Source: Patescibacteria group bacterium (lineage in GTDB: Bacteria; Patescibacteriota; Patescibacteriia; JAXHNJ01). Taken from it: a stretch of DNA of 64,000 nt. The stretch is from contig JBDRMK010000017.1 of the NCBI GenBank assembly GCA_043812155.1, positions 77,824 through 141,823 of the forward strand. Reading direction: 5' to 3'. The notes below the pieces were generated by a model. It saw only the letters and a program-made list of their open reading frames with translations. It ran no database searches and was not told the DNA's origin. Position numbers and translations under genes: made by a program. This document shows, one piece after another, positions 1 to 64,000 of this stretch; within the stretch, counting starts at the first letter, position 1, and each line of letters opens with the position of its first letter.

Positions 1-148
1 CATCCGAGCCTGAATTATTATTTTCGTTCAAGACCCCCTGGTTATTATTGGCATTAACCGATTCACTGGGCCAGAAATAAAAATAGTAAACCGCCGCTCC
101 GCCTAAAAGAACGATCAGCGTCAGGGAAAGAATAATTATTTTTTTCAT
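1..148 (-). CDS. Partial CDS, N-terminal part of a membrane-anchored protein; the gene continues beyond the window start.
   Basis: ATG at 146-148 on the minus strand gives MKKIIILSLTLIVLLGGAAVYYF, a hydrophobic signal/TM segment. The frame is open to the window edge. Confidence 0.4.
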   Translation of the reverse strand, partial: MKKIIILSLTLIVLLGGAAVYYFYFWPSESVNANNNQGVLNENNNSGSD

Positions 149-183
149 ATAGTTTTATAATAGCTTATAAATATACAAGGTAT

Positions 184-2166
184 TTAGCCTAGCCCTTCCG
201 AGTCGCGGGTAATATTCAATTCGTCTTTTTGGCGGGGCTGAACATTTCGGCCGACTTTTTCCTCCGGCCCTGTCTGGCTTTCTTCGGCCGCGCCTGCCTC
301 ACCGCCCAGCTGACGTTCAAATTCCTTTTTCGCCGCTTCAATTTCCAGCAGCTGCCGGGGGTCGGAAGTGATAAGCTGGTCTTCGGTATAAGAAGCGACG
401 ACTTTAATGGCCGCGTGGCGGGTGCCGGCGAAAAATATCCCTTCGCCGACGCCGCATTCCAAAAGCAAATAGCGCTCTCCCTGGGTTAAAAGAAATGTTT
501 TGGCGATAATATCAATGCCGGCCGGAGATTGCTTCATCAAAAGCTGCAGGGCGGAGTTATTGACGATCGCCTGGCCGTAAGGTGAGCGCAAGAAATCATT
601 GACATCCTGAGTGATAGTAGTAACCCCGAGATAATATTTGCGGCAGCGCTTGACCAAAGCGTAAATAAATTTGGCGGAATCCTCGTTCTGCATCAGCCAC
701 CAGGCCTCGTCGATCACCAGCACTCTTTTTTTCATCTTGGAGCGCACCACGTTCCAGATATAAGAAACGATCATGGAAATGCCGATGGCCCGCAGCTCAT
801 CTTCTAAGTCTCTGACGGAAAAAACCACCAGCTGATTATTCACTTCCACATTGGTCGGGCTGTTAAAAAGTCCGGAAAACGTTCCTTCAGTGTATTTTTT
901 CAATCTTTCGGTCAGTTCTTCGGCCCCGACCATCCCTTCCAGAACATCCTGAAGGTCTTTCATTAAAGGCGGCTCAATTTTTGAAAGATCAGAATCAGGG
1001 GTAATATCCTTATTGGAGTAAGTCTCCAAAAGGGCCCGGTCAATGATAGAATCCTCCTCATGGGTCAGTTCGCCCAGCATCAGACGAAGCAAGGATTTTA
1101 AGGTAATGACGGCCGAACGGATAATATCAGCCGTTTTCTCCCCTCCGTAAACCGCTTTAGGCAGATCGAACGGATTGATGCGGCTTTCGGAATTCAGGGA
1201 AATATTAATGTAGGTGCCGCCGACCGCGTCGCAAAGATATTTATACTCCATTTCCGGGTCAACGATGATCACGTCGGTGCCGAACATCAGGCTGCGCAGG
1301 ACTTCCAGTTTCACGGCGTAGCTTTTCCCCGAGCCGGAAACGGCGAAAACATTCAAATTGGCGTTTTCCAGGGAAAAACGGTCAAAAAGGATAAGGCTGT
1401 TGTTATGCCGGTTAATGCCGTAAAGGATGCCGTTGTCCGAAGATAGGTCCGCGGAAATAAAAGGGAAAGAAGAGGCGCAAGGCGAGGAATTCATATTAAA
1501 AGTGACTTGCAATTCATCCAAGCCTAAAGGCAGAGTGGAATTGAAACCCTGCTCCGCCTGAAAAAGAACCCTCTTTGTGTAAATAAGAGTGGAGCCGAAG
1601 ATTGATTCTATTTTTTCAGTCAGGCGGTCCAATTCATCTTTCTTATCGGCGTAAAGAGTGAGGTAAAGGGCGAATTGGAAAAATTTTTCCGTGCCTTGGG
1701 TCAGATCATCCCTCAGTTTTTCAATATCTTTTAAGGCGGTTTCCCGCATCGGGTCCCGCGGCGCGCCTTTTTCCGCGTCGGACAAAATCTGCGCTTCAAT
1801 GGCGCCGACCCGGTTTTTCAGTTGTTTTAATATCAGTTTTGATTCCACCGGGTAAAAAAACATGGCCACGTCCAAAGCGACATTAAGATTGATAATGGGC
1901 GAGAACCAGCCGACGGAGATATAGCGAGGGTAAGTGACGACAAAAAGAGTCCTGACGAATTTGCCGCCCAAATTAATGTAATCCCTTTCAATATTAATCG
2001 CGGCCGGGGCAATCAGGTCCCGCACCGAAATAGTGCCTTTGCGGTAAATTCTTTCCGCCTCAATGATCTCGCGAGCCACATCCGCTTTTATGGGTTTTTT
2101 TTCGGGCGCCGAGACCGGCGTTCTGGCCGCTATGATTTTTCCTTTGGATAAATTTATATCGGGCAT
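184..2166 (-). CDS. virB4: VirB4/TrbE/CagE-family type IV secretion (conjugation-type) ATPase.
   Basis: Walker A FAVSGSGKSY and Walker B VLVIDEAWWLM. N-terminal region (GTISVRDLIAPAAINIERDYINLGGKFVRTLFVVTYP) is typical of Gram-positive-type VirB4. Likely start is MPDINL at 2166, not the upstream ATG at 2259, because the upstream gene stops at 2174. Confidence 0.8.
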   Translation of the reverse strand: MPDINLSKGKIIAARTPVSAPEKKPIKADVAREIIEAERIYRKGTISVRDLIAPAAINIERDYINLGGKFVRTLFVVTYPRYISVGWFSPIINLNVALDVAMFFYPVESKLILKQLKNRVGAIEAQILSDAEKGAPRDPMRETALKDIEKLRDDLTQGTEKFFQFALYLTLYADKKDELDRLTEKIESIFGSTLIYTKRVLFQAEQGFNSTLPLGLDELQVTFNMNSSPCASSFPFISADLSSDNGILYGINRHNNSLILFDRFSLENANLNVFAVSGSGKSYAVKLEVLRSLMFGTDVIIVDPEMEYKYLCDAVGGTYINISLNSESRINPFDLPKAVYGGEKTADIIRSAVITLKSLLRLMLGELTHEEDSIIDRALLETYSNKDITPDSDLSKIEPPLMKDLQDVLEGMVGAEELTERLKKYTEGTFSGLFNSPTNVEVNNQLVVFSVRDLEDELRAIGISMIVSYIWNVVRSKMKKRVLVIDEAWWLMQNEDSAKFIYALVKRCRKYYLGVTTITQDVNDFLRSPYGQAIVNNSALQLLMKQSPAGIDIIAKTFLLTQGERYLLLECGVGEGIFFAGTRHAAIKVVASYTEDQLITSDPRQLLEIEAAKKEFERQLGGEAGAAEESQTGPEEKVGRNVQPRQKDELNITRDSEGLG

Positions 2167-2173
2167 AATAATT

Positions 2174-2848
2174 TTATTCTTCCAAATTAATTTTATTGAT
2201 GTCAACCATTTTTTCCTGGTTATAGGATTCCGGATTATAAGTGTTATAAAACAATTCAATCAGGCTTTGCGTGTCCAAGATTTCGGATCTCAAACCGATA
2301 GAAGAAAGGGCATCCCTCACGTAATCCACCCGTTTGAATATTTCTTCTTTGTATTTCTCAAATTTTTGCTTTTTTAAATGAATGGCCGTGGTCGGCGATA
2401 TTGATTCCACGATCCGGCTGATAAATTTTTTTGGCTTGTCGCCCCGGCCGGAATAGGGAATCGCCGCGTAAAATCTTTTACTCATGATATCAGCCATTTG
2501 GATCAATTCAGCGATATATTGGCGGTATTCAGTCGTCTGCATCCGCAATAATTCATTGGTCTGCTCCTTTTCTATTTTTTTAAGCTGCTCAAGATAGGCG
2601 TCAATATTCAATTTACGCGACTGGATGACGATCTGCAGATTAAAATCAAGGGAATTAATGAATTGGATATAACCCTGAATAACCGCTTCCTGCTCTTCCT
2701 GTGATTTCAAGGAAAAATTTATTGAGGAGACCAAGAGAACGGCCCGGATCGATCCGTCTTTAAGCACGATGCAATTATCCTTGATTTCCAAGATATCAAG
2801 GTATTTTTGGGTGGCCACCGCTTTAGAAGCCGTTCTTATTTTTGGCAT
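2174..2848 (-). CDS. Hypothetical protein, co-directional with and immediately upstream of virB4; possible T4SS accessory protein.
   Basis: 224-aa ORF, 7-bp gap to virB4, no recognisable motif. Role inferred from context only. Confidence 0.45.
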   Translation of the reverse strand: MPKIRTASKAVATQKYLDILEIKDNCIVLKDGSIRAVLLVSSINFSLKSQEEQEAVIQGYIQFINSLDFNLQIVIQSRKLNIDAYLEQLKKIEKEQTNELLRMQTTEYRQYIAELIQMADIMSKRFYAAIPYSGRGDKPKKFISRIVESISPTTAIHLKKQKFEKYKEEIFKRVDYVRDALSSIGLRSEILDTQSLIELFYNTYNPESYNQEKMVDINKINLEE

Positions 2849-2860
2849 GAAATTGTATAA

Positions 2861-3310
2861 TTATTTTTTATTTTGTTCCGATAATTCGTCTTCCTGGTAG
2901 GCGCCGCCGGTATCAACAATCAGGGATACTTGGGTCAGTTTTGAAGCAGAAAGAGGTTTTTTATGCGGGATGATCACGGGGGCGCGGGGCTTTTCTTCCT
3001 TGTATTTAAAATCACTTTTGGTGAACGATTTGCTCCAAACCCGCAGACGCGGCTCTTTCATCGTATTAAATAAATTCAGGAGAAAATAATGGAAAGGGCG
3101 GCCATTCAGGCGCAGAAAAGCGAAAAGTCCGGAAATCCCGAAAAGGAGGACGGCGATAACGGCAAAAAGGAAAAAATTTATGCTGAAAAAAATCTGATAA
3201 TCAAGGTAGATTAAAACTCCCGCCACTAAAAGCGTGACGAACTGGCGGACTGAAATCGGCCCGATAATTTTGCTTTCAATGTCGATAAATTGCGGAACTG
3301 TAAATTGCAT
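2861..3310 (-). CDS. Small polytopic membrane protein in the position VirB3 occupies (upstream of VirB4).
   Basis: 149 aa with two to three hydrophobic helices (LLVAGVLIYLDYQIFFSINFFLFAVIAVLLFGISGLFAF). Gene-order inference only. Confidence 0.4.
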   Translation of the reverse strand: MQFTVPQFIDIESKIIGPISVRQFVTLLVAGVLIYLDYQIFFSINFFLFAVIAVLLFGISGLFAFLRLNGRPFHYFLLNLFNTMKEPRLRVWSKSFTKSDFKYKEEKPRAPVIIPHKKPLSASKLTQVSLIVDTGGAYQEDELSEQNKK

Positions 3311-3318
3311 CGTGTTTA

Positions 3319-5004
3319 TTAAAATCTTAATTCTTTATTCAAATCAGCCAGATCGCTGAATTCTTTTTCCGTCAGATATGGCTGGCCGGAAGCCGTTCTT
3401 TCTTCCACCACTTCTCGGATAGTTCTGGCTCTTTCCATGCTTTGCCGGCCCATTTCCAGGTACAATTGATAAACCTCCGATTCCCGCCAGGCTTTTACCC
3501 CGGCCGCGAAACGCGTAAATGAATCTTCTTTCAAAAGATTGATCTTATCGTAAACTTTCCGCACGGCGCTTACCCGATCACTGCCGATACGCCTGAAATC
3601 ATTTAAACTTAACATTCTTAATTCTTCAACCGGCCCGGAAATTTTGGCTTTGCCCTTAATATCCTCGAGTCTTGGTTTTTGCGAAATAACAGAAGGCCGC
3701 TGAATATTTATGGGCGTAGATATATTTTCTCTCTCATTTTTCTGCTCTGCTTCTTCGCGCAATTTACTAAGGGCTTTTTCAAACAGAACCTGAGCTTGGG
3801 TCTTGACCGGCTCAGCGAGCGCCTCTTTAATAGGGGAGATTTTTTCTTCATCTGACATTTCTTTTGTATCTTGGGTTGATTCTGGTTCTTCCGGAACTGG
3901 TTTAAAAATTTTTTCCTTTTCTAAAGTGGCGGCTAAGGCTTCTTTAGGCGTCGGGACAGGAATTTTTGGCCGAGCCTCCCCCTGGGGCTTTAAAGCATGC
4001 AGACGCGGAATTTCATTCCTTAGATCTGTGATAATATTTTCCGCCTGGTCTTCCGGATATTCCAAGCCGCCGATCTTTGACGAGCGGGTCAATAAGTCAA
4101 AAGTGTCGCTTTCCGTTCGGATTTCTTTAAGCCTTGAGCCGGCGATGGAAAAAAAACGCTTTTTTAAAATATCATCCTCAAAAACTAGATTATATTTTGA
4201 AATAATTTGATTTATTACTTCGTCAACGCTTAAAGTGTCCGAAAGCGGAAAAGAGGAAAGGTTTTTTTCATGATTTTTTATTTCTTCATCGTCTTCAGGA
4301 TCTAAATAAGAATTGGCTGTTGATTTCTCGCTCGGCTCCAAACTTACCGTTTTCAACTGATTTTTTACTTCTTCGGTAACGGGCGACAGTTCAACTTCTT
4401 TCGTTTCTTCCACTGGTTTTTCTGTTTTGGCCGGCGGTAAATCTTTTCGCTCCGGCGGCAGAGAAGGGATAGGCGGAGGAATATTTTTTTCTTCTTTAAC
4501 AGACGGCCGGGCCGGCGAAAATTCCTCTAATTTTCCCTGCTTCATGATTTTTAACCGGCCGTCTTTGTCCTTTATCACGATTGTTTCCAGGCTGGCCGGT
4601 TTTTCCGCCACTTCATTAATAAATTCGTATATTCCAAAAATATTTTTTAATAGGATCAGCGTTTTTTCCGGGATATTCTGATTTCTTAAAGAACTGAGAT
4701 AATCCTCAGTTTTATTGATTTTCCCGGCGGAAAAATCAATAAAATCTTTCAGCCAATTGGAAATCAAAGGCGGCATTCTTAAGCCTTTATTCGTCACCAT
4801 GAACGCGCCCAGGGATTGATTATTGGTTTTCAAGGCGGCGGTTATTTTTTGCGCCAATATTTTCCGTGAAGCCAAAGGCAAGCTTAAAAACTTCAGGCGC
4901 AAATTTTTCAAAGTTTCCGGATAAGAAAGAAGACCGGGCAAATTTCGGCTTACCTCGTTTAATAGCTCTTCATCGGTCATTAATTGTAAGGACTGGCCCT
5001 CCAT
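3319..5004 (-). CDS. Hypothetical protein, 561 aa, with Pro/Glu/Lys-rich linker regions.
   Basis: Long ORF with no TM segments and low-complexity PPPIPSLPPERKDLPPAKTEKP stretches. No recognisable catalytic motif. Confidence 0.5.
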   Translation of the reverse strand: MEGQSLQLMTDEELLNEVSRNLPGLLSYPETLKNLRLKFLSLPLASRKILAQKITAALKTNNQSLGAFMVTNKGLRMPPLISNWLKDFIDFSAGKINKTEDYLSSLRNQNIPEKTLILLKNIFGIYEFINEVAEKPASLETIVIKDKDGRLKIMKQGKLEEFSPARPSVKEEKNIPPPIPSLPPERKDLPPAKTEKPVEETKEVELSPVTEEVKNQLKTVSLEPSEKSTANSYLDPEDDEEIKNHEKNLSSFPLSDTLSVDEVINQIISKYNLVFEDDILKKRFFSIAGSRLKEIRTESDTFDLLTRSSKIGGLEYPEDQAENIITDLRNEIPRLHALKPQGEARPKIPVPTPKEALAATLEKEKIFKPVPEEPESTQDTKEMSDEEKISPIKEALAEPVKTQAQVLFEKALSKLREEAEQKNERENISTPINIQRPSVISQKPRLEDIKGKAKISGPVEELRMLSLNDFRRIGSDRVSAVRKVYDKINLLKEDSFTRFAAGVKAWRESEVYQLYLEMGRQSMERARTIREVVEERTASGQPYLTEKEFSDLADLNKELRF

Positions 5005-5007
5005 AGT

Positions 5008-5949
5008 TTATAAAGTAGTTATCGGTCTTGATTGAGTGATATAAAATTTATTTTTGTGCAATGCCCATTCAATATCCTGCGGATGATGGTAATGCTTTTC
5101 AATAAGTTTGCAGATTTTCGCCAGTTCGACAATTTGCCGGCCGGCCAATTTCTGCTGATGGCCTTTTTTGCCCTTAATTTTTATTTTTACCGTACCGCTC
5201 TTTTTCTTCCGGATAATTTTTTCATTCTGCTCGGCCACGTTAATATCCACCAGATAATTATCTTTTTTATCAATTACATATGTGTCCGGCGTCACCTGGC
5301 CGGAAACAATCGCCTCCCCTTGGCCCAAGACCGCTTCAATAACCATCTGATTTTTGTCTTTGGAAACCGGATGCACAGTGAAAGCCACGCCGGAAACTTC
5401 TGAATCAATCATCTTCTGAATAACCACGGCCACCGCCACCTTCTGCTTATGCAATTTCTTTTCATAACGGTAGAAAATGGCCCGGGGCGTGAACATGGAA
5501 GACCAGCATTTTTTCACGGCCGCCAAAAGATTTGGCTGATTGACAAATAAATAAGATTCCAGCTCTCCGGCCCAGGAAGCGATTTTAGAATCCTCGGCCG
5601 TGGCGCTTGATCTTACCGCCACATAAGGTGATTTTAATTTTTTAAAGGCCGCCAAAATCGGTTTTTTAAGATCCTCGGGCATTTTTTTCTTGGCAGAAAC
5701 AGCCCGGATCTCATTGGAGGCGCGGTCAACCGAATTTACATCCTTATAATTGACATTGGAAATACGAGCCTCAATTTCAATATCCAAATCGCTTTCGGCT
5801 AAGAATTTATCAAAGGCGGAAGCCAAAATAACGAAACCGTCAGGCACAGGGAAACCGTGAGCGGCCATTTCTCCCAGAGAAGCGCCTTTGCCGCCGGCTT
5901 CTTTGACATTTTTTTTGCTTATTTTGGCAAAAGGGATGACAAAATTCAT
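5008..5949 (-). CDS. Stand-alone PEP-utilising enzyme N-terminal (pyruvate phosphate dikinase / PEP synthase PEP/pyruvate-binding, ATP-grasp) domain protein.
   Basis: GGKGASLGEM motif and the general pattern of the PPDK/PpsA N-terminal nucleotide-binding domain. No phosphohistidine or TIM-barrel domains follow. Start probably at MNFVIPFAK. Confidence 0.65.
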   Translation of the reverse strand: MNFVIPFAKISKKNVKEAGGKGASLGEMAAHGFPVPDGFVILASAFDKFLAESDLDIEIEARISNVNYKDVNSVDRASNEIRAVSAKKKMPEDLKKPILAAFKKLKSPYVAVRSSATAEDSKIASWAGELESYLFVNQPNLLAAVKKCWSSMFTPRAIFYRYEKKLHKQKVAVAVVIQKMIDSEVSGVAFTVHPVSKDKNQMVIEAVLGQGEAIVSGQVTPDTYVIDKKDNYLVDINVAEQNEKIIRKKKSGTVKIKIKGKKGHQQKLAGRQIVELAKICKLIEKHYHHPQDIEWALHKNKFYITQSRPITTL

Positions 5950-6050
5950 ATAAATTTGCCTTATTATTATGCCATAACTTTGAAGTTTTAACAAATATCA
6001 ATTTATTCAAAAAAAGAAGCACAAAATCATTTATATGCCCATAAATTGAA

Positions 6051-6848
6051 CTAATAAAGTCTAATATTTAGTACTTTCGGTATTTCCTCTATCAAATCAC
6101 CGGCGTTATAATAGACGCCGACCTTTTTATACAAATTATCACCGGCCAGACCGTTTATCAAGACTCCTACCTGGCCGGCCAAAAATAAATCGTTTTTACA
6201 GGCCAAGGCCGCCACAAGACCGGATAAGACATCGCCCGTCCCGCCTTTGGTCATGCCTTCATTGCCTGTCGTATTTATAAAACATTCTTTAAGCGAGCAG
6301 ACATAATCATTTTTACCTTTCAAAACTATATAACAGCAGCAATTTTTTGCCATCCTGGCGCAATTTTCCGGGCTGGCTTTGATACCGAATAATTTTTCAA
6401 ATTCGCCAGGGTGAGGGGTGACTAAACAATTTGTATTCAATAATTTTTTATCTGCCATTTTTAAGGCGTCGGCGTCCAACACGAATTTTTTGTCTTTATA
6501 ATTTATCAATAATGAATTGAGTGCTTTTTTATTTTCTGACGACACGCCCCAACCCGGACCGATCAAAATTACGTCTGATTTTTTTACCGTATCATTTAAT
6601 TCATTGCTATTAATCGTGATAAAGGCCGGGCTATTCTTTTTAATTTCCCGCATTAATTTCATACTACCTGAGACTGAATAGAAATATATCAGATCGACTA
6701 TTTTAGAAGCGATTTCAATCGCGTACCACGGGGCTCCATGATATTTTTCTGACCCGGCGATAATCAATAAAACGCCGTTTTCGCCTTTGCGGGAATTTTT
6801 CGGCGGGTGGTATAAATGTTTTAAAATTGATCGGGTGATTTTTTTCAT
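6051..6848 (-). CDS. nnrD: ADP/ATP-dependent NAD(P)H-hydrate dehydratase (YjeF C-terminal / carbohydrate-kinase-like family).
   Basis: KGENGVLLIIAGSEKYHGAPWYA N-terminal motif and GTGDVLSGLVAALA C-terminal motif. Confidence 0.75.
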   Translation of the reverse strand: MKKITRSILKHLYHPPKNSRKGENGVLLIIAGSEKYHGAPWYAIEIASKIVDLIYFYSVSGSMKLMREIKKNSPAFITINSNELNDTVKKSDVILIGPGWGVSSENKKALNSLLINYKDKKFVLDADALKMADKKLLNTNCLVTPHPGEFEKLFGIKASPENCARMAKNCCCYIVLKGKNDYVCSLKECFINTTGNEGMTKGGTGDVLSGLVAALACKNDLFLAGQVGVLINGLAGDNLYKKVGVYYNAGDLIEEIPKVLNIRLY

Positions 6849-7013
6849 AAATTTACACGTGTCGAGCGGGGGCTCGACAGGTACCCGGAAAAAAGGAGTT
6901 TGTTGAGCGAGGGCTTGACACTACCCTAGAGGGTAAACGTGTGATAAGCGACGGCTCGATAATATTTTCTTCTTTCTGGCGGGTAGGTCGGAGCCCCTGC
7001 TCCGACCTTTCGC
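6849..7013. repeat. Cluster of REP-like palindromic elements downstream of the RAYT gene.
   Basis: Hairpins gtcgagc-ggggg-ctcgac and ggtcggagc-ccct-gctccgacc. A GGGTAGG (GTAG-containing) head is shared with two intragenic copies. Direct repeats acgtgtcgagcgg / acgtgtgataagcgacgg. Confidence 0.5.
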
Positions 7014-7709
7014 TCATAATTCATCAATTTTTATCAAAGCATGATCATTAAATTCATAATTTCGGTACGACGACCACGGGTAATCTTCAGGATTCTTAAC
7101 CAGTTTAGCTTTGACGGGATTATGATGGATGTAATACAATTTTTGCTCCAATTTCTTTTCGGAGTAAATATTGAAATCGTAAAAATCTGGCATCCATATT
7201 GAATATTTTCTTGTTTTTTCTTTATTTTCCCTCGGGTAGGCCGAATCCTCGGATTTGGCAGAAAGACGTGTCCGATCTAAGGATCGAACTTTACCCGTTA
7301 GCGGGTAGGCCGAATCCTTGGATTCGGCCGGAAGGCAGGCCCGATCTGAGGATCGGACGGTACCCAACGTAGCGGGATAATCAAAAATTTTTCCCGTTAC
7401 AGAAAACTTCTTGAGTAAATCGGTCTTTTTATCCTTTAATAATTGCTGTACTATCTGTATGCTTGAAAATTTTTTAAAATCCCGCATTACTCTGGAAATA
7501 TCATTGTATTTATCATTTAACTGAATTAATAGATGGACATGGTTCGGCATAATGACAAAACCAAGCAACTTATAGGAAAATTTATTGCAATAGAATATTA
7601 GATTGTCAATGATAATACGGCATAATTTATCCTCTTGAAAAAGCGCTATTTTGTTAAAAGTGTGAACGGTAACAAAATGAACCGTATTTTCAATATTGTA
7701 TTTCTTCAT
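7014..7709 (-). CDS. REP-associated tyrosine transposase (RAYT, IS200/IS605 TnpA-like Y1 transposase) with an in-frame insertion of two REP-like units.
   Basis: HUH motif MPNHVHLL and C-terminal DYPWSSYRNY catalytic Tyr region. The central segment RSSDRACLPAESKDSAYPLTGKV / RSLDRTRLSAKSEDSAYP is encoded by tandem GGGTAGGCCGAATCC hairpin repeats. Confidence 0.75.
   Translation of the reverse strand: MKKYNIENTVHFVTVHTFNKIALFQEDKLCRIIIDNLIFYCNKFSYKLLGFVIMPNHVHLLIQLNDKYNDISRVMRDFKKFSSIQIVQQLLKDKKTDLLKKFSVTGKIFDYPATLGTVRSSDRACLPAESKDSAYPLTGKVRSLDRTRLSAKSEDSAYPRENKEKTRKYSIWMPDFYDFNIYSEKKLEQKLYYIHHNPVKAKLVKNPEDYPWSSYRNYEFNDHALIKIDEL
7200..7385. repeat. Two tandem REP-like hairpin units (GGGTAGGCCGAATCC(T/C)(C/T)GGATT(T/C)GGC followed by CCGATCT(A/G)AGGATCG) embedded in frame in the RAYT coding sequence.
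   Basis: Direct reading of two near-identical ~70-bp units, each with two short hairpins. They share the GCGGGTAGG head with the element at 6978-7000. Confidence 0.55.
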
Positions 7710-8011
7710 GGCAAACTCATGATGATTTGCTGTATCCGCTCCGCCTCTTGCCTAACTATCTCCGTGTCGTATTCCCCGGCGTGCATGCTTGTCCCCGAAT
7801 AAGAGGGCCTCTTGGCGTCAAAATGCAAATTCAAGATCAGCTCTTCGCGGCTGTCCTTATTAACATAAATGTGAAATTTGGGAAATTCGCTTCGACCGGC
7901 CCGGCGGGCAAAACCCGGCTCGCCTTTATTGTCGCCGGAATAATGATAGCCACATTTGCGCAAAAGCGTTAAAGTATTTTCGGAAAAATTTTTCGCGATT
8001 ATAAGCCTCAT
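7706..8011 (-). CDS. Hypothetical protein, 101 aa, translationally coupled to the RAYT gene.
   Basis: 4-bp ATGA overlap with the RAYT gene. No recognisable motif. Confidence 0.4.
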   Translation of the reverse strand: MRLIIAKNFSENTLTLLRKCGYHYSGDNKGEPGFARRAGRSEFPKFHIYVNKDSREELILNLHFDAKRPSYSGTSMHAGEYDTEIVRQEAERIQQIIMSLP

Positions 8012-8233
8012 AATGACTATATTCTAGCGCTTTTTCCAAATATTTTCAAACCCAAAAATCCGGTACCTTTAAACGGATGTTCCGGCTATCCCAAATTGTC
8101 ATGCTGAGGCTGTCGTGAGCTTGCGAACGACACTCGAAGCATAGACAATGTGCCCATTTACAAGCGTCACCCTTCGAGGCCCAGCCTGCCCTGAGTGGCA
8201 ACGAAGGACGCCTCAGGGTGACAATATATTTTA
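8012..8233. repeat. Highly structured intergenic element with nested hairpins. It shares a ~14-mer (agcctgccctgag / ctcagggcaggct) and cccttcg with the element at 54228-54275.
   Basis: Stems atgct...agcat, gtcgt...acgac and a 13-bp bulged stem gtcaccct(tc)gaggc...gcctcagggtgac, followed by a T-rich tract on the plus strand. Confidence 0.35.
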
Positions 8234-9682
8234 TTACTCCATCACCAAACTTCCGTCATCATTAAGGTTCACCATCGCCCATTCAACCTGGCTGGTACCG
8301 ATATTATAATAGACCAAGCCAAGGTATGAATCCTGCTTTAAAGCGCGGAAAATATTTTCCAGTTGCCAGGCGACATAGGCCGATTGATCTCCTTCCGGCA
8401 GAATCCGGCTAAGCACGAATTTTAGGAATATTTTCAAGTATATGGAGTCTTCTTTGTTTTGGCGGAAATTATCGGCTAAAACCTTGGGATCAACGCCGGG
8501 CTTTTGTTTTATTAGAATTGGGAATATTTCTTTTTCAAAAATTTCCTGGACAAAAGGGTCTGAAATGATATTTTTCAATTCCCCTGTCCGGGCCAGAATA
8601 ATAAGGCAGGCGGCGGCGACATTCGGCTCTTTATCGCGGTAAGCGTCAAAAAAATAATTTTTCAGCTTTTCAAACTCGCCTTTTGAAGCGCTAACAATAT
8701 TACTTTCTTCGGCGCTAATTTGCTTTAAAAGAGGTTCGTTTTCCGCCGCTGTTTTATTAAGCTTTTCCCGAATAGAGTCCGTTTCCGAGAGTTTATCTTC
8801 TTTTACTCCTTCTTCTTCTTTAACGGTAGGCTTAGTAGATACGGGAGTAGGAGTAAAAGAAGATAATGATTCCTCTTTTTGGCCGCCGAGGTTAAGTGAG
8901 GCTAAAGCTTTTTCCCTAACGGCTATAATAGTATTAATTTTATTCTCGTCAAATTTCAACGGCTGGAAGACGCCGCCGATAATATTACCCTGATGTCCTT
9001 CATCGTCTATGGGAATAGCCTCCTCCAATCCTTCAAGCGTCAAAGAAGAAAGTTTTAATTTTTCATAAAATTTAATTACCTGCTCAACTTTCTTTTTGTC
9101 TTCCGGCGGCAGACTCTTAGTGTTCGTATCGGTAAAAAGATATTCCGTCACTTTGATCAAGGAAATAACTTCGTTGCCCAAAATTGACCGATAGGCAAGA
9201 ATCCAGTTACCGACCGTGGGGGGCAAAAGACGGCCATTGACTTCAATGTCTTTTTGGGTGAGTTTTTCGGCATTTCTCTCTAAAGCCTCTTTGACTCTTT
9301 TTTTAAATTCATCGCGTATATCCAATGGGAAAATAAACAATAGGCGGGCACGGAAACTATCTTCTAAATAATAATCAGACATGGAAAAAATCGCCGTCAG
9401 ATGCTTTCCAAACATTTCCACCACGTCATCTTCTTTTAGGAGACTTAAGGCGACCCAAGAAGCCCGGACGATCATTTCCCGCACTTTCTCGTAAATATCC
9501 GGGTAATCCAAGACAAACGACGGGTAATCTTTAAAAGCCTGGGTAAGATTGGCGGCAAACAGAAGCGCGTCTTCGGTCTGGCTAAAAGTAATAATCTCCT
9601 CAAGCTTCCGGGCAAGTTTCTGCGAGAAAGCTGGAACCGTTAGTTTTTCGACGATTAATTTGGTGTCCGCGTTGATAATCAT
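8234..9682 (-). CDS. Hypothetical protein, 482 aa, last gene of the giant-protein operon.
   Basis: 4-bp overlap with the upstream membrane-protein gene. No recognisable motif. Confidence 0.5.
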   Translation of the reverse strand: MIINADTKLIVEKLTVPAFSQKLARKLEEIITFSQTEDALLFAANLTQAFKDYPSFVLDYPDIYEKVREMIVRASWVALSLLKEDDVVEMFGKHLTAIFSMSDYYLEDSFRARLLFIFPLDIRDEFKKRVKEALERNAEKLTQKDIEVNGRLLPPTVGNWILAYRSILGNEVISLIKVTEYLFTDTNTKSLPPEDKKKVEQVIKFYEKLKLSSLTLEGLEEAIPIDDEGHQGNIIGGVFQPLKFDENKINTIIAVREKALASLNLGGQKEESLSSFTPTPVSTKPTVKEEEGVKEDKLSETDSIREKLNKTAAENEPLLKQISAEESNIVSASKGEFEKLKNYFFDAYRDKEPNVAAACLIILARTGELKNIISDPFVQEIFEKEIFPILIKQKPGVDPKVLADNFRQNKEDSIYLKIFLKFVLSRILPEGDQSAYVAWQLENIFRALKQDSYLGLVYYNIGTSQVEWAMVNLNDDGSLVME

Positions 9683-12600
9683 GTGTTATGAAATTTATCA
9701 GGATAAAGCTCTTTTGTTGAGCCTATAACGTCCGACAATTCCTTTGCTTCCTCCTGTATTTCGTCGGCGTTCCTTTTGGCGTATAATTTTAACTCTTCAA
9801 TAAATTTCAGAAAAGCCTGCTGTTCGGTCAAAAGCCCATACTTCTCTAAATCTTTATACTTTTTTGCATTTTTCATATTATTATCCAAGGTTAAAGCCAA
9901 TTGCTTAAGGATAATCGTGTTTGCGTCGCTGGATAAATGCTGGGCGGCGCTTTTGTTATAACGGTTGCGAGGAAAATTATTCAAGATACCCTGCCAATTA
10001 TTCATCAGCAAAGCCAAGCCCATCCCGCCGACGATATGAAAACGTTTGCCTGTTTTCGGATCTATTCTTTCTCCGCCATAGCCCAAGCGGTTGGATCTAC
10101 GGATAATGGTCTCGGGATCGCGTTTGGCCATTTCAATCATGTTGCGCGCCTCCTGCTCATGCGGATCACGGGCCCGGTAACGGCCGTTTTTCACCCCGAC
10201 GCTCTGGCCAAAAGTCCAATGATCAATGTTTTCGGCCATATTAGATAAATCATTCTGCAGGGCAAGCGCTTCCTGCGTCGGACTGCCAAGCTGTTTCATC
10301 ACAATCTGTTTCATAAAATCGGTCAAACCCTGCTGATTGGAATCAAAATAAAGCCCTTTTTGTTTCGCTTCCCAGCCTTTTGCCGCCTCTTCGGCCGTGA
10401 CTGAACGATCTTCTTTGTATTGAGTTGCGTTCAAAATTTCATTCAAGTGGCCGACCCGGGCGGACTGCATCAGAACGCCGTTGGCCCGGATACGGTCTTT
10501 ATTTTTCAGCGCGTCTTTAAACATATAGATCAATTCGTCCTCATTTGTCGTATCTAATTTATTCATTTCTTCCCGTTCCAAAAGCCTCCGGGCGCGCAAA
10601 GAATAAAAAGCCTGCGGCCCCATGGCTCCCACTTTTTTATCTTCCAAGCGGGAGATATTATCACGAATTTTTTTCATTTCTTCCTCATGAGATTTTTTGT
10701 CCTCAGGGCTAACCGGATTAGTCGCTAATTTCACATCCAACTCCTTTACCTCATCCTGCATTTTTTTATGCTCTTCGGCCATATCGCCCCGCCAATCCTC
10801 GGTAAAATTCCACTTAGGGTCAAGGGTGATGGGGGCGGTCAGACTGTTGGCCAGATCGCCCTGCAATTGGGTCATTTTTTCCCTGGCTCTTTTTTGCCGG
10901 TCATTTCCGTCCGTCCCGCCCATTTTTATCGCTTCGGCGATTGCCTGTTTTTCCTTATCAATATCCTCGGAGATTTTAATCTGCGGCGCGTATTTTTTAC
11001 TCAATTCTGCGTGCAGTTTTTCCGCCTCCATCGCCCGCTCGTTCAATTTACTTTTTTCTTCGGGTTTATCCTTTGTCTTTGCCTCATCCCGCCAAGACTT
11101 TATCATTTCCGGCAATCTTCTTATATTTTCCATCAGCGCCGCGCTAAAACCTTTTTTCAACTCCTGGCTCATGCTATTAGGATCAAGGGTATTTGATTTA
11201 TTGTTAATAAATTCATCCAAGGCTTTCATGTCGCCCTCTTTATCTTTTTTCTCATCCTGCATTTTTTTATGTTCATCATGCGTATAAAAACCCCCTTTTT
11301 TTTCTATTTCTTCAACCTTTCCATTTTCTTTATCAATTTCGGCTTGTATACCTTTAACACGTGTATCGCCACCCATCAACGAGCGGGGCAAGCGGTTAAA
11401 AACCCCTCTCCAGCCTAAAAAAGCCTCCGCTGAATCGCGCGGCGCGCCGAGCATGCCGCCGATGGTTCCCAAAACACCGCCTTTTTGCAGCATCTGGCCG
11501 GCTCGGCCCTGGCCCACAATTTCCCGATCGCGGGTTTTTTTCTCCCGGGCCTCCTGAATGCCCTTCCAGATGCGCTTCGGGCTTAAACCGATCCCCGTTC
11601 TTTCGTGCAGACGACTTTCGCCGTAGCCGAGTAGAGATCTAATTGGCTTTATACGAGAGGCGATTCCTAGTCCGATTGCGCCGCCGGCCAATCCGGCCGC
11701 GCCTAAGGTCGCCGCCTTGCGCAAAAGCCCGCCGGTTTTATTCTGCGCCCAGGATATGGCAGAGCCGCCGGCTACCCCCATCTGCTGGCCCATCATCAGG
11801 GCGCCGATAAGCAAGGAAATGGAAATAATATAGCTTAAGAGCCGGTCAGAAGAAGAAACTTCGGAAATAGTGGTGTAAAATTTATTGGCGGTCGCCGAAC
11901 CTGGCTGTGGAGAACCACTTTCAATCACGGCCGGCTGCTCTATGCTCATCGCGTCCGGGCTCACATTCAACTCCTTTTGCGCTAAACTTTGGTCAGCGCC
12001 GCGGGTGGTCATGATCGTCAGGGCCAGCCAGAGGAAAAAAGCGAGCATCGGTCCGCCGGTCAGATTTTTCCCGAAATCGCCCCACCAGCGGGAAGCGAAT
12101 TTTTCCCCGCCCCCCGGCCAGGTCTTCAAGAGAAAAGCGACCGGCGATAAAACGATCAAAACCCAAAGCCAGATAATGCGCATCAGAAGAACCAAAGTGA
12201 TGGCGATCATGACGATCAAAGCGATGGTCACTAAAAGCAGAGCTAAAAGCAAAGAACCAATGATATCCTTGAATTCATACGTCTGGTCGCCGGCCAGCGT
12301 GATCTGAAGCATCTCTTTTATCCCGAGGGCGTTGGCGAAAGTCCCGGCCGCCACCCCGGAAAAAGCGTTGACAAAAGTCAGCATGATCACCTGGAAAATA
12401 TCAATGAAAAAGCCGCAGATAAATTTGGAGAAATTGATCAAAAAAGCCATCAGGATCAGGCGGCCGAGCATCTTATTGTAGCGGTAGGTTTCCCATTTCA
12501 GGATAGTGCCAAAAGCCATCATCAGCAGAATCCCGATAAAGAACATATTGCAGACGTCTCGGGTGATGACCCAGCCTTTGACCACGGCCGTGGCATTAGT

Positions 12601-12843
12601 AAAATCGTTGTATGAGGCGACCGCCACCAGCATCTGGATGACCGCCACCAGAAGTTTGGCAAACAAAACCAGAATGGCGTACAAAAGCCAGCCGATCGCT
12701 TTGCCGAACAGCTCGGAAATATCTATCAGGGCGTGCGCGCTCTGCGGCCAAAAGAGACCGGCCGCCACCACCACCGTAAGAAGAAGGGCGGTCGGCAGGA
12801 TTATTTTCGCTTTTTTTGTTTTAGGAAAAATCATGTTGATCAC
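9679..12843 (-). CDS. Large polytopic membrane protein with a long charged coiled-coil C-terminal half; VirB6/TrbL-like by topology and context.
   Basis: At least seven hydrophobic helices in the first ~300 aa, then a Gly-rich and Lys/Glu-rich coiled-coil region. 4-bp overlaps with both neighbouring genes. Confidence 0.5.
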   Translation of the reverse strand: MINMIFPKTKKAKIILPTALLLTVVVAAGLFWPQSAHALIDISELFGKAIGWLLYAILVLFAKLLVAVIQMLVAVASYNDFTNATAVVKGWVITRDVCNMFFIGILLMMAFGTILKWETYRYNKMLGRLILMAFLINFSKFICGFFIDIFQVIMLTFVNAFSGVAAGTFANALGIKEMLQITLAGDQTYEFKDIIGSLLLALLLVTIALIVMIAITLVLLMRIIWLWVLIVLSPVAFLLKTWPGGGEKFASRWWGDFGKNLTGGPMLAFFLWLALTIMTTRGADQSLAQKELNVSPDAMSIEQPAVIESGSPQPGSATANKFYTTISEVSSSDRLLSYIISISLLIGALMMGQQMGVAGGSAISWAQNKTGGLLRKAATLGAAGLAGGAIGLGIASRIKPIRSLLGYGESRLHERTGIGLSPKRIWKGIQEAREKKTRDREIVGQGRAGQMLQKGGVLGTIGGMLGAPRDSAEAFLGWRGVFNRLPRSLMGGDTRVKGIQAEIDKENGKVEEIEKKGGFYTHDEHKKMQDEKKDKEGDMKALDEFINNKSNTLDPNSMSQELKKGFSAALMENIRRLPEMIKSWRDEAKTKDKPEEKSKLNERAMEAEKLHAELSKKYAPQIKISEDIDKEKQAIAEAIKMGGTDGNDRQKRAREKMTQLQGDLANSLTAPITLDPKWNFTEDWRGDMAEEHKKMQDEVKELDVKLATNPVSPEDKKSHEEEMKKIRDNISRLEDKKVGAMGPQAFYSLRARRLLEREEMNKLDTTNEDELIYMFKDALKNKDRIRANGVLMQSARVGHLNEILNATQYKEDRSVTAEEAAKGWEAKQKGLYFDSNQQGLTDFMKQIVMKQLGSPTQEALALQNDLSNMAENIDHWTFGQSVGVKNGRYRARDPHEQEARNMIEMAKRDPETIIRRSNRLGYGGERIDPKTGKRFHIVGGMGLALLMNNWQGILNNFPRNRYNKSAAQHLSSDANTIILKQLALTLDNNMKNAKKYKDLEKYGLLTEQQAFLKFIEELKLYAKRNADEIQEEAKELSDVIGSTKELYPDKFHNT

Positions 12844-15800
12844 TTAAGCTCAACGATTAATTGACCGCAAGGCCGGCCGTTGTCCATGCCGCCTGAGCAG
12901 ACTCCGTCGGAACAACTGGCGCTTACTGCGACCCCGCCGGCACTATTATATATCGGCCGGCAGGTATCCACCGGAGCCCAATTTTGGATTAAATTGTTTG
13001 CGCAAGTGAAGGCATTATCAATTCCATCATAAATTAAAGGGCAGGTCCCACCTATACAATTGAGATTGCCGGCCGGATTGCACCAGCCGCCCTCATTTGA
13101 GCCCGCCCCTTCCAAATAGGCCGGGTTTTTATTGCCGTTATGGCAGACAGAATCATACATCGTGCCCCGCTTCGGATTAGCCGAACACCAGCCCCAGTTA
13201 TCTTCCAGGAGAATGTGGATATTATAGGTACAGCCTTCGCTATTATGGCAATTGGTACCGTTATAAGTATGGGTGAATATGTGGGGATTGTTGGGATCGT
13301 CTTTGGATTTATAGCCGGCCGCCGGCGAATCTCTGGCTCCGTCGCCCCAGTCGATCCAAATGGTCCTTAAAGGCTGCTGCTCGGTGTCCACCCGGCTGTT
13401 AAAAGACAGTCTGACCTTACCGCCGTCCCGGCCCAGTCTGACCGTAGTGGAAGAACCGTCGCCTAATTTAATATTCTTGACTACCGGCGCGTAGGCGCAA
13501 AAAGTATTTTCGTTAAGAGGATCGTAAGCCGGCCGGACAGAGCTTGGACAGACGGTCACCGGCGGACCCCAAACCGGCACGAAACGCTCCTGAAGTTCAG
13601 CATTACTCCCAGAAACTAATTGATATGTATTTACGAATGGCCCGCTGGTTTGCCATTCATAAATGCCGTAACTGCGGGTAAATAAAGCCCGGATGTTTAA
13701 TTCGGCAAAAAGTTCAGCTGGCTCATTTGTCCAAACATGATAGGCATCCACTGCCTCGCAGGAGGCTTTGGTAATACGAAGCAAATCCTTGCCATGAAGC
13801 CGGTCAAAGCAATAGTATCTTTTCCTGTTGTTCCAAACATAACCGGCTCCTTCGCAGGCGGCTTGAGACGTAAGAGCGGTCTCATCACCAAGAGTAGTCG
13901 GATTTAAACACCACCAGATAGGCAGAGTAGTATTAAGATATGGCCACATATTAATAGTTTGGGAGCCGCGATAACTGCCAGCGCCGCCGGCGCAAGGCCC
14001 GAAATCAACCGGCGGCGAGGTATTCTGAACACAATCTGAATCCATGACGCAAGAAACCGCTGCCCCGGCAGGATTTTTTCGGGCGCAGCTGCCTACTCCT
14101 ATGCAGACACCCTGGGCCACAGTGGTATCGGGATATTGGCCGAGACAATCTATGTTATTAAGGCAAGCCACGCCGTCTTTATTGCCGCCGCCCCAGCAGA
14201 TCCGCTTGGAGCAATCGCCGACGCAGGCGTAAGACTTGCCGGCCCGCACCTGAAAAGGAGACTCCGGAAAATTATAAGTATCCGCTTCTTCCGCTGACAA
14301 AGTCGGCCAGACGGCCGGATCGCCGCCTTCAGTCACCGCGCCGCCATATGGGGTAAAATCCGTGGTCAGGGAATAATTCAATTGCGGCACTTTATAACCG
14401 CTGGAATTTATTTTTCCGGCCCAGGCCGCGTTCTCGCCCCCTTCAGTCACCACTTCAACCAATTTCGTGCAAAATTCCTTAGGATAAAAGGTTAAACGGG
14501 AAATATAGAAAACGGCGTTACCTCCCAATAAATCATTATCATCTTTCATTATCATAACCGCCTTATCAAAGCCGCCGATACTATTAAATTGTAATTGGAT
14601 GCCCCCGGCAAAATTAAAAGAATTTGGACAACAAATGCCGTTAATGCCTCGCCCGCAACTGTTTGCCAGAGAATTAGGATCAGCCCAATCCTGGCTAAGC
14701 AACAACTGCTTGTTTTCCGCGCTGCATGTTCCTTCACTTACCCAGCCAGACCAATTATTGGCCGCGTTGAATTCAAAAGCGCCGTTTGCATTGGAAGAAT
14801 GATCAAAAGTATAAGACGCTGTGACTTTAATAGTGTTATCCTTCAACAAATACTTGCTATAATCTTTGCCCGGCGTAGACGCGGTATAATAACGTAAGTG
14901 ACCGCATTGGGCCGGACTACCGTCGCCGTAGATAAAATATTTTATCATGTGTGAACCATCATGGACTCCATAACAAAAGGCCGAACCATTTAAATCGCAA
15001 TTTTCATGACACTCTTCATTAGAATTGTCAGATGCGCAATAATAATTGCCGCCAGACCAAGATTGCCACACTGTGCCATTGGCTGGAATATCCTGACAAT
15101 AGACCTGCGGCTTTTGCGCCCCTAAAACTCCTAAAGATTCAGCGCAGTAATACAAGGGTGTGCGGCCGGAATAGCCCGCGGTTTCTTCCGCGCCGAATAG
15201 ATTGGATTCGCCGTAAAGGATATCCACCGGCCACCAGGAGAGGCAGAGGCTTTCGTTATCAGGATCGCGCTGCAGGCAATAGCCGCGCCAGCCCCGCTGG
15301 TAAATGCCGTTGCTGTCGTAATATTCGCAGGAAGGCGCGTCCTCCTGAGGGTAAAGCCGGCAGCTGCGATTCAGGAAAACTCCGGCTCCCACCTGCAGGA
15401 CCGGCTCAATTTTTATTTCATCCACGTAAAAAGGCTGGGCGCTGCCTTCAACCGCATAAATATCCAGATAAGTGTAGGCGCCGCCGACGCCAGGCGCTGC
15501 CGGAGTGGTAATATACTGCCAGCCGCTGGTCAAAGTATAAGTGCCCAAAACGCTTACTTTCGGGTTATTGCCGCCCGAATTTAAAGAGAATCTCACTTTC
15601 TGCGGGTCGGAATTTTCGGATTTTATCTTCAGGTTAACGGCATATTTAGAAGAAACGCTGGTGTCGCCGGAAGCTTGCACTCTGACGCCCTGATTTAAGC
15701 TGTCCATATCGCCTATCTTTAAGACGTAATTGCTTTTTTTATCCTTAGCGGCCGGATCCTCAACGATCTCGATAGTGGTAGGATTGGTCGCCACATTAGG

Positions 15801-17423
15801 ATATTTAGTGAAATTAGTCCATTTTTTTATATCATAGTTGTAACTCGTATCCTCAAAATCATAATTTTTAATCCTTACTTTTTCGCCTACTTCTGTCATG
15901 GCCGACCAGGGATAATAGCCCCTGACCAAGGGACTGCCGGCCTGATACTGCCAGTCAAGACCGGCGATAACCGAACCGGAAAGCCATTTTAACTGGTTGA
16001 TCTCATCCGGGGTGCGGTAGGTCATTTCCTCCTGGGGCAGATCAACATAGCTTGAGCATTGGTTTGATTTGTTCAATGAAGTGCAGGCGGTCAAATTCAA
16101 GCAAAGCTCTTCCGTTTGATTGGTTTTTGGATCTTTTTGTTCGATACCCGTGTTGCAGGTCAGCCACTTGGCGCATTCCCGGTCTTTTTTCACTTTTAAA
16201 ATGACGTTGGCGTCGCAGCGCGGATAAGTGCCGTAGCAGCCGGCCAGGGCCGGACTATTAAAAAGACCGTCGTCCTCGCACCGCGCCTGGCCGGAGCAAG
16301 TGCCGGGCTGGCAATCGCTATCCACGGCGCAGGCCTGGCCGTCGTTCGGTCCGCCGACGCAAACCGGGCAATCAGCGTCAGTCACGCAAGAAACAGCCGA
16401 ATTGCTGGCGCAGCTCCGGTAGCAATCAACGCGGTTGCACTGGTAAGGATCGCCGGTAAGACCCGGGTCCTGGGAACAGACTCCGCCCGGCTGGCAGGTC
16501 TGGCCGGAAGCGCAGATGAAACCGCAGTGCTCACAGTTGGAAACCAAGGTGGCTGTGCCCACGTCGCAATACAATCCGGTTGGCGAGCATTCGCCGATGG
16601 GGATATTGCCGTCGCACTGGCCGGTGGTAAAGACCCGGTCGCCGCCCGAAGAAGTGACAAAAGAAAATTCGCCGCTTTGAGAGGAATTGCCGGCTTCGTC
16701 AAAAGCCTGCACCCGGTAAAAATAAGTGGCGCCAGGCACCAAAGCCAAGGCCGTGGCCGGAGGCAAATGCAAAGTATGGACCACGATATAAGGGCCGGCG
16801 TTGTCATTGGCCCGGTTTTCCAGAGGCAAATAAGCGTCAAAGTTCGGCGAGGAAGTGGCGCCGTAGGCGATGGCCACATGGGCTTCTTCGCTGGTATAAA
16901 TTTCGACATCGGCATCGGTGTCATTAGCTCCCACCCGGATAAATGTAATAAAGGGAGCGTCTTTGTCCGCGCTGCCGCCCGGAGTGACAAAAGGCCGGTC
17001 GACGCTTGTTTTTTCTTCGCCTTTATCCGTTTTGGAAACGACCTGATAATGATAAGTGGTATTGGCTTTCAAGCCGCCGATGGAAACGCGGTGAGTTTTT
17101 ACATAATCCGCCTGATGGCAGGTATCGCAGGTGAAATCATTATAATTAGTGTCGGTTCCTATTCTCACCGTAGAATCCGCTAAAAGATTGGTGTCCCAAA
17201 CAATGGTCACGGAAGTTGAGGTCAAAGAGCTTAGATGAATATTGGTAATATAAAGAGAGGTGGTCTGGGCGCGGGCTGACGGAATGGGAAAGACCATAGC
17301 GCTCTTAAGCTGGGTAAAAGAAAAATTTACAGACCAGGCGGAAAAGACCAAGGCAAAAACAAAACTCAAGGCGAAAAACGCCATTTTCGGCCGGAGTTTA
17401 AATTTTTCTTTCATTTTTATCAT
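12840..17423 (-). CDS. Giant secreted cysteine-rich protein, 1527 aa (signal peptide, FN3/PAP-N-like and PKD-like domains, EGF-like Cys repeats).
   Basis: N-terminal hydrophobic signal. Motifs VTIVWDTN...TTYHYQV (FN3-like) and WIDWGDGARDS...FTHTYN (PKD-like). Many CxxC-rich stretches. Confidence 0.7.
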   Translation of the reverse strand: MIKMKEKFKLRPKMAFFALSFVFALVFSAWSVNFSFTQLKSAMVFPIPSARAQTTSLYITNIHLSSLTSTSVTIVWDTNLLADSTVRIGTDTNYNDFTCDTCHQADYVKTHRVSIGGLKANTTYHYQVVSKTDKGEEKTSVDRPFVTPGGSADKDAPFITFIRVGANDTDADVEIYTSEEAHVAIAYGATSSPNFDAYLPLENRANDNAGPYIVVHTLHLPPATALALVPGATYFYRVQAFDEAGNSSQSGEFSFVTSSGGDRVFTTGQCDGNIPIGECSPTGLYCDVGTATLVSNCEHCGFICASGQTCQPGGVCSQDPGLTGDPYQCNRVDCYRSCASNSAVSCVTDADCPVCVGGPNDGQACAVDSDCQPGTCSGQARCEDDGLFNSPALAGCYGTYPRCDANVILKVKKDRECAKWLTCNTGIEQKDPKTNQTEELCLNLTACTSLNKSNQCSSYVDLPQEEMTYRTPDEINQLKWLSGSVIAGLDWQYQAGSPLVRGYYPWSAMTEVGEKVRIKNYDFEDTSYNYDIKKWTNFTKYPNVATNPTTIEIVEDPAAKDKKSNYVLKIGDMDSLNQGVRVQASGDTSVSSKYAVNLKIKSENSDPQKVRFSLNSGGNNPKVSVLGTYTLTSGWQYITTPAAPGVGGAYTYLDIYAVEGSAQPFYVDEIKIEPVLQVGAGVFLNRSCRLYPQEDAPSCEYYDSNGIYQRGWRGYCLQRDPDNESLCLSWWPVDILYGESNLFGAEETAGYSGRTPLYYCAESLGVLGAQKPQVYCQDIPANGTVWQSWSGGNYYCASDNSNEECHENCDLNGSAFCYGVHDGSHMIKYFIYGDGSPAQCGHLRYYTASTPGKDYSKYLLKDNTIKVTASYTFDHSSNANGAFEFNAANNWSGWVSEGTCSAENKQLLLSQDWADPNSLANSCGRGINGICCPNSFNFAGGIQLQFNSIGGFDKAVMIMKDDNDLLGGNAVFYISRLTFYPKEFCTKLVEVVTEGGENAAWAGKINSSGYKVPQLNYSLTTDFTPYGGAVTEGGDPAVWPTLSAEEADTYNFPESPFQVRAGKSYACVGDCSKRICWGGGNKDGVACLNNIDCLGQYPDTTVAQGVCIGVGSCARKNPAGAAVSCVMDSDCVQNTSPPVDFGPCAGGAGSYRGSQTINMWPYLNTTLPIWWCLNPTTLGDETALTSQAACEGAGYVWNNRKRYYCFDRLHGKDLLRITKASCEAVDAYHVWTNEPAELFAELNIRALFTRSYGIYEWQTSGPFVNTYQLVSGSNAELQERFVPVWGPPVTVCPSSVRPAYDPLNENTFCAYAPVVKNIKLGDGSSTTVRLGRDGGKVRLSFNSRVDTEQQPLRTIWIDWGDGARDSPAAGYKSKDDPNNPHIFTHTYNGTNCHNSEGCTYNIHILLEDNWGWCSANPKRGTMYDSVCHNGNKNPAYLEGAGSNEGGWCNPAGNLNCIGGTCPLIYDGIDNAFTCANNLIQNWAPVDTCRPIYNSAGGVAVSASCSDGVCSGGMDNGRPCGQLIVELK

Positions 17424-17436
17424 AATTATTTGATCG

Positions 17437-20400
17437 TTAATGGGCGCAATTAATTTTGGCGTCGCAGGAAGTTATCCGGTAATGGTAGCGGCTGTTGGCT
17501 TTCAAATTTATCAGCTCAAGGCTGTGACTGGTGGTTAAACTCTCATCCTTGACGCAATCTCCCGGCCTGAGACATTCATCATCATCACCGTATAAATGAT
17601 CATAATCGCCTCCTATTTCTATGACGTAGTCCACCCGCGAGGTGGCCGGTTCATCCGTTTCCCAGGTAATGACCGCTTTGCGCTTGCCCGTGATTTCATC
17701 AAGACTGACGTCAACGTTGATCATCGTCAGCACGGGCGGCGCTACGTCATTTATAATAACGAAATTAACCAAATCGCTATCGGTGGAATTACCCGCGCTG
17801 TCATAGGCCGTGGCCTGCAAAGTGTGAGAACCCGGGCTCCGCGTGGTGGTATCAAATAAATAATCGTATGGAAAGCCTGTCCAAGTGACAAAAGGAGAAG
17901 CCTCGCTGTCTAAAATCAGTTCCACTCTGGTGACCCCGGCATTATCAGACGCTTCCACAGTAATATTGTAGCTCGCGGAAATTTCTTCGCCTTCGGTCGG
18001 AGTCAGGATCCTGACCACCGGCGCTTCCAGATCCGGTTCAGCTAAAGTTGTGAAAGAAATGGAAGAAGGACAGCCGGTGGAGGCAAAATTAGACTCTTCC
18101 GCCGTATCCCAAACCCCGATATTCAAATAATAGGTGGTGGAGGGCAGAAGATTTCCAATAAAGACCTCAAACGAAGTATTGATATCCGCCACGCCGATAA
18201 ATGAATGCAAAAGTGTGCAATCAGCATTCAGAAGGACGGCGATATCCGCCTGAGCGGGTTCTGAAGTATCAAAGGTCAAAATAGCGGAGTTATATGAGGG
18301 GTCAATATTGATATTGGAAATGACCGGCGGCTCTTGATCCGCTTCGCACAGGCCCGTATCTTCCGCGCACACAGGCGTGGCCGGCGGACAGGTATATTCG
18401 CATTGCCGGCAATCATTGACTAGTTGCAAGGCCGCATTGCAGTACTGTTTGGTCGTTTCATTACAGCCGCCTCTGGCCGTACCGTCGGCGCACTGTTCCG
18501 CGCAAGCATGGGTGCCGGTAGCATCGCAATAAGGTTCGGTTGACGTCGTCGAACAATCAAATGAACATTCCTGGCAATTATGGCCTACGGTCGGCGATAA
18601 TTGTCCGGGAGTGCAAAAACTGTCGCCTGATAACCGGCAGCAATACTGCGAAGCGGTATTGCATTGGCCAAAATTTGTCCCGTCCGGACAAGCCGGCAAA
18701 CATTGGCCGGTCGCGCTGCAGAAAGGAGTGGCCGCCGGACAGATATAGCCGCACTGCAAACAATTATTCACGAAGTTATTGGCGCTCTGGCAATACTGGG
18801 CGCCTGAACAGCTGCCGACTGGAGTGGTTATGTTGCAGCCTGGCTCACAAAGACCGTTAGAGGTATTACAGAAAATATTGCTGGCCGGACAGGTGTAGCC
18901 GCACTGCAAACAATTATTCACAAAGTTATTGGCGCTCTGGCAATATTGGGTACCCGAACAGCTGCCGACTGGAGTGGTTGAATTGCAGCCCGGCAAACAT
19001 TGGCCGGTCGCGCTGCAGAAAGGGGTGGCGGCCGGACAGATATAGCCGCACTGCAAACAATTGTTCACAAAATTATTGGCGCTCTGGCAATACTGAGTGC
19101 CGAAACAGCTGCCGACTGGGGTGGTTGAATTGCAGCCTTCTTCACACTGGCCGGTTGAGCTGCAGTAGGGAGTGGCAACCGGACAGGTGTAGCCGCATTT
19201 TGTTTGATTTAAAGAACAATTATTGGAAAGCTGTAAACTAATAGGATCGCAGTATAGCAAACCGGCATTACAACTATCTGGACTGGTGCCATCTAAACAT
19301 TTTTCCTCGCAGGCCTGAAGAGTAGTATTGCAGTATGGAGTGGCGGCTGGACAGGTATAGCCGCAGTGCACGCAATTCTTTGTTCCGTCCAAAGGCATTA
19401 AGGTCGTGCCCTGGCAATACTGCTGGCTTAAATTGCAAGAGCCGTCATCCGTGCCATCCGGACAGGCAGCCAGGGTGGTAAAATTTTTATCAGTTGAACA
19501 AATCTCTTGCGCTAAATTATTTTGAGAACAAACAATATAATAATACGAAGTTAATGGCAATAAATTATCAAGAATTAAAGCATGGTCAGTCGTCTGCGTA
19601 AAATCACTTTTATATGAATCGTAGGAAATACCATAATAAACTAAGGTGCCGGCATCGCCGACCGCCCAGAAAGCATTTGCTCCGGCTAAATATACGGCAT
19701 GCAAGGTTCGATTATTGCCACTAATCGAGGTATAATTTTGCCAGTTGGTACCAGCGTTATTGGTGCAGAAAAAACCGCCTGAACCCCCGACCACACAAGC
19801 ATTGTTTATTGAAAGAGCATAAATATTATTAAAAGATAAGCCAGAACCCGTTGTTTGAGAAATCCAAGTGCTGCCACCATTACTAGTCCGGAGAATTAAA
19901 TCGTAAATGCCGGCAATCCAGGCATTATTCGAATCTATCACTGCGATTTTACGAAGAGCATTGGTCGTACCGCTCGTCTGCCTATTCCAAGTGGCACCGC
20001 CGTTAGTCGTCTTAATTATTGTGCCGCTAGTCCCAACCGCCCAACCGTTATTCGCGTCATATACCTCAACTCCAATCAGCATGTTCGAAACTCCGCTAGT
20101 CTCTTTAACCCAGGTTAAACCGCCATCAACTGTATGCAAAACCGTTCCTAAATCACCGACCGCCCAAGCTTGCTGTCCGTCAATAGCGGCAATACTGAGA
20201 AGAGCCACGTTTACACCACTCACCTGCTTACTCCAGGTGGCACCGCCGTTAGTTGTTTTAATAATTGTGCCATTGGCTCCAACCGCCCAAGCAGTGTTTG
20301 CGTCAATAGCTTCCACGTCTAGCAAATTTACCGTAACGCCGCTTGTCTGCGCGGTCCAGAAATTAGAAAAATTAAGATTAGTGTGTAAAATAATTCCAGA

Positions 20401-20700
20401 CTGACCAACTATCCAACCGCTTTTACCGATCATATCCAAGCCAATCAACATATTAGTGCCAGCCACATTTTCTACTGACCAAGCCGGCCCAGCCGAAACA
20501 ACGTAATAAGCCTGGGAATCCCCGTTTTCATCGGTCGGCCAGGAAATTGTGGCGGTGGTCGCTTTTAGATTGCTTACGGCCGGATCACTGGTAATACTGA
20601 TCGCGTTCGCTTGCCGTCCAAGAAAGAAACCAAAGGCGAATATAATTATCAAAGAAACGACTTTTTTTATGGAAAAAATATTTTTAAGCGAGTAGTTCAT
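17437..20700 (-). CDS. Secreted 1087-aa protein with a BNR/Ycf48-like beta-propeller, five tandem Cys-rich ~48-aa repeats and C-terminal Ig-like domains.
   Basis: Signal peptide. Repeated TTNGGATW / TVDGGLTW Asp-box-like motifs. Repeats CLQCGYxCPAATPFCSATGQCLPGCNSTTPVGSCSGTQYCQSANNFVNN. The stop of the upstream gene abuts this start codon. Confidence 0.7.
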   Translation of the reverse strand: MNYSLKNIFSIKKVVSLIIIFAFGFFLGRQANAISITSDPAVSNLKATTATISWPTDENGDSQAYYVVSAGPAWSVENVAGTNMLIGLDMIGKSGWIVGQSGIILHTNLNFSNFWTAQTSGVTVNLLDVEAIDANTAWAVGANGTIIKTTNGGATWSKQVSGVNVALLSIAAIDGQQAWAVGDLGTVLHTVDGGLTWVKETSGVSNMLIGVEVYDANNGWAVGTSGTIIKTTNGGATWNRQTSGTTNALRKIAVIDSNNAWIAGIYDLILRTSNGGSTWISQTTGSGLSFNNIYALSINNACVVGGSGGFFCTNNAGTNWQNYTSISGNNRTLHAVYLAGANAFWAVGDAGTLVYYGISYDSYKSDFTQTTDHALILDNLLPLTSYYYIVCSQNNLAQEICSTDKNFTTLAACPDGTDDGSCNLSQQYCQGTTLMPLDGTKNCVHCGYTCPAATPYCNTTLQACEEKCLDGTSPDSCNAGLLYCDPISLQLSNNCSLNQTKCGYTCPVATPYCSSTGQCEEGCNSTTPVGSCFGTQYCQSANNFVNNCLQCGYICPAATPFCSATGQCLPGCNSTTPVGSCSGTQYCQSANNFVNNCLQCGYTCPASNIFCNTSNGLCEPGCNITTPVGSCSGAQYCQSANNFVNNCLQCGYICPAATPFCSATGQCLPACPDGTNFGQCNTASQYCCRLSGDSFCTPGQLSPTVGHNCQECSFDCSTTSTEPYCDATGTHACAEQCADGTARGGCNETTKQYCNAALQLVNDCRQCEYTCPPATPVCAEDTGLCEADQEPPVISNINIDPSYNSAILTFDTSEPAQADIAVLLNADCTLLHSFIGVADINTSFEVFIGNLLPSTTYYLNIGVWDTAEESNFASTGCPSSISFTTLAEPDLEAPVVRILTPTEGEEISASYNITVEASDNAGVTRVELILDSEASPFVTWTGFPYDYLFDTTTRSPGSHTLQATAYDSAGNSTDSDLVNFVIINDVAPPVLTMINVDVSLDEITGKRKAVITWETDEPATSRVDYVIEIGGDYDHLYGDDDECLRPGDCVKDESLTTSHSLELINLKANSRYHYRITSCDAKINCAH
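18700..19250. repeat. About 3.3 near-identical tandem copies of a 144-147-bp coding repeat inside the 1087-aa gene.
   Basis: Unit ccggacag(a/g)t(a/g)tagccgcactgcaaacaatt...ctgccgactgg(a/g)gtggtt recurs starting near 18737, 18880 and 19027. Confidence 0.7.
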
Positions 20701-23700
20701 TTATTTTCCTCTCATATTCAAGACCGGATTAGAGGTGTCGTTAAAAGGCATGCATCCTTCGGCCTGATTAACCTGGTTGGCGCATTCTTCTTTATTTTCT
20801 TCCGCCATATCTTTTATATAATAATATGAGCGGCAACCCGGCAATCCAGTGGCGGAACAATTACCGCCAGGGCAATCAAGGTCGTTATTGCACATTTGCC
20901 CGTTTCGGTCCCCTCCTTGGCAAACAGTCGGTTGACAACTTTCGTCCACGGGCACGGTGACTCCGTTCTCTTCTACTAGAGCACAACCCGTGCGGCAAGA
21001 AGCGGGGTCAGAAGGATCACGGTATTCATTGCAGCCGCTTTGTTCTTCCGGGCACAACCCTGCCCAGTAGTCGCAAGCGGTCGTGCCGGTGCATTGGGCA
21101 TTGCTGGTGCAGGCAGCGCCCACATTCATTACGCCGCCCCCGCAAAGCGGAGCGACGCAGACACCGCCCGGACAACCGGCATTATCGCTACAAGTTGTGC
21201 CATCGCGCTCTCCGCCTAAACAATAGCGACAATCCGAATTATCAACGCAAGCCACATCGGCGAAAGCCCCGGAGGCGCAGACTTTCACGCAGGCCCGGCC
21301 GGTCGGTATTTTTTCCGGTGGCGGAGTAACATACGGGCATAAAAGATTCGTCCCTAATTTAAACCATTGGTATTCGCCTCCGCCGCTTCCCAGTTTATAC
21401 TCGCAGGTCTTGGAGCGGGGATCCTTGAACCAACTGGTTCCGCCGCCATTAGTATAAGCATATTCCGCGCAGCCATCTTCGGCGGCCAGACAAACAATAG
21501 AAACATCATTTCCCTTTTCATCAGTGTATTGATACTTTTCCGGATCATTAAGCAGGAATTTTGTCTCCCAGGAAACAGGCTCGTCAATCTGATTTAAGGC
21601 GGGAAGACCGAAACTCTGGCAGCCTTTAGCGCTGGCCGGACAAGTTTTGGCCTTGTCATAAACAACCGTTTCAAATGAATCAGCGGGAATAGTAATACCT
21701 CGAACGACCGTGGCAAAAGGATTATGATAATTTTGGGTATTGATCATGGCGGCGCAGCCGATGAATTGAATAGGGCAGAGATGATCGAAAGATTTAATAT
21801 AATGAATGGCGTTTTTAGTATCCTTATAAGCCTGGCAGTTAAGATCACCCGCACCGCAGCTGGTAAAGGTATTTTTGATGATATAAGAGACATCCGCCAC
21901 TTCCTCCAATAAAACATTATCAATATAGAAGGGTCCGTTAAGCTCAAGGGCGATCTGGTCAAAATCCATCATGTCCCGGTCAAAAACCAGCGGCCCCAGA
22001 ACATATTGGTTCCAATCCTGGGTGACACTGACCGGTCCGCTGATGAAGGAAATTATATTATCAGGCACGCCGTTATTATTTTGGATGACCGCGTTATTAA
22101 TCGTCGTGGTGCCGGCCCCGTCCGGTTTCAGCCAGAAAGAAAGCTGGTAATATTGGCCGCTTACGAGTTTTTTCTCTTTCAAGACAGCAGGATCAACCAC
22201 GCTGGTGGCCGTGCTATTACCTGCTACATGCAAAGAATGCTCGGTCGCCCGCAAAGATTCATTGCTGATGCTTCCCGCCTGCCATTCAGTCGCGCCTAAA
22301 GTCGTATCTTCAAAAGTGGCCTGGAAGACTTTGCGGCTGACACTGCCGGTATTGCCTTTATACTCGCGGCAGCCGGCGGCTTTGGCCGGGCAGCTGATGC
22401 TTTCCGATGGGATCAAATAAAATATCTTTGTCTTACCGGCGATAGAATCAATGGTATTGCGGTGCGGATAACATTCAGCCGAAGCTTTTATCACCCGCGA
22501 GCGCAATATATAGTAAACATTGCCCGCGGTATCATAATATTCCGTGCAATCGGGATTAATCTCCATCTCGGCCGCCGTGCAAGCAGCCACCTCTTTTATA
22601 TCAGAACAGGTTGAGCCGGGGCACTGACCATCATTGATACAGACATCGCCAATATTGTCCCCGCCGGCGCAAACGGTCAAATTATCGATGCACACCGGAT
22701 CAGCGCCCACATTCGGCACGGATAAATTAGTGCAGGGAGCATTGGAGGTATTGCTCTTTTTAAGACGATAAGCGGTCAATTGGTAGCCGCGCGTGTCGCT
22801 GCCTTCCCAAGTATAGAAAGTATTGATTTCTGCCGCCTCGGGCTTGACGCACTGGCGGATTTTCGTGTAATAAGCCTTGCCTTCTCCGCCTTTGGCGACA
22901 ATATCCAAATTCGTGTATTCTTCGCAGCCCACGGAAGCGACTTCACAACGCTGGCCGCTGCCGCCAATAAAGTAAACCGGGTCGCGCTCCGGCCGTTCCG
23001 GAATGCTTAAGATCGGCTCTTCCCGGAAAGGCTGGCAACCGACCTTATCCGCCGAACATAAATTGCTGGGGTAAACAACGCCCGGAATAGCCGCTCCCTT
23101 GCCTTTAACCGGCGTGTATTTTTCGCAGCCGACGTCTTTTTCTTCACAGGCGATGCGATTGCTGTTCAAATAAATCTGATTGGTCTTGCCATAGTCTTTA
23201 TAAGCGGAAAGGGTATTTTCCTCCAACTGCATGGCATCAACATAAACATCAACCGCCACTCCGGCGACGGGATCGCTGGCTCTGACGATCAAAATCAGAC
23301 TGTTGGGGGAAACAGGATTTCCGCCTCCGTCTAAAGTAATGTGGTCAACCGTAAAAGTCGTGCTGAATCTTTGCCATTCAGTGGTCAGCGAGATAGGCAT
23401 AGAAACCAGGTAATCTGGGAAAAAACCAACTCCCCCATTTTTCACCACCAGGCGGCTAGTCGTCGTCGCCGCCGTCGCCTTGGCATAAATAGAATAAGTG
23501 AAAGTCCGGTTCAAAACCGGGTAGCCGGTGTCAATTTGATCCGTCGCTAAATATTGGCCGGAATCGCCCGGGCCGCAAGAAGGCAATTCTCTTAATTTCA
23601 AAGCGATCGAACCGGTGTAAGCGTCGGAAACCGCTTCGGCGGTCGCCCCGCAAGTGTTTTCCACAATAATGTCGGTAAAATTATTGCTGACATTATTATC

Positions 23701-26454
23701 AACTTCACCGGTGTAATATTCAAAACTGGAATTCGGGACTAAATTGGTATGGTTGCCCGTCGGGATAAACTCCTGGCAGCCCACGTTGTTTTCCGCGCAT
23801 TCTTTTACATCGCGATCAAAGTGAATTTTATTGCCCGTTGTCTTGGTGCAGGTCCACTGGTTTGTCGTTGTATCAAAATCCGGTTCCTGGCAATACCACT
23901 GACAGCCGGCGTTAGCCGCCGTGCAGCCGTTGATATCCAAGGTTTTTTTAAGATAAGAAACAACCGAGCCATCCGACGCCTTATAACTCTGGCAGGAAGC
24001 GTACTGCCGGTCGCAAGCGTCGCCGTTAAATTTCCAGACGGGTCTTTCTTCAAAACAATAGCCGTATTTAAGGCATTTGCCCTGGCTGTCCTGCTGCAGA
24101 CAAGATTGCTCATTGACGCAAACGTCGCTGTTACGGCTTATCTCCCAGTGGCCGATATCCGGGGTAATATTAGTCGTCGGATCATATTTACAATCCGTTT
24201 TATTATCTCCATTAGTATCTTCATCGCAAATATATTGTTTTAGCTGGATCTCCTCGCCTACGCCTCTTTTTTGGCAATATGTTTCCGGCAATTTTAACAC
24301 CCAGTTAGGATCGATCAAACCGCAGAAAGGCGAGGCATTGGCTTCGGCCTGACAATAAGGTTCCGCCTCACCGACACAGTGCCCGACGATCTGATCGGGC
24401 GTTTCCCGGCAGACAAAACCTTCAGGGCAGACCGGCGTAGTTAAATCACACGCGTCATAACAAGCCTTGCGTCCGCCGTCCGCCTGGATCGTGCAAATTT
24501 GACCGGCGTCGCAATCACTATTATCATCGCAAGAGGGGTACAAAGTAGTATCATAACAATCGCTGTCTCCGCCGCAGGAAATAGATTTATCATTACTGCA
24601 ATATTTTTTGCCGCCGCTTTCGCAGCGTTCCGCTTCCTCAATTAATTTTTGCAGGGTAATATTTTGGGGATGATCCTTAATCCATTTGGCGGCCAGCTCC
24701 CAGCCCACGGGCACGACGCGGTATGTGCGTAAATAGACAATCGAGCGGTAAGAGATGCCTGAATTTAGGCTTGGCTCCCGGCCTTCGGCGTCAAAGCCGA
24801 AAGTCCCGCCGATCAAACCCTTTTCAATCGCTTGTTTTACCGACAGCTCCTGATCAATCGCCGTCTGAAAACCCGAATCAATAATCCCCCTGGCGGTTAA
24901 ATCACCCGCGGAAACCGGGTCCTGGCCGGGACTGCCCAAGGTAAAATTAAGTTTGGAAATCGAGGCGAACTGAAGCTTGGCCGCGGCCACGCCTGACGGC
25001 TGAACACTGCCAAAAACCAGCTGGCTTAATTTTGAGCCCCCCGAAGGGCCTTTGCAGCCGGCCGCCGAAGGATTAAGGGCGCACTTGCCGCCGAAAAATC
25101 TCTGGGTCAACCGGTCAATTAAAGTATTGGTAAATATCGTGATAAGATCCGCTTTAAGCGAACCGGTCCGCACTTCTTCCGGTCTCGTGGCCGCGCTTTG
25201 CGTATCCTCTAAGCGGTTTTGCACTGATTCTCTAGGGGCAATAATAGAAACCCCCAATTTATCGGTCAGGGAACTGACCGAATCTGACGACGCAATTACC
25301 TGCGCCGCGGAATAATCTTTCTGCGTTTTTATTTCTTCCAGATTCAAAACTTTCAGAACCTTGCCGATATCATTCTGCTCCGATTCCAGGTAAAGATTGA
25401 TCGTGCCGCCCACTAATTTTTGGTTGGCAAGAACGCCATTTTTCGCGTCCGTAACTTTGGCGAAATTTTTAAAAATTTCATTCGCGGTGCACCGGGAGGT
25501 TCTTATTCCGCCTTTGCAGTTTTTTAAGCAGATCTGCAGTTCGCTTTGCAAACCTTTCATTTCGTTGATATAAAAACGCTGGACAGTGGCAATACAAAGT
25601 TGAAGATTTTCCCGGGTCAAAGGTATCTTTGTCCATTTATCCCTTTCTTCATCGGTATAATATCCTGTTGGCTGACAGTAAACACCGGGCGGAGTAGAAA
25701 GACCAGGACCTTGTTCGCAAGCAATCGGGCAGGGAAAATATCCATCACTATGCCTATCAATATTATCGAGAACTCTAAGCGAACCCTCATTATCATTATC
25801 AAGTGCGGTTAAATAAGGAATACTGCTGTAGGGGATAATCATGCTTGCCTTTCCAGTTTTCGGATCAATCGCCATTAAATTATACCGCAGGTCGTCTACC
25901 GCGGGCTTATTTACAATTTCGCATTTCCGGTTGCAATAGTCCAATGGATTGTCACTTATCAAATCGCCGATAACCATAGTTAAGGCCATTTGCGTGGGCA
26001 ATTGCCCGGCGCAAACATCAATGCCAAAAACCTCTTCTCCCATGGAATAAAGGAAATCGCCGGCTGAGGCCTGGCTCAATTTCGTCCAATAATGGGGGTC
26101 AGTCATAAAAAGCGGCTTCTGGCCGGTGCCGGCCGAAGCGATCCAGACCGCCGTATCCTGAACCACCCGGCCCAAAAAAGTGCGGAGGGAATTTTTAAAA
26201 GCGACATCAGTCGCCACTGTAAAAGCTTCTTTAGCTTTTTCTTTAACTTTATCAAAAGCTTTCTGGGCTTGAGCCCAGGCTTTTTGCCAGAAACCTTGGC
26301 CTTCAAGAACAGGGGCGGAAACCACGCCGCCAACCGCGTTCGCCGGCCTAGGTTCAAAAGCCAATAAAAAAAGAAAAACAAACGAAATAAAAAACAGGAG
26401 CAAAAAACTACTGGCTAATATTTTTTTATTTATACTCTTTTTTTCGACGGGCAT
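20701..26454 (-). CDS. Giant 1917-aa cysteine-rich surface/secreted protein with two CBM4/9-like beta-sandwich domains and an N-terminal membrane anchor.
   Basis: N-terminal TM (LLLFFISFVFLFLLAF). Dense Cys content. Two segments resemble carbohydrate-binding-module folds (around TEWQRFSTTFTV and NGPFYIDNVLLEE). Confidence 0.7.
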   Translation of the reverse strand: MPVEKKSINKKILASSFLLLFFISFVFLFLLAFEPRPANAVGGVVSAPVLEGQGFWQKAWAQAQKAFDKVKEKAKEAFTVATDVAFKNSLRTFLGRVVQDTAVWIASAGTGQKPLFMTDPHYWTKLSQASAGDFLYSMGEEVFGIDVCAGQLPTQMALTMVIGDLISDNPLDYCNRKCEIVNKPAVDDLRYNLMAIDPKTGKASMIIPYSSIPYLTALDNDNEGSLRVLDNIDRHSDGYFPCPIACEQGPGLSTPPGVYCQPTGYYTDEERDKWTKIPLTRENLQLCIATVQRFYINEMKGLQSELQICLKNCKGGIRTSRCTANEIFKNFAKVTDAKNGVLANQKLVGGTINLYLESEQNDIGKVLKVLNLEEIKTQKDYSAAQVIASSDSVSSLTDKLGVSIIAPRESVQNRLEDTQSAATRPEEVRTGSLKADLITIFTNTLIDRLTQRFFGGKCALNPSAAGCKGPSGGSKLSQLVFGSVQPSGVAAAKLQFASISKLNFTLGSPGQDPVSAGDLTARGIIDSGFQTAIDQELSVKQAIEKGLIGGTFGFDAEGREPSLNSGISYRSIVYLRTYRVVPVGWELAAKWIKDHPQNITLQKLIEEAERCESGGKKYCSNDKSISCGGDSDCYDTTLYPSCDDNSDCDAGQICTIQADGGRKACYDACDLTTPVCPEGFVCRETPDQIVGHCVGEAEPYCQAEANASPFCGLIDPNWVLKLPETYCQKRGVGEEIQLKQYICDEDTNGDNKTDCKYDPTTNITPDIGHWEISRNSDVCVNEQSCLQQDSQGKCLKYGYCFEERPVWKFNGDACDRQYASCQSYKASDGSVVSYLKKTLDINGCTAANAGCQWYCQEPDFDTTTNQWTCTKTTGNKIHFDRDVKECAENNVGCQEFIPTGNHTNLVPNSSFEYYTGEVDNNVSNNFTDIIVENTCGATAEAVSDAYTGSIALKLRELPSCGPGDSGQYLATDQIDTGYPVLNRTFTYSIYAKATAATTTSRLVVKNGGVGFFPDYLVSMPISLTTEWQRFSTTFTVDHITLDGGGNPVSPNSLILIVRASDPVAGVAVDVYVDAMQLEENTLSAYKDYGKTNQIYLNSNRIACEEKDVGCEKYTPVKGKGAAIPGVVYPSNLCSADKVGCQPFREEPILSIPERPERDPVYFIGGSGQRCEVASVGCEEYTNLDIVAKGGEGKAYYTKIRQCVKPEAAEINTFYTWEGSDTRGYQLTAYRLKKSNTSNAPCTNLSVPNVGADPVCIDNLTVCAGGDNIGDVCINDGQCPGSTCSDIKEVAACTAAEMEINPDCTEYYDTAGNVYYILRSRVIKASAECYPHRNTIDSIAGKTKIFYLIPSESISCPAKAAGCREYKGNTGSVSRKVFQATFEDTTLGATEWQAGSISNESLRATEHSLHVAGNSTATSVVDPAVLKEKKLVSGQYYQLSFWLKPDGAGTTTINNAVIQNNNGVPDNIISFISGPVSVTQDWNQYVLGPLVFDRDMMDFDQIALELNGPFYIDNVLLEEVADVSYIIKNTFTSCGAGDLNCQAYKDTKNAIHYIKSFDHLCPIQFIGCAAMINTQNYHNPFATVVRGITIPADSFETVVYDKAKTCPASAKGCQSFGLPALNQIDEPVSWETKFLLNDPEKYQYTDEKGNDVSIVCLAAEDGCAEYAYTNGGGTSWFKDPRSKTCEYKLGSGGGEYQWFKLGTNLLCPYVTPPPEKIPTGRACVKVCASGAFADVACVDNSDCRYCLGGERDGTTCSDNAGCPGGVCVAPLCGGGVMNVGAACTSNAQCTGTTACDYWAGLCPEEQSGCNEYRDPSDPASCRTGCALVEENGVTVPVDESCQPTVCQGGDRNGQMCNNDLDCPGGNCSATGLPGCRSYYYIKDMAEENKEECANQVNQAEGCMPFNDTSNPVLNMRGK

Positions 26455-26477
26455 AAAATTTTATTTTCGCCCTTATA

Positions 26478-27335
26478 TTATTGGCTGGTATTCGTATTGG
26501 CAGTGCCCTGATCTTCCAAGGCTTTTAGAAAAATTGCCTGCAAAGTTTCGTCATCCAATCCGCTTAATTCCGACTCCGCCACGCCGCTTTCGATTAAAAG
26601 CTGCCTGATCTCGGCGGGCGTTAAAGTCCTTAAAATACTGGTCGCCTCTTCATCAGAAATATTGGCATTCGGAGAAATATTGATATCGGCCGCGGGACTT
26701 ATATTGCTATTGGCGTTTGTCTGCGTATCCTGGACGGTCTGGTTATATACTTCCATTAATTCTTCATCGCTCATGCCGTCCAAGACATTCTGGGGCACGC
26801 CCGCGTTTTTCAAGGTTTCCCGCAAAGTGTCAGCGGTCGCGTTGCCGGAAAGGAGGGTGGAATTTGTCGCCGAAACGCTGGAATTGTCCGTAGTACTAGC
26901 ATTGGCGAGGCTCGTATTGGTATCCGCGCCATAGCTCACGCAGGCCTGGCCTTCCGGACAATTGGGATCAGTGCCGCTGTCAATTTCCTGCTTGTCGGTG
27001 AGACCGTCAGAGTCAGAATCGGCTAAATAAGGGCTGGTGCGATGAAAATAAAGTTCATCATAATCGGAAAGCCCGTCCGTGTCCGTGTCTTTGTTTTTTA
27101 AAGCGTCAATCTGGTCAATCTGCACCTGAGTAAGAAAAGAAGAAGTGTTGCTTGGCACCGCTTCCGGCATAAAAGGACTTTTTACGTATTGGGAAAGCCT
27201 TAGGAAACCAAAAAATAAAGCGACGATCCCGATCAAACCGACAAAAGCGTAGATCTTTCTTTCATTCTTTATTTCGGGAGGTGAATTTTTTTTATCTTGA
27301 AAATTCTCGGAATTTCCAGGTTCAAATTCAGACAT
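26478..27335 (-). CDS. Membrane-anchored protein with thrombospondin-type-3-like calcium-binding Asp repeats.
   Basis: Single TM (FVGLIGIVALFFGFL). DTDTDGLSDYDE and DSDSDGLTDKQEIDSGTDPNCPEGQAC motifs. Asn/Thr/Ser-rich tail. Confidence 0.55.
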   Translation of the reverse strand: MSEFEPGNSENFQDKKNSPPEIKNERKIYAFVGLIGIVALFFGFLRLSQYVKSPFMPEAVPSNTSSFLTQVQIDQIDALKNKDTDTDGLSDYDELYFHRTSPYLADSDSDGLTDKQEIDSGTDPNCPEGQACVSYGADTNTSLANASTTDNSSVSATNSTLLSGNATADTLRETLKNAGVPQNVLDGMSDEELMEVYNQTVQDTQTNANSNISPAADINISPNANISDEEATSILRTLTPAEIRQLLIESGVAESELSGLDDETLQAIFLKALEDQGTANTNTSQ

Positions 27336-27381
27336 TTTTAAAGGTAAATTGATCCATTTTTACTTATCCATTATATCATAT

Positions 27382-28221
27382 TTAACCTAAAATGTCAAAG
27401 AATTGTTTGGTTAGATTTAGCCAATTTTCAAGGCTTAATTCCTGGGCTCTTACTTTAAGGGGTAATTTTAGTTCTTTTAGAATTTTTTCGCTAATTTCAG
27501 CGGAAATTCCCAAACCATGCTTTAAATTATTGGTTAGCTTTTTTCTTTTGGCGCTAAATCCTATTTTAACAAGCTTCGCGAAATTCATTTCATTGACGTT
27601 AAATCTATTAATCCCGATATTTTCCAATTTTATCAAGGTGGAATTAATTTCCGGCCGGGGCCAAAAATATTCCTTACCCGCCTCCAAAATTATTTTAGGC
27701 GAAGAATAAAACTGGGTGAAAACCGCGAGCAAACTCATCTTACCGGGCAAAGCCGTGATCCTTTGGGCTACTTCTTTCTGCACTAAGATTATCATTTCTT
27801 TTGGCCGGGGACGTAAAGTAAGAAAATTTCTTAAAACCAGAGAAGTTATGTTATACGGCAGATTTGAAATTAACTTATAGTTTAAATCCTTAAAATATGT
27901 ATTTAAATCGACCTTAAAAATATCCGCTTGAATTATTTCAATATTTTTTCGGCGGGCAAATTTGTTTTTTAAAAAAAACGCCAGACGCCGGTCTAATTCC
28001 ACCGCCACAATTTTTTTTACTCGGGCCGCGATATCATCGGTTAAAAAACCAAAGCCCGATCCGATTTCTAAAACCAAGTCATCTGGCTTTAAACTACTGA
28101 CTTCAATGATTTGCTGATTTATTTTTTTGTTAAACAAAAAATTTTGGCCGGCTGAACGATGAGGCAACAAGCCGACTTGTTGGCAAAGAGATATAATACT
28201 TTTTTTTGATAACTCCAACAT
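27382..28221 (-). CDS. rsmA: 16S rRNA (adenine1518/1519-N6)-dimethyltransferase.
   Basis: GQNFL, EIGSGFGFLT and NLPYNI motifs of the KsgA/RsmA family. Confidence 0.85.
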   Translation of the reverse strand: MLELSKKSIISLCQQVGLLPHRSAGQNFLFNKKINQQIIEVSSLKPDDLVLEIGSGFGFLTDDIAARVKKIVAVELDRRLAFFLKNKFARRKNIEIIQADIFKVDLNTYFKDLNYKLISNLPYNITSLVLRNFLTLRPRPKEMIILVQKEVAQRITALPGKMSLLAVFTQFYSSPKIILEAGKEYFWPRPEINSTLIKLENIGINRFNVNEMNFAKLVKIGFSAKRKKLTNNLKHGLGISAEISEKILKELKLPLKVRAQELSLENWLNLTKQFFDILG

Positions 28222-28228
28222 GAAAAAA

Positions 28229-29389
28229 TTATAATAGCACGTAAAGCAAGGTCATCAGTCCGCCGATGACAAAAGCGGCGTTCCAGCCGGAAAAAAAGAA
28301 AAGTAAAACATAAACCGACAGACTAGCAATTATCTTGCCGAAGGCCAAGGATTGCTCAAAAAATACCACCGTTCGGATTATGTCGGATTTATTAGCTTGG
28401 TCATAGGTCGTTGTCACCACCGGCATGTATATCGTGCTTTTAAAGATCCGGGAGAATGTGTCAATGAATAAAATATGAAAACCATTGACCGCCAGGATCC
28501 TCACGAACCAGATGGCCGAATAAAATAAAGAACCGGTTCTAATTAATTTCTTTTTATTCTTATTGTCCGTTAATTTTCCGATGAATAAAACCAGAATACT
28601 GGTAATCAAAGTGGCTAAAGCGACGACGCTACCTAAAGTAAGAAAATCTTTTATCACCCAGTAGATAAAAACCGGCCAGACGACCATGACGATAAGCTCT
28701 TCGCCGAATCCCAGGTAGGCGAAAAAACTCCGGCGGTTTTCTTTGCTGAATATCATTTTAAAAGTGGAAAAATACGGAAAAGCCTCTTTTTTGAATATTT
28801 CTTTGGTCACCATCATGGGAATATTAGAGATCAGGATCAAGAGGGAAACGACGAAAAACAGAACATTAAAACCGAAGAATTTGATGATAAAACCGCCGGC
28901 CAAAGGCCCCAGCACGCAGACAATCATGGAAATATTAACAATGCCCGCCGTTTCCCTGCCCCGGTCCTCTTTTTGAGAATATTCGGCAAAATCGCCGTGA
29001 TACGCCGGCCAATAAAGGCTTTTTTGCATGGCAAACATAAAAACCGCCAAGACAAGAAAGACCGGATGGTGGGGTATCAAAAATAGGCATAAATAATAAA
29101 AGATCAGAAAAAAACAGCTGTACAGAATACTCCGCTCATAGCCGATTGAACCGACTGATTTGCCGCCCAGAGGGATCAGAAAAACATACAAAACATATAC
29201 TGCCAGATAAAAAAGCAGGATCTGCTGCAAGTTGTAGCCGATTTTCCAGAGGTAAATCGGCTCAAAAATAGAGATGGCGGAAACGGCGAAATCCATGATC
29301 GCCACCGAGGCGTAAAGCTCTTCCAGCTGGCGGGACACTCGTTTGGAAAAATAATGGACGGCGTGATAAGAAAAATTTTTTATGCTCAT
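28229..29389 (-). CDS. MFS-type transporter.
   Basis: About 11-12 hydrophobic helices and typical MFS length (386 aa). Confidence 0.6.
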   Translation of the reverse strand: MSIKNFSYHAVHYFSKRVSRQLEELYASVAIMDFAVSAISIFEPIYLWKIGYNLQQILLFYLAVYVLYVFLIPLGGKSVGSIGYERSILYSCFFLIFYYLCLFLIPHHPVFLVLAVFMFAMQKSLYWPAYHGDFAEYSQKEDRGRETAGIVNISMIVCVLGPLAGGFIIKFFGFNVLFFVVSLLILISNIPMMVTKEIFKKEAFPYFSTFKMIFSKENRRSFFAYLGFGEELIVMVVWPVFIYWVIKDFLTLGSVVALATLITSILVLFIGKLTDNKNKKKLIRTGSLFYSAIWFVRILAVNGFHILFIDTFSRIFKSTIYMPVVTTTYDQANKSDIIRTVVFFEQSLAFGKIIASLSVYVLLFFFSGWNAAFVIGGLMTLLYVLL

Positions 29390-30036
29390 AATTTTATCGG
29401 CCCCTGTCTTATTATTTTTATTTTATTATTTTTTAATATTACCAAAGTGGAAGGCTTAACTTTTTTTAAACGGCCGGCGTCAATGATCAGATCCGGCTGG
29501 TATTTCCTGCGGGAAAAATTTCTTAGAACATCCTTGATATTATAGCATTCTTTTCCCCCGGCTAAATTGGCTGAAGTGGCCGTTATGGGCTTACCGAAAC
29601 GCGCGCAAATCTGCCGGGCCAAGTTCTGTTTTGGCACCCGAACGCCTAATTTTATTTTTTTATTTTTTAAAGGCAATATCAACGTTAACGGCCCGGGCCA
29701 GTATTTACGGGCTAAAAATAACTCCTTGGCGTTTAAACGGAAAAATTTTTTGACCTGGGGTAAGGAACTGGCCACGAGAGCTATTTTTTTGTTTTTTGGA
29801 CGATTTTTTATGAGGTGAATTTTTTTCAATGCGGCGGCTGATTTAAAGTCGGCGGCCAGACCATAAGCCGTGTCTGTGGGAAAAACCAATACGCCTTGAT
29901 TTTTTAAGGCGGAAATCACTTTCGTCCAGAAATATTTAGTTTTTGGCTTGATAATTTCCAATTTTTTAAATTCCCGCTTTACTCTTAAAAAAATCAATCG
30001 CTTCAATTTCCCCGACATAGCATCTGCCATTTTCAT
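29386..30036 (-). CDS. tsaC: L-threonylcarbamoyladenylate synthase (YrdC/Sua5 family).
   Basis: VFPTDTAYGLAAD and TSANLAG motifs. The annotated ATG start overlaps the upstream thioredoxin-like gene by 71 nt, so the true start may be a downstream non-ATG codon. Confidence 0.8.
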   Translation of the reverse strand: MKMADAMSGKLKRLIFLRVKREFKKLEIIKPKTKYFWTKVISALKNQGVLVFPTDTAYGLAADFKSAAALKKIHLIKNRPKNKKIALVASSLPQVKKFFRLNAKELFLARKYWPGPLTLILPLKNKKIKLGVRVPKQNLARQICARFGKPITATSANLAGGKECYNIKDVLRNFSRRKYQPDLIIDAGRLKKVKPSTLVILKNNKIKIIRQGPIKL

Positions 30037-30328
30037 AAATCATCGGCACCCCCCTTTGACTCTCAGGAATTTGGCAGCCAGCCGCTTTAGTATTGAATAA
30101 ATTATAATTTTCTTCCGTGGAAAAAGCCTCCACCTTACTGTATTCCACTTTTTCATCAACTTTATTATCGGCGATATATTGTTCGACTTTCTGGCAATGG
30201 CCGCAATCATTACTATAAAAGAAAATCGGCTCTTTAGGCGCGGTATCGGTGCTCGCCGACTTTTCACCGCAGCCGACAATTATAAAAGCGAAAGCGAAAA
30301 TGACGGCGAATATAAATATCTTTTTCAT
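29966..30328 (-). CDS. Thioredoxin-fold lipoprotein with a CGHC redox motif.
   Basis: Lipobox-like N-terminus ending in IVGC, followed by a CGHC active-site motif. Confidence 0.55.
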   Translation of the reverse strand: MKKIFIFAVIFAFAFIIVGCGEKSASTDTAPKEPIFFYSNDCGHCQKVEQYIADNKVDEKVEYSKVEAFSTEENYNLFNTKAAGCQIPESQRGVPMIYENGRCYVGEIEAIDFFKSKAGI

Positions 30329-30332
30329 TTTA

Positions 30333-30884
30333 TTATTCTTTAATGGTAAATATATCGCTCACTTTTCTCTCTTTGTAGTGAAGCAATAAATGAGCCAACT
30401 TTTCATAATCTTTAGGCAGATCAACCATCCCTTTTCTTTCTACGCGCGGATATCCAATTGGGAGACAAATAATCGGCGTGATATTTTCCGGTAAATCAAG
30501 GGCTTTTTTGATCTTTACTCCGTCAAAAGCCCCGCAGGCGCAGGAACCTAAGCCCAGAGCCGTGGCCGCCAACATCATATTAGAAATTATAATCCCGGAA
30601 TCTATATGAGGATACTTATTATCGTTTTGCTCGCCGGAAATTATACAAATTACCATGATCACCGGCGCCTCTTTGAGCCAAAAATTACCGGCAAAATTCG
30701 CTTTCACTACGGCCGTTCTTAATTCTTTATTTTTTACCACATAGACTTTATACGGCTGGCGATGGCGGGCCGAAGCGGAATGCAAACCCGCCCCCATGAT
30801 CTTCTGAAGTTTTTCTTCTTCCACCGGCTTTTCCAAATAAGCGCGAACGGAATGGCGTTTTAAAATTGTTTCGAATAAATCCAT
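30333..30884 (-). CDS. Nitroreductase-family protein.
   Basis: RHSVRAY N-terminal motif and length typical of NfnB/NfsA-like FMN nitroreductases. Confidence 0.7.
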   Translation of the reverse strand: MDLFETILKRHSVRAYLEKPVEEEKLQKIMGAGLHSASARHRQPYKVYVVKNKELRTAVVKANFAGNFWLKEAPVIMVICIISGEQNDNKYPHIDSGIIISNMMLAATALGLGSCACGAFDGVKIKKALDLPENITPIICLPIGYPRVERKGMVDLPKDYEKLAHLLLHYKERKVSDIFTIKE

Positions 30885-30889
30885 ACGAC

Positions 30890-31273
30890 CTATATATTTG
30901 GTAAACCTTTAATAGTGTCCTTTTCTCCCTCTTCCAATGAATTCATATCCAGAAAAATAATATCCGTCAGGGCTTTAACTTCGTGATAAATATTCGGAGA
31001 AATTTTTATCATAACGGGATAATCAACAACTGCCCGCATTTCTTCCGACGTTTTTAAATCTTTAAAATATATCTCAATTTTACCGGAAAGAAATACAAGA
31101 ATTTCTGGATTTTTCATATTACTTTTACCCGTGTGGTAATGAACTCCGCTGACCGTACCGACTTTTCTCTTAGCAAAGAGAATCTTATCAGACGGACGGT
31201 TTTCAAACTGAAAAGTCATGCCTTTTTCATTTTCCATGACTTTTACCAGCTTATTTATTTCAACACCCTTCAT
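30890..31273 (-). CDS. Cupin-fold protein, WxcM/FdtA-like (sugar 3,4-ketoisomerase family) by weak similarity.
   Basis: SGVHYH motif resembling the FdtA cupin core. Small size. Adjacent methyltransferase gene. Confidence 0.4.
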   Translation of the reverse strand: MKGVEINKLVKVMENEKGMTFQFENRPSDKILFAKRKVGTVSGVHYHTGKSNMKNPEILVFLSGKIEIYFKDLKTSEEMRAVVDYPVMIKISPNIYHEVKALTDIIFLDMNSLEEGEKDTIKGLPNI

Positions 31274-31293
31274 ATTTATTATTTTAAATCATT

Positions 31294-31935
31294 TTATTTT
31301 TCCGCCTGAATAAACCAACGGCCATAATTACCCATTTTTATTTTCACTTTTTTAAATTTTAAAAAAAATCTTGCGATCTCTTTTTTAGTGAAAAAACTGT
31401 GCGGCAATCCTTTTTCCGGACCGGTTAAAGGAATATAGGTACCGGCGGACACCATTCGCTTTTTTTGAAAATGGTGCCACTCATTTATTTGCTGACAATC
31501 CGGCAAGGTAATCAGAGTTTTTCCGTTATTCCGTAAAGCCCGGAATATTCTATTTACTAATTTTCTAATTTGCGCTTTTTTGCCGTGCTGGAGAGTGTTA
31601 AACGAAAAAATAAAATCATATTTACCCGGCGGAATTTTATACTTAAACATATCGGCCTTTATTATCCTGGATTTATCCTTCAATAATTTTTTAGTCATTT
31701 TTACCGCCGATAGACTGGAGTCAATCCCGTCGGTTGCAAAGCCCAATGTTTGCAGATATTTGAGGTATCTTCCGTCACCACAGCCGATGTCCAAAGCGGA
31801 TTTTGAAGTAAATTTTGACCGTTTAATAAATTTTTTAAATGGCGGGTATATTTCGTAGCCGAGAGAAGCATAGGCCGGCCCGCCTTTCAAATAATTTTTA
31901 TAAATCTTATCCCAAGTGGTCAAATTAAACGACAA
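31294..31935 (-). CDS. Class I SAM-dependent methyltransferase.
   Basis: ALDIGCGDGRY motif I. Confidence 0.65.
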   Translation of the reverse strand: MSFNLTTWDKIYKNYLKGGPAYASLGYEIYPPFKKFIKRSKFTSKSALDIGCGDGRYLKYLQTLGFATDGIDSSLSAVKMTKKLLKDKSRIIKADMFKYKIPPGKYDFIFSFNTLQHGKKAQIRKLVNRIFRALRNNGKTLITLPDCQQINEWHHFQKKRMVSAGTYIPLTGPEKGLPHSFFTKKEIARFFLKFKKVKIKMGNYGRWFIQAEK

Positions 31936-34633
31936 AATTAATTAATCTGCCTTTAACAAATATTACTTTCTTTGGCTCGCCTATAACGTACTTTCTCACT
32001 TTTTCAGAACTTAAAGCTTTTTCCTTTGCTTCACTTTCCGAAATATCCGCCGGTAATCTTAAACGCTCGCGCAGTTTGCCATTTACCTGGATGATAAATT
32101 CCACTTCTTCGTCTTTAACTAGTTTGGAGTCATAAGAAGGCCATTTTTCCTTGAAAATAGATTCTTTATGCCCTAATTTCTCCCAAAGTTCCTCGGCCAA
32201 ATGCGGGGCAAAAGGCGATAATAACTTACAATAAATTTCCCGTTCATCTTTTTTTGAACTATTTTCTTCAATATTACCAAGATTTATATAAATATTTATC
32301 AATTTCATTAAAGCTGAAACAGCCGTATTAAAGTGCAGATTATCAATATCTTCTGTTACTTTTTTAACCGTTTTGTTTAAGCCATATTTTTTTGTTTCTA
32401 AATCTTGAGTACCAAAATTCGTCTGGAAATGTTTTTGTATCCTATCTAAAAATCTTTTCATTCCTCTTAAACCGTCTGTGTTCCAGTTGATCGCCTGGTC
32501 AAACGGCCCCATGAACATTTCGTAAAGCCGGACGGCGTCCGCCCCGAATTCCTTGATAATGACATCGGGATTGACCACGTTGCCGAATGATTTGGACATT
32601 TTCCGGCCGTCTTCGGCCAAGACCATGCCATGAGAAACCCGACGTTTATATGGTTCATCAGTCGGCACTAATTTCAAATCATATAAGGCTTTGTACCAAA
32701 ATCTTGAATACAATAGATGTAGAGTCGTGTGTTCCATCCCGCCGTTGTACAAATCCACCGGCAACCAGTGCTTCATATTTTTCATGTCCGCGAATTTCTT
32801 GTCATTATGCGGATCGCAATAGCGGATGAAATACCAGTTTGAACCGGCCCAGTTAGGCATGGTATCAGTCTCTCTTTTCGCCTGGCCGCCGCACTTCGGG
32901 CATTTCACATTCACCCATTCGGTAATTTTCGCTAGTGGCGATTCGCCTGTATTCGTCGGCTCATATTCTTTGACTTCGGGTAATTCCACCGGCAGATCTT
33001 TTTCCGGCACCGGCACGACTCCGCATTTTTCGCAATGGATCAAGGGAATCGGCTCGCCCCAGTAATGCTGACGAGAAAAAATCCAGTCGCGGAGCTTGTA
33101 ATTGACGGCGGCTTTGGCCAAAGAAAAAGATTGGTTCGGAAAAAATGGCAGGATCTCCGGCAAAACAGTGATATTCCCGTTCGATTTGCTAAAGTGATGT
33201 TTGCCAGAAAAAAGATGAAATTCCGCTTCAGGCAAATTCTTTTTATAGTATTCTACGCTTTCGACGGGAATAAATGGATCATTATCCGAAAACATGATAA
33301 TAAATCGCTCCGCCAAAGCGCGTATTTTTTTCCAATTAAAAAGTCCTGATTCATTCATGGCCTCAACCGCTTTCCAGTCAGCCGTCGGATGCGAGTGTCT
33401 TAATTCCGTCCACTTCTGCCAGGGATTTGTCGGCGCCACTAATATTACGGTATGAACATTTTTACCTAATAATTGCAGATGATACAACATGGCAGGGCAA
33501 CCAAGACTATGACCTACTAATACCGATTGTTCGTTAATCTGCTCGTCAAACCGAGCCAATTGTTCGTTCCAAACGGCCATCGTGGGATGATCAGTATCGG
33601 ACAAAGAAGGTACTATTACCTCCCATCCCTTCTGACCAAGTTCTTTTTTCAACCAGGGAAACCAATTTTCTTTTTCATGCCCGCCAATACCATGAACAAC
33701 AAGACAGGTTTTAGTTTTCTGGCCGTCGGTTGAATTCAAATCTTTGATAATAATTTCTTTAAACTTAACTGAATCCATGCCATTATACTTACCGGAATTA
33801 ATCATTATCCCATCGCCGGCGTAAATTTTTCCTCTAATAAATTTGTCAAAAACATAATGATGCAATGGATCTTTTACTTTTTGATCCGCTTCTTTTTCGC
33901 TCAGCCATATAACTTTAAATTTTTCATTATCTTTTCGGTCAGTTATTCCTTTTTCTTCATCCATAAGTTCAAAATAAAGCCCCACCACCTCAATTTCCCG
34001 ATCTACATTTTTAGAGTGGGCCGTATAATGATGGTGGATTTTTTCTGACTGGGCAATAAATTTTAAATTTTTATAACCCGTTTCTTCTTTAATTTCACGT
34101 TTTGCACAAGCAACAGGATCTTCTCCTTTTTCCAAACCGCCACCAATAAGCAGATAACCCCCAAGCCCAGAGCCCCAATTTAGGGCTAAAATCCGGCCAT
34201 TTTTGGGATTTTTCACCAGAGCGACGATACTGCGGCGAAATTCTTCATTCTTCTTCGGAGTTCCGGTAACCGGCTCAATGACGTTAATTACCGGCAAATC
34301 GTATTTTTTCGCAAATTCAAAATCCCTTTCATCGTGCCCCGGCACCGCCATTATGGCGCCGGTGCCATAACCCGATAAAACATAATCCGCGACAAAAATG
34401 GGAATTTCTTCATTATTCACGGGATTAATAGCTTTGATTCCTTTTAATTCCACTCCAGTTTTTTCTTTTGATTCGGCGCGCTCTAAATCCGATTTCGCTT
34501 TGGCTTTTTTAATATATCCTTCCACCTCCTGGCGATTAGCGATTTGCGGCAAGAAATCGGCGATCAATTCATGCTCCGGCGACAAAACCATGTAAGTCAC
34601 GCCGTAGAGAGTGTCAGGTCTTGTTGTAAAAAC
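31925..34633 (-). CDS. leuS: Leucyl-tRNA synthetase, C-terminal 900 aa, with NUDIX and YdeN-type serine-hydrolase domains inserted in the CP1 region.
   Basis: YGTGAIMAVPGHDERDFEFA, NYKLRDWIFSRQHYWGEPIP and KMSKS motifs. The frame extends upstream of the annotated GTG (34600) to include VFTTRPDTLYGVTYMVLSPEH. Inserted NUDIX box GGGLEKGEDPVACAKREIKEETGY. Inserted hydrolase motifs VHGIGG, LVGHSLGC, FSDNDP and GKHHF. Confidence 0.85.
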   Translation of the reverse strand, partial: VFTTRPDTLYGVTYMVLSPEHELIADFLPQIANRQEVEGYIKKAKAKSDLERAESKEKTGVELKGIKAINPVNNEEIPIFVADYVLSGYGTGAIMAVPGHDERDFEFAKKYDLPVINVIEPVTGTPKKNEEFRRSIVALVKNPKNGRILALNWGSGLGGYLLIGGGLEKGEDPVACAKREIKEETGYKNLKFIAQSEKIHHHYTAHSKNVDREIEVVGLYFELMDEEKGITDRKDNEKFKVIWLSEKEADQKVKDPLHHYVFDKFIRGKIYAGDGIMINSGKYNGMDSVKFKEIIIKDLNSTDGQKTKTCLVVHGIGGHEKENWFPWLKKELGQKGWEVIVPSLSDTDHPTMAVWNEQLARFDEQINEQSVLVGHSLGCPAMLYHLQLLGKNVHTVILVAPTNPWQKWTELRHSHPTADWKAVEAMNESGLFNWKKIRALAERFIIMFSDNDPFIPVESVEYYKKNLPEAEFHLFSGKHHFSKSNGNITVLPEILPFFPNQSFSLAKAAVNYKLRDWIFSRQHYWGEPIPLIHCEKCGVVPVPEKDLPVELPEVKEYEPTNTGESPLAKITEWVNVKCPKCGGQAKRETDTMPNWAGSNWYFIRYCDPHNDKKFADMKNMKHWLPVDLYNGGMEHTTLHLLYSRFWYKALYDLKLVPTDEPYKRRVSHGMVLAEDGRKMSKSFGNVVNPDVIIKEFGADAVRLYEMFMGPFDQAINWNTDGLRGMKRFLDRIQKHFQTNFGTQDLETKKYGLNKTVKKVTEDIDNLHFNTAVSALMKLINIYINLGNIEENSSKKDEREIYCKLLSPFAPHLAEELWEKLGHKESIFKEKWPSYDSKLVKDEEVEFIIQVNGKLRERLRLPADISESEAKEKALSSEKVRKYVIGEPKKVIFVKGRLINFVV

Positions 34634-34634
34634 T

Positions 34635-35369
34635 TCAATGTGTGGTTTCGAATTTATAATTTCGGATTTCTAATTTTATATTAGCGCCCTCCGACCTTCC
34701 AATCCAGTCAATCTGCTGCTTTTTTATTTTTTCCAAAAAATCAACCTTATCCAAATCTTTGATTAAGCGGTCAGCATATTCAGTAATTTTAAAAAGCCAC
34801 TGCTTTTGATTTTTCTTGGTCACTTCTGCCCCGCATCTTTCGCACTTGCCCCCGACCACTTCTTCATTGGCTAAACCGATCTTGCAGGCTGGACACCAAT
34901 TGATCGGCATTTCTTTCTGGTAAACCAAACCGGCTTTGTATAATTGCAAGAATATCCACTGCGTCCATTTGTAATATTTCGGGTCGGAAGTATCAATCGC
35001 TCTTTCCCAGTCAAAAGAAAAACCCATCGCTTTCAACTGGCGGGTGAAATTGGCAATATTCTCCCGGGTTATATCTTGCGGTTTTCTTTTGACCTTTATG
35101 GCGTAATTTTCCGTGGGCAAACCGAAAGAATCAAAACCGATGGGGAATAAAACGTTTTCCCCTTCCATTCTTTTTTTTCGGGCCATAATATCAATTGCCG
35201 TGTAGGAACGAAGATGCCCCACATGAAGACCGTCGCCGGAAACATAGGGGAATTCTATCAGGCAATAATACTTATTCAGGGATTTATCATTGGCTAAAAA
35301 TAATTTTTGCTTTTGCCAAAAATCCTGCCATTTTTTTTCAATTTTACCCGGGCTAAAACCGTCGTTCAT
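34635..35369 (-). CDS. leuS: Leucyl-tRNA synthetase, N-terminal 244-aa catalytic portion, separated from the rest by an apparent frameshift.
   Basis: HIGH motif (HVGHLRSY), zinc-binding CPAC...CERCG, and [10 protein letters not shown] immediately before the expected editing domain. A TGA stop at 34635-34637 interrupts the frame. Confidence 0.8.
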
Positions 35370-35417
35370 ACCGAAATTTTATCATTTTTTGGCCGGTTTA
35401 ACAAATTGGACTTCTGC

Positions 35418-35445
35418 TTGACTTAACCGGCTAGTTTGATATAAT
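35418..35445 (+). promoter_or_regulatory. Sigma70-like promoter, TTGACT-N16-TATAAT, for the LysM/M23 gene.
   Basis: TTGACT at 35418-35423 and TATAAT at 35440-35445 in the divergent leuS / peptidase intergenic region. Confidence 0.5.
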
Positions 35446-35553
35446 AGGTTTTATCTTTTATTGACCACGGAAAAAGGCAAAATTTAACTAACATTAAAGA
35501 AAAAACCTATTTCCTTCCAGCTCAAAAAAATCGCCATTCTCACTCTTTCAAAA

Positions 35554-36840
35554 TTGTTCAGGGCTTTAAGCGTTGTCGGCCGGAGCTTAAGGCTTTTTTT
35601 CGTTTACGGACTGGGCAAGCCTCTGGTTTTTATCATCGGTTTTTTTCTTAAACCCGTGGCTATTACTTTATACAAACTGTACCGATTTTTAAAAAAAGAA
35701 TACCTAAAATTGAATCTGCCGACCGGCCAGAAGTTTTTTCAATTTTTTACTCACAAATACTTTGTCCATTTCATTATCATTGTCCTCACTCTTTCCGTGG
35801 CCAGCAACAGTTTGAGCGCCCGCGAGATTAAATTGGAGGAATTCGGCAAAAAAACTCTTTTTTCCGCTTTGGTCGCTTCCGATCAAAATCAAGAAACAAT
35901 AGAAGGAGTGGAAACGGTTCTCGCAAAAAGCAATTACCTGGAACGTAAGGACGCTTTGCGCGCCCGGGTCACGCCAACCGACGATAGCATACAAATTACA
36001 GAAACCACTCTTGTCACCACGGAAGAAGGCACCGCTTTAGTGAAAAACACTTTGCCTGACACCTCATTAACCGGCCAGCCGCGGGAAAACATTGAATCAT
36101 ATCAGGTTAAGGGCGGCGACACGATCAGCACCATTGCCGGCCAATTCGGCATTTCCACCAATACTATTTTGTGGGCCAATAGTTTGAACAGCACCGATTT
36201 AATAAAACCCGGCCAGACCCTGACTATTCCGCCGGTCTCGGGCGTCCTTTATAAAATACAAAAAGGCGACACCGTGGCCAGTCTCGCCAAAAAATATAAA
36301 GCGGATGAAAAAAACATCTTGGAATATAATCAGCTGGCCGACGCTTCAGCCATAGAAGTCGGCGATCAAATCATGATTCCGGGCGGAGAAATAGAACCGC
36401 CGCCGCCCGCCCCGAAAAAAACCACTTCTGGATTTGCTTCAATTTTTTCCGGCAATGCCCCGCCTTCGGCCCGTGTCTCTGAAGGTTCCCGTCTGCTTTG
36501 GCCCACGCCAAGCCATAAAATAAACCAATATTACCGATGGGGGCATCAAGCCATTGATATTGACGGCAATTATTCTTCGCCGATTTACGCCGCTGAGGAC
36601 GGCACGGCTGAAAAAGTCGGCCAGGGCACCGGTTACGGCAATGTTATTATTATCAGCCACGGCGGCGGCAAAAAAACCGTTTACGCCCACTTGAGCAAAT
36701 TCTTCATTAAGCAAGGCCAGGCGGTTTCAAAAGGCCAAACGATCGGCATGATGGGCTGCACCGGTTGGTGTACAGGCACCCACCTTCACTTTGAAGTCGT
36801 AATCAGCGGCAGTAAAGTCAACCCTTTAAGTTACTTATAA
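35554..36840 (+). CDS. Membrane-anchored peptidoglycan hydrolase with two LysM domains and a C-terminal M23 metallopeptidase domain.
   Basis: LysM motifs YQVKGGDTISTIAGQFGIS and YKIQKGDTVASLAKKYK. M23 motifs HQAIDI and GCTGWCTGTHLHFEV. Apparent TTG start. Confidence 0.8.
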   Translation: MFRALSVVGRSLRLFFVYGLGKPLVFIIGFFLKPVAITLYKLYRFLKKEYLKLNLPTGQKFFQFFTHKYFVHFIIIVLTLSVASNSLSAREIKLEEFGKKTLFSALVASDQNQETIEGVETVLAKSNYLERKDALRARVTPTDDSIQITETTLVTTEEGTALVKNTLPDTSLTGQPRENIESYQVKGGDTISTIAGQFGISTNTILWANSLNSTDLIKPGQTLTIPPVSGVLYKIQKGDTVASLAKKYKADEKNILEYNQLADASAIEVGDQIMIPGGEIEPPPPAPKKTTSGFASIFSGNAPPSARVSEGSRLLWPTPSHKINQYYRWGHQAIDIDGNYSSPIYAAEDGTAEKVGQGTGYGNVIIISHGGGKKTVYAHLSKFFIKQGQAVSKGQTIGMMGCTGWCTGTHLHFEVVISGSKVNPLSYL

Positions 36841-36890
36841 ATACGTTAAAAAAAAGCCTGTCTTATTCATAAAGCCAGACTTTTTTATTA

Positions 36891-37091
36891 TTAGGCGGCG
36901 TAATAAGCAAAAGTCCGCTGGCCGAAATTCTGAAAAATCCGAGCTAATTCTTCCAAACCCTCCCAGATTTGTCTAACGTTTTCCGTTTCTGAGCACCGTA
37001 TAAAAATAACCGTCTGCTCGTCCGTGGGAAGATTCATTAAACGACGGGTATATAAGATTAGATCGATAAGAGTATCTTTTGTTAATAGCAT
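36891..37091 (-). CDS. Small hypothetical ORF, 66 aa.
   Basis: ORF only; no supporting motif. Confidence 0.2.
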   Translation of the reverse strand: MLLTKDTLIDLILYTRRLMNLPTDEQTVIFIRCSETENVRQIWEGLEELARIFQNFGQRTFAYYAA

Positions 37092-37120
37092 TTTTGTTTT
37101 TGTTTTAGCGATATGACAAT

Positions 37121-37146
37121 ATAAAAAGAGGGCTTTTCACCTCTTT
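37121..37146 (-). terminator. Putative intrinsic terminator downstream of comM/yifB.
   Basis: Stem aaagagg / cctcttt with an 8-nt loop, followed on the minus strand by a T-rich tract. Confidence 0.4.
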
Positions 37147-37194
37147 ATATCCTAATTATAGCGCAAATTCGTGAAAAAGTCAAGCGACCCCCTC

Positions 37195-38712
37195 CTATTC
37201 CTCCCCTTTTGGCCGGTACTGCAAGGCCTCGGCCAAGTGTTTTATTTCAATTTTTTCCGAACCTTCCAGATCGGCAATGGTCCGGGAAAGTTTTAAGATC
37301 TTGTGGTATGAACGGCAGGATAAATTCAGCTGGATGGCCGAATTCTTGATCAGTTGCTTTCCGGCGTCATCCAAACGGCAGAATGTTTCTACGTCTTTCG
37401 CCTTGATCTCCGAATTTAATTTATAGGGATAATCCTTAAATCTTATTTTTTGAAAAGTCTGGGCGTTTTCCGCTCTTTTTCTTATGACCCCCGAGCCTTC
37501 CCCCAATTTTTCCGTCATCAATTTTTCTGTTTTTAACCGCGGCACTTCCAAGTGTAAATCAATCCGGTCCAGAAGCGGCCCGGAGATTTTTTTCCGGTAA
37601 CGGATTATTTGCGAGGGCGAACAGGTGCATTCTTTTTCCGGATCACTGTAATAGCCGCACGGACAGGGATTTAAGGCCGCCACCAGCATAAAGCGGGCTG
37701 GATAGGTCAGACTGCCGGCCACCCGGGCCACGGTTACTTCCCCTTCTTCCAAAGGCTGGCGCAGACTTTCCAATACCCCGCGCTGAAATTCCGGCAGTTC
37801 ATCCAAAAACAACACGCCGCGATGGGCTAACGAGACTTCGCCGGGGCGAGGGATCCGGCCGCCGCCGATAATAGAAGCGGCGGAAGCAGTGTGGTGCGGC
37901 GAACGAAAAGGCCTTTTAGTAATTAAAGGCTGGTCAGATCTTACTAAGCCGGAAACGCTGTATATTTTTGTCACTTCCAGAGCATCGGCTAAATCCATTT
38001 CCGGCAAAATTGTGGTCAGGGCCTTAGAAAGCAAGGTTTTTCCCGAACCCGGCGGCCCGGACATCAGGATATTGTGATGACCGGCGGCCGCGATTTCCAA
38101 AGCCCGTTTAACATGTTCCTGGCCTTTGATGTAGGCCATATCCAATTCTGAATCAAAATTAGAGTTTGTATTTTCCCAAACATATTGATGACAAGGAACC
38201 AATTCTTTTTTTAACAGATGATTAACTACTTGATTAAGGTCATGGCAGGGAAAAATACGGGGTCCGGGGATCAAACAGGCTTCATTGGCGTTTTCCGCTG
38301 GCAATAATATATTTTTTATCCGCTTTTTTTTGGCCAGCTCGACAAAAGAAAGAACGCCATTAACCGGTCTTAAGCTTCCGTCCAAAGAAAGCTCGCCTAA
38401 GAAAAGGCCTTCACGAAAAGAAAAAGAAAGCTGCTTGGTGGCCGCAAGCAGGGCCAGGGCAATAGGCAGATCATAAGACGGGCCTTCTTTTTTAATATCG
38501 GCCGGCGCCAGATTGATCGTCTGGCGGCCGTAGGGAAAAATAAAACCGCTGTTTCTAACGGCGGAACGGACTCTTTCTGTCGCTTCCTGGACGGCCGCGT
38601 CCGGCAGTCCGACAATTGTAAATTTCGGCAAACCGCTTGCCGTGTCCGCCTCCACTTCCACCAGGACCGAATTGAGGCCGATTAAGGCCGCCGAATATAT
38701 TTTTGATGACAT
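37195..38712 (-). CDS. comM: YifB/ComM-family Mg-chelatase-like AAA+ ATPase.
   Basis: Walker A GPPGSGKTLL and characteristic YifB N-terminal and C-terminal regions. Confidence 0.8.
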   Translation of the reverse strand: MSSKIYSAALIGLNSVLVEVEADTASGLPKFTIVGLPDAAVQEATERVRSAVRNSGFIFPYGRQTINLAPADIKKEGPSYDLPIALALLAATKQLSFSFREGLFLGELSLDGSLRPVNGVLSFVELAKKKRIKNILLPAENANEACLIPGPRIFPCHDLNQVVNHLLKKELVPCHQYVWENTNSNFDSELDMAYIKGQEHVKRALEIAAAGHHNILMSGPPGSGKTLLSKALTTILPEMDLADALEVTKIYSVSGLVRSDQPLITKRPFRSPHHTASAASIIGGGRIPRPGEVSLAHRGVLFLDELPEFQRGVLESLRQPLEEGEVTVARVAGSLTYPARFMLVAALNPCPCGYYSDPEKECTCSPSQIIRYRKKISGPLLDRIDLHLEVPRLKTEKLMTEKLGEGSGVIRKRAENAQTFQKIRFKDYPYKLNSEIKAKDVETFCRLDDAGKQLIKNSAIQLNLSCRSYHKILKLSRTIADLEGSEKIEIKHLAEALQYRPKGEE

Positions 38713-38764
38713 AAAAAAGGTCGCTTTCTTCCTAAAGCCACCATGTATCTGTTTTAACGATAAT

Positions 38765-39229
38765 CTATTTTAAAATATCTGTCAAATTATTCCGGCCAAA
38801 ACTTTTTATAAATATAAGTCCGACGCCCAACACGATCATCGCATCTGATATATTAAACACTGGGAACCAGCCGAGAAAATTAACGTAATCAACAACGTGG
38901 CCGAAACGAACCCGATCAATAAGATTAGAGACCGCGCCCACAAATATCAGGCCAAAAGACCAGAGAAAAAAATAATTTGAACGCTTTAAGCTAATTATAA
39001 GAAAATAAAAAACTATTATAATTATTAAAATAATCAAAGGGTATAAAAGATATGAAGCGACCGGAAAACTCAAGGCCAGACCTTGATTCGGGTAATAATT
39101 TATTTTTAAAATATTTTTTACGGCAAAAAACCCTTCGCGGTTTAAAACCAGCCACTTGAATAGACGGTCTAAAATAAAGGCAAAAAAAATAACGGCGGAT
39201 AAAAAATATTTATTTTTTAAGAGCCGCAT
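38765..39229 (-). CDS. lspA: Lipoprotein signal peptidase (signal peptidase II).
   Basis: Four TM helices, FNISDAMIVLGV and GHVVDY motifs, ~150 aa. Confidence 0.7.
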   Translation of the reverse strand: MRLLKNKYFLSAVIFFAFILDRLFKWLVLNREGFFAVKNILKINYYPNQGLALSFPVASYLLYPLIILIIIIVFYFLIISLKRSNYFFLWSFGLIFVGAVSNLIDRVRFGHVVDYVNFLGWFPVFNISDAMIVLGVGLIFIKSFGRNNLTDILK

Positions 39230-39230
39230 C

Positions 39231-39587
39231 TTATAAATTATTACATTTAACGCAGACCGAGGCCGCCGGATTGACCTCTAGCCTTTCCCGGGGAATTTCT
39301 TCTCCGCAATTTTCGCACTTTCCGTAATCGCCTTTTTCCAACCTATCCAAAGCTTTATCCACTTCCGCTAATTTTCCCTGGAGATTGCCCTCTAAAGAAA
39401 GATCGTCTTGATACTGAGCTACCTCCGTGGCGTTGTCTTCATCAGAATCGCCGTATTGCGGCAATTTGGCGTGAAATTCGTCTTTTGCCTTTTTATCCTC
39501 TGGCCCGAGAGCGCCCAATCTTTTTCTTAAATCCGCCCTTTCTCCTTCTAATTTTTCTTTCATCTCGGCGATAAAATTTGCGTCCAT
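39231..39587 (-). CDS. DksA/TraR-family C4 zinc-finger transcription factor.
   Basis: Coiled-coil N-terminus and C-terminal CENCGEEIPRERLEVNPAASVCVKC. Confidence 0.7.
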   Translation of the reverse strand: MDANFIAEMKEKLEGERADLRKRLGALGPEDKKAKDEFHAKLPQYGDSDEDNATEVAQYQDDLSLEGNLQGKLAEVDKALDRLEKGDYGKCENCGEEIPRERLEVNPAASVCVKCNNL

Positions 39588-39757
39588 AGTTTTTCGTTAA
39601 AAAATAAAAAGTGAGTTATTGTTAAATAAAATTAGTCACTTTCTAGGCTTAATTATAGCCCCGGTCAAAATTCCTGTCAATAATAACCCGCGTTCTAAAA
39701 AGCCCACTTTTTTCAAGAGGACTTTTTAGTTTTTTTTGTTTTTGACTATATCTAGTT

Positions 39758-42700
39758 CTATTTACTAATGGTCATATCCACGCCGCCGCGGAATCCCGGA
39801 TGCAAGGCCATAAACTGATGAGCGGCCTGCCCTGAAGAATTCATGATTCTTACCTGCGGTCCGCCGGCGCTCATGGGCGTGACAATAATTTCCGAAGTGC
39901 CGTCCGCGTCCAGATCCGCCACCGCGATATCCGCTCCGCCGCGGAAAGAAGTGGCAAAAGCGAAGAATTGTCTTTCCAAACCGTTTGGTCCGTAAACTTG
40001 AATATGCGCTCCGCCCCTCACCGGCGACACGACCAATTCCGCCTGGTTATCGCCGTCCACGTCGCCGATGCCCGCTTTCAAACCCATCCGCCAGGCGCGA
40101 TTATAGGCAAAGCCGGAAAGTAAAGCCGAGCCAGTATAAGTAACCACACGATATTGAGGTCCGCCGGCTGAAGCCGGGGTCAAAGCCAAGTCTTTCGCTC
40201 CGTCGCCGTTATAGTCACCCAGTGCTATATTTACCCCGCCGCGGAAACCGGTCGGGAAAGCGAAAAACTGGCTGACTAAACCGCCGGTCCCGTTGAATAT
40301 TCTCACGTGAGGCGCCGCGCCCTGGCCAGGAACCGCCACAATTTCGTCCGCGCCGTCGCCATTAACATCACCCACTGTCACTTCCACGCCGGCTCTTAAA
40401 GTGGTGGCAAAGGCAAAGAAAGAAGAATACAGGGAGAGACTGCCGTTAGCGTACTTATAAATTCTGACCTGCGGGCCGCCGTTGGAGGTCGGGGTAACGA
40501 TAATTTCCGCGTTGCCGTCGCCGTCCACGTCGCCCAGAGCCAGAGAATAAGTGCCGCGGAAAGTTCTCGCGAAGACAAAAGTATTGGCCAGGTTCTGGCC
40601 GGAAGAATTAAAGACGCGCAGATGCGGCGCGGCCAAAGCTCCGGGCAAAGTCACGATCTCATCATTGCCATCGCCGTCCAGATCGCCCATTACCGCTTTC
40701 ACTCCTGTTCTTAAATTTGAATTATAGGCCATAAAACTCGCTTGTTGAGTGCCGTTTGAATCCCAGACAGTAACCTGAGGTCCGCCGCCCACTTTGGGTG
40801 CCGTCACGATATTTTTAACCGTATTGCTGCCATAGCGCGAGGAACCGGTGGTTATGGCAAAATCAGTGAAATGATTAACCGTCATCATGATCGTATTTTG
40901 TTCCGTATTCTGGACGACATTGTCGGGCAACTTCCAGGTGGAAGAATTGGAATCCCAGTATCGGCCGATGATCGAAGTTTCTTCAATACCTTCTGCTTTA
41001 AGCATCGCATCATCGTAAAAAATGGTTATCGTAACACTGCTGTTAAAGCTTGAGGTGACTGATTGCCCGTTGCTGTCCGTCAATTCCAAGCTCCAGGCAA
41101 AACCCAAGGCCGGTTTCGCCTCAGGCGTGCGGTATATATTGATATTGGGGGAGGCCGTAAGCGTGTAATTTCCCGAAGAGGCAATAGCATTAGCCGGGAT
41201 GGTAATGATCGAATTATCCGGCAAAGTAATAGTCGTCAATTGCGAGGCGTCAAAAGTACTGCTTATACCTTGAGGGATATTAAAGGCTGATTTCCTTAAA
41301 GTAAAGTTTTTACTGATTATGGTACCGACCGTGCTTAATGTGATCGGCTCTTCATTGGAGCGGTAAAAACTCGTTCCATCCATGCTGTCACAGCCGATAT
41401 ACCAGGTCCCCCTAGTTAAAGGAATATTGTACGAACCATCCATTACCTGACCGCCGGAAAAACCGCCTTGCGGATTCCAGGCGTGGCAAAATCCCATTCT
41501 TAATGCGGTGCCGTCTTCACGAGTAGCTGAACCGGTGACACTGCCTTCCGAGGCCCGAAATTTAAGAGTAATCGGAGTCGTGATATTGGCCGCCACGGAT
41601 ACATCAACATTTTGAGGGGGCAGAAATGACGACATTTCCGGCGGCAGACCGGCGCCGCAGGAATAAGTTCCCGCCACCACACCGATCATGGCGCTGCCGT
41701 CCCTGATCTGTCCTCCGGTATTCAAGACACTGCCGCCTTCAACCGGCCCTTTAACTTCTCTTTCTTTCTGCTTCATGTTGTTGCACCACACCCACCCGTC
41801 TTTGACTTTATTGCCGTTGGGATCTAAAACCGTGGCCGCGATATAAGCGTTAGCCCGATGGGCTTTTAAAGTTTTTACGGCCCGACCGTTGACCGGCACG
41901 GTCACCGGCGATTGATCCGGATTGCCTTGCATAAAACCCGGGGTTCTGATGTTATAGCCGAGAAAATAGGTGCCGTGCTTGACTGAAATGCGATAACTGC
42001 CGTCCGCGTTTATGCGGGCGTTATAGCCAAACCCCTGCCCCTCGCCGTTGGCATAAACATCGCCTTGGACATTCGTGATCACCGCGCCAGTCGAAGCATC
42101 TCTTAAGTAGCCGACGATTTCCCCGTCATTTTGAATTAGGGTCACGTTAACTGTTTTATTTTCTCCGACGGCAACCGCCACTTCCACTTCTTTATCCAAA
42201 GACATGTTTGATTCCGGCGGCACATTAGCGGCGCAAACATAGGTGTAGCCGCCTAATAATTTTATACTGGCGCTTGATCCCTGGATACCCATGCCGAAAT
42301 CACTGCCTGGTCCTGGCTGCGTTCCCTTTTTGCGGCAGTAAGCCCAGCCGTACATATTGGAAATCAGGTTACCGGCCGCGTCTTTTAAAACGATAGTTAC
42401 TTGGGCATCAGCCAGAGTCAAACTAAAATTTACCCCCGTCGTTACCTGAGTATCCGTAAGAATAGACACTCTGGTCTGCCCTCCTTGAGTGATATAATTC
42501 TTCTGGCTGGCGTCCCACTGGTCAATCGCCACCTCCCATTCGCCTTTAAAAACCGGGATGGAATATGAGCCGTCGGCCGCCGTCGTCGCGTTGCTCCAGC
42601 CTGATCCGCCCGATCCTGATATCCAGGCATTGACCCTGATGCTCCCGACAGCCACGCCGGAAGTGTTGGTAACCACGCCCTTGATACGGGCGGCTTTTTC

Positions 42701-43810
42701 TTTCAAATAAATCGTGCCAAGAGCTTTTGTTTCGCCGGTAACTACCGTTACCTGCATGGAAGGAATATAATAAGTTGAGCCTTGTGAATTCAGTTGCAGA
42801 GTATAGGTGCCGGCTTTAGCCGGGATACTGAAAGAGCCGTCGCTCTGCAAACCGCTGCCTGAACCCTGGCCAGTTTCATTTCTTAAATCGACATAATATT
42901 GCCAGGGATCCGCTATAATGCCGCCGTCGGGTTTAACCAATTTGCCCGTAACCGTCGCATCGGCTTTTACCACCGTAAAATTTTGGGTATAGGTTCCGGC
43001 CGCCGAAACATCTATCATCGGATCCTGGCTCTGCCAGAACCAATCTGTGGTCACCCGCTGTCCGTCTACCCATTGGGCATCCGGATGAAGCTGCCAGAGG
43101 CCGGCGGTAGTCAAAGCTAGCCGGAAATATCCGTCGCTGCCGCAATTGGTATTCGACCATTCTTGAGCGCCCTGCAAATTAGCGTTTATCGCGCAAGTCG
43201 AAACCGCGCCGCCGGTATCGTAAGTGACATAACCCTCGATAAATTTATCGATGCCGATCAAAATAGCGCTGTTATTTTGGCCCTGGCCGGCGCCTCCGCA
43301 ATCGGGACCGCAGACCTGGGCGTTGATATCCACGCCGTAAGTGCCGGCGGCTAAAGGATTGATTACGTTATTGATTAAAATCGTAACCGTGCTGCCGCTC
43401 GCGATTGTTTGGGCGTCTGAGAAATACGGCGAAATAAAATTTTGGTTTTGATTTATTATCAGCGTGGTGCCGACACTTGCCCCGTCATCTTTAATATAGC
43501 CAAGGGAAGCGCTGGTAAAATTAATGGCATGGTTAGCATCACTCACTCCATTAAAAAATGTGCTCATATTAAATCCCCCTAACTGTCCGCTGCCAACGGT
43601 CATATCAGCGTTAATCTTGAATGAAAAAAGATAACTGGTGGTGGCGCCCAAAACCGTGCTTGATGGAGAAACGGTAATTTCGGAGATGCCGGCGACTACA
43701 TTAGTGGTATAACCGGCGGCCTGCCCGACGTTTAATCCGATGAATGAAAAAGGTCCAAGCAGAGAAAAAATGGTAATAATACTGATGAAAAATTTGGTTT
43801 TTTTGATCAT
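39758..43810 (-). CDS. Giant 1350-aa secreted surface protein with C-terminal FG-GAP/VCBS beta-propeller repeats.
   Basis: Signal peptide. Six repeats of the form GDxDGDGxxEIVxxPxxxGGPQVRIx near the C-terminus. Thr/Gly-rich beta-sandwich-like N-terminal regions. Confidence 0.7.
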   Translation of the reverse strand: MIKKTKFFISIITIFSLLGPFSFIGLNVGQAAGYTTNVVAGISEITVSPSSTVLGATTSYLFSFKINADMTVGSGQLGGFNMSTFFNGVSDANHAINFTSASLGYIKDDGASVGTTLIINQNQNFISPYFSDAQTIASGSTVTILINNVINPLAAGTYGVDINAQVCGPDCGGAGQGQNNSAILIGIDKFIEGYVTYDTGGAVSTCAINANLQGAQEWSNTNCGSDGYFRLALTTAGLWQLHPDAQWVDGQRVTTDWFWQSQDPMIDVSAAGTYTQNFTVVKADATVTGKLVKPDGGIIADPWQYYVDLRNETGQGSGSGLQSDGSFSIPAKAGTYTLQLNSQGSTYYIPSMQVTVVTGETKALGTIYLKEKAARIKGVVTNTSGVAVGSIRVNAWISGSGGSGWSNATTAADGSYSIPVFKGEWEVAIDQWDASQKNYITQGGQTRVSILTDTQVTTGVNFSLTLADAQVTIVLKDAAGNLISNMYGWAYCRKKGTQPGPGSDFGMGIQGSSASIKLLGGYTYVCAANVPPESNMSLDKEVEVAVAVGENKTVNVTLIQNDGEIVGYLRDASTGAVITNVQGDVYANGEGQGFGYNARINADGSYRISVKHGTYFLGYNIRTPGFMQGNPDQSPVTVPVNGRAVKTLKAHRANAYIAATVLDPNGNKVKDGWVWCNNMKQKEREVKGPVEGGSVLNTGGQIRDGSAMIGVVAGTYSCGAGLPPEMSSFLPPQNVDVSVAANITTPITLKFRASEGSVTGSATREDGTALRMGFCHAWNPQGGFSGGQVMDGSYNIPLTRGTWYIGCDSMDGTSFYRSNEEPITLSTVGTIISKNFTLRKSAFNIPQGISSTFDASQLTTITLPDNSIITIPANAIASSGNYTLTASPNINIYRTPEAKPALGFAWSLELTDSNGQSVTSSFNSSVTITIFYDDAMLKAEGIEETSIIGRYWDSNSSTWKLPDNVVQNTEQNTIMMTVNHFTDFAITTGSSRYGSNTVKNIVTAPKVGGGPQVTVWDSNGTQQASFMAYNSNLRTGVKAVMGDLDGDGNDEIVTLPGALAAPHLRVFNSSGQNLANTFVFARTFRGTYSLALGDVDGDGNAEIIVTPTSNGGPQVRIYKYANGSLSLYSSFFAFATTLRAGVEVTVGDVNGDGADEIVAVPGQGAAPHVRIFNGTGGLVSQFFAFPTGFRGGVNIALGDYNGDGAKDLALTPASAGGPQYRVVTYTGSALLSGFAYNRAWRMGLKAGIGDVDGDNQAELVVSPVRGGAHIQVYGPNGLERQFFAFATSFRGGADIAVADLDADGTSEIIVTPMSAGGPQVRIMNSSGQAAHQFMALHPGFRGGVDMTISK

Positions 43811-44611
43811 ATTATTTTGTTTAATTTTTAATATATATTTAAATTAGTAGTGGTCTAAAATAAAAAAACCACAAAATTAGTGGTTATCTAAACCCTCCCT
43901 TGTTCCATCCCTCCCCTGTTTTATTAAACTTTTTGTTTTTTGCATGAAGAAAAGTTGAAAAAACCTCTCTTTTAGCTAAATTTTTTTGTTTTCTTACTTT
44001 ATTATACACCTATATTTCTATTTTGTCAACCGTAAACGGCTTAGATTACTGTATTTTCAACAATATGTGATAATTTTTTAAATAAACGAAAAGGCGCATG
44101 TGATCACCTTAAAACTAAGTTGCTTAAGAGGCGACATGCGCCTTAATGGGGTTTATTATCCAATTTTATCCCGCCGTTAGCCGGCTCCCTGCACTATTTC
44201 CCAGAGGACCGCGTAGCGGCAGAATAAAATATGATGATGTAGCCCCAACTTTCTCTTTGTTTCTGGAGTCAAAAAGATCAATATATCTCAACCATTCTTC
44301 CGGTATAATCTCTGGTTTTAAGGCCAAAAATCTACCTTTTTGTTTTTGTGTTACAAATTTTTTCAAACGGGTGTCCAGAAAACACCCATGACGAATAGTT
44401 GAGAAGGGCCTTTTCCCAAATTTAGCTAATATTAGGGAAAAACCCTTCTCAGCTGATATTATTGTCAAACTTACACCAATAGTATATCAGACTATCTATG
44501 TATTGTCAAGTACGCTCAAAAATTAAAAAATTAGCTTAAACTAGCTAAAATATCCTGTGGATAAAATTCTATATATTTAATATAAATATAAAAATTATAA
44601 TTTGGCTAATA
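43811..44611. promoter_or_regulatory. Unusually long (800-bp) AT-rich intergenic region with multiple palindromes. Probably holds the promoter of the FG-GAP gene and possibly an uncharacterised RNA.
   Basis: 11-bp perfect inverted repeat aaggcgcatgt...acatgcgcctt (~44094-44147). ~16-bp imperfect palindrome 44401-44450. GCTAATATTAGC palindromes at ~44424 and 44604. No convincing ORF. Confidence 0.3.
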
Positions 44612-45169
44612 TTAGCCTAATCTATTTTTTATATATTTAAATATTTTTTGGTATTCTTCTTCCTTGGAAAATGAAGTAGTATCAAGGAAAAAATCAAAAT
44701 TGTCCGGATTAAACACATCAATCCCGTATATTTCACGATACCGTTTTTCATCGCTTTTCATCCGTTCACGGTTTATCTGGAGAACATCCTCTACATTCGT
44801 CACCTGTCTGGCTTCATTCCTCATGCTGTTGATTTTAAAATCTTCAAAAACTCTTTTTGCCCCGATATTTTCGTCAACATCCAAAAATATTTTTAAGGAT
44901 TGGGGAATGAAATGGTAAGCGGTCCGACCTTCAATAACCAAATTGTCCTCTCTTTTTCCGATCTCAGACAATTGTTTGTCAACTTCTTTATCAATAGAAT
45001 GATCTTTCTCCCCTAATTTCAGATATTCAACCAAAGTCAGATTCTTCTTTTTGGAAGCGGCCCGAAAAATATCGCCCATGTAATACCTTTTATAGCCTAA
45101 GTCTTGGGCCAGTCTTTTGGCGATCGTTGACTTGCCGCTTCCGGGTTTTCCCGAAATGGAAATTATCAT
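44612..45169 (-). CDS. cmk: Cytidylate kinase-like P-loop kinase.
   Basis: P-loop ISGKPGSGKSTIAKRLA and ~185-aa length consistent with short-form CMP kinases. Confidence 0.6.
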   Translation of the reverse strand: MIISISGKPGSGKSTIAKRLAQDLGYKRYYMGDIFRAASKKKNLTLVEYLKLGEKDHSIDKEVDKQLSEIGKREDNLVIEGRTAYHFIPQSLKIFLDVDENIGAKRVFEDFKINSMRNEARQVTNVEDVLQINRERMKSDEKRYREIYGIDVFNPDNFDFFLDTTSFSKEEEYQKIFKYIKNRLG

Positions 45170-45191
45170 TTTTTATGATTTTTGATTTTCG

Positions 45192-47435
45192 TTAAAATCT
45201 TTTACGCGGGCTAAACGGTCTTCTCCCCCGGCCGCTTGAATCGTGCGAGTCGCGGGAAAAATTGTCATAACCGGCCGGCGCTTGCGATAAGGCCTTGACC
45301 GAGAGACTGACTCGGCCTCTTTCTTTATCCACGTCAACGACCTTAACTTTTATTTTGTCGCCGACCTTAACTATGTCGCTTACCTTATTGATCCTTTGGT
45401 AGGAAAATTCAGAAATATGGACCATGCCGTCATGGCCGGGAAATAATTCCACGATCGCTCCGATCTCCTTGCTTTCATTGTTCCGGTCCTTCAAGATCTG
45501 GGTGACCACGCCTTCATGGACTTCTCCGATGACCACTTCGCGCGTCAAATTTTTCACCCACTCAAGAGCTTTATTTCCCATTTCCGGATTATGAGCCGTG
45601 ATCAAAACCAGGCCGTCATCTTCAATGTCAATTTTTGTCACGTCGCGGCCGCCGCACTCATCAATGATCTTATTGATCGTTTCTCCGCCGCGGCCAATCA
45701 CTTCTCTTATTTGCTCCGGATCAATTCTTAAGGAATAGATCCGAGGGGCATACATGGAAAGTTCTTTTCTGGGAGCGGGAATCACGCCTTTTATCACATC
45801 TAAGATTTTCAGCCTGGCAATTTTGGCGGCCTCTAATGTTTCCTTACAAATCTGCGTATTTAGGCCGGAAACTTTGATATCCAGCTGCATGGCCGTAATG
45901 CCGTTTTCCGTGCCGGCGACTTTGAAATCCATGCCGCCGGAATGGTCTTCGATCCCCTGGATATCGGTTAAAATCTTATATTTCCCGCTTTTTTCATCCA
46001 TGATTATACCCATGGCGATGCCGGCGACCGGAGTCTTTATCGGCACCCCGGCGTCCATTAAAGCCAAGGATGAACCACAAACGGAAGCCTGGGAAGTAGA
46101 ACCATTAGAAGACAAGACCTCGGAAACAACGCGAATGGTATATGGAAAATCTTCTTTGGAAGGCAATACCGGCTCAAGCGATTTTTCCGCGAGAGCCCCG
46201 TGGCCGATTTCCCGCCGGCCCGCGCCCCGCAAAGGCGCCACTTCGCCGACGGAAAATCCGGGGAAATTATAATGATGCATGTATCTTTTTTTGCCTGATT
46301 CTTCCATGGTGTCCAGGGTCTGTTCGTCTCCGGGCGAGCCTAAGGTAACAATGGAAAGCACCTGTGTTTCGCCGCGGTTAAAAAGACCGGAACCGTGCGT
46401 CCGCGGCAAGAGCCCGACTTGAGCCGAAAGCGGTCTGACTTCGTCCAAAGCGCGGCCGTCTACCCGCACTCCATCTTCCAAGACAATTCGCTTGGCTTCA
46501 GCGTCCAGAAGTTCTTCCAATAGGATCAAACCCTTGGCCCGTGTTTCCTTGCTCACCTCGTTGTCTTCTTTTAAGACGGTATCCAACTCTTCTTTTAATT
46601 TGGTTAATTCCTCTTCGCGTTTGGTCTTATCTTTTGTCTTTAATAATTCTTTTATTTTTCCCGCCGCGAAATCTTTGACCTTGCCTTGAACTTTTTCAAA
46701 AGCTTCTCTTTCTTCTTCGTTTTCCCCTTCAAAATCGCCTGTTATTTTTTCCGAACCGACCTTTTTTCTCACTTCTTCCATCAGCTCGATCACGGTGCCT
46801 AAATTTTTCTGGGCAAAAACGATGCCTTCTATAATCACTTCTTCTGAAGTTTCATTGGCCTTAGCCTCCATCATGACCACTTTATCTTGGGTACCGGCTA
46901 CCACGAGATCAAAAGCGCTCTTTTCGCGGGCGGCATACGTGGGATTTAACACCCATTCGCCGTTTATCTGGCCGACTCGGGCGCAGGCGATCGGACCATT
47001 CCAGGGAATACTGGAAAGATGCAAAGCGCAGGAAGCGGCAATCAGGGAAATAATATCGGAATCATTTTCCTGGTCCACGGAAAGAACGGTAATCACCAAC
47101 TGCACGTCGTTCCTCATTTTCTGGTTGAAAAAAGGCCGCATGGCGCGGTCAACCAGCCGGGAAATCAAGATCGCGTCGTCGGAAGGCCGACCTTCCCTTT
47201 TGATAAAACGAGAGCCTTTTATTTTTCCGGCGGCATAAAGTCTCTCTTCGTAATCAACCAAAAGCGGGAAGTAATCAATGCCTTCCCTGATGTTGCGGCT
47301 CATCACGGCCGTGGCTAAAACCACGGTGTCGCCGTACTGAACCGTGCAGGAGCCGTGGGCCTGACCCGCGAGTTTGCCTGTTTCGATGATTAGTTTTTTT
47401 CCGGCCAATTCTCTTTCAAATCTTTGCACGGACAT
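45192..47435 (-). CDS. pnp: Polyribonucleotide nucleotidyltransferase (PNPase).
   Basis: Two RNase PH-like domains followed by KH and S1 domains ([13 protein letters not shown]...VHISE). 747 aa. Confidence 0.9.
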
Positions 47436-47559
47436 AAAAATACCTTTCTTTCTTGGCCGGCAGGCTCTAGACTACCCGAAAGGGCTTTTTTAAGCGCTTT
47501 GTTGATAGTCCATCTGTCTGGCGGCCAATTATTTATTTAGTTATAAATTGTAAAATTTT

Positions 47560-48291
47560 TTACGCGGCTTTTTCCGTCGGCTCTTTATCGTCTTCCGCGG
47601 AAATTTCATTTTGCTCTTTTATTATTTTCTTTTGTTCCCTTATATCCTTCCTAATCATACTCGCTGGACCGCGGCCAGCAAAACCTTTCTTCACGTAGTC
47701 AATTTGTTTAGTGGTTGACGCCAAATCAAGACCTTTATCACGCTGTAAGACTCCTGATGTTTCGAGAATTCCACCTTTTTTTTTCATAGCGCTTACTAAT
47801 CCAAGATCTCTATCCGGCCCCATCGCATTTTCCATTTTTTTCTCCCAATTATCCGGGATCGCGTCGCCAAATTTCGCTTCCGTTGCTCGCCAGGCTCTTT
47901 CCATAATAGTCTTTAATCTATTAACTAATAGTGTGGCTTCCGAGGTGCTTAAATTTTTCGCGCCTTCTCTTTCAGCCTTATTTCTTAATCTTATAACATC
48001 GCCATCTCGATTTAACATCAAGTCAGTTTCCTTTTTAAAAAAACGAAAAATTCTTCCTTTATTCTCATATTCTCTCCGCTTCGCTTCAGGCATATTAATA
48101 TCTGGAATGGCATATTGATTCGTCTCATCGCCCATCTCAACCAGAGCTTTGCCTAATGAAGGCTCCAAACCATAAAACTGGGAATCAACCGGATACCTGC
48201 CTATATGTTCTTCAGCGACCTCATTTGATGCTGACGGAAAATCTTCGGCCGGTCCGATTTCTAATTTTGATGTTTCCTCACCATTAGCCAT
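47560..48291 (-). CDS. Hypothetical protein, 243 aa.
   Basis: ORF only. Confidence 0.45.
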   Translation of the reverse strand: MANGEETSKLEIGPAEDFPSASNEVAEEHIGRYPVDSQFYGLEPSLGKALVEMGDETNQYAIPDINMPEAKRREYENKGRIFRFFKKETDLMLNRDGDVIRLRNKAEREGAKNLSTSEATLLVNRLKTIMERAWRATEAKFGDAIPDNWEKKMENAMGPDRDLGLVSAMKKKGGILETSGVLQRDKGLDLASTTKQIDYVKKGFAGRGPASMIRKDIREQKKIIKEQNEISAEDDKEPTEKAA

Positions 48292-48309
48292 ATGTTTATC
48301 AATTAATAT

Positions 48310-48840
48310 TTATCTTCTCCTGTTCGGCCTTCGCGGGCCGATAGGCAATAAAAATTTCTTTTTATTGGCGGATAAATCGGTAAATTCATCAGCGGTTTCC
48401 TTCAGTTTAGTAGAGCAGGATTCGCCGAAAGCCATCACTTCCACAAAACAGCCTTTGTTTGTTTTTAAATAATTGACCAAAGGCAGGTAATCGCCGTCGC
48501 CGGTGACTAAAATAACCGTGTCCATTTTATTGGCAAGCAAAACGGCGTCAATAGTGATGCCGACGTCCCAGTCGCCTTTTTTCGCTCCCCCCCAGAAAAC
48601 CTGTAAATCTTTCATCTTCACTTCAAAACCCTGCTTGTCTAGGGCTTCAAAAAAATTCTGTTCTTCTTGGCTGGCCGCTTTAATAACGTAAGCGATCGCC
48701 CGGATCAGTTTCCGGCCGGAAACCGCTTCTTCCAAAATTTTGCCGAAATTTACTTTCGCCCCGTACAGATTTTTAGCAGAATGATACATGTTAGAAACGT
48801 CAACAAAAACTCCAACCCGCTGCTCAAGATGCTTTATCAT
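48310..48840 (-). CDS. NYN-domain (LabA-like, PIN-related) ribonuclease-fold protein.
   Basis: VGVFVDVSNMYHSA and ILVTGDGDYLPLVNYLK motifs. Confidence 0.7.
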   Translation of the reverse strand: MIKHLEQRVGVFVDVSNMYHSAKNLYGAKVNFGKILEEAVSGRKLIRAIAYVIKAASQEEQNFFEALDKQGFEVKMKDLQVFWGGAKKGDWDVGITIDAVLLANKMDTVILVTGDGDYLPLVNYLKTNKGCFVEVMAFGESCSTKLKETADEFTDLSANKKKFLLPIGPRRPNRRR

Positions 48841-49106
48841 TATTTCAATTTTAATTTTTTAATTAAAGACTCGTAGCCTTTCTGATTGTCTTTTTCCAGG
48901 TATTTTAAAAGCCGCCGGCGCAGTCCCACTTTGCGCAAAAGCCCGCGGCGGGAAGAGAAATCTTTTTTATGGGTTTTTAAGTGATCCGTCAGCTGCCGGA
49001 TCTCCTCCGAGAGAATGGCGATCTGCACTTCGCTTGAACCGGTGTCAGAAGCATGAGTCTTGTACTTCTCAATGATTCGGTCTTTTTGCAGTTTTGATAA
49101 AGGCAT
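48840..49106 (-). CDS. rpsO: 30S ribosomal protein S15.
   Basis: [29 protein letters not shown] signature. 88 aa. Confidence 0.9.
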
Positions 49107-49581
49107 ACTTTTTCCTTTGTCCGCGCCTTCCCAGTTAAGTCTTTGGCTTAACGCGAGAAAACGTAGCTAATAATTAATAAGATAATAATGACATAAAGGC
49201 GGTTAAAGGTCAAGAGGCATCTTGGCTAATTTATAATGAAGCACAAAATTCAAAGCTCAAAATCCAAAACAATACCTAATGATCAAAATTCAAATATCAA
49301 AACCAATCCGCCGTCAACCTTAATTTATTTCAGGGTCTCCTTTTATTCAATAAAGTCTTGATAAAGCGGAAGATGCTGAAACCACGCCAGGGACGGCCAG
49401 GCAATTTCAGTATGACGGAGGAAAGAGCGGGTTTTTGATTTAAGATTTTGAATTTATAATTTGTTTTGTGCTTTGTGCTTTGAATTTATAACCAAAATCA
49501 CCCTCAAAATCATGCTTATCGCAAAAAACATAACCATAACTTAGTCTTGCCATTTAAGTCTTTGTGTCGTAAAATGTAATC

Positions 49582-50319
49582 ATGCAAGAGGAAATAAAAA
49601 ACTTGATGGCGGATTTCATTAAAGCCAAAAAACAGGAAGTTAATTCGGCCACCCTCAATAATTACAGATTTTATCTTAACCGTTTTTTTTATCTTTTAAA
49701 CTTGTCAGGGCCGGAAGAACTTAATTATCAAACCGTCAGGGCTTTTCGGGGAAAATTAAATCAGCTAAAATTAAGCCCCGCCACGCAGAACTACCACCTG
49801 ATCGCCCTGCGATCATTCTTAAAGTTTTTAAACGAAGAAAACATCAACAACCTTGATCCAAAAAAAATAACTCTATATCCGGTGAAGATTTCCAAAAATG
49901 AGCCCGTGACAAAAAAAGAAATAGAAAAAATAATGGAAACACCGGACAAAGATGATGTTTCAAAAATTATCAACAAAAGGGACAAGCTCCTCCTGGAACT
50001 GCTTTTTTCCTCACAGTATAAAGTGTCAAAAATTGCCAAGTTGAAAATAAAGGAAGTCTCCGGTTTAAAAATTGGCGAGCAGGGAAAATACTGGCTAAAA
50101 TTGTATTTAAAATCCAGAAAGGATAAAAGCGAATTTCTTTTTATCCGCCATGACCGAGCTCAACCAAAAGCCATGCGCCATAAGCCATACGCCATAAGCC
50201 CTCTGACGGCACGCTCCATCCAAAGAATCGTCGCTTCTTGCGCCAAGAAAGCCGGCATTAGGAAAAAAATCACGCCGGAAAGCTTCAGAAATATTGCGAT
50301 AAATTATTTTTTTACTTAA
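49582..50319 (+). CDS. Tyrosine recombinase (XerC/XerD/phage-integrase-like) that is C-terminally degenerate; it lacks the catalytic RHR-Y region.
   Basis: The N-terminal SAM-like core-binding domain is recognisable (YRFYLNRFF...LSPATQNYHLIALRSFLKFL). The C-terminus ends ITPESFRNIAINYFFT with no HxxR or catalytic Tyr. Confidence 0.55.
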   Translation: MQEEIKNLMADFIKAKKQEVNSATLNNYRFYLNRFFYLLNLSGPEELNYQTVRAFRGKLNQLKLSPATQNYHLIALRSFLKFLNEENINNLDPKKITLYPVKISKNEPVTKKEIEKIMETPDKDDVSKIINKRDKLLLELLFSSQYKVSKIAKLKIKEVSGLKIGEQGKYWLKLYLKSRKDKSEFLFIRHDRAQPKAMRHKPYAISPLTARSIQRIVASCAKKAGIRKKITPESFRNIAINYFFT

Positions 50320-50330
50320 TCCTAATAACA

Positions 50331-50461
50331 TGCTATAATAAAATTAAATAAAATCGCCTTGGACGATAGGGAGCAAAAAACGAAAGGTCTCGCTTAAATA
50401 GAGCGTTTATTAAGCCAGGAACTATCGTCAATTATAACCGGCTAGCGTCGGTTATTTTTTA
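50331..50461 (+). promoter_or_regulatory. Candidate leader or small RNA upstream of the cation antiporter gene: extended -10 promoter, ~90-nt structured region and an intrinsic terminator.
   Basis: TGCTATAAT at 50331-50339. 8-bp stem gacgatag / ctatcgtc enclosing aaacg...cgttt. Terminator stem ataaccg-gctagcgt-cggttat followed by TTTTTT at 50434-50461, 30 nt before the antiporter ATG. Confidence 0.4.
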
Positions 50462-50491
50462 TCGCATTTTTAAGTTATTAATATATTTAAC

Positions 50492-51451
50492 ATGATATTT
50501 TCCATACTGCTATTAATTATGGGGCTGATAATTTTAATCGCGGGCGCCGAAGGACTGGTACGCGGTTCAACTTCGCTGGCGAAAAAAATCGGCATTCCCC
50601 CCTTGATTATCGGTTTAACCATCGTCGCTTTCGGCACCTCAATGCCAGAATTAATTGTCAATATTTTTGCCGCTCTGGAAAAGACCTCAGACATCGCCGT
50701 CGGCAATATCATCGGCAGTAATATTTTTAATATTCTATTTATATTAGGGCTGGTTTCGATTTTCCGCCCCTTGACGGTAAAGAGCAGCACTGTCTGGAAG
50801 GAAATTCCTTTCGCTCTATTGGCGATGATTATGGTATTCATTATGGGAAATGACAGTTTTTTTGATAAAACCGGATTAAACGCTCTGACCCGCACAGACG
50901 GTTTTTCGCTGATCGCCATGTTCCTAATTTTTATGATTTATATTCTCAGTTTGGCCAAAAAAAACAAGGACGAAGAGCAAGAAAAAATAAAAATATATTC
51001 TTGGGGAATATCCATATCGTTTATTTCTGGCGGATTAATTCTATTGTTCTTGGGAGGAAAACTTTTAGTGGACAGCGCTATAGTGCTCGCCCAGCTGGCC
51101 GGTTTGTCGGAATCGCTGATTGGCCTGACTATTGTCGCAATCGGAACTTCTTTGCCGGAATTAGCCACTTCCGCGATAGCCGCTTATCACCGACATAACG
51201 ATATTGCGGTGGGCAATATTGTCGGATCCAATATTTTTAACATTTTCTGGATACTTGGCCTGACGAGCTCTATTTTTAAACTTCCGTTTAACCCTGGCAC
51301 CAATGTGGATTTAACAGCCGGAATAATAGCGACTTTTCTGCTATTTATTTTCATGTTTATCGGAACTCGGAAAAAATTAGATCGCTGGCAAGGAGTTTTA
51401 TTTCTGATGTCGTACATCGCTTACACGATATATCTCATCATAAGAGGATAA
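50492..51451 (+). CDS. CaCA-family sodium/calcium exchanger (YrbG-like).
   Basis: Two alpha-repeat motifs GNIIGSNIFNILFILG and GNIVGSNIFNIFWILG. GTSMPEL and GTSLPEL motifs. ~10 TM helices. Confidence 0.8.
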   Translation: MIFSILLLIMGLIILIAGAEGLVRGSTSLAKKIGIPPLIIGLTIVAFGTSMPELIVNIFAALEKTSDIAVGNIIGSNIFNILFILGLVSIFRPLTVKSSTVWKEIPFALLAMIMVFIMGNDSFFDKTGLNALTRTDGFSLIAMFLIFMIYILSLAKKNKDEEQEKIKIYSWGISISFISGGLILLFLGGKLLVDSAIVLAQLAGLSESLIGLTIVAIGTSLPELATSAIAAYHRHNDIAVGNIVGSNIFNIFWILGLTSSIFKLPFNPGTNVDLTAGIIATFLLFIFMFIGTRKKLDRWQGVLFLMSYIAYTIYLIIRG

Positions 51452-51584
51452 ACATATTAATTGGCGGCGCAAGATATTCAATTGACTAATTTTCAGTTTT
51501 TTGTTATTTTTACACTACTTTTGTCCCTGTAGTTTCCGCCCGAGGCGGACCCGCCCTGGGCTGGCAACGGACAATTTATTTATG

Positions 51585-51656
51585 AGCCCCTGTAGTTCAA
51601 CGGATAGAACAACAGCCTTCTAAGCTGTGGATACAGGTTCAATTCCTGTCGGGGGT
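51585..51656 (+). tRNA. tRNA-Arg (anticodon TCT).
   Basis: Hand-folded cloverleaf: acceptor GCCCCTG / CGGGGGT with two G-U pairs; D-arm GTTC-AACGGATA-GAAC; anticodon arm ACAGC-CTTCTAA-GCTGT; T-arm ACAGG-TTCAATT-CCTGT; discriminator A. Confidence 0.75.
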
Positions 51657-51788
51657 AAATAACGAAATAATCATGGTGCCTGTGGTGTAGTGGTTCGCAC
51701 ACGACTCTGCCCGCCCCGCTCGCCAAAGACAAATTAAAATATTATTTCTATTATATAAATTAAAAACTTAATTGAAGGGTTGCAGAAG

Positions 51789-51861
51789 GGTGACTATAGT
51801 GTAGTAGTTAGCACAGAGCCCTGTGGAGGCTTTAGCGAGGGTGCAAATCCCTCTAGTCACC
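51789..51861 (+). tRNA. tRNA-His (anticodon GTG) with an encoded G-1 paired to discriminator C73.
   Basis: Acceptor GTGACTA / TAGTCAC plus G-1:C73; D-arm GTGT-AGTAGTTA-GCAC; anticodon arm GAGCC-CTGTGGA-GGCTT; T-arm GAGGG-TGCAAAT-CCCTC. Confidence 0.75.
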
Positions 51862-51976
51862 CTTCTGCATCTCTAACATTTCTATGGCTCGCTTTGGCGG
51901 GCCGGGGTGGCAAGGGTTCTGCGCCAAAGGCGCATCAGCCTCTGGCTGAAATTCCCATCAGTTCCCCACCAAAAAT

Positions 51977-52000
51977 CATTCCTAAAAGGAATGGTTTTTG
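51977..52000 (+). terminator. Putative terminator downstream of the tRNA pair.
   Basis: Stem cattcc-taaaa-ggaatg followed by gtttttg. Confidence 0.35.
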
Positions 52001-52017
52001 CTGTCAAGATAATTAAA

Positions 52018-52045
52018 GGAACTCCGTCCAGACGGAGCTCCTTAA
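52018..52045 (-). terminator. Putative intrinsic terminator for the minus-strand gene ending at 52066.
   Basis: Imperfect palindrome ggaactccgtc-caga-cggagctcc, followed on the minus strand by TTTAATTAT. Confidence 0.4.
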
Positions 52046-52065
52046 TTTAGTGGAATTAATATTTT

Positions 52066-52707
52066 TTAACCTTTCGCTTCCAAGCCGGCCAGTTCAAAAA
52101 AATCGCTTTCCGCTGCCTGATACTGGATTTGAATTGCGTCAAGATCACTTTTTGCGGTATCAATCTGACTGGTTAAACCGTCAATTTCCAGGCCTAAATC
52201 GTCTATGGTTTTTTGATCCGCCGCGCTAATAGTCGAGGATTTCTCCATGATACTGATCATGGATTTCAGTTTTTCAAGCATCTGGGTTTGAAGGTCATTA
52301 TATGTGATTTTTGCCGTATTTTCCTTCCCGGCCATCTCAATAAAGTTATCTGCGCTTGTCTTTATTTCAGCATCTTTTATTCCTTCAGCGGCGGTTTTCA
52401 ATTCAGCTATTTTGGCTTCCGCGGCGTCCAATTTCGCCGCCGCCTCGGCTTTCCGAGCCAGGGCGCTTTCAAGGATAACAAGCGCCTCAGTATAGTTTTT
52501 TTCATTTACTTGCTGTTCAAATTCATTCCAACCGGGCAAGATGGTCAAATCAGAAACTTGCGCCGCTTCTTCGTCTAGGGCTACTTTTTCGTTATGCGTG
52601 TCAATAAACGCTTGCGGCACTTTTGAAGCCGTCAAAAGGCTGTAGCCAAAAAACCCTAAAATTCCCAAGACCACCAGGATAATAACGATAATGACTGGTT
52701 TTTTCAT
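52066..52707 (-). CDS. Membrane-anchored coiled-coil protein, hypothetical.
   Basis: N-terminal TM (VIIVIILVVLGILGFFGYSLL) followed by Ala/Glu/Lys-rich helical sequence. Confidence 0.5.
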   Translation of the reverse strand: MKKPVIIVIILVVLGILGFFGYSLLTASKVPQAFIDTHNEKVALDEEAAQVSDLTILPGWNEFEQQVNEKNYTEALVILESALARKAEAAAKLDAAEAKIAELKTAAEGIKDAEIKTSADNFIEMAGKENTAKITYNDLQTQMLEKLKSMISIMEKSSTISAADQKTIDDLGLEIDGLTSQIDTAKSDLDAIQIQYQAAESDFFELAGLEAKG

Positions 52708-53112
52708 AATTTTTAATTTAATAATTATTTCTTTCTTGCTTATTCTTTTTTAATCATAACACAACTGCTTTTTGATTAAAAGCGACCGATATTTACTGTA
52801 TAAAACGGTCGCATAAACATCAGCGGCCATTGGACTAACTAAAATTCAGCCAAGTATGATTAAATAATATTCAGCCCTTGATTTTATTCTAAAATTCAGT
52901 TAGAATACCTTATCATTCATCATTAACAATACTTGTATGGCAAAAAGAGCGCACGCGGTGGGCCGGACGCAAAGGTCCCATTCTCACAAAACAAAAAAGA
53001 GACTGGAAATAAAAAGACTGATGCTTGAAGCCAGGGCCAAAAAATACCGTAAATAGAATTTTTAGGATAAAAAAACGCCTCTAAAAATTAGGAGGTGTTT
53101 TTAGTTAAGAGA

Positions 53113-53121
53113 TGGTATAAT
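53113..53121 (+). promoter_or_regulatory. Extended -10 promoter element TGGTATAAT, 14 nt upstream of the ATG at 53136; the transcript would be near-leaderless.
   Basis: Perfect TGnTATAAT match. An upstream hairpin aaaaacgcctc...gaggtgttttt (53070-53107) could terminate upstream transcription. Confidence 0.4.
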
Positions 53122-53135
53122 AAATATATATTACT

Positions 53136-53564
53136 ATGAACCAAATACTCCCGTCGGAAAACCCTGCCAAGAAATCTAAAAAAATTTTATATGGATTGCT
53201 GATTGGTATGGCCGCGATCATCCTGCTGGGAATATGTTTAGGCTATTGGTATAACCAACTGCCGAAAAACAATCCGCAAAGGAGCCAATATACTTGCGAA
53301 CAAGCCGGCGGGCAGTGGCTGGTAGATGAATCGACTTGTCTGATTTCCAACCGGTTGGCCGGCGAGGCATGCACTGACGGCGGGCAATGCCAGTCCGGCG
53401 TCTGTTTTCCGCCTGACTTGACTGAAGAACATCAAGCCGCCGTCACCCGGGGAGAAAAAGTCTCCGGCCTGACCGGCACCTGTTATCCGGAAGAGTTGAT
53501 TGGAGACTGCGTAAAACAGATTCTCAAAGGAACCGTCTCGCGGGAATCGCTCTGTATTGAATGA
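53136..53564 (+). CDS. Small membrane-anchored Cys-containing extracytoplasmic protein, hypothetical.
   Basis: N-terminal TM (LYGLLIGMAAIILLGICLGYW) and eight Cys residues. Confidence 0.5.
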   Translation: MNQILPSENPAKKSKKILYGLLIGMAAIILLGICLGYWYNQLPKNNPQRSQYTCEQAGGQWLVDESTCLISNRLAGEACTDGGQCQSGVCFPPDLTEEHQAAVTRGEKVSGLTGTCYPEELIGDCVKQILKGTVSRESLCIE

Positions 53565-53585
53565 TATTTTTTCAAAAAAATTAGT

Positions 53586-53783
53586 ATGGATATGGACGGA
53601 CAACAAAGAGAAAATATAAGACCGGGTTTGAAAGTGGCAATCGTCTTGAAAAAAGACCAGACTTCCGGTCGGCTGACTGAAGGAATAGTCAGGGATATTT
53701 TGACTAATTCCTCTTTCCATCCGCATGGCATCAAGGTCAGATTGGAAACAGGAGAAGTGGGAAGAGTTAAGGAAATTTTTTAA
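53586..53783 (+). CDS. YwbE-family (DUF2196) small conserved protein.
   Basis: IRPGLKVAIVLKKDQTSGRLTEGIVRDILTNSSFHPHGIKVRLETGEVGRV closely follows the YwbE family pattern. Confidence 0.7.
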   Translation: MDMDGQQRENIRPGLKVAIVLKKDQTSGRLTEGIVRDILTNSSFHPHGIKVRLETGEVGRVKEIF

Positions 53784-53788
53784 TCCCT

Positions 53789-54127
53789 ATGAACCCAATT
53801 GTTATTATCGTCATTGCCCAATTGCTATTCACGACTAGCGACCTGGTTGGTCGCCATTTTATGACTACAAATGGATTCACACTCAAGTCATTTTTAAGTT
53901 TGTGGTTTTTGGGATACTTTCTCATACGCAACATAGCAATGTTCGGTCAACTGTATGTTTTTTCAAAAATTGAGCTTGGACACTCAATGGCTTTATTCGG
54001 AGCGACATCAATCGTTTTGGCGAATGTGTTAGGCTTTTTGTTCCTGAAAGAAGTTTTGTCACCAGTAACATATATCGGTATTGTTTTAGCGATTGGGGCG
54101 TTCTTAATCCTTGCTGTCCGCATCTAA
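53789..54127 (+). CDS. Small four-helix membrane protein (DMT/EamA-like half-transporter or SMR-like).
   Basis: 112 aa with four hydrophobic segments. Confidence 0.45.
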   Translation: MNPIVIIVIAQLLFTTSDLVGRHFMTTNGFTLKSFLSLWFLGYFLIRNIAMFGQLYVFSKIELGHSMALFGATSIVLANVLGFLFLKEVLSPVTYIGIVLAIGAFLILAVRI

Positions 54128-54275
54128 CTTTTATAAATTTCAATGAAGAAAACTTTAAATCAAAAAGCCCGAATATATCTCTAGTGTTATGGCTTATTTT
54201 TTGTCCAGACGAAATTAGTTGCTCTTTCTGGCAGCCCTTCGGCCCGGCTCAGGGCAGGCTCCAAGAGCCAAAGAC

Positions 54276-54353
54276 TGCTGGGGGCTTCAGTTTTTGATAC
54301 CTCTAACATCTTAGTCTATTCTTAAACAAAAAAGGAAGCCCCCAGACCCCCAG
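54276..54353. repeat. 78-bp long-loop hairpin repeat (copy 1), stem ctgggggcttc / gaagcccccag, with a trailing agacccccagc.
   Basis: Near-identical (~90%) to the reverse complement of 60293-60370. Confidence 0.6.
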
Positions 54354-54699
54354 CACTCTAAAGTCTTTTAGTTACTGCTAATTTTTTACAGCGGGATTTT
54401 TTTATAAAATTAATATTCCACGTTTTTGCTACACGAGATACAGAAAACCAGGCGGACGAGGGGGCTCCGGGGGCAAAGCTGGAAGCCAAACGGCCACACG
54501 GGAAAACCTTGCCCTGCTCTCGCGGTTTTTTGCCCCCGGAACTTTTGCAACTTTTGGTTACAAAAGTTGAAATCATCAACCTAAAGCAAAAATTCAGTTA
54601 AACTACCAGGACTACACTCAAATAATAGATAAAGAAAAAAGAGATTCTTTAAAACCGCCCCTTTTCGCCCTAAACCGGGTTTTTTGGTAGAATATATAT

Positions 54700-55329
54700 A
54701 TGACTGAAGAAAAATACATCAGACTGAATACTGTTTTAAAGCCGCCGCAGGAAATTGTAGAAAAGGTAATTACTTTAAGCCAGGAAATCGGAAAAAAGCA
54801 CGCCGCGGAATTTATATTGGATGGCCGGAATTTTTTTCCTCATCTCACTCTTTATTCCCCGGAATATCCCCAAAACCGATTAGATGATGTCATGGAAAAA
54901 GTAAATATACTGGCGGAAGAATTTCCAGCCGTTAATATGGAATATAAGGGTCTTAGATCCGGCCAAGGCTTTATCGTTCTTGATTTTGCCCTGACTCCGG
55001 CCATCAAAAAAATGCACGAAACGATTGTAAAAATTTTGAATCCATTAAGGGAGGGGCATCACAAGGAAAAATATGACGCCCCGGATTACCAGATGAAAAT
55101 GTCCGATGAGCAAAAAAACAATATTATAAAATACGGTTATCCTGACGCGATGGGTTTATATCATCCGCATCTTTCTATCATTCGCCTGAAAGATGAAAAA
55201 ATCGCCCGGGAAATTTGCCAAAATTTAACCTGGTCAGAAAAAGAATTTACTATAGACACCCTGGCAGTCTATAAGATGGGAAAACACGGCACTTGCACGG
55301 AACTGGAGGCTGAATTCAAACTTTCATAA
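54700..55329 (+). CDS. 2H phosphoesterase superfamily protein (LigT-like 2'-5' RNA ligase / cyclic phosphodiesterase).
   Basis: Two H-x-T/S-x motifs (HLTLY and HPHLSII) with appropriate spacing. Confidence 0.55.
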   Translation: MTEEKYIRLNTVLKPPQEIVEKVITLSQEIGKKHAAEFILDGRNFFPHLTLYSPEYPQNRLDDVMEKVNILAEEFPAVNMEYKGLRSGQGFIVLDFALTPAIKKMHETIVKILNPLREGHHKEKYDAPDYQMKMSDEQKNNIIKYGYPDAMGLYHPHLSIIRLKDEKIAREICQNLTWSEKEFTIDTLAVYKMGKHGTCTELEAEFKLS

Positions 55330-55350
55330 AAAAATATTAACATAAAAAAT

Positions 55351-55378
55351 GACCCGCGGAAGATAACTCCCGCGGGTC
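55351..55378 (-). terminator. Intrinsic terminator downstream of purL.
   Basis: 9-bp GC-rich stem gacccgcgg / ccgcgggtc with a 10-nt loop, followed on the minus strand by ATTTTTTATG. Confidence 0.55.
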
Positions 55379-55399
55379 GGTTAAGGTTCATAAGAAAGT

Positions 55400-58300
55400 T
55401 CAGTTTCGTTCGCACCACTGCCTGGCGTTCTGGAACATCATAAGCCAGGGAGAAGCCTGGAGTTTTCCTCTCCAGTCTTCCGGCAGCCAGGGCCACTGCC
55501 AGGCCAAGAAAACGCGTTCCGGGTGCGGCATGATAGCCAGGTGCCGGCCATCGCCGGAACAAAGAGCAGCGATCCCGTTTCTGGAGCCGTTCGGGTTATA
55601 CGGATACTGCTCCGTCGGCTGGCCGTCATCATCCACAAAGACCGCCGGAACCAAGCTATAAGCAGCCGCTCCTTCCAGGATTGCCGGATCGGGACAATAC
55701 AGACGCCCCTCGCCGTGGGCCACCCAAATTCCCAGAGTTGATCCCGCCATATTGTTAAGCATTATGGAAGGACTCCTGAGAATCTTAGCGGTCACCCAGC
55801 GGGATTCGAAGCGTTCCGACGAGTTGCGGATGAAGCGCGGCTGCTTTTCGCTAGGTATCCCTTCCCAGGGCACCCAGCCTAAAAGCACCTCCAGCTGACA
55901 GCCGTTGCAGACACCGAGGGAAAACGTATCCGGCCTTTGGCGGAAACGCTCGAACATCTCGCGGAGCCGGCCGTTGAACTTAATGCTGCCGGCCCAACCC
56001 TTGGCGCTGTCCAGCACATCCGCATATGAGAAACCGCCGACAAAGACGGCCCCCCGGCAAGCCTCAAGCGAGTAGTCGCCGTTCAAAAGGTCAGTCATGG
56101 TGACATCCACGGAATTGAATCCGGCCAGATAGAAAGCCGAAGTCATTTCCCGGTCACCGTTACTGCCTTCCTCCCGGATGATTGCCACTTCAGGCTTAAC
56201 CGTCCGAAGCAGAACTTCCGGCGCGGTTGCTTGCGGCTCAAAGGAAAGGTAATAGCGAGGACCTTTTCGGTCGTGCCGTCCGGCCTGATCCAAGGCAAAC
56301 TTGAGATTCATCTGATGTTTCTCAAGCTCGTCGCTGATTGACTCCCACCAGGAAAGAAGGGTGGGAAGTTCAAGATCAGGCACGACTTCACGACCCTGCC
56401 GCAAGCTTATCCGGCGTTCAATTGTCGTCTTGCCTAAATCGTAAACCGGAACACCGCATTCACCCAAGAGGCTTCTTATCTCGGCTTCGTTTTCGGGCAA
56501 AACTTCCAAGACCGCTCCCAGTTCTTCCGAAAACAAGGACTCTATGACAGTCCCGTTATACGGCACTTCCACTTTTATCCCACTGTTGCCGGCCAGGGCC
56601 ATTTCCACCAGAGTCGTGATGAGCCCGGCGTCACTGATATCATGGCCGGCCAAAATCAGATCTCGGTCGATCAGCTTTTGGACAGACAAGAAAGTGTTTT
56701 TCAGCAAAGCGGGATCATCAACATCCGGCGATTCGTTGCCGATCTGCTGGTGGATTTGTGCCAGGGCCGAACCGCCCAAACGATGTTTGCCCGGAGCCAT
56801 GGTCAAGAATAAAAGAGAACTTAGCCCGGGCCGCTTGATGTCCGGAGTGACCACCTTGGTAATGTCAGGCACAGTGACATAGGCGGAAATAACCAGCTGT
56901 CCCGGCGCTTTGACGGTTTCATCGCCGACCCTAGCCGCCATGGACAGACTGTCTTTACCTCCGTCTACCGCCATACCCAACTTAATCATCAGGTCACGCA
57001 TCGCCTCAGCCGCCGCGCGCATTTTGGCGCCTTCACCTGGCATCTTGCCAGCCCACATCCAATTGGCCGAACATTTGACGTCGGAAAGGGAGCTAATCCG
57101 GGCGAACATCAGATTGGTCAGGCATTCCGCCACGGCCATCCGAGCCCCGGCTTGCGGTGAAACCAGCATCTTAATCGGCTGCTCCCCGATAGCCGTGGCC
57201 GCGCCTGTCAGACCGAAATGGCTTTGGGCCACCACACTGACGTCGGAAACCGGAAGCTGCAAAGGACCGCAGCACTGCTGTCGGGCGACGAGGCCGGTCA
57301 CGCTCCGGTCAACCTTGCGCACCAGGTACCCTTTCGAACCGACTGAAGGCAGGCGAAAGACTTTCTGAAGAGCTTCCGCCACGGACAGATCAGCCGGAAG
57401 AGAAAGAGGAGCAAGCGCGAGAGGCACGGGATCGATCACGAAGGTTTTCTGCGGCATGTGACAGAGGATTTTGCCGAGATCAAGATCGACGGGCCGGGAA
57501 CCATCCTGGGAGTCTGAGACCGTAATGCGTCCATCGCCGGTGATTTCCCCCAAGATCTCGCAGTTGACTTTCTCACGGGTGCAGATCGCCTTGAATTCGT
57601 CTACCCGGTCGGGAAAAATCAGAAACGCGTCGCGCTCCTGGTATTCCGCTCCCCAGATTTCTAGGAAAGACATGGTCGCGTCACCCACCTGAATCTGGCG
57701 GATGTCTACGCGGCCGCCGGCCGGCTCCACGAGCTCGGTCAGGACGTTGCAGGGTCCGCCCGCGCCTTGATCGTGAGCGACTCGGATGGGATTTTTTTCT
57801 CCCATCTCGACGCAGGCCCGTACAACACGGTTAAGTTTCTGTTCCTCTTCCGCGTCGCCGCGCTGAACCGCGTTGAAATCCAGTTCGGCTTTGTTTTCCC
57901 CCTGAATCATACTGGAAGCCGAACCACCGCCCATGCCAATTCGGTAAGCCGGCCCGCCGACCTGAACGATAACCAGGCCAGGGGTTGGCTTGTCCTTTTT
58001 GATATGGCGGTCGTCAATCTGACCCACGCCGCCAGTGAACATGATTGGTTTGATCCATTCACGACGTTCACCGTCAGGCAGTCTCAGACCGAAAGTCCGG
58101 ACAAATCCCTGAGTAACCGGCTCGCCAAACTTATTCCCATAGTCAGAAGCACCATTGCTCTCTTCTATCAGGATGGTAAGCGGAGAAGCCAGATTGCTAG
58201 GATACTCGAAGTCCGGGTTTTCGCCGGGTATCGTGTAATCGGGAATATTGAGATTTCCCACGCAATAACCGGCGGTTCCCGCGATCACCAAGCCGCCCTG

Positions 58301-59242
58301 ACCGACACATTGACCGTCACGGATACGCCCGCCTGTTCCGGTAGTGGCACCGGGGAAAGGAGCGACTCCGCTGGGAAAATTGTGGGTCTCGGCGGTAAAA
58401 GTAATGTGGTACAAACGAGTCTCCAGGGAAAAAGGCGAGCAAATTCCAGGGGCGTTCGGAATGAGCGTCAGAATTTGATACCCTCGGATACTGCTGGCAT
58501 CGTCGCTGAAACCGATGATGCTGTTCCCCGGATTGGCCTGAAGCGTGGACTTAACGATCTCGAAAAGAGTCTCGGGAAGTTCCTGTCCGTTCTGGACCAT
58601 TTTTCCCTTGAAGAACCAGTGGCGGGAATGTTCGCTGTTGGCTTGTCCCAACTGAAAACATTCCGCGTCTGTGGGATCAAGGCCGATGTCATTCACAAAC
58701 AGGTTGAAGTAAAAATCAAGATCCCACGCATCCATGCCCAGACCCATTTCCCGGTTAATGTTTGCCAAAGCGCCGATTCTCTCTTTCCTTAAGGGAATTA
58801 TTCGAACGAGCTTTGGAGCCATCCCGGTAGAAAAAGTGCTGAGCGGCTGAACATACTGGCATTCGGTCATGCGGTCGTGATGATTCGCCAAAAAAGCGGC
58901 TTCGTCACTTCCTTCCGGCAGGACATAGCGGCGGGACCGTTCAAGGCGGGTCACTTTGGTCAGGCCGCAGGCATGGCAGATGCCGACCGCGTTGGTTGAA
59001 AAAGCGGTGGCAAAATTCAAGCGCGGGCCGATTTCGATGACCGCGTTTGCTTGAGGCCCGGAAAGTAGAGAATTCTTATCCAGGTATAACGGCTCAAAAG
59101 TCTCGGCAAGAAGCCATATGAGAACTCTTTGCTCCTCGGCCGAGAGAGACTCCGATGTTTCCACATTGAAACAATATTCCATCTGTGGACTGATTCGGCG
59201 GTAGAAACGTTGCACCATTGAACTGTTTTCTTTTTTTCCCAT
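55400..59242 (-). CDS. purL: Phosphoribosylformylglycinamidine synthase, large single-chain form (FGAM synthetase).
   Basis: 1280 aa. N-terminal FGAM synthetase region, duplicated AIR-synthase-like domains, and a C-terminal glutamine amidotransferase with GVCNGCQ and HGEGR motifs. Markedly higher GC content than flanking genes. Confidence 0.9.
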   Translation of the reverse strand: MGKKENSSMVQRFYRRISPQMEYCFNVETSESLSAEEQRVLIWLLAETFEPLYLDKNSLLSGPQANAVIEIGPRLNFATAFSTNAVGICHACGLTKVTRLERSRRYVLPEGSDEAAFLANHHDRMTECQYVQPLSTFSTGMAPKLVRIIPLRKERIGALANINREMGLGMDAWDLDFYFNLFVNDIGLDPTDAECFQLGQANSEHSRHWFFKGKMVQNGQELPETLFEIVKSTLQANPGNSIIGFSDDASSIRGYQILTLIPNAPGICSPFSLETRLYHITFTAETHNFPSGVAPFPGATTGTGGRIRDGQCVGQGGLVIAGTAGYCVGNLNIPDYTIPGENPDFEYPSNLASPLTILIEESNGASDYGNKFGEPVTQGFVRTFGLRLPDGERREWIKPIMFTGGVGQIDDRHIKKDKPTPGLVIVQVGGPAYRIGMGGGSASSMIQGENKAELDFNAVQRGDAEEEQKLNRVVRACVEMGEKNPIRVAHDQGAGGPCNVLTELVEPAGGRVDIRQIQVGDATMSFLEIWGAEYQERDAFLIFPDRVDEFKAICTREKVNCEILGEITGDGRITVSDSQDGSRPVDLDLGKILCHMPQKTFVIDPVPLALAPLSLPADLSVAEALQKVFRLPSVGSKGYLVRKVDRSVTGLVARQQCCGPLQLPVSDVSVVAQSHFGLTGAATAIGEQPIKMLVSPQAGARMAVAECLTNLMFARISSLSDVKCSANWMWAGKMPGEGAKMRAAAEAMRDLMIKLGMAVDGGKDSLSMAARVGDETVKAPGQLVISAYVTVPDITKVVTPDIKRPGLSSLLFLTMAPGKHRLGGSALAQIHQQIGNESPDVDDPALLKNTFLSVQKLIDRDLILAGHDISDAGLITTLVEMALAGNSGIKVEVPYNGTVIESLFSEELGAVLEVLPENEAEIRSLLGECGVPVYDLGKTTIERRISLRQGREVVPDLELPTLLSWWESISDELEKHQMNLKFALDQAGRHDRKGPRYYLSFEPQATAPEVLLRTVKPEVAIIREEGSNGDREMTSAFYLAGFNSVDVTMTDLLNGDYSLEACRGAVFVGGFSYADVLDSAKGWAGSIKFNGRLREMFERFRQRPDTFSLGVCNGCQLEVLLGWVPWEGIPSEKQPRFIRNSSERFESRWVTAKILRSPSIMLNNMAGSTLGIWVAHGEGRLYCPDPAILEGAAAYSLVPAVFVDDDGQPTEQYPYNPNGSRNGIAALCSGDGRHLAIMPHPERVFLAWQWPWLPEDWRGKLQASPWLMMFQNARQWCERN

Positions 59243-59310
59243 GATTTACAACCTTCCTTTCTGGAGTGCTTCCGTTTGACAGTAAACTAAATAACTAGTT
59301 TTTATCTTGA

Positions 59311-59334
59311 CGCTAATCTTAAACAAGATTAGCG
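59311..59334. promoter_or_regulatory. Perfect 10-bp inverted repeat cgctaatctt-aaac-aagattagcg in the divergent purL / M23 promoter region; candidate operator overlapping a TTGACG -35-like hexamer.
   Basis: Read directly from the sequence. Its half-site GCTAAT recurs in other intergenic palindromes in the window. Confidence 0.35.
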
Positions 59335-59477
59335 CTAATCAGTGCTTATTTTTCGCATTTTTTCAATGAACTAGTTAAAGTATCTTATACTATTAATAAG
59401 ACAACTGTCAATCAGTTTCACTGGTCTATAATTAAAGAGAAAGGGCGCTAAAAGTTATATTATGTTATGATAATTAC

Positions 59478-60197
59478 ATGAAAAAAAATCTCCAAATCCT
59501 TATCATCTTGGCAGTTATCCTTGTGGCCGGATTAGGTGTATTTTTATTTATCAAAAAAACAGGACCGGCCTGCTCAAAAAACGCAGATTGCCGAAATATA
59601 AATATTCGACAAAATGTCAATATCAATCAAAATATTAACACTACTCGGCAAAATACTAATATCACTCAAAATGTTAACGCGACTAGCAACTCTAACTTTC
59701 AGCCGCCTTTAACAAGAGCTGGGGAAAGAGTGACGAAAAAACCCTTCGGCATTTACATTACAAAAGACAATTCGCCGGTCCAGCCGGAAAGATTTGCGGG
59801 TTATCATACCGGGACTGATTTTGAAGTTTTTCCCGAGGAATTAAATACAGAAGTACCGGTACATGCAGTCTGTTCGGGAACCTTAAAATTAAAAGAAACC
59901 GCCTCGGGCTACGGCGGGGTAGCCGTGCAAAATTGCGAATTAAACGGCGCCGCGATTACCGTTATCTACGGCCATTTGAAACTATCGAGTATTACTAAAA
60001 TAGCGGGCGAGAATTTAACTGTCGGTGAAACCTTAGGAATCTTAGGCGACGGATACAGCGCCGAAACCAATGGCGAACGTAAACATCTGCATCTGGGTTT
60101 CCATAAAGGCACTGCTACCAATATTAAGGGTTATGTCAGCCTGGAAAGCCAGCTCTCTGATTGGATAAACCCGTGTTTGTATGTTTGCCACAATTAG
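59478..60197 (+). CDS. Membrane-anchored M23-family metallopeptidase.
   Basis: N-terminal TM. HTGTDFEV and HLHLGFHKG zinc-ligand motifs. Confidence 0.75.
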   Translation: MKKNLQILIILAVILVAGLGVFLFIKKTGPACSKNADCRNINIRQNVNINQNINTTRQNTNITQNVNATSNSNFQPPLTRAGERVTKKPFGIYITKDNSPVQPERFAGYHTGTDFEVFPEELNTEVPVHAVCSGTLKLKETASGYGGVAVQNCELNGAAITVIYGHLKLSSITKIAGENLTVGETLGILGDGYSAETNGERKHLHLGFHKGTATNIKGYVSLESQLSDWINPCLYVCHN

Positions 60198-60292
60198 CCG
60201 CATAAATCCGAAGCACGAAATCCTAAATCCTAAACAAATTCAAAATTCGAAACTCCGATTAAAAAATTAGCTATCAGTAAAGATTTTAGAAC

Positions 60293-60370
60293 GCTGGGGT
60301 CTGGGGGCTTCCCTTTTTTGTTTCAGAATAAACAAAGATGTTAGTAGTATCAAAAACAGAAGCCCCCAGG
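60293..60370. repeat. 78-bp long-loop hairpin repeat (copy 2), inverted relative to copy 1.
   Basis: gctggggtctgggggcttccc...cagaagcccccagg. The reverse complement aligns with 54276-54353. Confidence 0.6.
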
Positions 60371-60521
60371 GCTTTTGGTTCTTTTGGCATCAAAAGAACA
60401 AACAATTATACCTAAACAAAAAATCAGACAAACCACTAATAATGTGTTTGGTTTTAAGCTATCCTTTTCGCCCTCAACCAGGTTTTTTGATATACTCTAA
60501 ATATACTATTAAACTATTAAT

Positions 60522-61146
60522 ATGAAAGCGGTCATCTTCGACATGGACGGCGTGGTCTCGGACACCCAAAAGTATCAGGCCGAGGCCGAATCAAAATTAC
60601 TTTTAAGATCCGGGATACATATGTCCCCTGACGAAATAACGGCTAAATACGCCGGCGTGTCCGATTACGAATGGTTTAAGGATATGTTTGCCCAGGCCGG
60701 CCAGCCGGTTGATCTTAAAAAAATAGTGAGGGAAAAATGGAAAATAGTCTTTGAGATCGCCACCGGCCGTATCCAACCGATCAAAGGAGCAACAGCGCTG
60801 ATAAAAAATTTAAAGGAAAAAGGATTCCCTCTCGCTATTGCCTCAGCCTCCGCTAAGCCATTTATTAATCTGGTAATGAAAGAATTGAGTTTGGAAAATG
60901 TTTTTGATGTTTTAGTCAGTTCAACGGAAGTCGCCAAAGGCAAACCAGCCCCGGATATTTTTTTATTGGCCGCCGAAAAATTAGGCGTCGCACCTTTAGA
61001 CTGCGTCGTAATTGAAGACGGAATTAAAGGAATGGAAGCGGCCAAAACGCCGGCATGAAATGCCTTGGACTGGTCGCCGATAAAAACGGAAATTATCCCG
61101 CCGATGTTCTCGTTAATTCTCTGGCTGAGATAGAAATTGATTTTTT
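60522..61146 (+). CDS. HAD-superfamily hydrolase (beta-phosphoglucomutase-like) interrupted by an apparent 1-nt frameshift near its 3' end.
   Basis: Motif I FDMDGVVSDT. The frame stops at 61056-61058 after AAKTPA. The +1 frame continues as AGMKCLGLVADKNGNYPADVLVNSLAEIEIDFLKK, which is the expected HAD C-terminus. Confidence 0.65.
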
Positions 61147-61168
61147 AAAAAAATAATATAATTAATCT

Positions 61169-61375
61169 ATGAAAAAATCTTACCTCATTATCCTTATCGT
61201 TGTCATTCTGGTCGGGGCCGGCCTGGCTTTTTATTTCACTGGCGGCAAAGAATGCAAAGATCTAAATGAGCAAGAATGTAAAAAAGACGACCGCTGCCTT
61301 TCCACCCTTATCCCCTGCACCGATCCCACCTGCACTTCTGACGCGGTTTTCAAGGAATGCAAAGATAAAAAATAA
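61169..61375 (+). CDS. Small membrane-anchored Cys-rich protein, hypothetical.
   Basis: N-terminal TM followed by CK-rich KECKDLNEQECKKDDRC...CTDPTCTSD. Confidence 0.4.
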   Translation: MKKSYLIILIVVILVGAGLAFYFTGGKECKDLNEQECKKDDRCLSTLIPCTDPTCTSDAVFKECKDKK

Positions 61376-61474
61376 TAGATCTGCTATCCGCCTGGCTGGT
61401 GTTTTTAAATTTGCCTGGCTTTATAAATTAGAATATAATATATATATATTTTTTAGCAATCATTAAAAAATAAT

Positions 61475-62089
61475 ATGCCGGAAGAAATTAACCAAGAACA
61501 AAACAAAGTTATTAGAGAAATAAAAGACAACACGGCCAACCCCGCGGCTTTAGGCCTGTTGGGGTTCGGGATGACCACGGTGCTTTTAAATCTGCATAAC
61601 GCCGGATTTTTCCCGTTAAGCGCCGTGATTCTAGGGATGGGCATATTTTACGGCGGACTGGCCCAGGTGATCGCCGGAATCATGGAATGGGAGAAAAACA
61701 ATACTTTCGGCGCCACTGCTTTCACCTCTTACGGTTTTTTCTGGCTTTCTTTAGTAGCGATCTGGGTGATACCGGCGATAGGCTGGTCAAAAGCGCCTGA
61801 TAATTCAGCCATGGCCGCCTACCTTTTTATGTGGGGCTTTTTTACCGCGGTGATGTTCTTCGGCACCCTGAAAATGAACCGCGCCTTGCAGTTCGTTTTT
61901 GCCTCCCTGGCCATCCTGTTTTTCTTGCTCGCCCTTGGCGACGCTACCGGAAACACTCTTTTAAAACAGATCGCCGGCTATGAAGGGATCATCTGCGGCT
62001 TATCCGCCGTCTATACCGCTTTGGCTTTGGTGCTGAATGAAGTCTACGGAAAAACTATCCTGCCCATCTGTCCGGTAAAAAAAGATTAG
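61475..62089 (+). CDS. satP: GPR1/FUN34/YaaH-family acetate/succinate transporter.
   Basis: [24 protein letters not shown] signature and six TM helices. Confidence 0.8.
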
Positions 62090-62114
62090 GGTTAAATACT
62101 AATTCAAATAAACA

Positions 62115-62156
62115 AAAAATACTCATCTTGCGACGGGTATTTTTTGTTTATCTTAT
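62115..62156. terminator. Bidirectional terminator-like hairpin between the convergent satP-like and cspA genes.
   Basis: 12-bp AT-rich stem aaacaaaaaata / tattttttgttt with a 16-nt GC-containing loop; T-runs on both strands. Confidence 0.45.
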
Positions 62157-62164
62157 GAGATAAT

Positions 62165-62362
62165 TTAAGCTTTGCTGACTTTCACAGCCGCGGGACCCTT
62201 TGGGGTGTCAGAGACTTCGAAAGTGACCGCGTCGCCTTCTCTTAAGTCGCTGAAAGCCACTCCCACCAGTTCATTGGCGTGGAAAAACAGGTCTTTCTGG
62301 TTGCCTTCGGCGGTGATAAAGCCGAAGTTCTTGTCGGTCAGCTTTTTTATTGTTCCTTGCAT
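62165..62362 (-). CDS. cspA: Cold-shock protein (CspA family).
   Basis: GTIKKLTDKNFGFITAEGNQKDLFFH RNP-1-like motif. 65 aa. Confidence 0.85.
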   Translation of the reverse strand: MQGTIKKLTDKNFGFITAEGNQKDLFFHANELVGVAFSDLREGDAVTFEVSDTPKGPAAVKVSKA

Positions 62363-62601
62363 AGCAATTGAAAAATAAAGATTGATTAAGATATAGTAAC
62401 CTTTGAAATTCGACTAAATTTTTCAATACTTACTATATTTTTGAACGACTGTCCGGAAGAATAAATTTTACTGCCAGCCAGTTGTTCATAAGTATGATAC
62501 CAGAGATTGACAATAAAGTCAATCCCGGCCGGACTGGCTATGATGCAAATTTTTCTGTATACTTAATTTAAGATAAATATTTATTAATACGCTAAAATTT
62601 T

Positions 62602-63531
62602 ATGCCTGGAAAAGAATCACTCGAGGGAAGAGAAATTCCGCCTGATTTATCGGCTTTGGATTTAAACAGTCTGCAAAAAGAGGCGGAAGAATATAATCAC
62701 CGTTTTAACGCCGGAACTATGATGGCCGATATGCTTAAAGCACACGTACGAAATGAAGAGCTACCGCCACAGAAGGCAACAGACCGTGAACCACCCTTGG
62801 AAAGAATAAAACTTCAATACGCCGATCTTATTGGCCGCACCGGCATCAGCTTGGAAACAATAGGCACTAACCGTATCTTTGGGGCGGACGGAGAAAGACA
62901 GGCTTCCGAACTTCGTTTTAATCTGTCTGACCGAAACAAATTTATTGAATACTTAAAGTCAATCCCGCCGGAAAATCTCAGCCCTTCGCAGGCTGAAGGG
63001 TTAAAAACCGTGGCCGAAAGCCTGACCACCCAACTCGCCCAAGAATACCAAGTGACAAATCCCAAAGACGAAAGAATGATTGAACTTTTAGGCGGACTAA
63101 AAGAGATGAACCAAGCTTACGACCGTCTTGATCCGGAAAAACAAAACGGCTTGAGCCGGGCGGTGGAACGACTAAAAAAATATGACCGGGCGTCTCAAGG
63201 CAAACACTTGAAGGAATATATCGCCGTGGAAAAAGCCGGCCTGATGGCCGAGGTAGGCGGCCGTAATTTCGGCCCGAGCCAATGGCATACCGATGCCACG
63301 CCGGAATTTTACGAAGAACATTGGCAACAGGCCTTAGAGATATTAAAAAGCCTGGGCGATAATCCGCAGGCCCAAAACTTACAAGACCAAGTCCGGGAAA
63401 ATTTAAAAGCCTCTCTGGCCCATGCGAGAGAGAATTTGGAACGGAATGAAGAATCACATCTGGCTAATAGCAGAGAAGCTTTTTTTCTGCAAGTAATCTC
63501 TCGGGCGGAAAAAGAATTAGCAAAAATATAA
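62602..63531 (+). CDS. Hypothetical protein, 309 aa, helical and charged.
   Basis: ORF only. Confidence 0.45.
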   Translation: MPGKESLEGREIPPDLSALDLNSLQKEAEEYNHRFNAGTMMADMLKAHVRNEELPPQKATDREPPLERIKLQYADLIGRTGISLETIGTNRIFGADGERQASELRFNLSDRNKFIEYLKSIPPENLSPSQAEGLKTVAESLTTQLAQEYQVTNPKDERMIELLGGLKEMNQAYDRLDPEKQNGLSRAVERLKKYDRASQGKHLKEYIAVEKAGLMAEVGGRNFGPSQWHTDATPEFYEEHWQQALEILKSLGDNPQAQNLQDQVRENLKASLAHARENLERNEESHLANSREAFFLQVISRAEKELAKI

Positions 63532-63543
63532 TAATGCCCCCTC

Positions 63544-63750
63544 TTATTCCCCCAAAACCCATTCCAGTATATCAATCTGTTTTTCGACGATTTTCTTTTT
63601 ATCTTCATTCTCTAAAGTTAGCTCCTCGCCTTTTTCCGAATCCTCATCAACGCCTTCATCTTCCAGCGTTTCCTCAAGTTCATTTTCTAAATCATCCTTC
63701 TCACTTTCCAGTTCGTCAATTTTATCTTTAATTTCTTCTTCCGTGCGCAT
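63544..63750 (-). CDS. Small, highly acidic, coiled-coil hypothetical protein.
   Basis: 68 aa, Glu/Asp-rich. Compositional evidence only. Confidence 0.3.
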   Translation of the reverse strand: MRTEEEIKDKIDELESEKDDLENELEETLEDEGVDEDSEKGEELTLENEDKKKIVEKQIDILEWVLGE

Positions 63751-63754
63751 AAGT

Positions 63755-64000
63755 TTATTGTTTAGTTATATTTAGGACGTAAACCTGGTTGTTTTGGCCG
63801 GCGATCCCTTCAACAACGATCGGGTCGCCCGCTTTAAGCCAGCCATTGGCCAGCAAATCCGGGCAATGACCCTGGCTGTCCGCGCTTAAAACACAGGTAC
63901 TGATATAATTTTGGCCGTCGAAAACCAGCTCGCGGTTGATGGCCGGATTGCCCGGGCCTTCCCATAGAACATACCACTTCTGACTTTCCGCTGGCTTGGA
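63755..64000 (-). CDS. Partial CDS, C-terminal fragment of a protein that continues beyond the window end.
   Basis: Frame open from the window edge to a TAA at 63755-63757, translating as ...GQNYISTCVLSADSQGHCPDLLANGWLKAGDPIVVEGIAGQNNQVYVLNITKQ. Confidence 0.35.
   Translation of the reverse strand, partial: SKPAESQKWYVLWEGPGNPAINRELVFDGQNYISTCVLSADSQGHCPDLLANGWLKAGDPIVVEGIAGQNNQVYVLNITKQ

What the first reader, a model, noticed from the sequence alone, without database searches (positions are those of the whole stretch)
31925..35369. Leucyl-tRNA synthetase carrying inserted NUDIX hydrolase and YdeN/RBBP9-type serine hydrolase domains at its editing (CP1) region
The LeuRS core motifs align normally around the insert. 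HIGH, the Zn finger, WIGRSEG, TTRPDT, YGTGAIMAVPGHDERD, NYKLRDW...YWGEPIP and KMSKS are all present. About 440 extra residues sit where E. coli LeuRS has only short loops.

The first insertion is a complete ~145-aa NUDIX domain. It has a perfect Nudix box, GGGLEKGEDPVACAKREIKEETGY, and follows PVINVIEP, before the conserved GxGxMxNSG segment.

The second is a ~190-aa alpha/beta serine hydrolase of the YdeN/RBBP9 type, with VHGIGG, LVGHSLGC, FSDNDP and GKHHF. It lies between the end of the editing-domain region and the re-entry motif AVNYKLRDW.

Both are in frame in one continuous 891-aa ORF, so this is not an assembly chimera. Two hydrolytic modules fused to an aaRS editing region suggest added proofreading or clearance chemistry, for example of aminoacyl-adenylates, Ap4A-type by-products or mischarged esters. 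I am not aware of this as a described LeuRS architecture.
Basis: partly seen in the sequence, partly recalled or inferred. Interest (0 to 1): 0.85.

Follow-up and report, generated by a model that had tools for sequence, protein, structure and literature searches.

The report
LeuRS with nested NUDIX and esterase domains
This is a real leucyl-tRNA synthetase gene from a candidate-phyla-radiation (Patescibacteria) bacterium with two extra, apparently active hydrolase enzymes built into its proofreading region; the design is common in that lineage and I found no paper on it, and in this assembly the gene is also broken by a one-base frameshift.

Summary
Minus-strand 31925-35369 encodes a bacterial-type LeuRS carrying a NUDIX domain (Pfam E 1e-14, perfect Nudix box) inside the CP1 editing domain. 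A YdeN/RBBP9-type Ser-Asp-His hydrolase (Pfam E 1.2e-17; PDB 1uxo E 1.7e-14) sits between the last CP1 helix and the AVNYKLRDW return strand.

Corrections:
- The gene is not one ORF. The first 244 aa are in another frame, and a +1 shift is needed at about 34655-34669, in a low-complexity linker. A syntenic relative (74% identical) has an intact 1147-aa gene.
- The inserts add about 330 residues, not 440.

The architecture is not unique. Among the window protein and its 119 best LeuRS relatives, 65 carry NUDIX, 20 the hydrolase, 31 both and 4 neither. NUDIX always sits at the same CP1 loop, while the hydrolase occurs at four or more sites. Catalytic residues of both inserts and the LeuRS synthetic and editing motifs are conserved. 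A full-length AlphaFold model of the relative is confident (pLDDT 90).

I found no paper describing this. GenBank calls the large piece "alpha/beta fold hydrolase". Function is inferred only: most likely active accessory hydrolases tethered to a normal LeuRS. Merely hosted passenger enzymes are the main rival.

The parts
34635..35369 (-). LeuRS N-terminal ORF (244 aa). It holds the first half of the Rossmann fold with HVGH (35214-35225), the ZN1 CPAC/CERC motifs (34833-34895) and WIGRSEG (34686-34706). It ends at TGA 34637-34635. GenBank MFH1366980.1.
34655..34669 (-). Frameshift zone in the low-complexity linker between WIGRSEG and TTRPDT. Frame A reads ...[13 protein letters not shown], and frame B opens after TAG 34672-34670 and reads [20 protein letters not shown]. 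Removing one A of CGAAATT (34664-34658) restores a 1147-aa ORF. Relative to L001 the window lacks 32 nt here.
34247..34654 (-). CP1 editing domain, N-terminal part, with TTRPDT (34627-34610) and YGTGAIMAVPGHDERD (34369-34322). The editing-site residues are intact.
33827..34237 (-). Nested NUDIX domain (about 137 aa) in a CP1 surface loop, equivalent to about T. thermophilus 362-385. Nudix box at 34144-34073.
33725..33826 (-). CP1 editing domain, C-terminal remainder (GDGIMINSGKYNG... and the last helix).
33140..33712 (-). Nested YdeN/RBBP9-type alpha/beta serine hydrolase (about 190 aa). Oxyanion HG at 33697-33680, nucleophile GHSLG at 33514-33500, acid SDNDP at 33289-33275, His in KHHF at 33202-33191.
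31925..33109 (-). Return to the LeuRS core: AVNYKLRDW, YWGEPIP, ZN2 CEKC/CPKC, KMSKS (32602-32588), anticodon-binding domain and C-terminal domain. Stop codon at 31927-31925.

Best explanation
**What it is (shown).** This is the single leuS locus of the window, from a Patescibacteria MAG. It is a bacterial-type class Ia LeuRS with two complete foreign enzyme domains nested in surface loops.
- A minimal NUDIX pyrophosphohydrolase sits inside the CP1 editing domain.
- A YdeN/RBBP9-family Ser-Asp-His alpha/beta hydrolase sits between the last CP1 helix and the beta-strand that returns to the catalytic core.
- The synthetic motifs (HVGH, KMSKS) and the editing motifs (TTRPDT, GHDERD) are intact.
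- Both inserts keep their catalytic residues across dozens to a hundred relatives.

**How it works (inferred).** The product is most likely a trifunctional protein.
- It charges tRNA-Leu and edits through CP1 as usual.
- The two add-on domains are active hydrolases held next to the CP1 hinge, where they clear small by-products or harmful analogues.
- The NUDIX domain would act on a nucleoside-diphosphate-X compound, for example Ap4A-type dinucleotides or damaged NTPs.
- The serine hydrolase would act on an acyl or aminoacyl ester or amide.
- They add to CP1 editing; they do not replace it.

**The frameshift.** In this assembly the gene is interrupted by a one-base frame error in a repeat-like, disordered linker. 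I think this is most likely an assembly or consensus indel or a very recent mutation, not a designed feature.
For: **Domains and motifs**
- Pfam and NCBIfam hits and motif positions.
- The hydrolase matches B. subtilis YdeN 1uxo (E 1.7e-14) and RBBP9 (E 9e-9).
- An AlphaFold model of the window's NUDIX insert has pLDDT 94 and matches NUDIX structures.
- The full-length model of the 74%-identical relative P0002 has pLDDT 90.2 and pTM 0.77, with both inserts well folded. Its core matches T. thermophilus and E. coli LeuRS at TM about 0.8.

**Catalytic residue conservation**
- Nudix box: R 95, E 100, E 98, E 100 and G 100 of 100 sequences.
- Hydrolase: Ser 53/53, Asp 47 (plus 5 Glu) of 53, His 50/53.
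- LeuRS editing and synthetic residues are at least 90% conserved in all 120 aligned sequences.

**Selection.** Between the window and L001, pN is far below pS in both inserts: 0.18 against 0.80 and 0.25 against 0.79.

**Host specificity**
- 105 of the 150 best cluster representatives for this NUDIX subfamily are LeuRS or LeuRS fragments, and I saw no other host protein.
- 44 of 66 GTDB species loci have the NUDIX flanked by LeuRS sequence.
- The hydrolase occurs at four or more different LeuRS sites and sometimes twice in one protein.

**Family chemistry**
- RBBP9, the one biochemically studied family member I found, forms acyl-enzyme adducts with single hydrophobic amino acids (Leu/Ile, Phe, Tyr, Trp). 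It needs a free alpha-amine, and the authors say it likely cleaves amide, ester or thioester bonds to them (PMC8866121).
- A paper identifying RBBP9 as a valacyclovir-activating enzyme is listed in the references of PMC7730578.

**Frameshift**
- Of the 44 GTDB loci with a LeuRS-embedded NUDIX, every one that includes this linker reads through it in one frame.
- Other window ORFs of up to 1917 aa are intact.
Against: - There is no direct evidence for any substrate.
- The NUDIX subfamily cannot be called. The best PDB sequence hit is an Ap4A hydrolase at only E 0.003, and Foldseek hits are generic at 15-24% identity.
- The RBBP9 pocket residues Y99, L103 and E108 are not conserved in the embedded hydrolases, which have their own lid segment.
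- Insert-free LeuRS exist among close relatives (P0020, P0056, P0101), so the inserts are dispensable for LeuRS itself.
- Unrelated domains occupy the same loops elsewhere, which fits simple tolerance of insertion.
- Free-standing hydrolase homologues show no conserved linkage to leuS.
- The frameshift could mean the gene is inactive in this organism.
Confidence: 0.45

Rival explanations
1. Passenger model. The NUDIX and hydrolase domains are ordinary housekeeping enzymes (nucleotide-pool sanitation, a general esterase or aminopeptidase). They became lodged in structurally permissive LeuRS loops and are kept for their own sake. LeuRS only provides expression and a scaffold, and there is no functional coupling with aminoacylation or editing.
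For: - Many unrelated domains occupy the same loops in relatives: Ham1/ITPase, ASCH, PD-(D/E)XK_3, DUF559 and a nucleotidyltransferase-like domain.
- Closely related LeuRS lack the inserts.
- The inserts evolve faster than the core: 57-70% identity against 84-90%.
- Free-standing homologues of both domains exist.
- Every insertion site I could map falls in a loop, and the one at the start of CP1 is poorly ordered in the model (pLDDT about 50).
Against: - Among the hits examined, LeuRS is the only host found for this NUDIX subfamily.
- The hydrolase recurs at four or more LeuRS sites and in double copies.
- The association is retained across LeuRS cores that have diverged to about 45-60% identity.
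- This pattern is more than expected from a neutral accident, though a single capture followed by relocation within the gene could produce it.
Confidence: 0.35
2. Dead or artefactual gene. The locus is a decaying pseudogene, or a misassembled chimera of leuS with NUDIX and hydrolase genes.
For: The reading frame is broken at about 34655-34669. GenBank annotates two separate proteins.
Against: - There is only one frame break in 3.4 kb, and the 891-aa ORF has no other defect.
- All catalytic motifs are intact.
- pN is far below pS in every segment.
- The same architecture, with the same neighbouring genes, occurs as one intact ORF in L001 and in dozens of other contigs.
- GC content shows no discontinuity at the insert borders.
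- No second leuS is present in the window.
Confidence: 0.07
3. Functional split or recoded LeuRS. The N-terminal 244-aa fragment and a C-terminal fragment are made separately and assemble, as in fragment complementation of class I synthetases or the natural two-subunit Aquifex LeuRS (my own knowledge). Alternatively, the ribosome shifts +1 in the linker.
For: - The break lies exactly in a linker that is disordered in the model (pLDDT about 50). The same linker is a hotspot that tolerates 120-330-aa insertions in relatives.
- The assembly otherwise looks clean.
- An AAA-U context (UAU AAA UUC) and an AUUGA overlap of the stop codon with an AUU codon are present.
Against: - No canonical start codon with a Shine-Dalgarno sequence precedes TTRPDT. 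The only ATG/GTG/TTG start is GTG 34600, which would delete the TTRPDT strand.
- I recognised no known +1 frameshift signal.
- No other LeuRS I examined is broken in this linker.
- Promoter-like matches in the region are at chance level.
Confidence: 0.06

Closest known systems
Canonical bacterial LeuRS (T. thermophilus 2BTE/1H3N, E. coli 4AQ7)
   Same: - Same fold and domain order: Foldseek TM about 0.8 and E down to 1e-76, phmmer E 2e-213 for the insert-free relative.
- HIGH-type and KMSKS motifs, ZN1 and ZN2 cysteines, the CP1 editing domain with TTRPDT and GHDxRD, the anticodon-binding domain and the C-terminal domain are all present.
   Different: - Two extra catalytic domains (about 330 aa) are nested in CP1 and at the CP1-to-core junction.
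- The leucine-specific domain is absent.
- The gene is frameshifted in this assembly.
B. subtilis YdeN (1UXO) and human RBBP9 (2QS9, 9FCR), Pfam PF06821 Ser_hydrolase
   Same: - Same family by sequence (E 1.7e-14 and 9e-9).
- Same size, about 190 aa.
- The Ser-Asp-His triad aligns.
- RBBP9 removes single hydrophobic amino acids that carry a free alpha-amine (PMC8866121).
   Different: - Here the domain is embedded in another enzyme rather than free-standing.
- The RBBP9 specificity residues Y99, L103 and E108 are not conserved.
- The embedded forms share an extra lid segment, APTNPxQ...W...DW.
- The substrate is unknown.
Small free-standing NUDIX hydrolases (A. aeolicus Ap4A hydrolase 3I7U, human Ap4A hydrolase 4IJX, E. 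coli RppH, NudI, MutT-like 2AZW)
   Same: NUDIX fold at TM 0.6-0.78, a complete Nudix box, and a similar size of about 135 aa.
   Different: Identity is only 15-24%, and no subfamily-specific match was found. The domain is inserted in the LeuRS editing domain.
Isoleucyl-tRNA ligase with an N-acetyltransferase domain (NCBIfam NF040702, ileS_w_GNAT)
   Same: It is another class Ia synthetase family that NCBI recognises as carrying an added enzyme domain (listed).
   Different: The synthetase and the added fold are both different. I did not examine that family here.
Nested domain-insertion architectures surveyed in PMC13114784
   Same: This is a domain within a domain within a domain: NUDIX in CP1 in the Rossmann fold.
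   Different: That survey found the LeuRS editing domain (PF13603) only ever as an insert, with zero instances as a host across 213 events. Here it is the host.

Membership tests
Bacterial-type leucyl-tRNA synthetase (TIGR00396 leuS_bact) | Whole-protein HMM score above the curated cut-off | tested here: met
   The 891-aa piece alone scores 576.6 bits against a cut-off of 548.4. The N-terminal piece scores 343.9 bits.
Bacterial-type leucyl-tRNA synthetase (TIGR00396 leuS_bact) | Class I signature motifs HIGH and KMSKS | tested here: met
   HVGH is at aa 49 and KMSKS at aa 923 of the reconstructed protein.
Bacterial-type leucyl-tRNA synthetase (TIGR00396 leuS_bact) | CP1 editing domain with the threonine-rich TTRPDT and GTG...HDxRD editing-site motifs | tested here: met
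   Pfam PF13603 at 6.6e-43. The motifs are present and at least 90% conserved in relatives.
Bacterial-type leucyl-tRNA synthetase (TIGR00396 leuS_bact) | One uninterrupted coding sequence | tested here: not met
   There are two ORFs in different frames, and a +1 shift is needed at about 34655-34669. The orthologue in L001 is uninterrupted.
Bacterial-type leucyl-tRNA synthetase (TIGR00396 leuS_bact) | Leucylation of tRNA-Leu and hydrolysis of mischarged tRNA-Leu | not testable with these tools
   This needs biochemistry.
NUDIX hydrolase superfamily (PF00293) | Nudix box GX5EX7REUXEEXGU | tested here: met
   G-GLEKG-E-DPVACAK-RE-I-K-EE-T-G-Y at 34144-34073. The key residues are 95-100% conserved in 100 embedded homologues.
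NUDIX hydrolase superfamily (PF00293) | Alpha/beta/alpha NUDIX fold | tested here: met
   AlphaFold model with pLDDT 94.3. Foldseek gives probability 1.00 against many NUDIX structures.
Ap4A-hydrolase subfamily of NUDIX | Specific similarity to characterised Ap4A hydrolases beyond the general fold | tested here: inconclusive
   The best PDB sequence hit is 3i7u, but only at E 0.003. By structure it ranks among MutT, NudI, RppH and ADP-ribose pyrophosphatase hits. No NCBIfam equivalog was matched.
Ser_hydrolase / YdeN / RBBP9 family (PF06821) | HMM score above the gathering cut-off, and similarity to YdeN and RBBP9 | tested here: met
   64.8 bits against a cut-off of 22. 1uxo at E 1.7e-14 and 2qs9 at E 9e-9.
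Ser_hydrolase / YdeN / RBBP9 family (PF06821) | Ser-Asp-His catalytic triad with a GHSxG nucleophile elbow | tested here: met
   GHSLG, SDNDP and KHHF align with RBBP9 S75, D138 and H165.
Ser_hydrolase / YdeN / RBBP9 family (PF06821) | RBBP9-type amino-acid pocket (Y99, L103, E108 alpha-amine anchor) | tested here: not met
   These columns are variable in the embedded domains (T/V/A; Q/I/M; D/K/E). RBBP9 substrate preference therefore cannot be transferred.
Intein or other self-excising insert | Hint/intein splicing domain or homing-endonuclease signature at the insert borders | tested here: not met
   Pfam finds no intein or Hint family in the 891-aa ORF. Each insert is a complete enzyme fold. 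I did not check the conserved intein junction residues by hand.

The most novel reading that the evidence does not exclude
Patescibacteria LeuRS may be an evolutionary docking platform for hydrolases that act on its own chemistry. In this reading:
- The RBBP9-like serine hydrolase is a third, esterase-type aminoacyl-hydrolysis site. It would deacylate mischarged tRNA ends or aminoacyl-nucleotide esters, or destroy leucyl-adenylate-mimicking toxins. The MccF and MccE enzymes that protect against microcin C would be the analogy (my own knowledge).
- The NUDIX domain, and Ham1 in relatives, removes nucleotide by-products at the source.

This would be a new class of cis-acting quality-control or self-protection modules in an aminoacyl-tRNA synthetase.
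Probability: 0.2. Interest if true: 0.85.

Novelty: new variant of a known kind. Interest (0 to 1): 0.6.

Why it matters
- Added catalytic domains in aminoacyl-tRNA synthetases are mostly known from eukaryotes. They usually sit at the termini (my own knowledge).
- Here an essential bacterial synthetase carries complete foreign enzymes nested inside its editing domain. This recurs across a large radiation of ultra-small bacteria, and catalytic residues are conserved.
- A recent survey found the LeuRS editing domain only ever as an insert, never as a host (PMC13114784). This case contradicts that.
- It offers a natural map of LeuRS loops that tolerate insertions of 120-330 aa.
- If the inserts act on LeuRS-linked substrates, it would reveal a new layer of translational quality control or toxin resistance in organisms with minimal genomes.
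- Practically, the GenBank annotation hides the organism's LeuRS. It is split into "alpha/beta fold hydrolase" and "class I tRNA ligase family protein". This could make the genome look as though it lacks leuS.

Tried and rejected
- **Foldseek against afdb50.** The library was not available.
- **Joint model of NUDIX plus hydrolase.** Alignment A2 aligned the hydrolase against the LeuRS core, so I did not use it. I modelled the NUDIX insert alone instead.
- **The search for related loci with a NUDIX profile.** The single-protein scan worked.
- **NUDIX substrate subfamily.** Sequence, NCBIfam and structure searches gave only generic matches.
- **Transfer of RBBP9 substrate specificity.** Rejected, because the pocket residues are not conserved.
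- **Guilt by association from free-standing hydrolase homologues.** One sits beside hisS, relA/spoT and an HD-domain gene. Two others are in unrelated contexts. There is no conserved link to leuS.
- **Foreign-DNA signature.** GC content of the inserts lies within the range of the gene.
- **RNA leader or other RNA element.** Rfam found only two tRNAs elsewhere in the window.
- **Internal promoter for a C-terminal fragment.** Promoter-like matches are at chance level.
- **Programmed +1 frameshift.** I recognised no known signal in the 32-nt zone, so I give it low probability.
- **Second leuS copy in the window.** None found.
- **Other split genes as a sign of a poor assembly.** None found among 16 ORFs checked against Pfam.
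- **Active-site distances.** Model coordinates cannot be reached from the tools.

Full report
**1. What is at the coordinates**

On the minus strand there are two adjacent ORFs: 35369..34635 (244 aa) and 34600..31925 (891 aa from an internal GTG). Pfam hits on the 891-aa ORF, in order:

| Domain | Residues | E-value |
|---|---|---|
| LeuRS editing domain PF13603 | 1-118 | 6.6e-43 |
| NUDIX PF00293 | 122-245 | 1e-14 |
| Ser_hydrolase PF06821 | 300-475 | 1.2e-17 |
| tRNA-synt_1 | 502-706 | 9.1e-26 |
| Anticodon_1 | 741-855 | 3.8e-25 |

- The 244-aa ORF is the first half of a class I catalytic domain.
- NCBIfam TIGR00396 (bacterial leuS) scores 576.6 bits on the large piece, above its 548.4 cut-off, and 343.9 bits on the small piece.
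- The inserted domains are therefore real and far beyond chance.

**2.

- WIGRSEG (34706-34686) and TTRPDT (34627-34610) are in different frames. tblastn with an insert-free relative shows frame -3 for residues 1-239 and frame -1 for the rest.
- The switch must occur between the frame-B stop TAG (34672-34670) and the frame-A stop TGA (34637-34635).
- Homology narrows it to about 34666-34655 (...KLEI | [17 protein letters not shown]).
- Deleting one A in CGAAATT (34664-34658) gives a 1147-aa ORF with no stop codon.
- A syntenic contig, L001 (Logan SRR26784438), has the same flanking LysM/M23 peptidase, methyltransferase, nitroreductase and Sua5 genes. It encodes an intact 1147-aa orthologue, P0002, 74% identical over the 891-aa ORF.
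- Relative to L001 the window lacks 32 nt in a low-complexity, CAAAT-rich linker (QITSTKSQINSKLQISNPKR). In the AlphaFold model of P0002, only residues 246-249, in this linker, fall below pLDDT 50.
- The rest of the window has uninterrupted ORFs of 1917, 1527, 1350, 1280, 1087 and 1054 aa. I found no other split gene among the 16 ORFs I checked.
- Of the 44 GTDB loci with a LeuRS-embedded NUDIX, every one that includes this linker reads through it in one frame.
- I cannot tell a local assembly or consensus indel from a real recent mutation without reads. A functional split gene or programmed +1 shift is possible but has no positive support:
  - no start codon with a Shine-Dalgarno sequence precedes TTRPDT;
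  - I recognised no known shift signal;
  - promoter-like matches are at chance level.
- GenBank carries the two pieces as MFH1366980.1 "class I tRNA ligase family protein" and MFH1366979.1 "alpha/beta fold hydrolase".

**3. Anatomy of the inserts**

The closest insert-free relative is P0020 (820 aa; 75-85% identical across the core segments). Against it, the reconstructed protein has about 327 extra residues, not about 440. I mapped the sites onto T. thermophilus LeuRS.

- **NUDIX.** It sits in a CP1 surface loop (about Tth 362-385, between PVINVIEP and GDGIMINSG), so it is a domain nested inside a domain that is itself an insertion in the Rossmann fold.
- **Hydrolase.** It sits in the loop between the last CP1 helix and the beta-strand that returns to the core (about Tth 407-413, before AVNYKLRDW).
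- **NUDIX details.** The Nudix box fits GX5EX7REUXEEXGU exactly. The AlphaFold model of the window's own NUDIX segment has pLDDT 94.3. It matches NUDIX structures generically (MutT-like 2azw, NudI, Ap4A hydrolases 4ijx and 3i7u, RppH, MutT1) at 15-24% identity. By sequence the best PDB hit is the A. aeolicus Ap4A hydrolase, at only E 0.003. No substrate subfamily can be assigned.
- **Hydrolase details.** It matches B. subtilis YdeN (1uxo, E 1.7e-14) and human RBBP9 (E 9e-9), and its Ser, Asp and His align with RBBP9 S75, D138 and H165.
- **Full-length model.** The model of P0002 is confident (pLDDT 90.2, pTM 0.77). Its core superposes on T. thermophilus and E. coli LeuRS at TM about 0.8.

**4. 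It is a lineage-wide, dynamic architecture**

- The 119 best database relatives of the 891-aa ORF that I aligned with the window protein are LeuRS, and most sources that give a name place them in Patescibacteria. Counting the window protein, the 120 sequences break down as follows:

  | Inserts | Count |
  |---|---|
  | NUDIX only | 65 |
  | NUDIX plus hydrolase | 31 |
  | Hydrolase only | 20 |
  | Neither | 4 |

- The main NUDIX copy always sits at the same CP1 loop. Extra copies occur near the start of CP1 in a few proteins.
- The hydrolase occurs at four or more places:
  - between WIGRSEG and TTRPDT, which is the very linker that is frameshifted here;
  - in the CP1 loop around P0020 residue 380-409;
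  - at the window's site;
  - just after the ZN2 CxxCG knuckle (for example P0003).

  Some proteins carry two copies.
- A rough neighbour-joining tree groups the embedded hydrolases largely by insertion site and apart from most free-standing 180-200-aa homologues. This suggests few captures followed by vertical descent or relocation within the gene. The tree has no support values.
- Other domains nested in the same loops include Ham1/ITPase, ASCH, PD-(D/E)XK_3, DUF559 and a nucleotidyltransferase-like domain.
- An exhaustive HMMER search of 1.84 billion cluster representatives with the window's NUDIX insert found 376 clusters at E up to 1e-3. Of the best 150, 105 are LeuRS or LeuRS fragments. 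The other 45 have no LeuRS match: most are 100-300 aa, and about two-thirds are under 200 aa. I saw no other host protein.
- A pattern scan of GTDB species genomes found 44 loci with the NUDIX flanked by LeuRS sequence. Their labels include Kaiserbacteria, Zambryskibacteria, Moraniibacteriota, Paceibacterota, Parcubacteria, Saccharibacteria and Gracilibacteria. Some MAGs carry other labels that I did not verify.

**5. Are the inserts functional?**

- Catalytic positions are almost invariant. In the Nudix box, R, E, E, E and G are kept in 95, 100, 98, 100 and 100 of 100 sequences. In the hydrolase, Ser is kept in 53/53, Asp in 47 (plus 5 Glu) of 53, and His in 50/53.
- Between the window and L001 the inserts are more diverged than the core (70% and 57% identity against 84-90%) but are clearly under purifying selection (pN 0.18 and 0.25 against pS about 0.8).
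- The higher pS in the inserts than in the core (0.8 against 0.5-0.6) is unexplained. It may reflect faster evolution or exchange of the insert by recombination.
- LeuRS synthetic and editing residues are at least 90% conserved across all 120 aligned sequences. The inserts therefore add to the enzyme and do not replace CP1 editing.

**6. Mechanism**

*Shown.* This is a canonical LeuRS chassis with two catalytically intact hydrolase folds. They are tethered within CP1 and at the junction where CP1 returns to the core.

*Inferred.* They are active accessory hydrolases.

For a link to LeuRS chemistry:
- LeuRS is the only host I saw for this NUDIX subfamily.
- The hydrolase is placed repeatedly, and sometimes in duplicate, within LeuRS.
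- RBBP9, the one biochemically studied family member I found, traps single hydrophobic amino acids (Leu/Ile, Phe, Tyr, Trp) on its catalytic residue. It needs a free alpha-amine and is thought to cleave amide, ester or thioester bonds (PMC8866121).
- A paper identifying RBBP9 as a valacyclovir-activating enzyme is cited in PMC7730578. Valacyclovir is a valyl ester of a nucleoside analogue (my own knowledge).

Against a link:
- The RBBP9 pocket residues are not conserved in the embedded domains, which have their own lid segment.
- Insert-free close relatives exist.
- Unrelated domains use the same loops.
- Free homologues show no leuS linkage.
- NUDIX enzymes do not normally cleave the acyl-phosphate bond of an aminoacyl-adenylate (my own knowledge).

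My estimates: about 0.45 for locally acting clean-up or quality-control modules, about 0.35 for pure passengers, and the remainder for pseudogene, chimera, or split or recoded gene scenarios.

**7. Comparison with what is known, and novelty**

- The locus meets the membership tests for bacterial LeuRS (except for an uninterrupted ORF), for NUDIX and for PF06821. It does not meet an RBBP9-type pocket test, and the Ap4A-hydrolase test is inconclusive.
- Five literature searches (four aimed at this architecture; one broader) found no description of LeuRS with nested NUDIX or hydrolase domains.
- A 2026 survey of domain insertions reports the LeuRS editing domain as insertion-exclusive, with zero host instances (PMC13114784). 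These proteins contradict that.
- The sequences themselves have been public for years under generic names.
- I rate it a new variant of a known kind: an ordinary enzyme in an undescribed, widespread nested architecture of unknown function.

Noticed in passing
window 34600-34700; L001 6640-6760: The linker between WIGRSEG and TTRPDT is low-complexity DNA with CAAAT/GAAAT-like short repeats. It differs by a 32-nt indel between two close relatives, is disordered in the model, and is also the place where relatives carry 120-330-aa inserted domains. It looks like an indel and insertion hotspot.
   Followed up: partly
relatives P0003, P0005, P0016, P0023, P0032, P0034: The YdeN-type hydrolase sits at different LeuRS positions in different lineages: before TTRPDT, in the CP1 loop, before AVNYKLRDW, and after the ZN2 CxxCG. 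Some proteins carry two copies.
   Followed up: partly
relatives P0151, P0154, P0075, P0120: Some LeuRS carry two or three NUDIX copies, with the extra ones near P0020 residue 208-252.
   Followed up: no
relatives P0011, P0029, P0076, P0015, P0091, P0083, P0105, P0113: Other domains are nested in LeuRS loops: Ham1/ITPase-like, ASCH, PD-(D/E)XK_3, DUF559/REase and a nucleotidyltransferase-like domain. There is also an unassigned domain of about 125 aa after the ZN2 knuckle (P0015, P0018, P0086, P0118).
   Followed up: partly
window 31925-35369: GenBank annotates the locus as two proteins: MFH1366979.1 'alpha/beta fold hydrolase' (911 aa, whose first residue corresponds to an ATT codon) and MFH1366980.1 'class I tRNA ligase family protein'. 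No product is named leucine--tRNA ligase.
   Followed up: yes
L001 9447-10049 versus window 31925-31935: The relative has an extra 200-aa gene with no Pfam hit between leuS and the methyltransferase gene. In the window the two genes abut or overlap.
   Followed up: no
window NUDIX 33827-34237 and hydrolase 33140-33712 versus L001: Synonymous differences are saturated in the inserts (pS about 0.8) but not in the LeuRS core (0.5-0.6). This may reflect faster evolution or exchange of the insert by recombination.
   Followed up: no
L014-L020, L007, L008, L009, L023: Several GTDB representative MAGs with a NUDIX-bearing LeuRS are labelled Bacilli, Gammaproteobacteria, Bdellovibrionales, Nanoarchaeia or Woesearchaeota. 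Either the labels are wrong or the architecture extends beyond Patescibacteria. The 'Bacilli' loci have 25-28% GC.
   Followed up: no
L032 about 4423-4427: In another species the LeuRS tblastn match changes frame at about P0020 residue 568/569. This may be a frameshift in a different part of the gene.
   Followed up: no
L002 and L003 877-5561: One free-standing YdeN-type hydrolase lies directly after relA/spoT-like, hisS-like and HD-domain genes on the same strand.
   Followed up: no
window 9679-26454 (minus strand): Four consecutive giant ORFs (1054, 1527, 1087 and 1917 aa) have only fn3, purple-acid-phosphatase-N, BNR/YCF48-like, Big_7 and CBM hits. They are probably surface or secreted proteins.
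   Followed up: partly
window 55400-59242 (minus strand): A large single-chain PurL (FGAR amidotransferase, 1280 aa) is present. It is a de novo purine biosynthesis gene, which is not typical of Patescibacteria (my own knowledge).
   Followed up: no
window 184-2259 (minus strand): A TraG/VirB4-like P-loop ATPase (691 aa), suggesting a type IV secretion or conjugation-like system.
   Followed up: no
window 51586-51862 (plus strand): tRNA-Arg(TCT) and tRNA-His(GTG) lie next to each other. They are the only Rfam matches in the window.
   Followed up: yes

Follow-up and report, generated by a model that had tools for sequence, protein, structure and literature searches.

Probable insertion of a lone purL gene into a compact LigT-M23-HAD operon of a Patescibacteria genome, near copies of a separate two-hairpin intergenic element

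The window analysed here, a 64-kb stretch of DNA, contains a GC-rich purL gene that probably entered, as a single gene, a compact operon coding for a LigT-like phosphoesterase, an M23 peptidase and a HAD phosphatase, the hairpin repeats around it being in all likelihood copies of a separate intergenic element. A first-pass annotation had taken the segment 54228-60370 as a single horizontally acquired island of ca. 6 kb, with the repeats as possible MITE-like ends or recombination scars.

Results

A large purL gene alone among unrelated genes

From its sequence, we predict that purL (55400..59242, minus strand) encodes a complete large FGAM synthetase with intact catalytic motifs: the deduced product, of 1280 aa, reaches 1539 bits with TIGR01735 (cutoff 1123), has the full set of five Pfam domains of large PurL proteins and retains the motifs GVCNGCQ, HPER and ETHNFP, in agreement with its first description as a large single-chain gene. 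Among the reactions of de novo purine synthesis, FGAM synthetase catalyses step 4. As in known large PurL proteins (TIGR01735/PRK05297; human PFAS; Salmonella PurL, PDB 1T3T), with which it shares these motifs and a score above the equivalog cutoff, the order of domains is N-terminal, linker, two PurM-like halves and C-terminal glutaminase, with GVCNGCQ as the catalytic Cys motif. The protein is closer to PDB 9n9w (1336 bits) than to Salmonella PurL (812 bits), and is 100% identical to P0001, labelled 'Patescibacteria group bacterium'. Unlike typical large PurL genes, however, it stands alone and inverted within an operon of unrelated genes in a bacterium with a small genome, and no other purine-pathway genes were seen within the 64-kb window. 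The initial suggestion that a pur gene is unusual in reduced genomes is weakened by a study in which 32% of 399 CPR MAGs were found to encode the whole de novo purine route to IMP (PMC11608272); the pathway is also described as lacking in 93% of genomes, with its genes scattered (bioRxiv 10.64898/2026.06.21.733656).

The gene has its own strong intrinsic terminator, as first proposed (55351..55378, minus strand; 12-bp stem with 9 G-C pairs, 4-nt loop, then ATTTTTT), which is kept with a single loop change in the strain contig L035. This contig, from an independent assembly and 99% identical, runs through LigT and the terminator into the last purL codons and confirms the LigT-purL junction, the purL-M23 junction being read from the window assembly alone. 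The divergent purL/M23 spacer contains promoter-like hexamers on both strands (59382-59432) and the palindrome already pointed out in the first reading, a perfect 9-bp GCTAATCTT-AAAC-AAGATTAGC (59311..59333, read directly from the sequence) that might be an operator or a 5'-UTR hairpin. The region upstream of purL in the window showed no similarity to the upstream regions of its relatives' purL.

The GC content of purL is 55.5%, with a GC3 of 62.3% and a peak of 59.4% at 57-58 kb, versus 39.7% for LigT and 42.1% for M23, close to the ca. 57% versus 38-42% estimated at first. It ranks first of the 37 ORFs of the window in both GC (z=2.55) and GC3 (z=2.34), within a heterogeneous stretch where GC3 ranges from 0.35 to 0.61 and the second-highest gene reaches 0.610.

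Extra DNA alternates with resident genes

We compared the locus with one syntenic relative, contig L041, to which the window shows 68-80% blastn identity across 43617-64000, with higher values in tRNA genes. In L041, the locus is otherwise syntenic but has no purL, and LigT, M23 and HAD are directly adjacent, with the LigT stop and the M23 start overlapping as ATGA. Their window orthologues, the first two of which had been correctly recognized within the segment, are a LigT-like 2H phosphoesterase (54700..55329, plus strand; PF13563, 43.7 bits, and PF02834; 75% aa identity), an M23 peptidase (59478..60197, plus strand; 66% identity to the L041 gene directly after LigT; PF01551, 33.1 bits, only slightly over the cutoff of 28.7) and, just beyond the right-hand repeat, a HAD phosphatase (60522..61058, plus strand; PF13419; 63% identity). 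We consider LigT and M23 to be resident genes, not imported with purL, because they are adjacent, with the ATGA overlap, in a relative that lacks both purL and the hairpin elements.

Near purL, three blocks are present in the window only (53786-54699, 55330-59477 and 60198-~60455), and they are separate and alternate with the resident LigT, M23 and HAD genes, which contradicts a single 6-kb island. The central block (55330..59477, 4148 bp) comprises the terminator, purL and a 235-nt promoter spacer; blastn synteny stops at 55322 and 59649, with the M23 N-terminus still alignable as protein. Also absent from L041 is a 112-aa ORF with no assigned function (53789..54127, plus strand; annotated as MFH1366997.1), which L037 and L038 also carry (86% nt identity) among unrelated neighbours. 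Other single-gene indels in the neighbourhood affect a Na/Ca exchanger and SatP (GC3 0.61), and the purL site is 3.5-8 kb downstream of the genes for tRNA-Arg and tRNA-His, in a stretch holding several further indels. In this, purL resembles genomic islets near tRNA genes, being present or absent between syntenic relatives, a compositional outlier and equipped with its own promoter and terminator; it differs from them in that its boundary has neither an integrase nor a tRNA-derived att repeat, the only possible target duplication being low-complexity and A-rich.

The purL clade occupies different loci in Patescibacteria

The neighbour-joining tree of 119 PurL matches, a phylogeny suggested from the start as a way to a donor lineage, grouped P0001, P0002 and P0003, with P0005 and P0006 as sister. 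The clade is found in five Patescibacteria-type contigs, and its locus differs from lineage to lineage. The host labels of P0001 and P0003 are Patescibacteria, and L039 and L040 cluster with Patescibacteria by ribosomal protein L20. The GC3 of purL exceeds that of its neighbours in 5/5 carrier contigs, with 0.62 versus a mean of 0.47 in the window, and 0.43 versus ~0.32, 0.54 versus ~0.27, and 0.50 and 0.53 versus ~0.28 in the others. Because purL orthologues have nearly saturated 4-fold sites (identity 0.32-0.46 versus 0.25 expected; 0.575 for the closely related L039-L040 pair), this raised GC3 is ambiguous between slow amelioration and selection, and fits either a GC-richer origin or a gene-specific codon bias. 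Since loci differ per lineage and GC3 is raised in every carrier, the pattern is consistent with gene flux and a horizontal origin, with the purL clade moving between loci within Patescibacteria, and speaks against a recent 6-kb island. Horizontal acquisition, as first put forward, is therefore supported for purL, which is absent from L041, the top GC and GC3 outlier and found at variable loci, but not for LigT and M23.

The hairpin repeats belong to a larger two-hairpin element

The inverted repeat pair is real, with arms of 91 nt at 82% identity (54278-54368 and 60279-60369), a core of 90.5% identity across 74 nt and a stem-loop-stem pattern with 2 matches versus 0.00 expected (100 shuffles). 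However, the local alignment of both copies extends for ~125 nt (54388->54263 versus 60260->60383), and a scan of the 64 kb with the R2 covariance model retrieved exactly three copies, so the 78-bp pair first described missed both a third copy and a longer conserved unit with a second hairpin and an A-tract/TTAGC motif. Copy A, the left hairpin (54214..54388, minus strand; 91.8 bits, E 5.8e-22), includes this motif and an expanded second hairpin. Back-to-back with it, upstream of LigT, is the diverged copy C (54454..54576, plus strand; 76 bits, E 7.7e-18), with stem GGGGGCAAAG/TTTGCCCCC and second hairpin at 54548-54569, and the right hairpin, copy B (60260..60428, plus strand; 105.8 bits, E 1.3e-25), lies between M23 and the HAD promoter. 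That promoter region (TTTTTTGATATACT..., 60455..60521, plus strand) is native, being conserved in L041 without element B, and in the window it is duplicated upstream of LigT as a promoter-like motif (54655..54699, plus strand; including TGGTAGAAT, which stops 8 nt short of the ATG; direct repeat D1/D5, 72% across 67 nt).

Judging from its alignment, the element is an undescribed structured intergenic unit of ~125-190 nt, formed by the A-tract/TTAGC motif, a ~16-bp GC-rich stem closing a variable ~46-nt loop, a U-rich linker and a second conserved hairpin of 9-10 bp, internally expanded in copies A and L012. Among the eight aligned sequences, 95.2% of cells are paired, with compensatory changes in 11/26 pairs, a score reached by 0/500 shuffles (slid controls, 40-64% paired). 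G.U pairs occur at two stem-extension positions in 7-8/8 sequences, and RNAalifold gives -25.9 kcal/mol on the G.U-allowing strand versus -20.7 on the opposite one. The element is probably transcribed from the former strand, i.e. minus for A and plus for the other two; this strand, and RNA over DNA, are only weakly favoured because the core stems are nearly G.U-free (1 in ~170 cells) and the G.U-bearing extension is invariant across members. A motif scan and inspection of both strands found no canonical promoter spacing and no terminator.

No copies were found in L041 with search filters off, weak matches proving on inspection to be non-members, and its M23-HAD spacer, of 73 nt, lacks element B. 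Homologues occur in L015, L019, L013, L012 and L035; outside its own locus and strain, the element is in four other contigs, two of them labelled Patescibacteria, one as a Patescibacteria MAG and one as Ca. Kerfeldbacteria. These other genomes have one copy per 2-14-kb locus examined, in unrelated contexts. The element is polymorphic between strains, with a different family member at the position of copy C in the 99% identical L035, and contig breaks of the independent assembly also fall at copy C. Comparison with 4227 Rfam families gave no match even at E<=5. An IS200-like Y1 transposase gene (7014-7709) has no adjoining element copy.

We liken the element, going by descriptions of those families, to intergenic repeats of the ERIC, REP-BIME, Correia or BOX type, presumably its closest analogues. 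Like them, it is intergenic, lies in either orientation, forms hairpins with compensatory changes, is conserved across species, has internal insertions in some members and varies in presence among strains and relatives; it differs in its architecture, a pair of unequal hairpins in place of a single long imperfect palindrome, in lacking sequence similarity and terminal inverted repeats, and in its low observed density.

Discussion

A single acquired island or composite, comprising LigT, purL and M23 and ending at the repeats, is very improbable: the inverted repeat does flank a GC-rich gene and the remaining 58 kb holds no further copies, but the resident genes have host-like GC, the segment without purL is only 40.2% GC, neither a transposase nor an integrase was found between the repeats, their outer flanks show no direct repeats, and the putative island would enclose copy C. 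The inserted DNA is not bounded by the repeats, which elsewhere occur singly in unrelated contexts, so they do not behave as MITE-like ends or scars. Even less credible is the joining of a foreign purL contig into the MAG contig at the repeats during assembly; the GC jump at the gene boundaries, the nearby repeats and the contig breaks at copy C would agree with it, yet the purL junctions are not at the repeats, L035 independently crosses one of them, and the closest PurL relatives are on Patescibacteria contigs of 42-698 kb. We also regard as improbable, though less so, that purL is ancestral here and the L041 lineage lost it, with gene-specific codon selection accounting for the high GC of the gene. 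The raised GC3 in five carriers despite near-saturated synonymous sites is as a gene-intrinsic bias predicts, and the syntenic comparator is a single one, for which reason the choice between insertion and deletion depends on the ATGA overlap; against it, a deletion would have had to remove exactly the terminator, the gene and the promoter spacer and re-create the 4-nt stop/start overlap, purL is inverted relative to the operon and at a different locus in each other carrier, and the neighbouring indels indicate ongoing gene flux.

The elements themselves might not be mobile repeats but paralogous genes for trans-acting small RNAs, with their own A-tract/TTAGCA promoter and only by coincidence near purL, a reading that we deem unlikely but deserving serious weight. 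As in small-RNA genes and Rfam motifs, the element, ca. 120-190 nt long, lies between genes and combines helices supported by covariation with a single-stranded U-rich linker joining the hairpins; the two-hairpin structure is kept across genomes, folding z-scores reach -6.4, the upstream motif is fixed 23-26 nt from a GGGG start in 6/8 members, and each other locus has a single copy. Conversely, it lacks an intrinsic terminator and an Rfam match, its hexamers are spaced 14-15 nt apart, unlike those of typical sigma-70 promoters, no local target stood out when the loops were scanned for duplexes with mRNAs, and the presence of three copies within 6 kb but none in L041, together with the replacement of one in a nearly identical strain, argues against this reading. 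Quite unlikely, in turn, are cis-acting 5' leaders, riboswitch- or attenuator-like, controlling LigT, HAD and similar genes: C and B, and the L015 copy before a 108-aa gene, do precede co-directional genes, with motifs common to the downstream spacers, but A, L013, L019 and L012 have none downstream, the element is missing from the LigT and HAD orthologues of L041, no Rfam family matches, and variability is greatest in the loops, which would have to form the aptamer.

We thus favour the insertion of purL alone. The ancestral order in this CPR lineage would have been a compact run of DUF2196, LigT, M23 and HAD, into which purL would have entered between LigT and M23, in opposite orientation and with its own terminator and 235-nt promoter spacer. 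Independently, copies of the element, which we infer to be a repeat prone to gain and loss that spreads through local duplication or recombination, would have entered or been duplicated into the spacers flanking LigT and M23. With the operon now broken, copy C and the copied HAD promoter may supply LigT with a promoter of its own.

Evidence for a probable insertion of purL between resident genes

A syntenic relative of this region was found through P0155, a LigT homologue of 75% identity that sits on the 30.8-kb contig L041. This contig is collinear with positions 43617-64000 of the window, with blastn identities of 68–80% in general and of 92–100% for the tRNA genes, and both share the gene order FG-GAP giant protein, Cmk, PNPase, NYN, S15, integrase-like gene, tRNA-Arg, tRNA-His, a 213-aa gene and DUF2196. 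In L041, DUF2196 is followed by the LigT-like 2H phosphoesterase gene, by the M23 peptidase gene, its start codon and the LigT stop sharing bases in ATGA, and, 73 nt further, by the HAD phosphatase gene. The corresponding genes of the window, all from one contig, are LigT (54700-55329, plus strand; MFH1366998), M23 (59478-60197, plus strand; MFH1367000) and HAD (60522-61058, plus strand; MFH1367001), and the M23 and HAD products are, respectively, 66% and 63% identical to those of L041. This contig contains neither purL nor the 112-aa ORF found upstream of LigT in the window, and a covariance model search with filters off, with inspection of the weak matches, did not detect in it the hairpin element described below.

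The first-pass annotation had proposed a 6-kb purL island (54228-60370) bordered by inverted hairpin repeats that could represent MITE-like ends. Compared with L041, the extra DNA of this segment is in separate blocks: 53786-54699, with the 112-aa ORF, element copies A and C and a promoter motif; 55330-59477, with a terminator, purL and a 235-nt spacer; and 60198 to about 60455, with element copy B. Because L041 keeps both LigT and M23, and because the extra DNA is split in this way, these two genes are resident and the 6.1-kb segment is not a unit. The inverted repeat itself is real: its arms, at 54278-54368 and 60279-60369, share 90.5% identity in a 74-nt core, and their local alignment reaches about 125 nt. 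It does not mark the borders of an island, since the DNA between its arms includes resident LigT and M23, and the extra DNA forms three distinct blocks. Between 53.8 and 61 kb we found no gene for an integrase or for any other mobility function, the closest integrase-like gene (49582-50319) being also syntenic in L041, and there were no tRNA-derived att repeats that would fit an island. Likewise, there was no target-site duplication outside the two inverted repeats, whose outer-end motifs (AAAAAATAAGC on the minus strand and AAAAAATCAGA on the plus strand) are inverted to each other and not direct.

The proposal that purL is acquired DNA agrees with its absence from L041, and comparison with this single relative suggests that the gene was inserted in the lineage of the window. 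A deletion in L041 is unlikely, because it would require the exact removal of terminator, gene and promoter-bearing spacer and, moreover, the restoration of the 4-nt stop/start overlap. Both purL junctions show an A-rich, ATGARAAAAAT-like sequence that resembles the ancestral ATGAGAAAAATTATT and could be a target duplication, its low complexity being too great a handicap for it to count as evidence. A chimeric left junction is ruled out because L035, an independent metagenome contig that is 99% identical, spans LigT, the terminator and the last purL codons.

Further blocks that are extra with respect to L041 contain a Na/Ca exchanger gene (50295-51585) and, at 61378-63543, the acetate transporter gene satP and a 309-aa ORF without family match; SatP has a GC3 of 0.61, the second highest of the window. 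The surroundings of tRNA-Arg and tRNA-His are a gene-flux hot spot. Just past tRNA-Arg, at ~51674-51720, there is a tRNA-like 5' fragment (GGTGCCTGTGGTGTAGTGGTTCGCAC...) for which ARAGORN makes no call, and the matching position of L041 is occupied by a 210-aa gene. The 112-aa ORF, which has no assigned function, also appears with ~86% nucleotide identity (window 53769-54165) in two other genomes, in L037 (873-1255) and L038 (1498-1892), among wholly different neighbours. The homology reaches no more than 20–40 nt past the ends of the ORF, which would suit a gene that travels as a small cassette.

The purL gene and its relatives

The purL gene (55400-59242, minus strand) is a 1280-aa ORF for a large single-chain FGAM synthetase. 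Its product shows 100% identity to a protein from a MAG labelled 'Patescibacteria group bacterium', whose contig also carries the LigT, M23 and HAD accessions given above. It scores 1538.8 bits against the whole-protein equivalog HMM TIGR01735 (curated cutoff, 1123) and contains all five Pfam domains of the large form, in the order FGAR-AT_N, linker, AIRS_C/PurM-like halves and GATase_5. The catalytic motifs GVCNGCQ, with the glutaminase nucleophile Cys, and HPER (His/Glu) are at positions 1110 and 1240, and the ATP/FGAR-site motif ETHNFP...GTGGRIRD is at 285. In score, domain order and motifs the predicted protein therefore corresponds to the large PurL defined by TIGR01735. Among solved structures it scored 1336 bits with 9n9w as opposed to 812 bits with Salmonella PurL (1T3T). 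The terminator (55351-55378), a feature separate from the long-loop hairpins, and the 9-bp palindrome (59311-59333) were both found as initially described. The hexamer GCTAAT/ATTAGC occurs three times in the purL/M23 spacer (59311-59345), as the palindrome plus a third half-site, and recurs as the TTAGC motif that the element family conserves at its 5' end; both may contain a common, putative protein-binding site. No conserved leader was found upstream of purL across five purL loci.

The window has an uneven composition, with a mean GC content of 45.1% and 1-kb bins ranging from 34% to 59%. At 55.5% GC and a GC3 of 0.623, purL ranks first among 37 window ORFs (z=2.55 and z=2.34, respectively); the GC3 of the other genes is widely spread, between 0.35 and 0.61, and shows a correlation of r=0.50 with gene length. 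LigT and M23 have 39.7% and 42.1% GC, and the segment originally assigned to the island, minus purL, has 40.2%. PNPase has a GC3 of 0.545 in the window and of 0.544 in L041; differences in GC between native genes are thus inherited.

In a neighbour-joining tree of the 119 top matches, the PurL of the window groups with P0002 (75% identity) and P0003 (73%), and their sister group is formed by P0005 and P0006 (about 70%). The host of P0003 is labelled as Patescibacteria, the contig of P0002 is low in GC and has a CPR-like content, and P0005 and P0006 come from contigs that encode a ribosomal protein L20 clustering with that of Patescibacteria at 90%. The next matches, at 64–67%, are labelled as Actinomycetota and Acidobacteriota. 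The neighbourhood of purL is different in each lineage compared, and in the relatives' loci its GC3 also exceeds that of the neighbours (0.425 vs about 0.32 in L001, 0.54 vs about 0.27 in L002, and 0.50 and 0.53 in L039 and L040 vs about 0.28). Fourfold sites are near saturation among the orthologues, with identities of 0.32–0.46 against an expected 0.25, and of 0.575 for the close pair L039-L040. Because of this saturation, the GC excess of purL is not simply the signature of a fresh donor; it fits either slow amelioration, starting from a source far richer in GC, or a bias specific to this gene.

In the Patescibacteria contigs L039 (9673-10000) and L040 (9283-10000), purL is directly 3' of a tRNA-Asp gene, upstream of which the 5' part of this tRNA is duplicated as one or two fragments, and by eye we read a GIY-YIG-like coding stretch between the tRNA-Asp copies of L040; this arrangement looks like the result of repeated integration at this tRNA. 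Just upstream of purL in L002 there is a 419-aa PurM-superfamily gene (3990-5249) with an AIRS_C domain, which reaches 61 bits against TIGR00878, far under the 236-bit cutoff. Its 51% GC and GC3 of 0.54, in a neighbourhood of roughly 33% GC, are as high as those of purL and suggest that both genes were co-transferred.

No other pur genes occur within the 64-kb window. A pur gene in such a genome represents a minority state, albeit a known one: one survey reported de novo nucleotide synthesis as missing in 93% of Patescibacteria genomes (bioRxiv 10.64898/2026.06.21.733656), and another reported complete de novo purine synthesis to IMP for 32% of 399 CPR MAGs (PMC11608272).

A family of two-hairpin elements

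Copies A (54214-54388, minus strand) and B (60260-60428, plus strand), which are about 90% alike, share a stem-loop-stem pattern that goes beyond chance expectation. A scan of metagenomes with this stem pattern retrieved 29 loci, mostly chance hairpins, four of which share far more with A and B: L015, from a 262-kb Patescibacteria MAG contig; L013, from a 1.31-Mb contig of a Candidatus Kerfeldbacteria genome; and L019 and L012, which carry no taxon label. A much more diverged third member, copy C (54454-54576, plus strand; stem GGGGGCAAAG/UUUGCCCCC, GC-rich loop), was found by a search of the window for the second hairpin and lies back-to-back with A, upstream of LigT. L035 provided an eighth sequence, with stem GGGGGUUUUG/CAAAACCCCC.

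On the strand opposite to the one first reported for copy A, the element starts with an A-tract and TTAGC(A) and, 23–26 nt past this motif, continues with GGGGUCU-GGGGGCUUC, a loop of about 46 nt with at least two sequence classes, the closing arm GAAGCCCCC-AG, a U-rich linker (CUCUUUGG) and a second hairpin, GUNCUUU(C)UG-NNNN-CA(G)AAAGNAC. A covariance model of this architecture, R2, detects three copies in the whole window, no more, and has no match at the relatives' purL loci. A scan of a genome collection with GGGGGCTTCNGTTTTTGATAC yielded only two chance matches, in Flavobacteriales and Oscillospiraceae, and two scans of viral contigs gave nothing relevant. Rfam 15 detected only tRNAs in the window at gathering score and, in 53700-61500 at E<=5, only two chance matches to His_leader, at the purL terminator. 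The element family is thus shared by two or more Patescibacteria lineages that carry a label, Kerfeldbacteria among them, and is new to Rfam.

Structure and nature of the element

In the alignment of the eight sequences, 95.2% of the cells are paired and 11 of the 26 pairs show changes on both sides. None of 500 shuffles reaches this pairing, slid partners give 40–64% of paired cells, and single-sequence folds have z-scores down to -6.4. The helices are therefore backed by compensatory substitutions, which fit an RNA and a DNA hairpin alike. The big stem on the chosen strand extends by five pairs, with G.U in seven to eight of the eight sequences, and RNAalifold yields -25.9 kcal/mol for this strand vs -20.7 for the other. 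The columns of the G.U extension are invariant and the 21 core pairs are nearly all Watson-Crick, so that the data are also compatible with a hairpin at the DNA level or with a function on both strands.

The foreign copies are in unrelated contexts, between convergent, divergent or co-directional genes, and none of their loci is syntenic with the window. Presence and identity of the element also vary between 99%-identical strains: in a metagenome with a 99.96%-identical strain, L036 ends within the loop of C, and L035 joins the window only from 54533, within the 3' arm of the big stem, with a different family member to its left. The element is most likely a structured intergenic repeat prone to gain and loss, and probably transcribed. 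The main rival reading is a plain small-RNA gene family. We found neither a canonical promoter spacing nor a terminator for the element. Pairing of the loop with mRNA, evaluated against the 38 translation-start regions of the window, gave no outlier.

Several other identities were discarded. Intrinsic terminators have a GC-rich stem, a loop of 3–8 nt and a U-tract, whereas the loop of the element has 46–47 nt and neither hairpin is followed by a conserved U-tract on either strand; the short hairpins with T-runs inside A and B are not kept in the second loop class. The frame of a small loop ORF (ML[EV]VSKTEAP...) is not kept in L015 and lacks an ATG in L019, L013 and L012. The GGGG...CCCC termini brought to mind SRP, 6S, tmRNA and tRNA-like molecules, for none of which there was an Rfam or ARAGORN signal. 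As for mobility, the single ~190-nt elements may or may not be MITEs; they have no terminal inverted repeats, and on either side of A, B and L015 there is an imperfect direct repeat of 11 nt, AAAAAAT[TCA]AG[CA], but this motif is A-rich and conserved across copies. An inversion of the A-B segment has no support, as L036 runs through A in the orientation of the window. The family also differs from REP/REPIN-RAYT systems, because the Y1_Tnp ORF of the window (7014-7709) carries unrelated 64-nt tandem repeats where R2 has no match. In this IS200-like ORF the transposase domain spans only aa 10–100, and its 3' half contains two tandem hairpin-rich 64-nt repeats (7233-7365; 69-nt period) that are 81% alike.

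Other genes in the window

The remaining genes are typical of Patescibacteria and include giant surface proteins, a split LeuRS, KsgA, TsaC, PNPase, Cmk, a TraG-like ATPase and two tRNAs. The leucyl-tRNA synthetase is split over two minus-strand ORFs (31925-35369), with the N-terminal catalytic part in 34635-35369 and the remainder in 31925-34600; in the larger ORF, inserted NUDIX and serine/alpha-beta hydrolase domains separate the editing domain from the C-terminal half of the catalytic part. Four very large ORFs (1054–1917 aa, 48–51% GC) cluster at 9679-26454; two of them carry surface-type domains, the other two match no family, and the cluster holds tandem repeats of 147–150 nt (18374-19376). 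The genes for cytidylate kinase and PNPase are adjacent (44612-47435), and the pair is kept in L041 (987-3802); both enzymes have been proposed to let Patescibacteria live on host RNA (2026 preprint, bioRxiv 10.64898/2026.06.21.733656).

Element copies, local promoters and significance

Copy B follows the M23 stop and precedes the HAD promoter (TTTTTTGATATACT...); this promoter is native, being also present in L041, where B is missing. In L041, LigT lacks its own promoter, and in the window it is preceded by C and then by a paralogue of the HAD promoter motif, with a weaker remnant after A. The local copies might thus derive from duplication of a unit formed by B plus the HAD promoter, and not from classical transposition, and the C unit would now supply LigT with its own promoter. 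The LigT start is 8 nt past an extended -10-like box (TGGTAGAAT; 54686-54702) and there is no Shine-Dalgarno in between, so its transcript may be leaderless.

A broader reading, which we advance as speculative and rather doubtful, is that the element is an undescribed, Patescibacteria-specific two-hairpin module, which could be a small-RNA family or a promoter/leader cassette of mobile or duplicative nature. It would colonise spacers opened by gene insertions and, jointly with a copied promoter, would restore expression of genes separated from their operon, in this case LigT and possibly HAD; its long variable loop would be exchangeable between strains. To our knowledge, very little is known about the non-coding RNAs and repeat elements of these uncultured bacteria, and the element, structured and supported by covariation, is the more useful by-product of our analysis; its covariance model could be run over all Patescibacteria genomes.

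The insertion of purL is itself ordinary, if neatly resolved, gene flux and involves no new principle. It would represent a base-resolved case of the entry of a biosynthetic gene into a reduced Patescibacteria genome, in which a single purL with its own signals was placed in a translationally coupled operon, and it fits the scattered phylogenetic distributions reported for the nucleotide-biosynthesis genes of this phylum (bioRxiv 10.64898/2026.06.21.733656).
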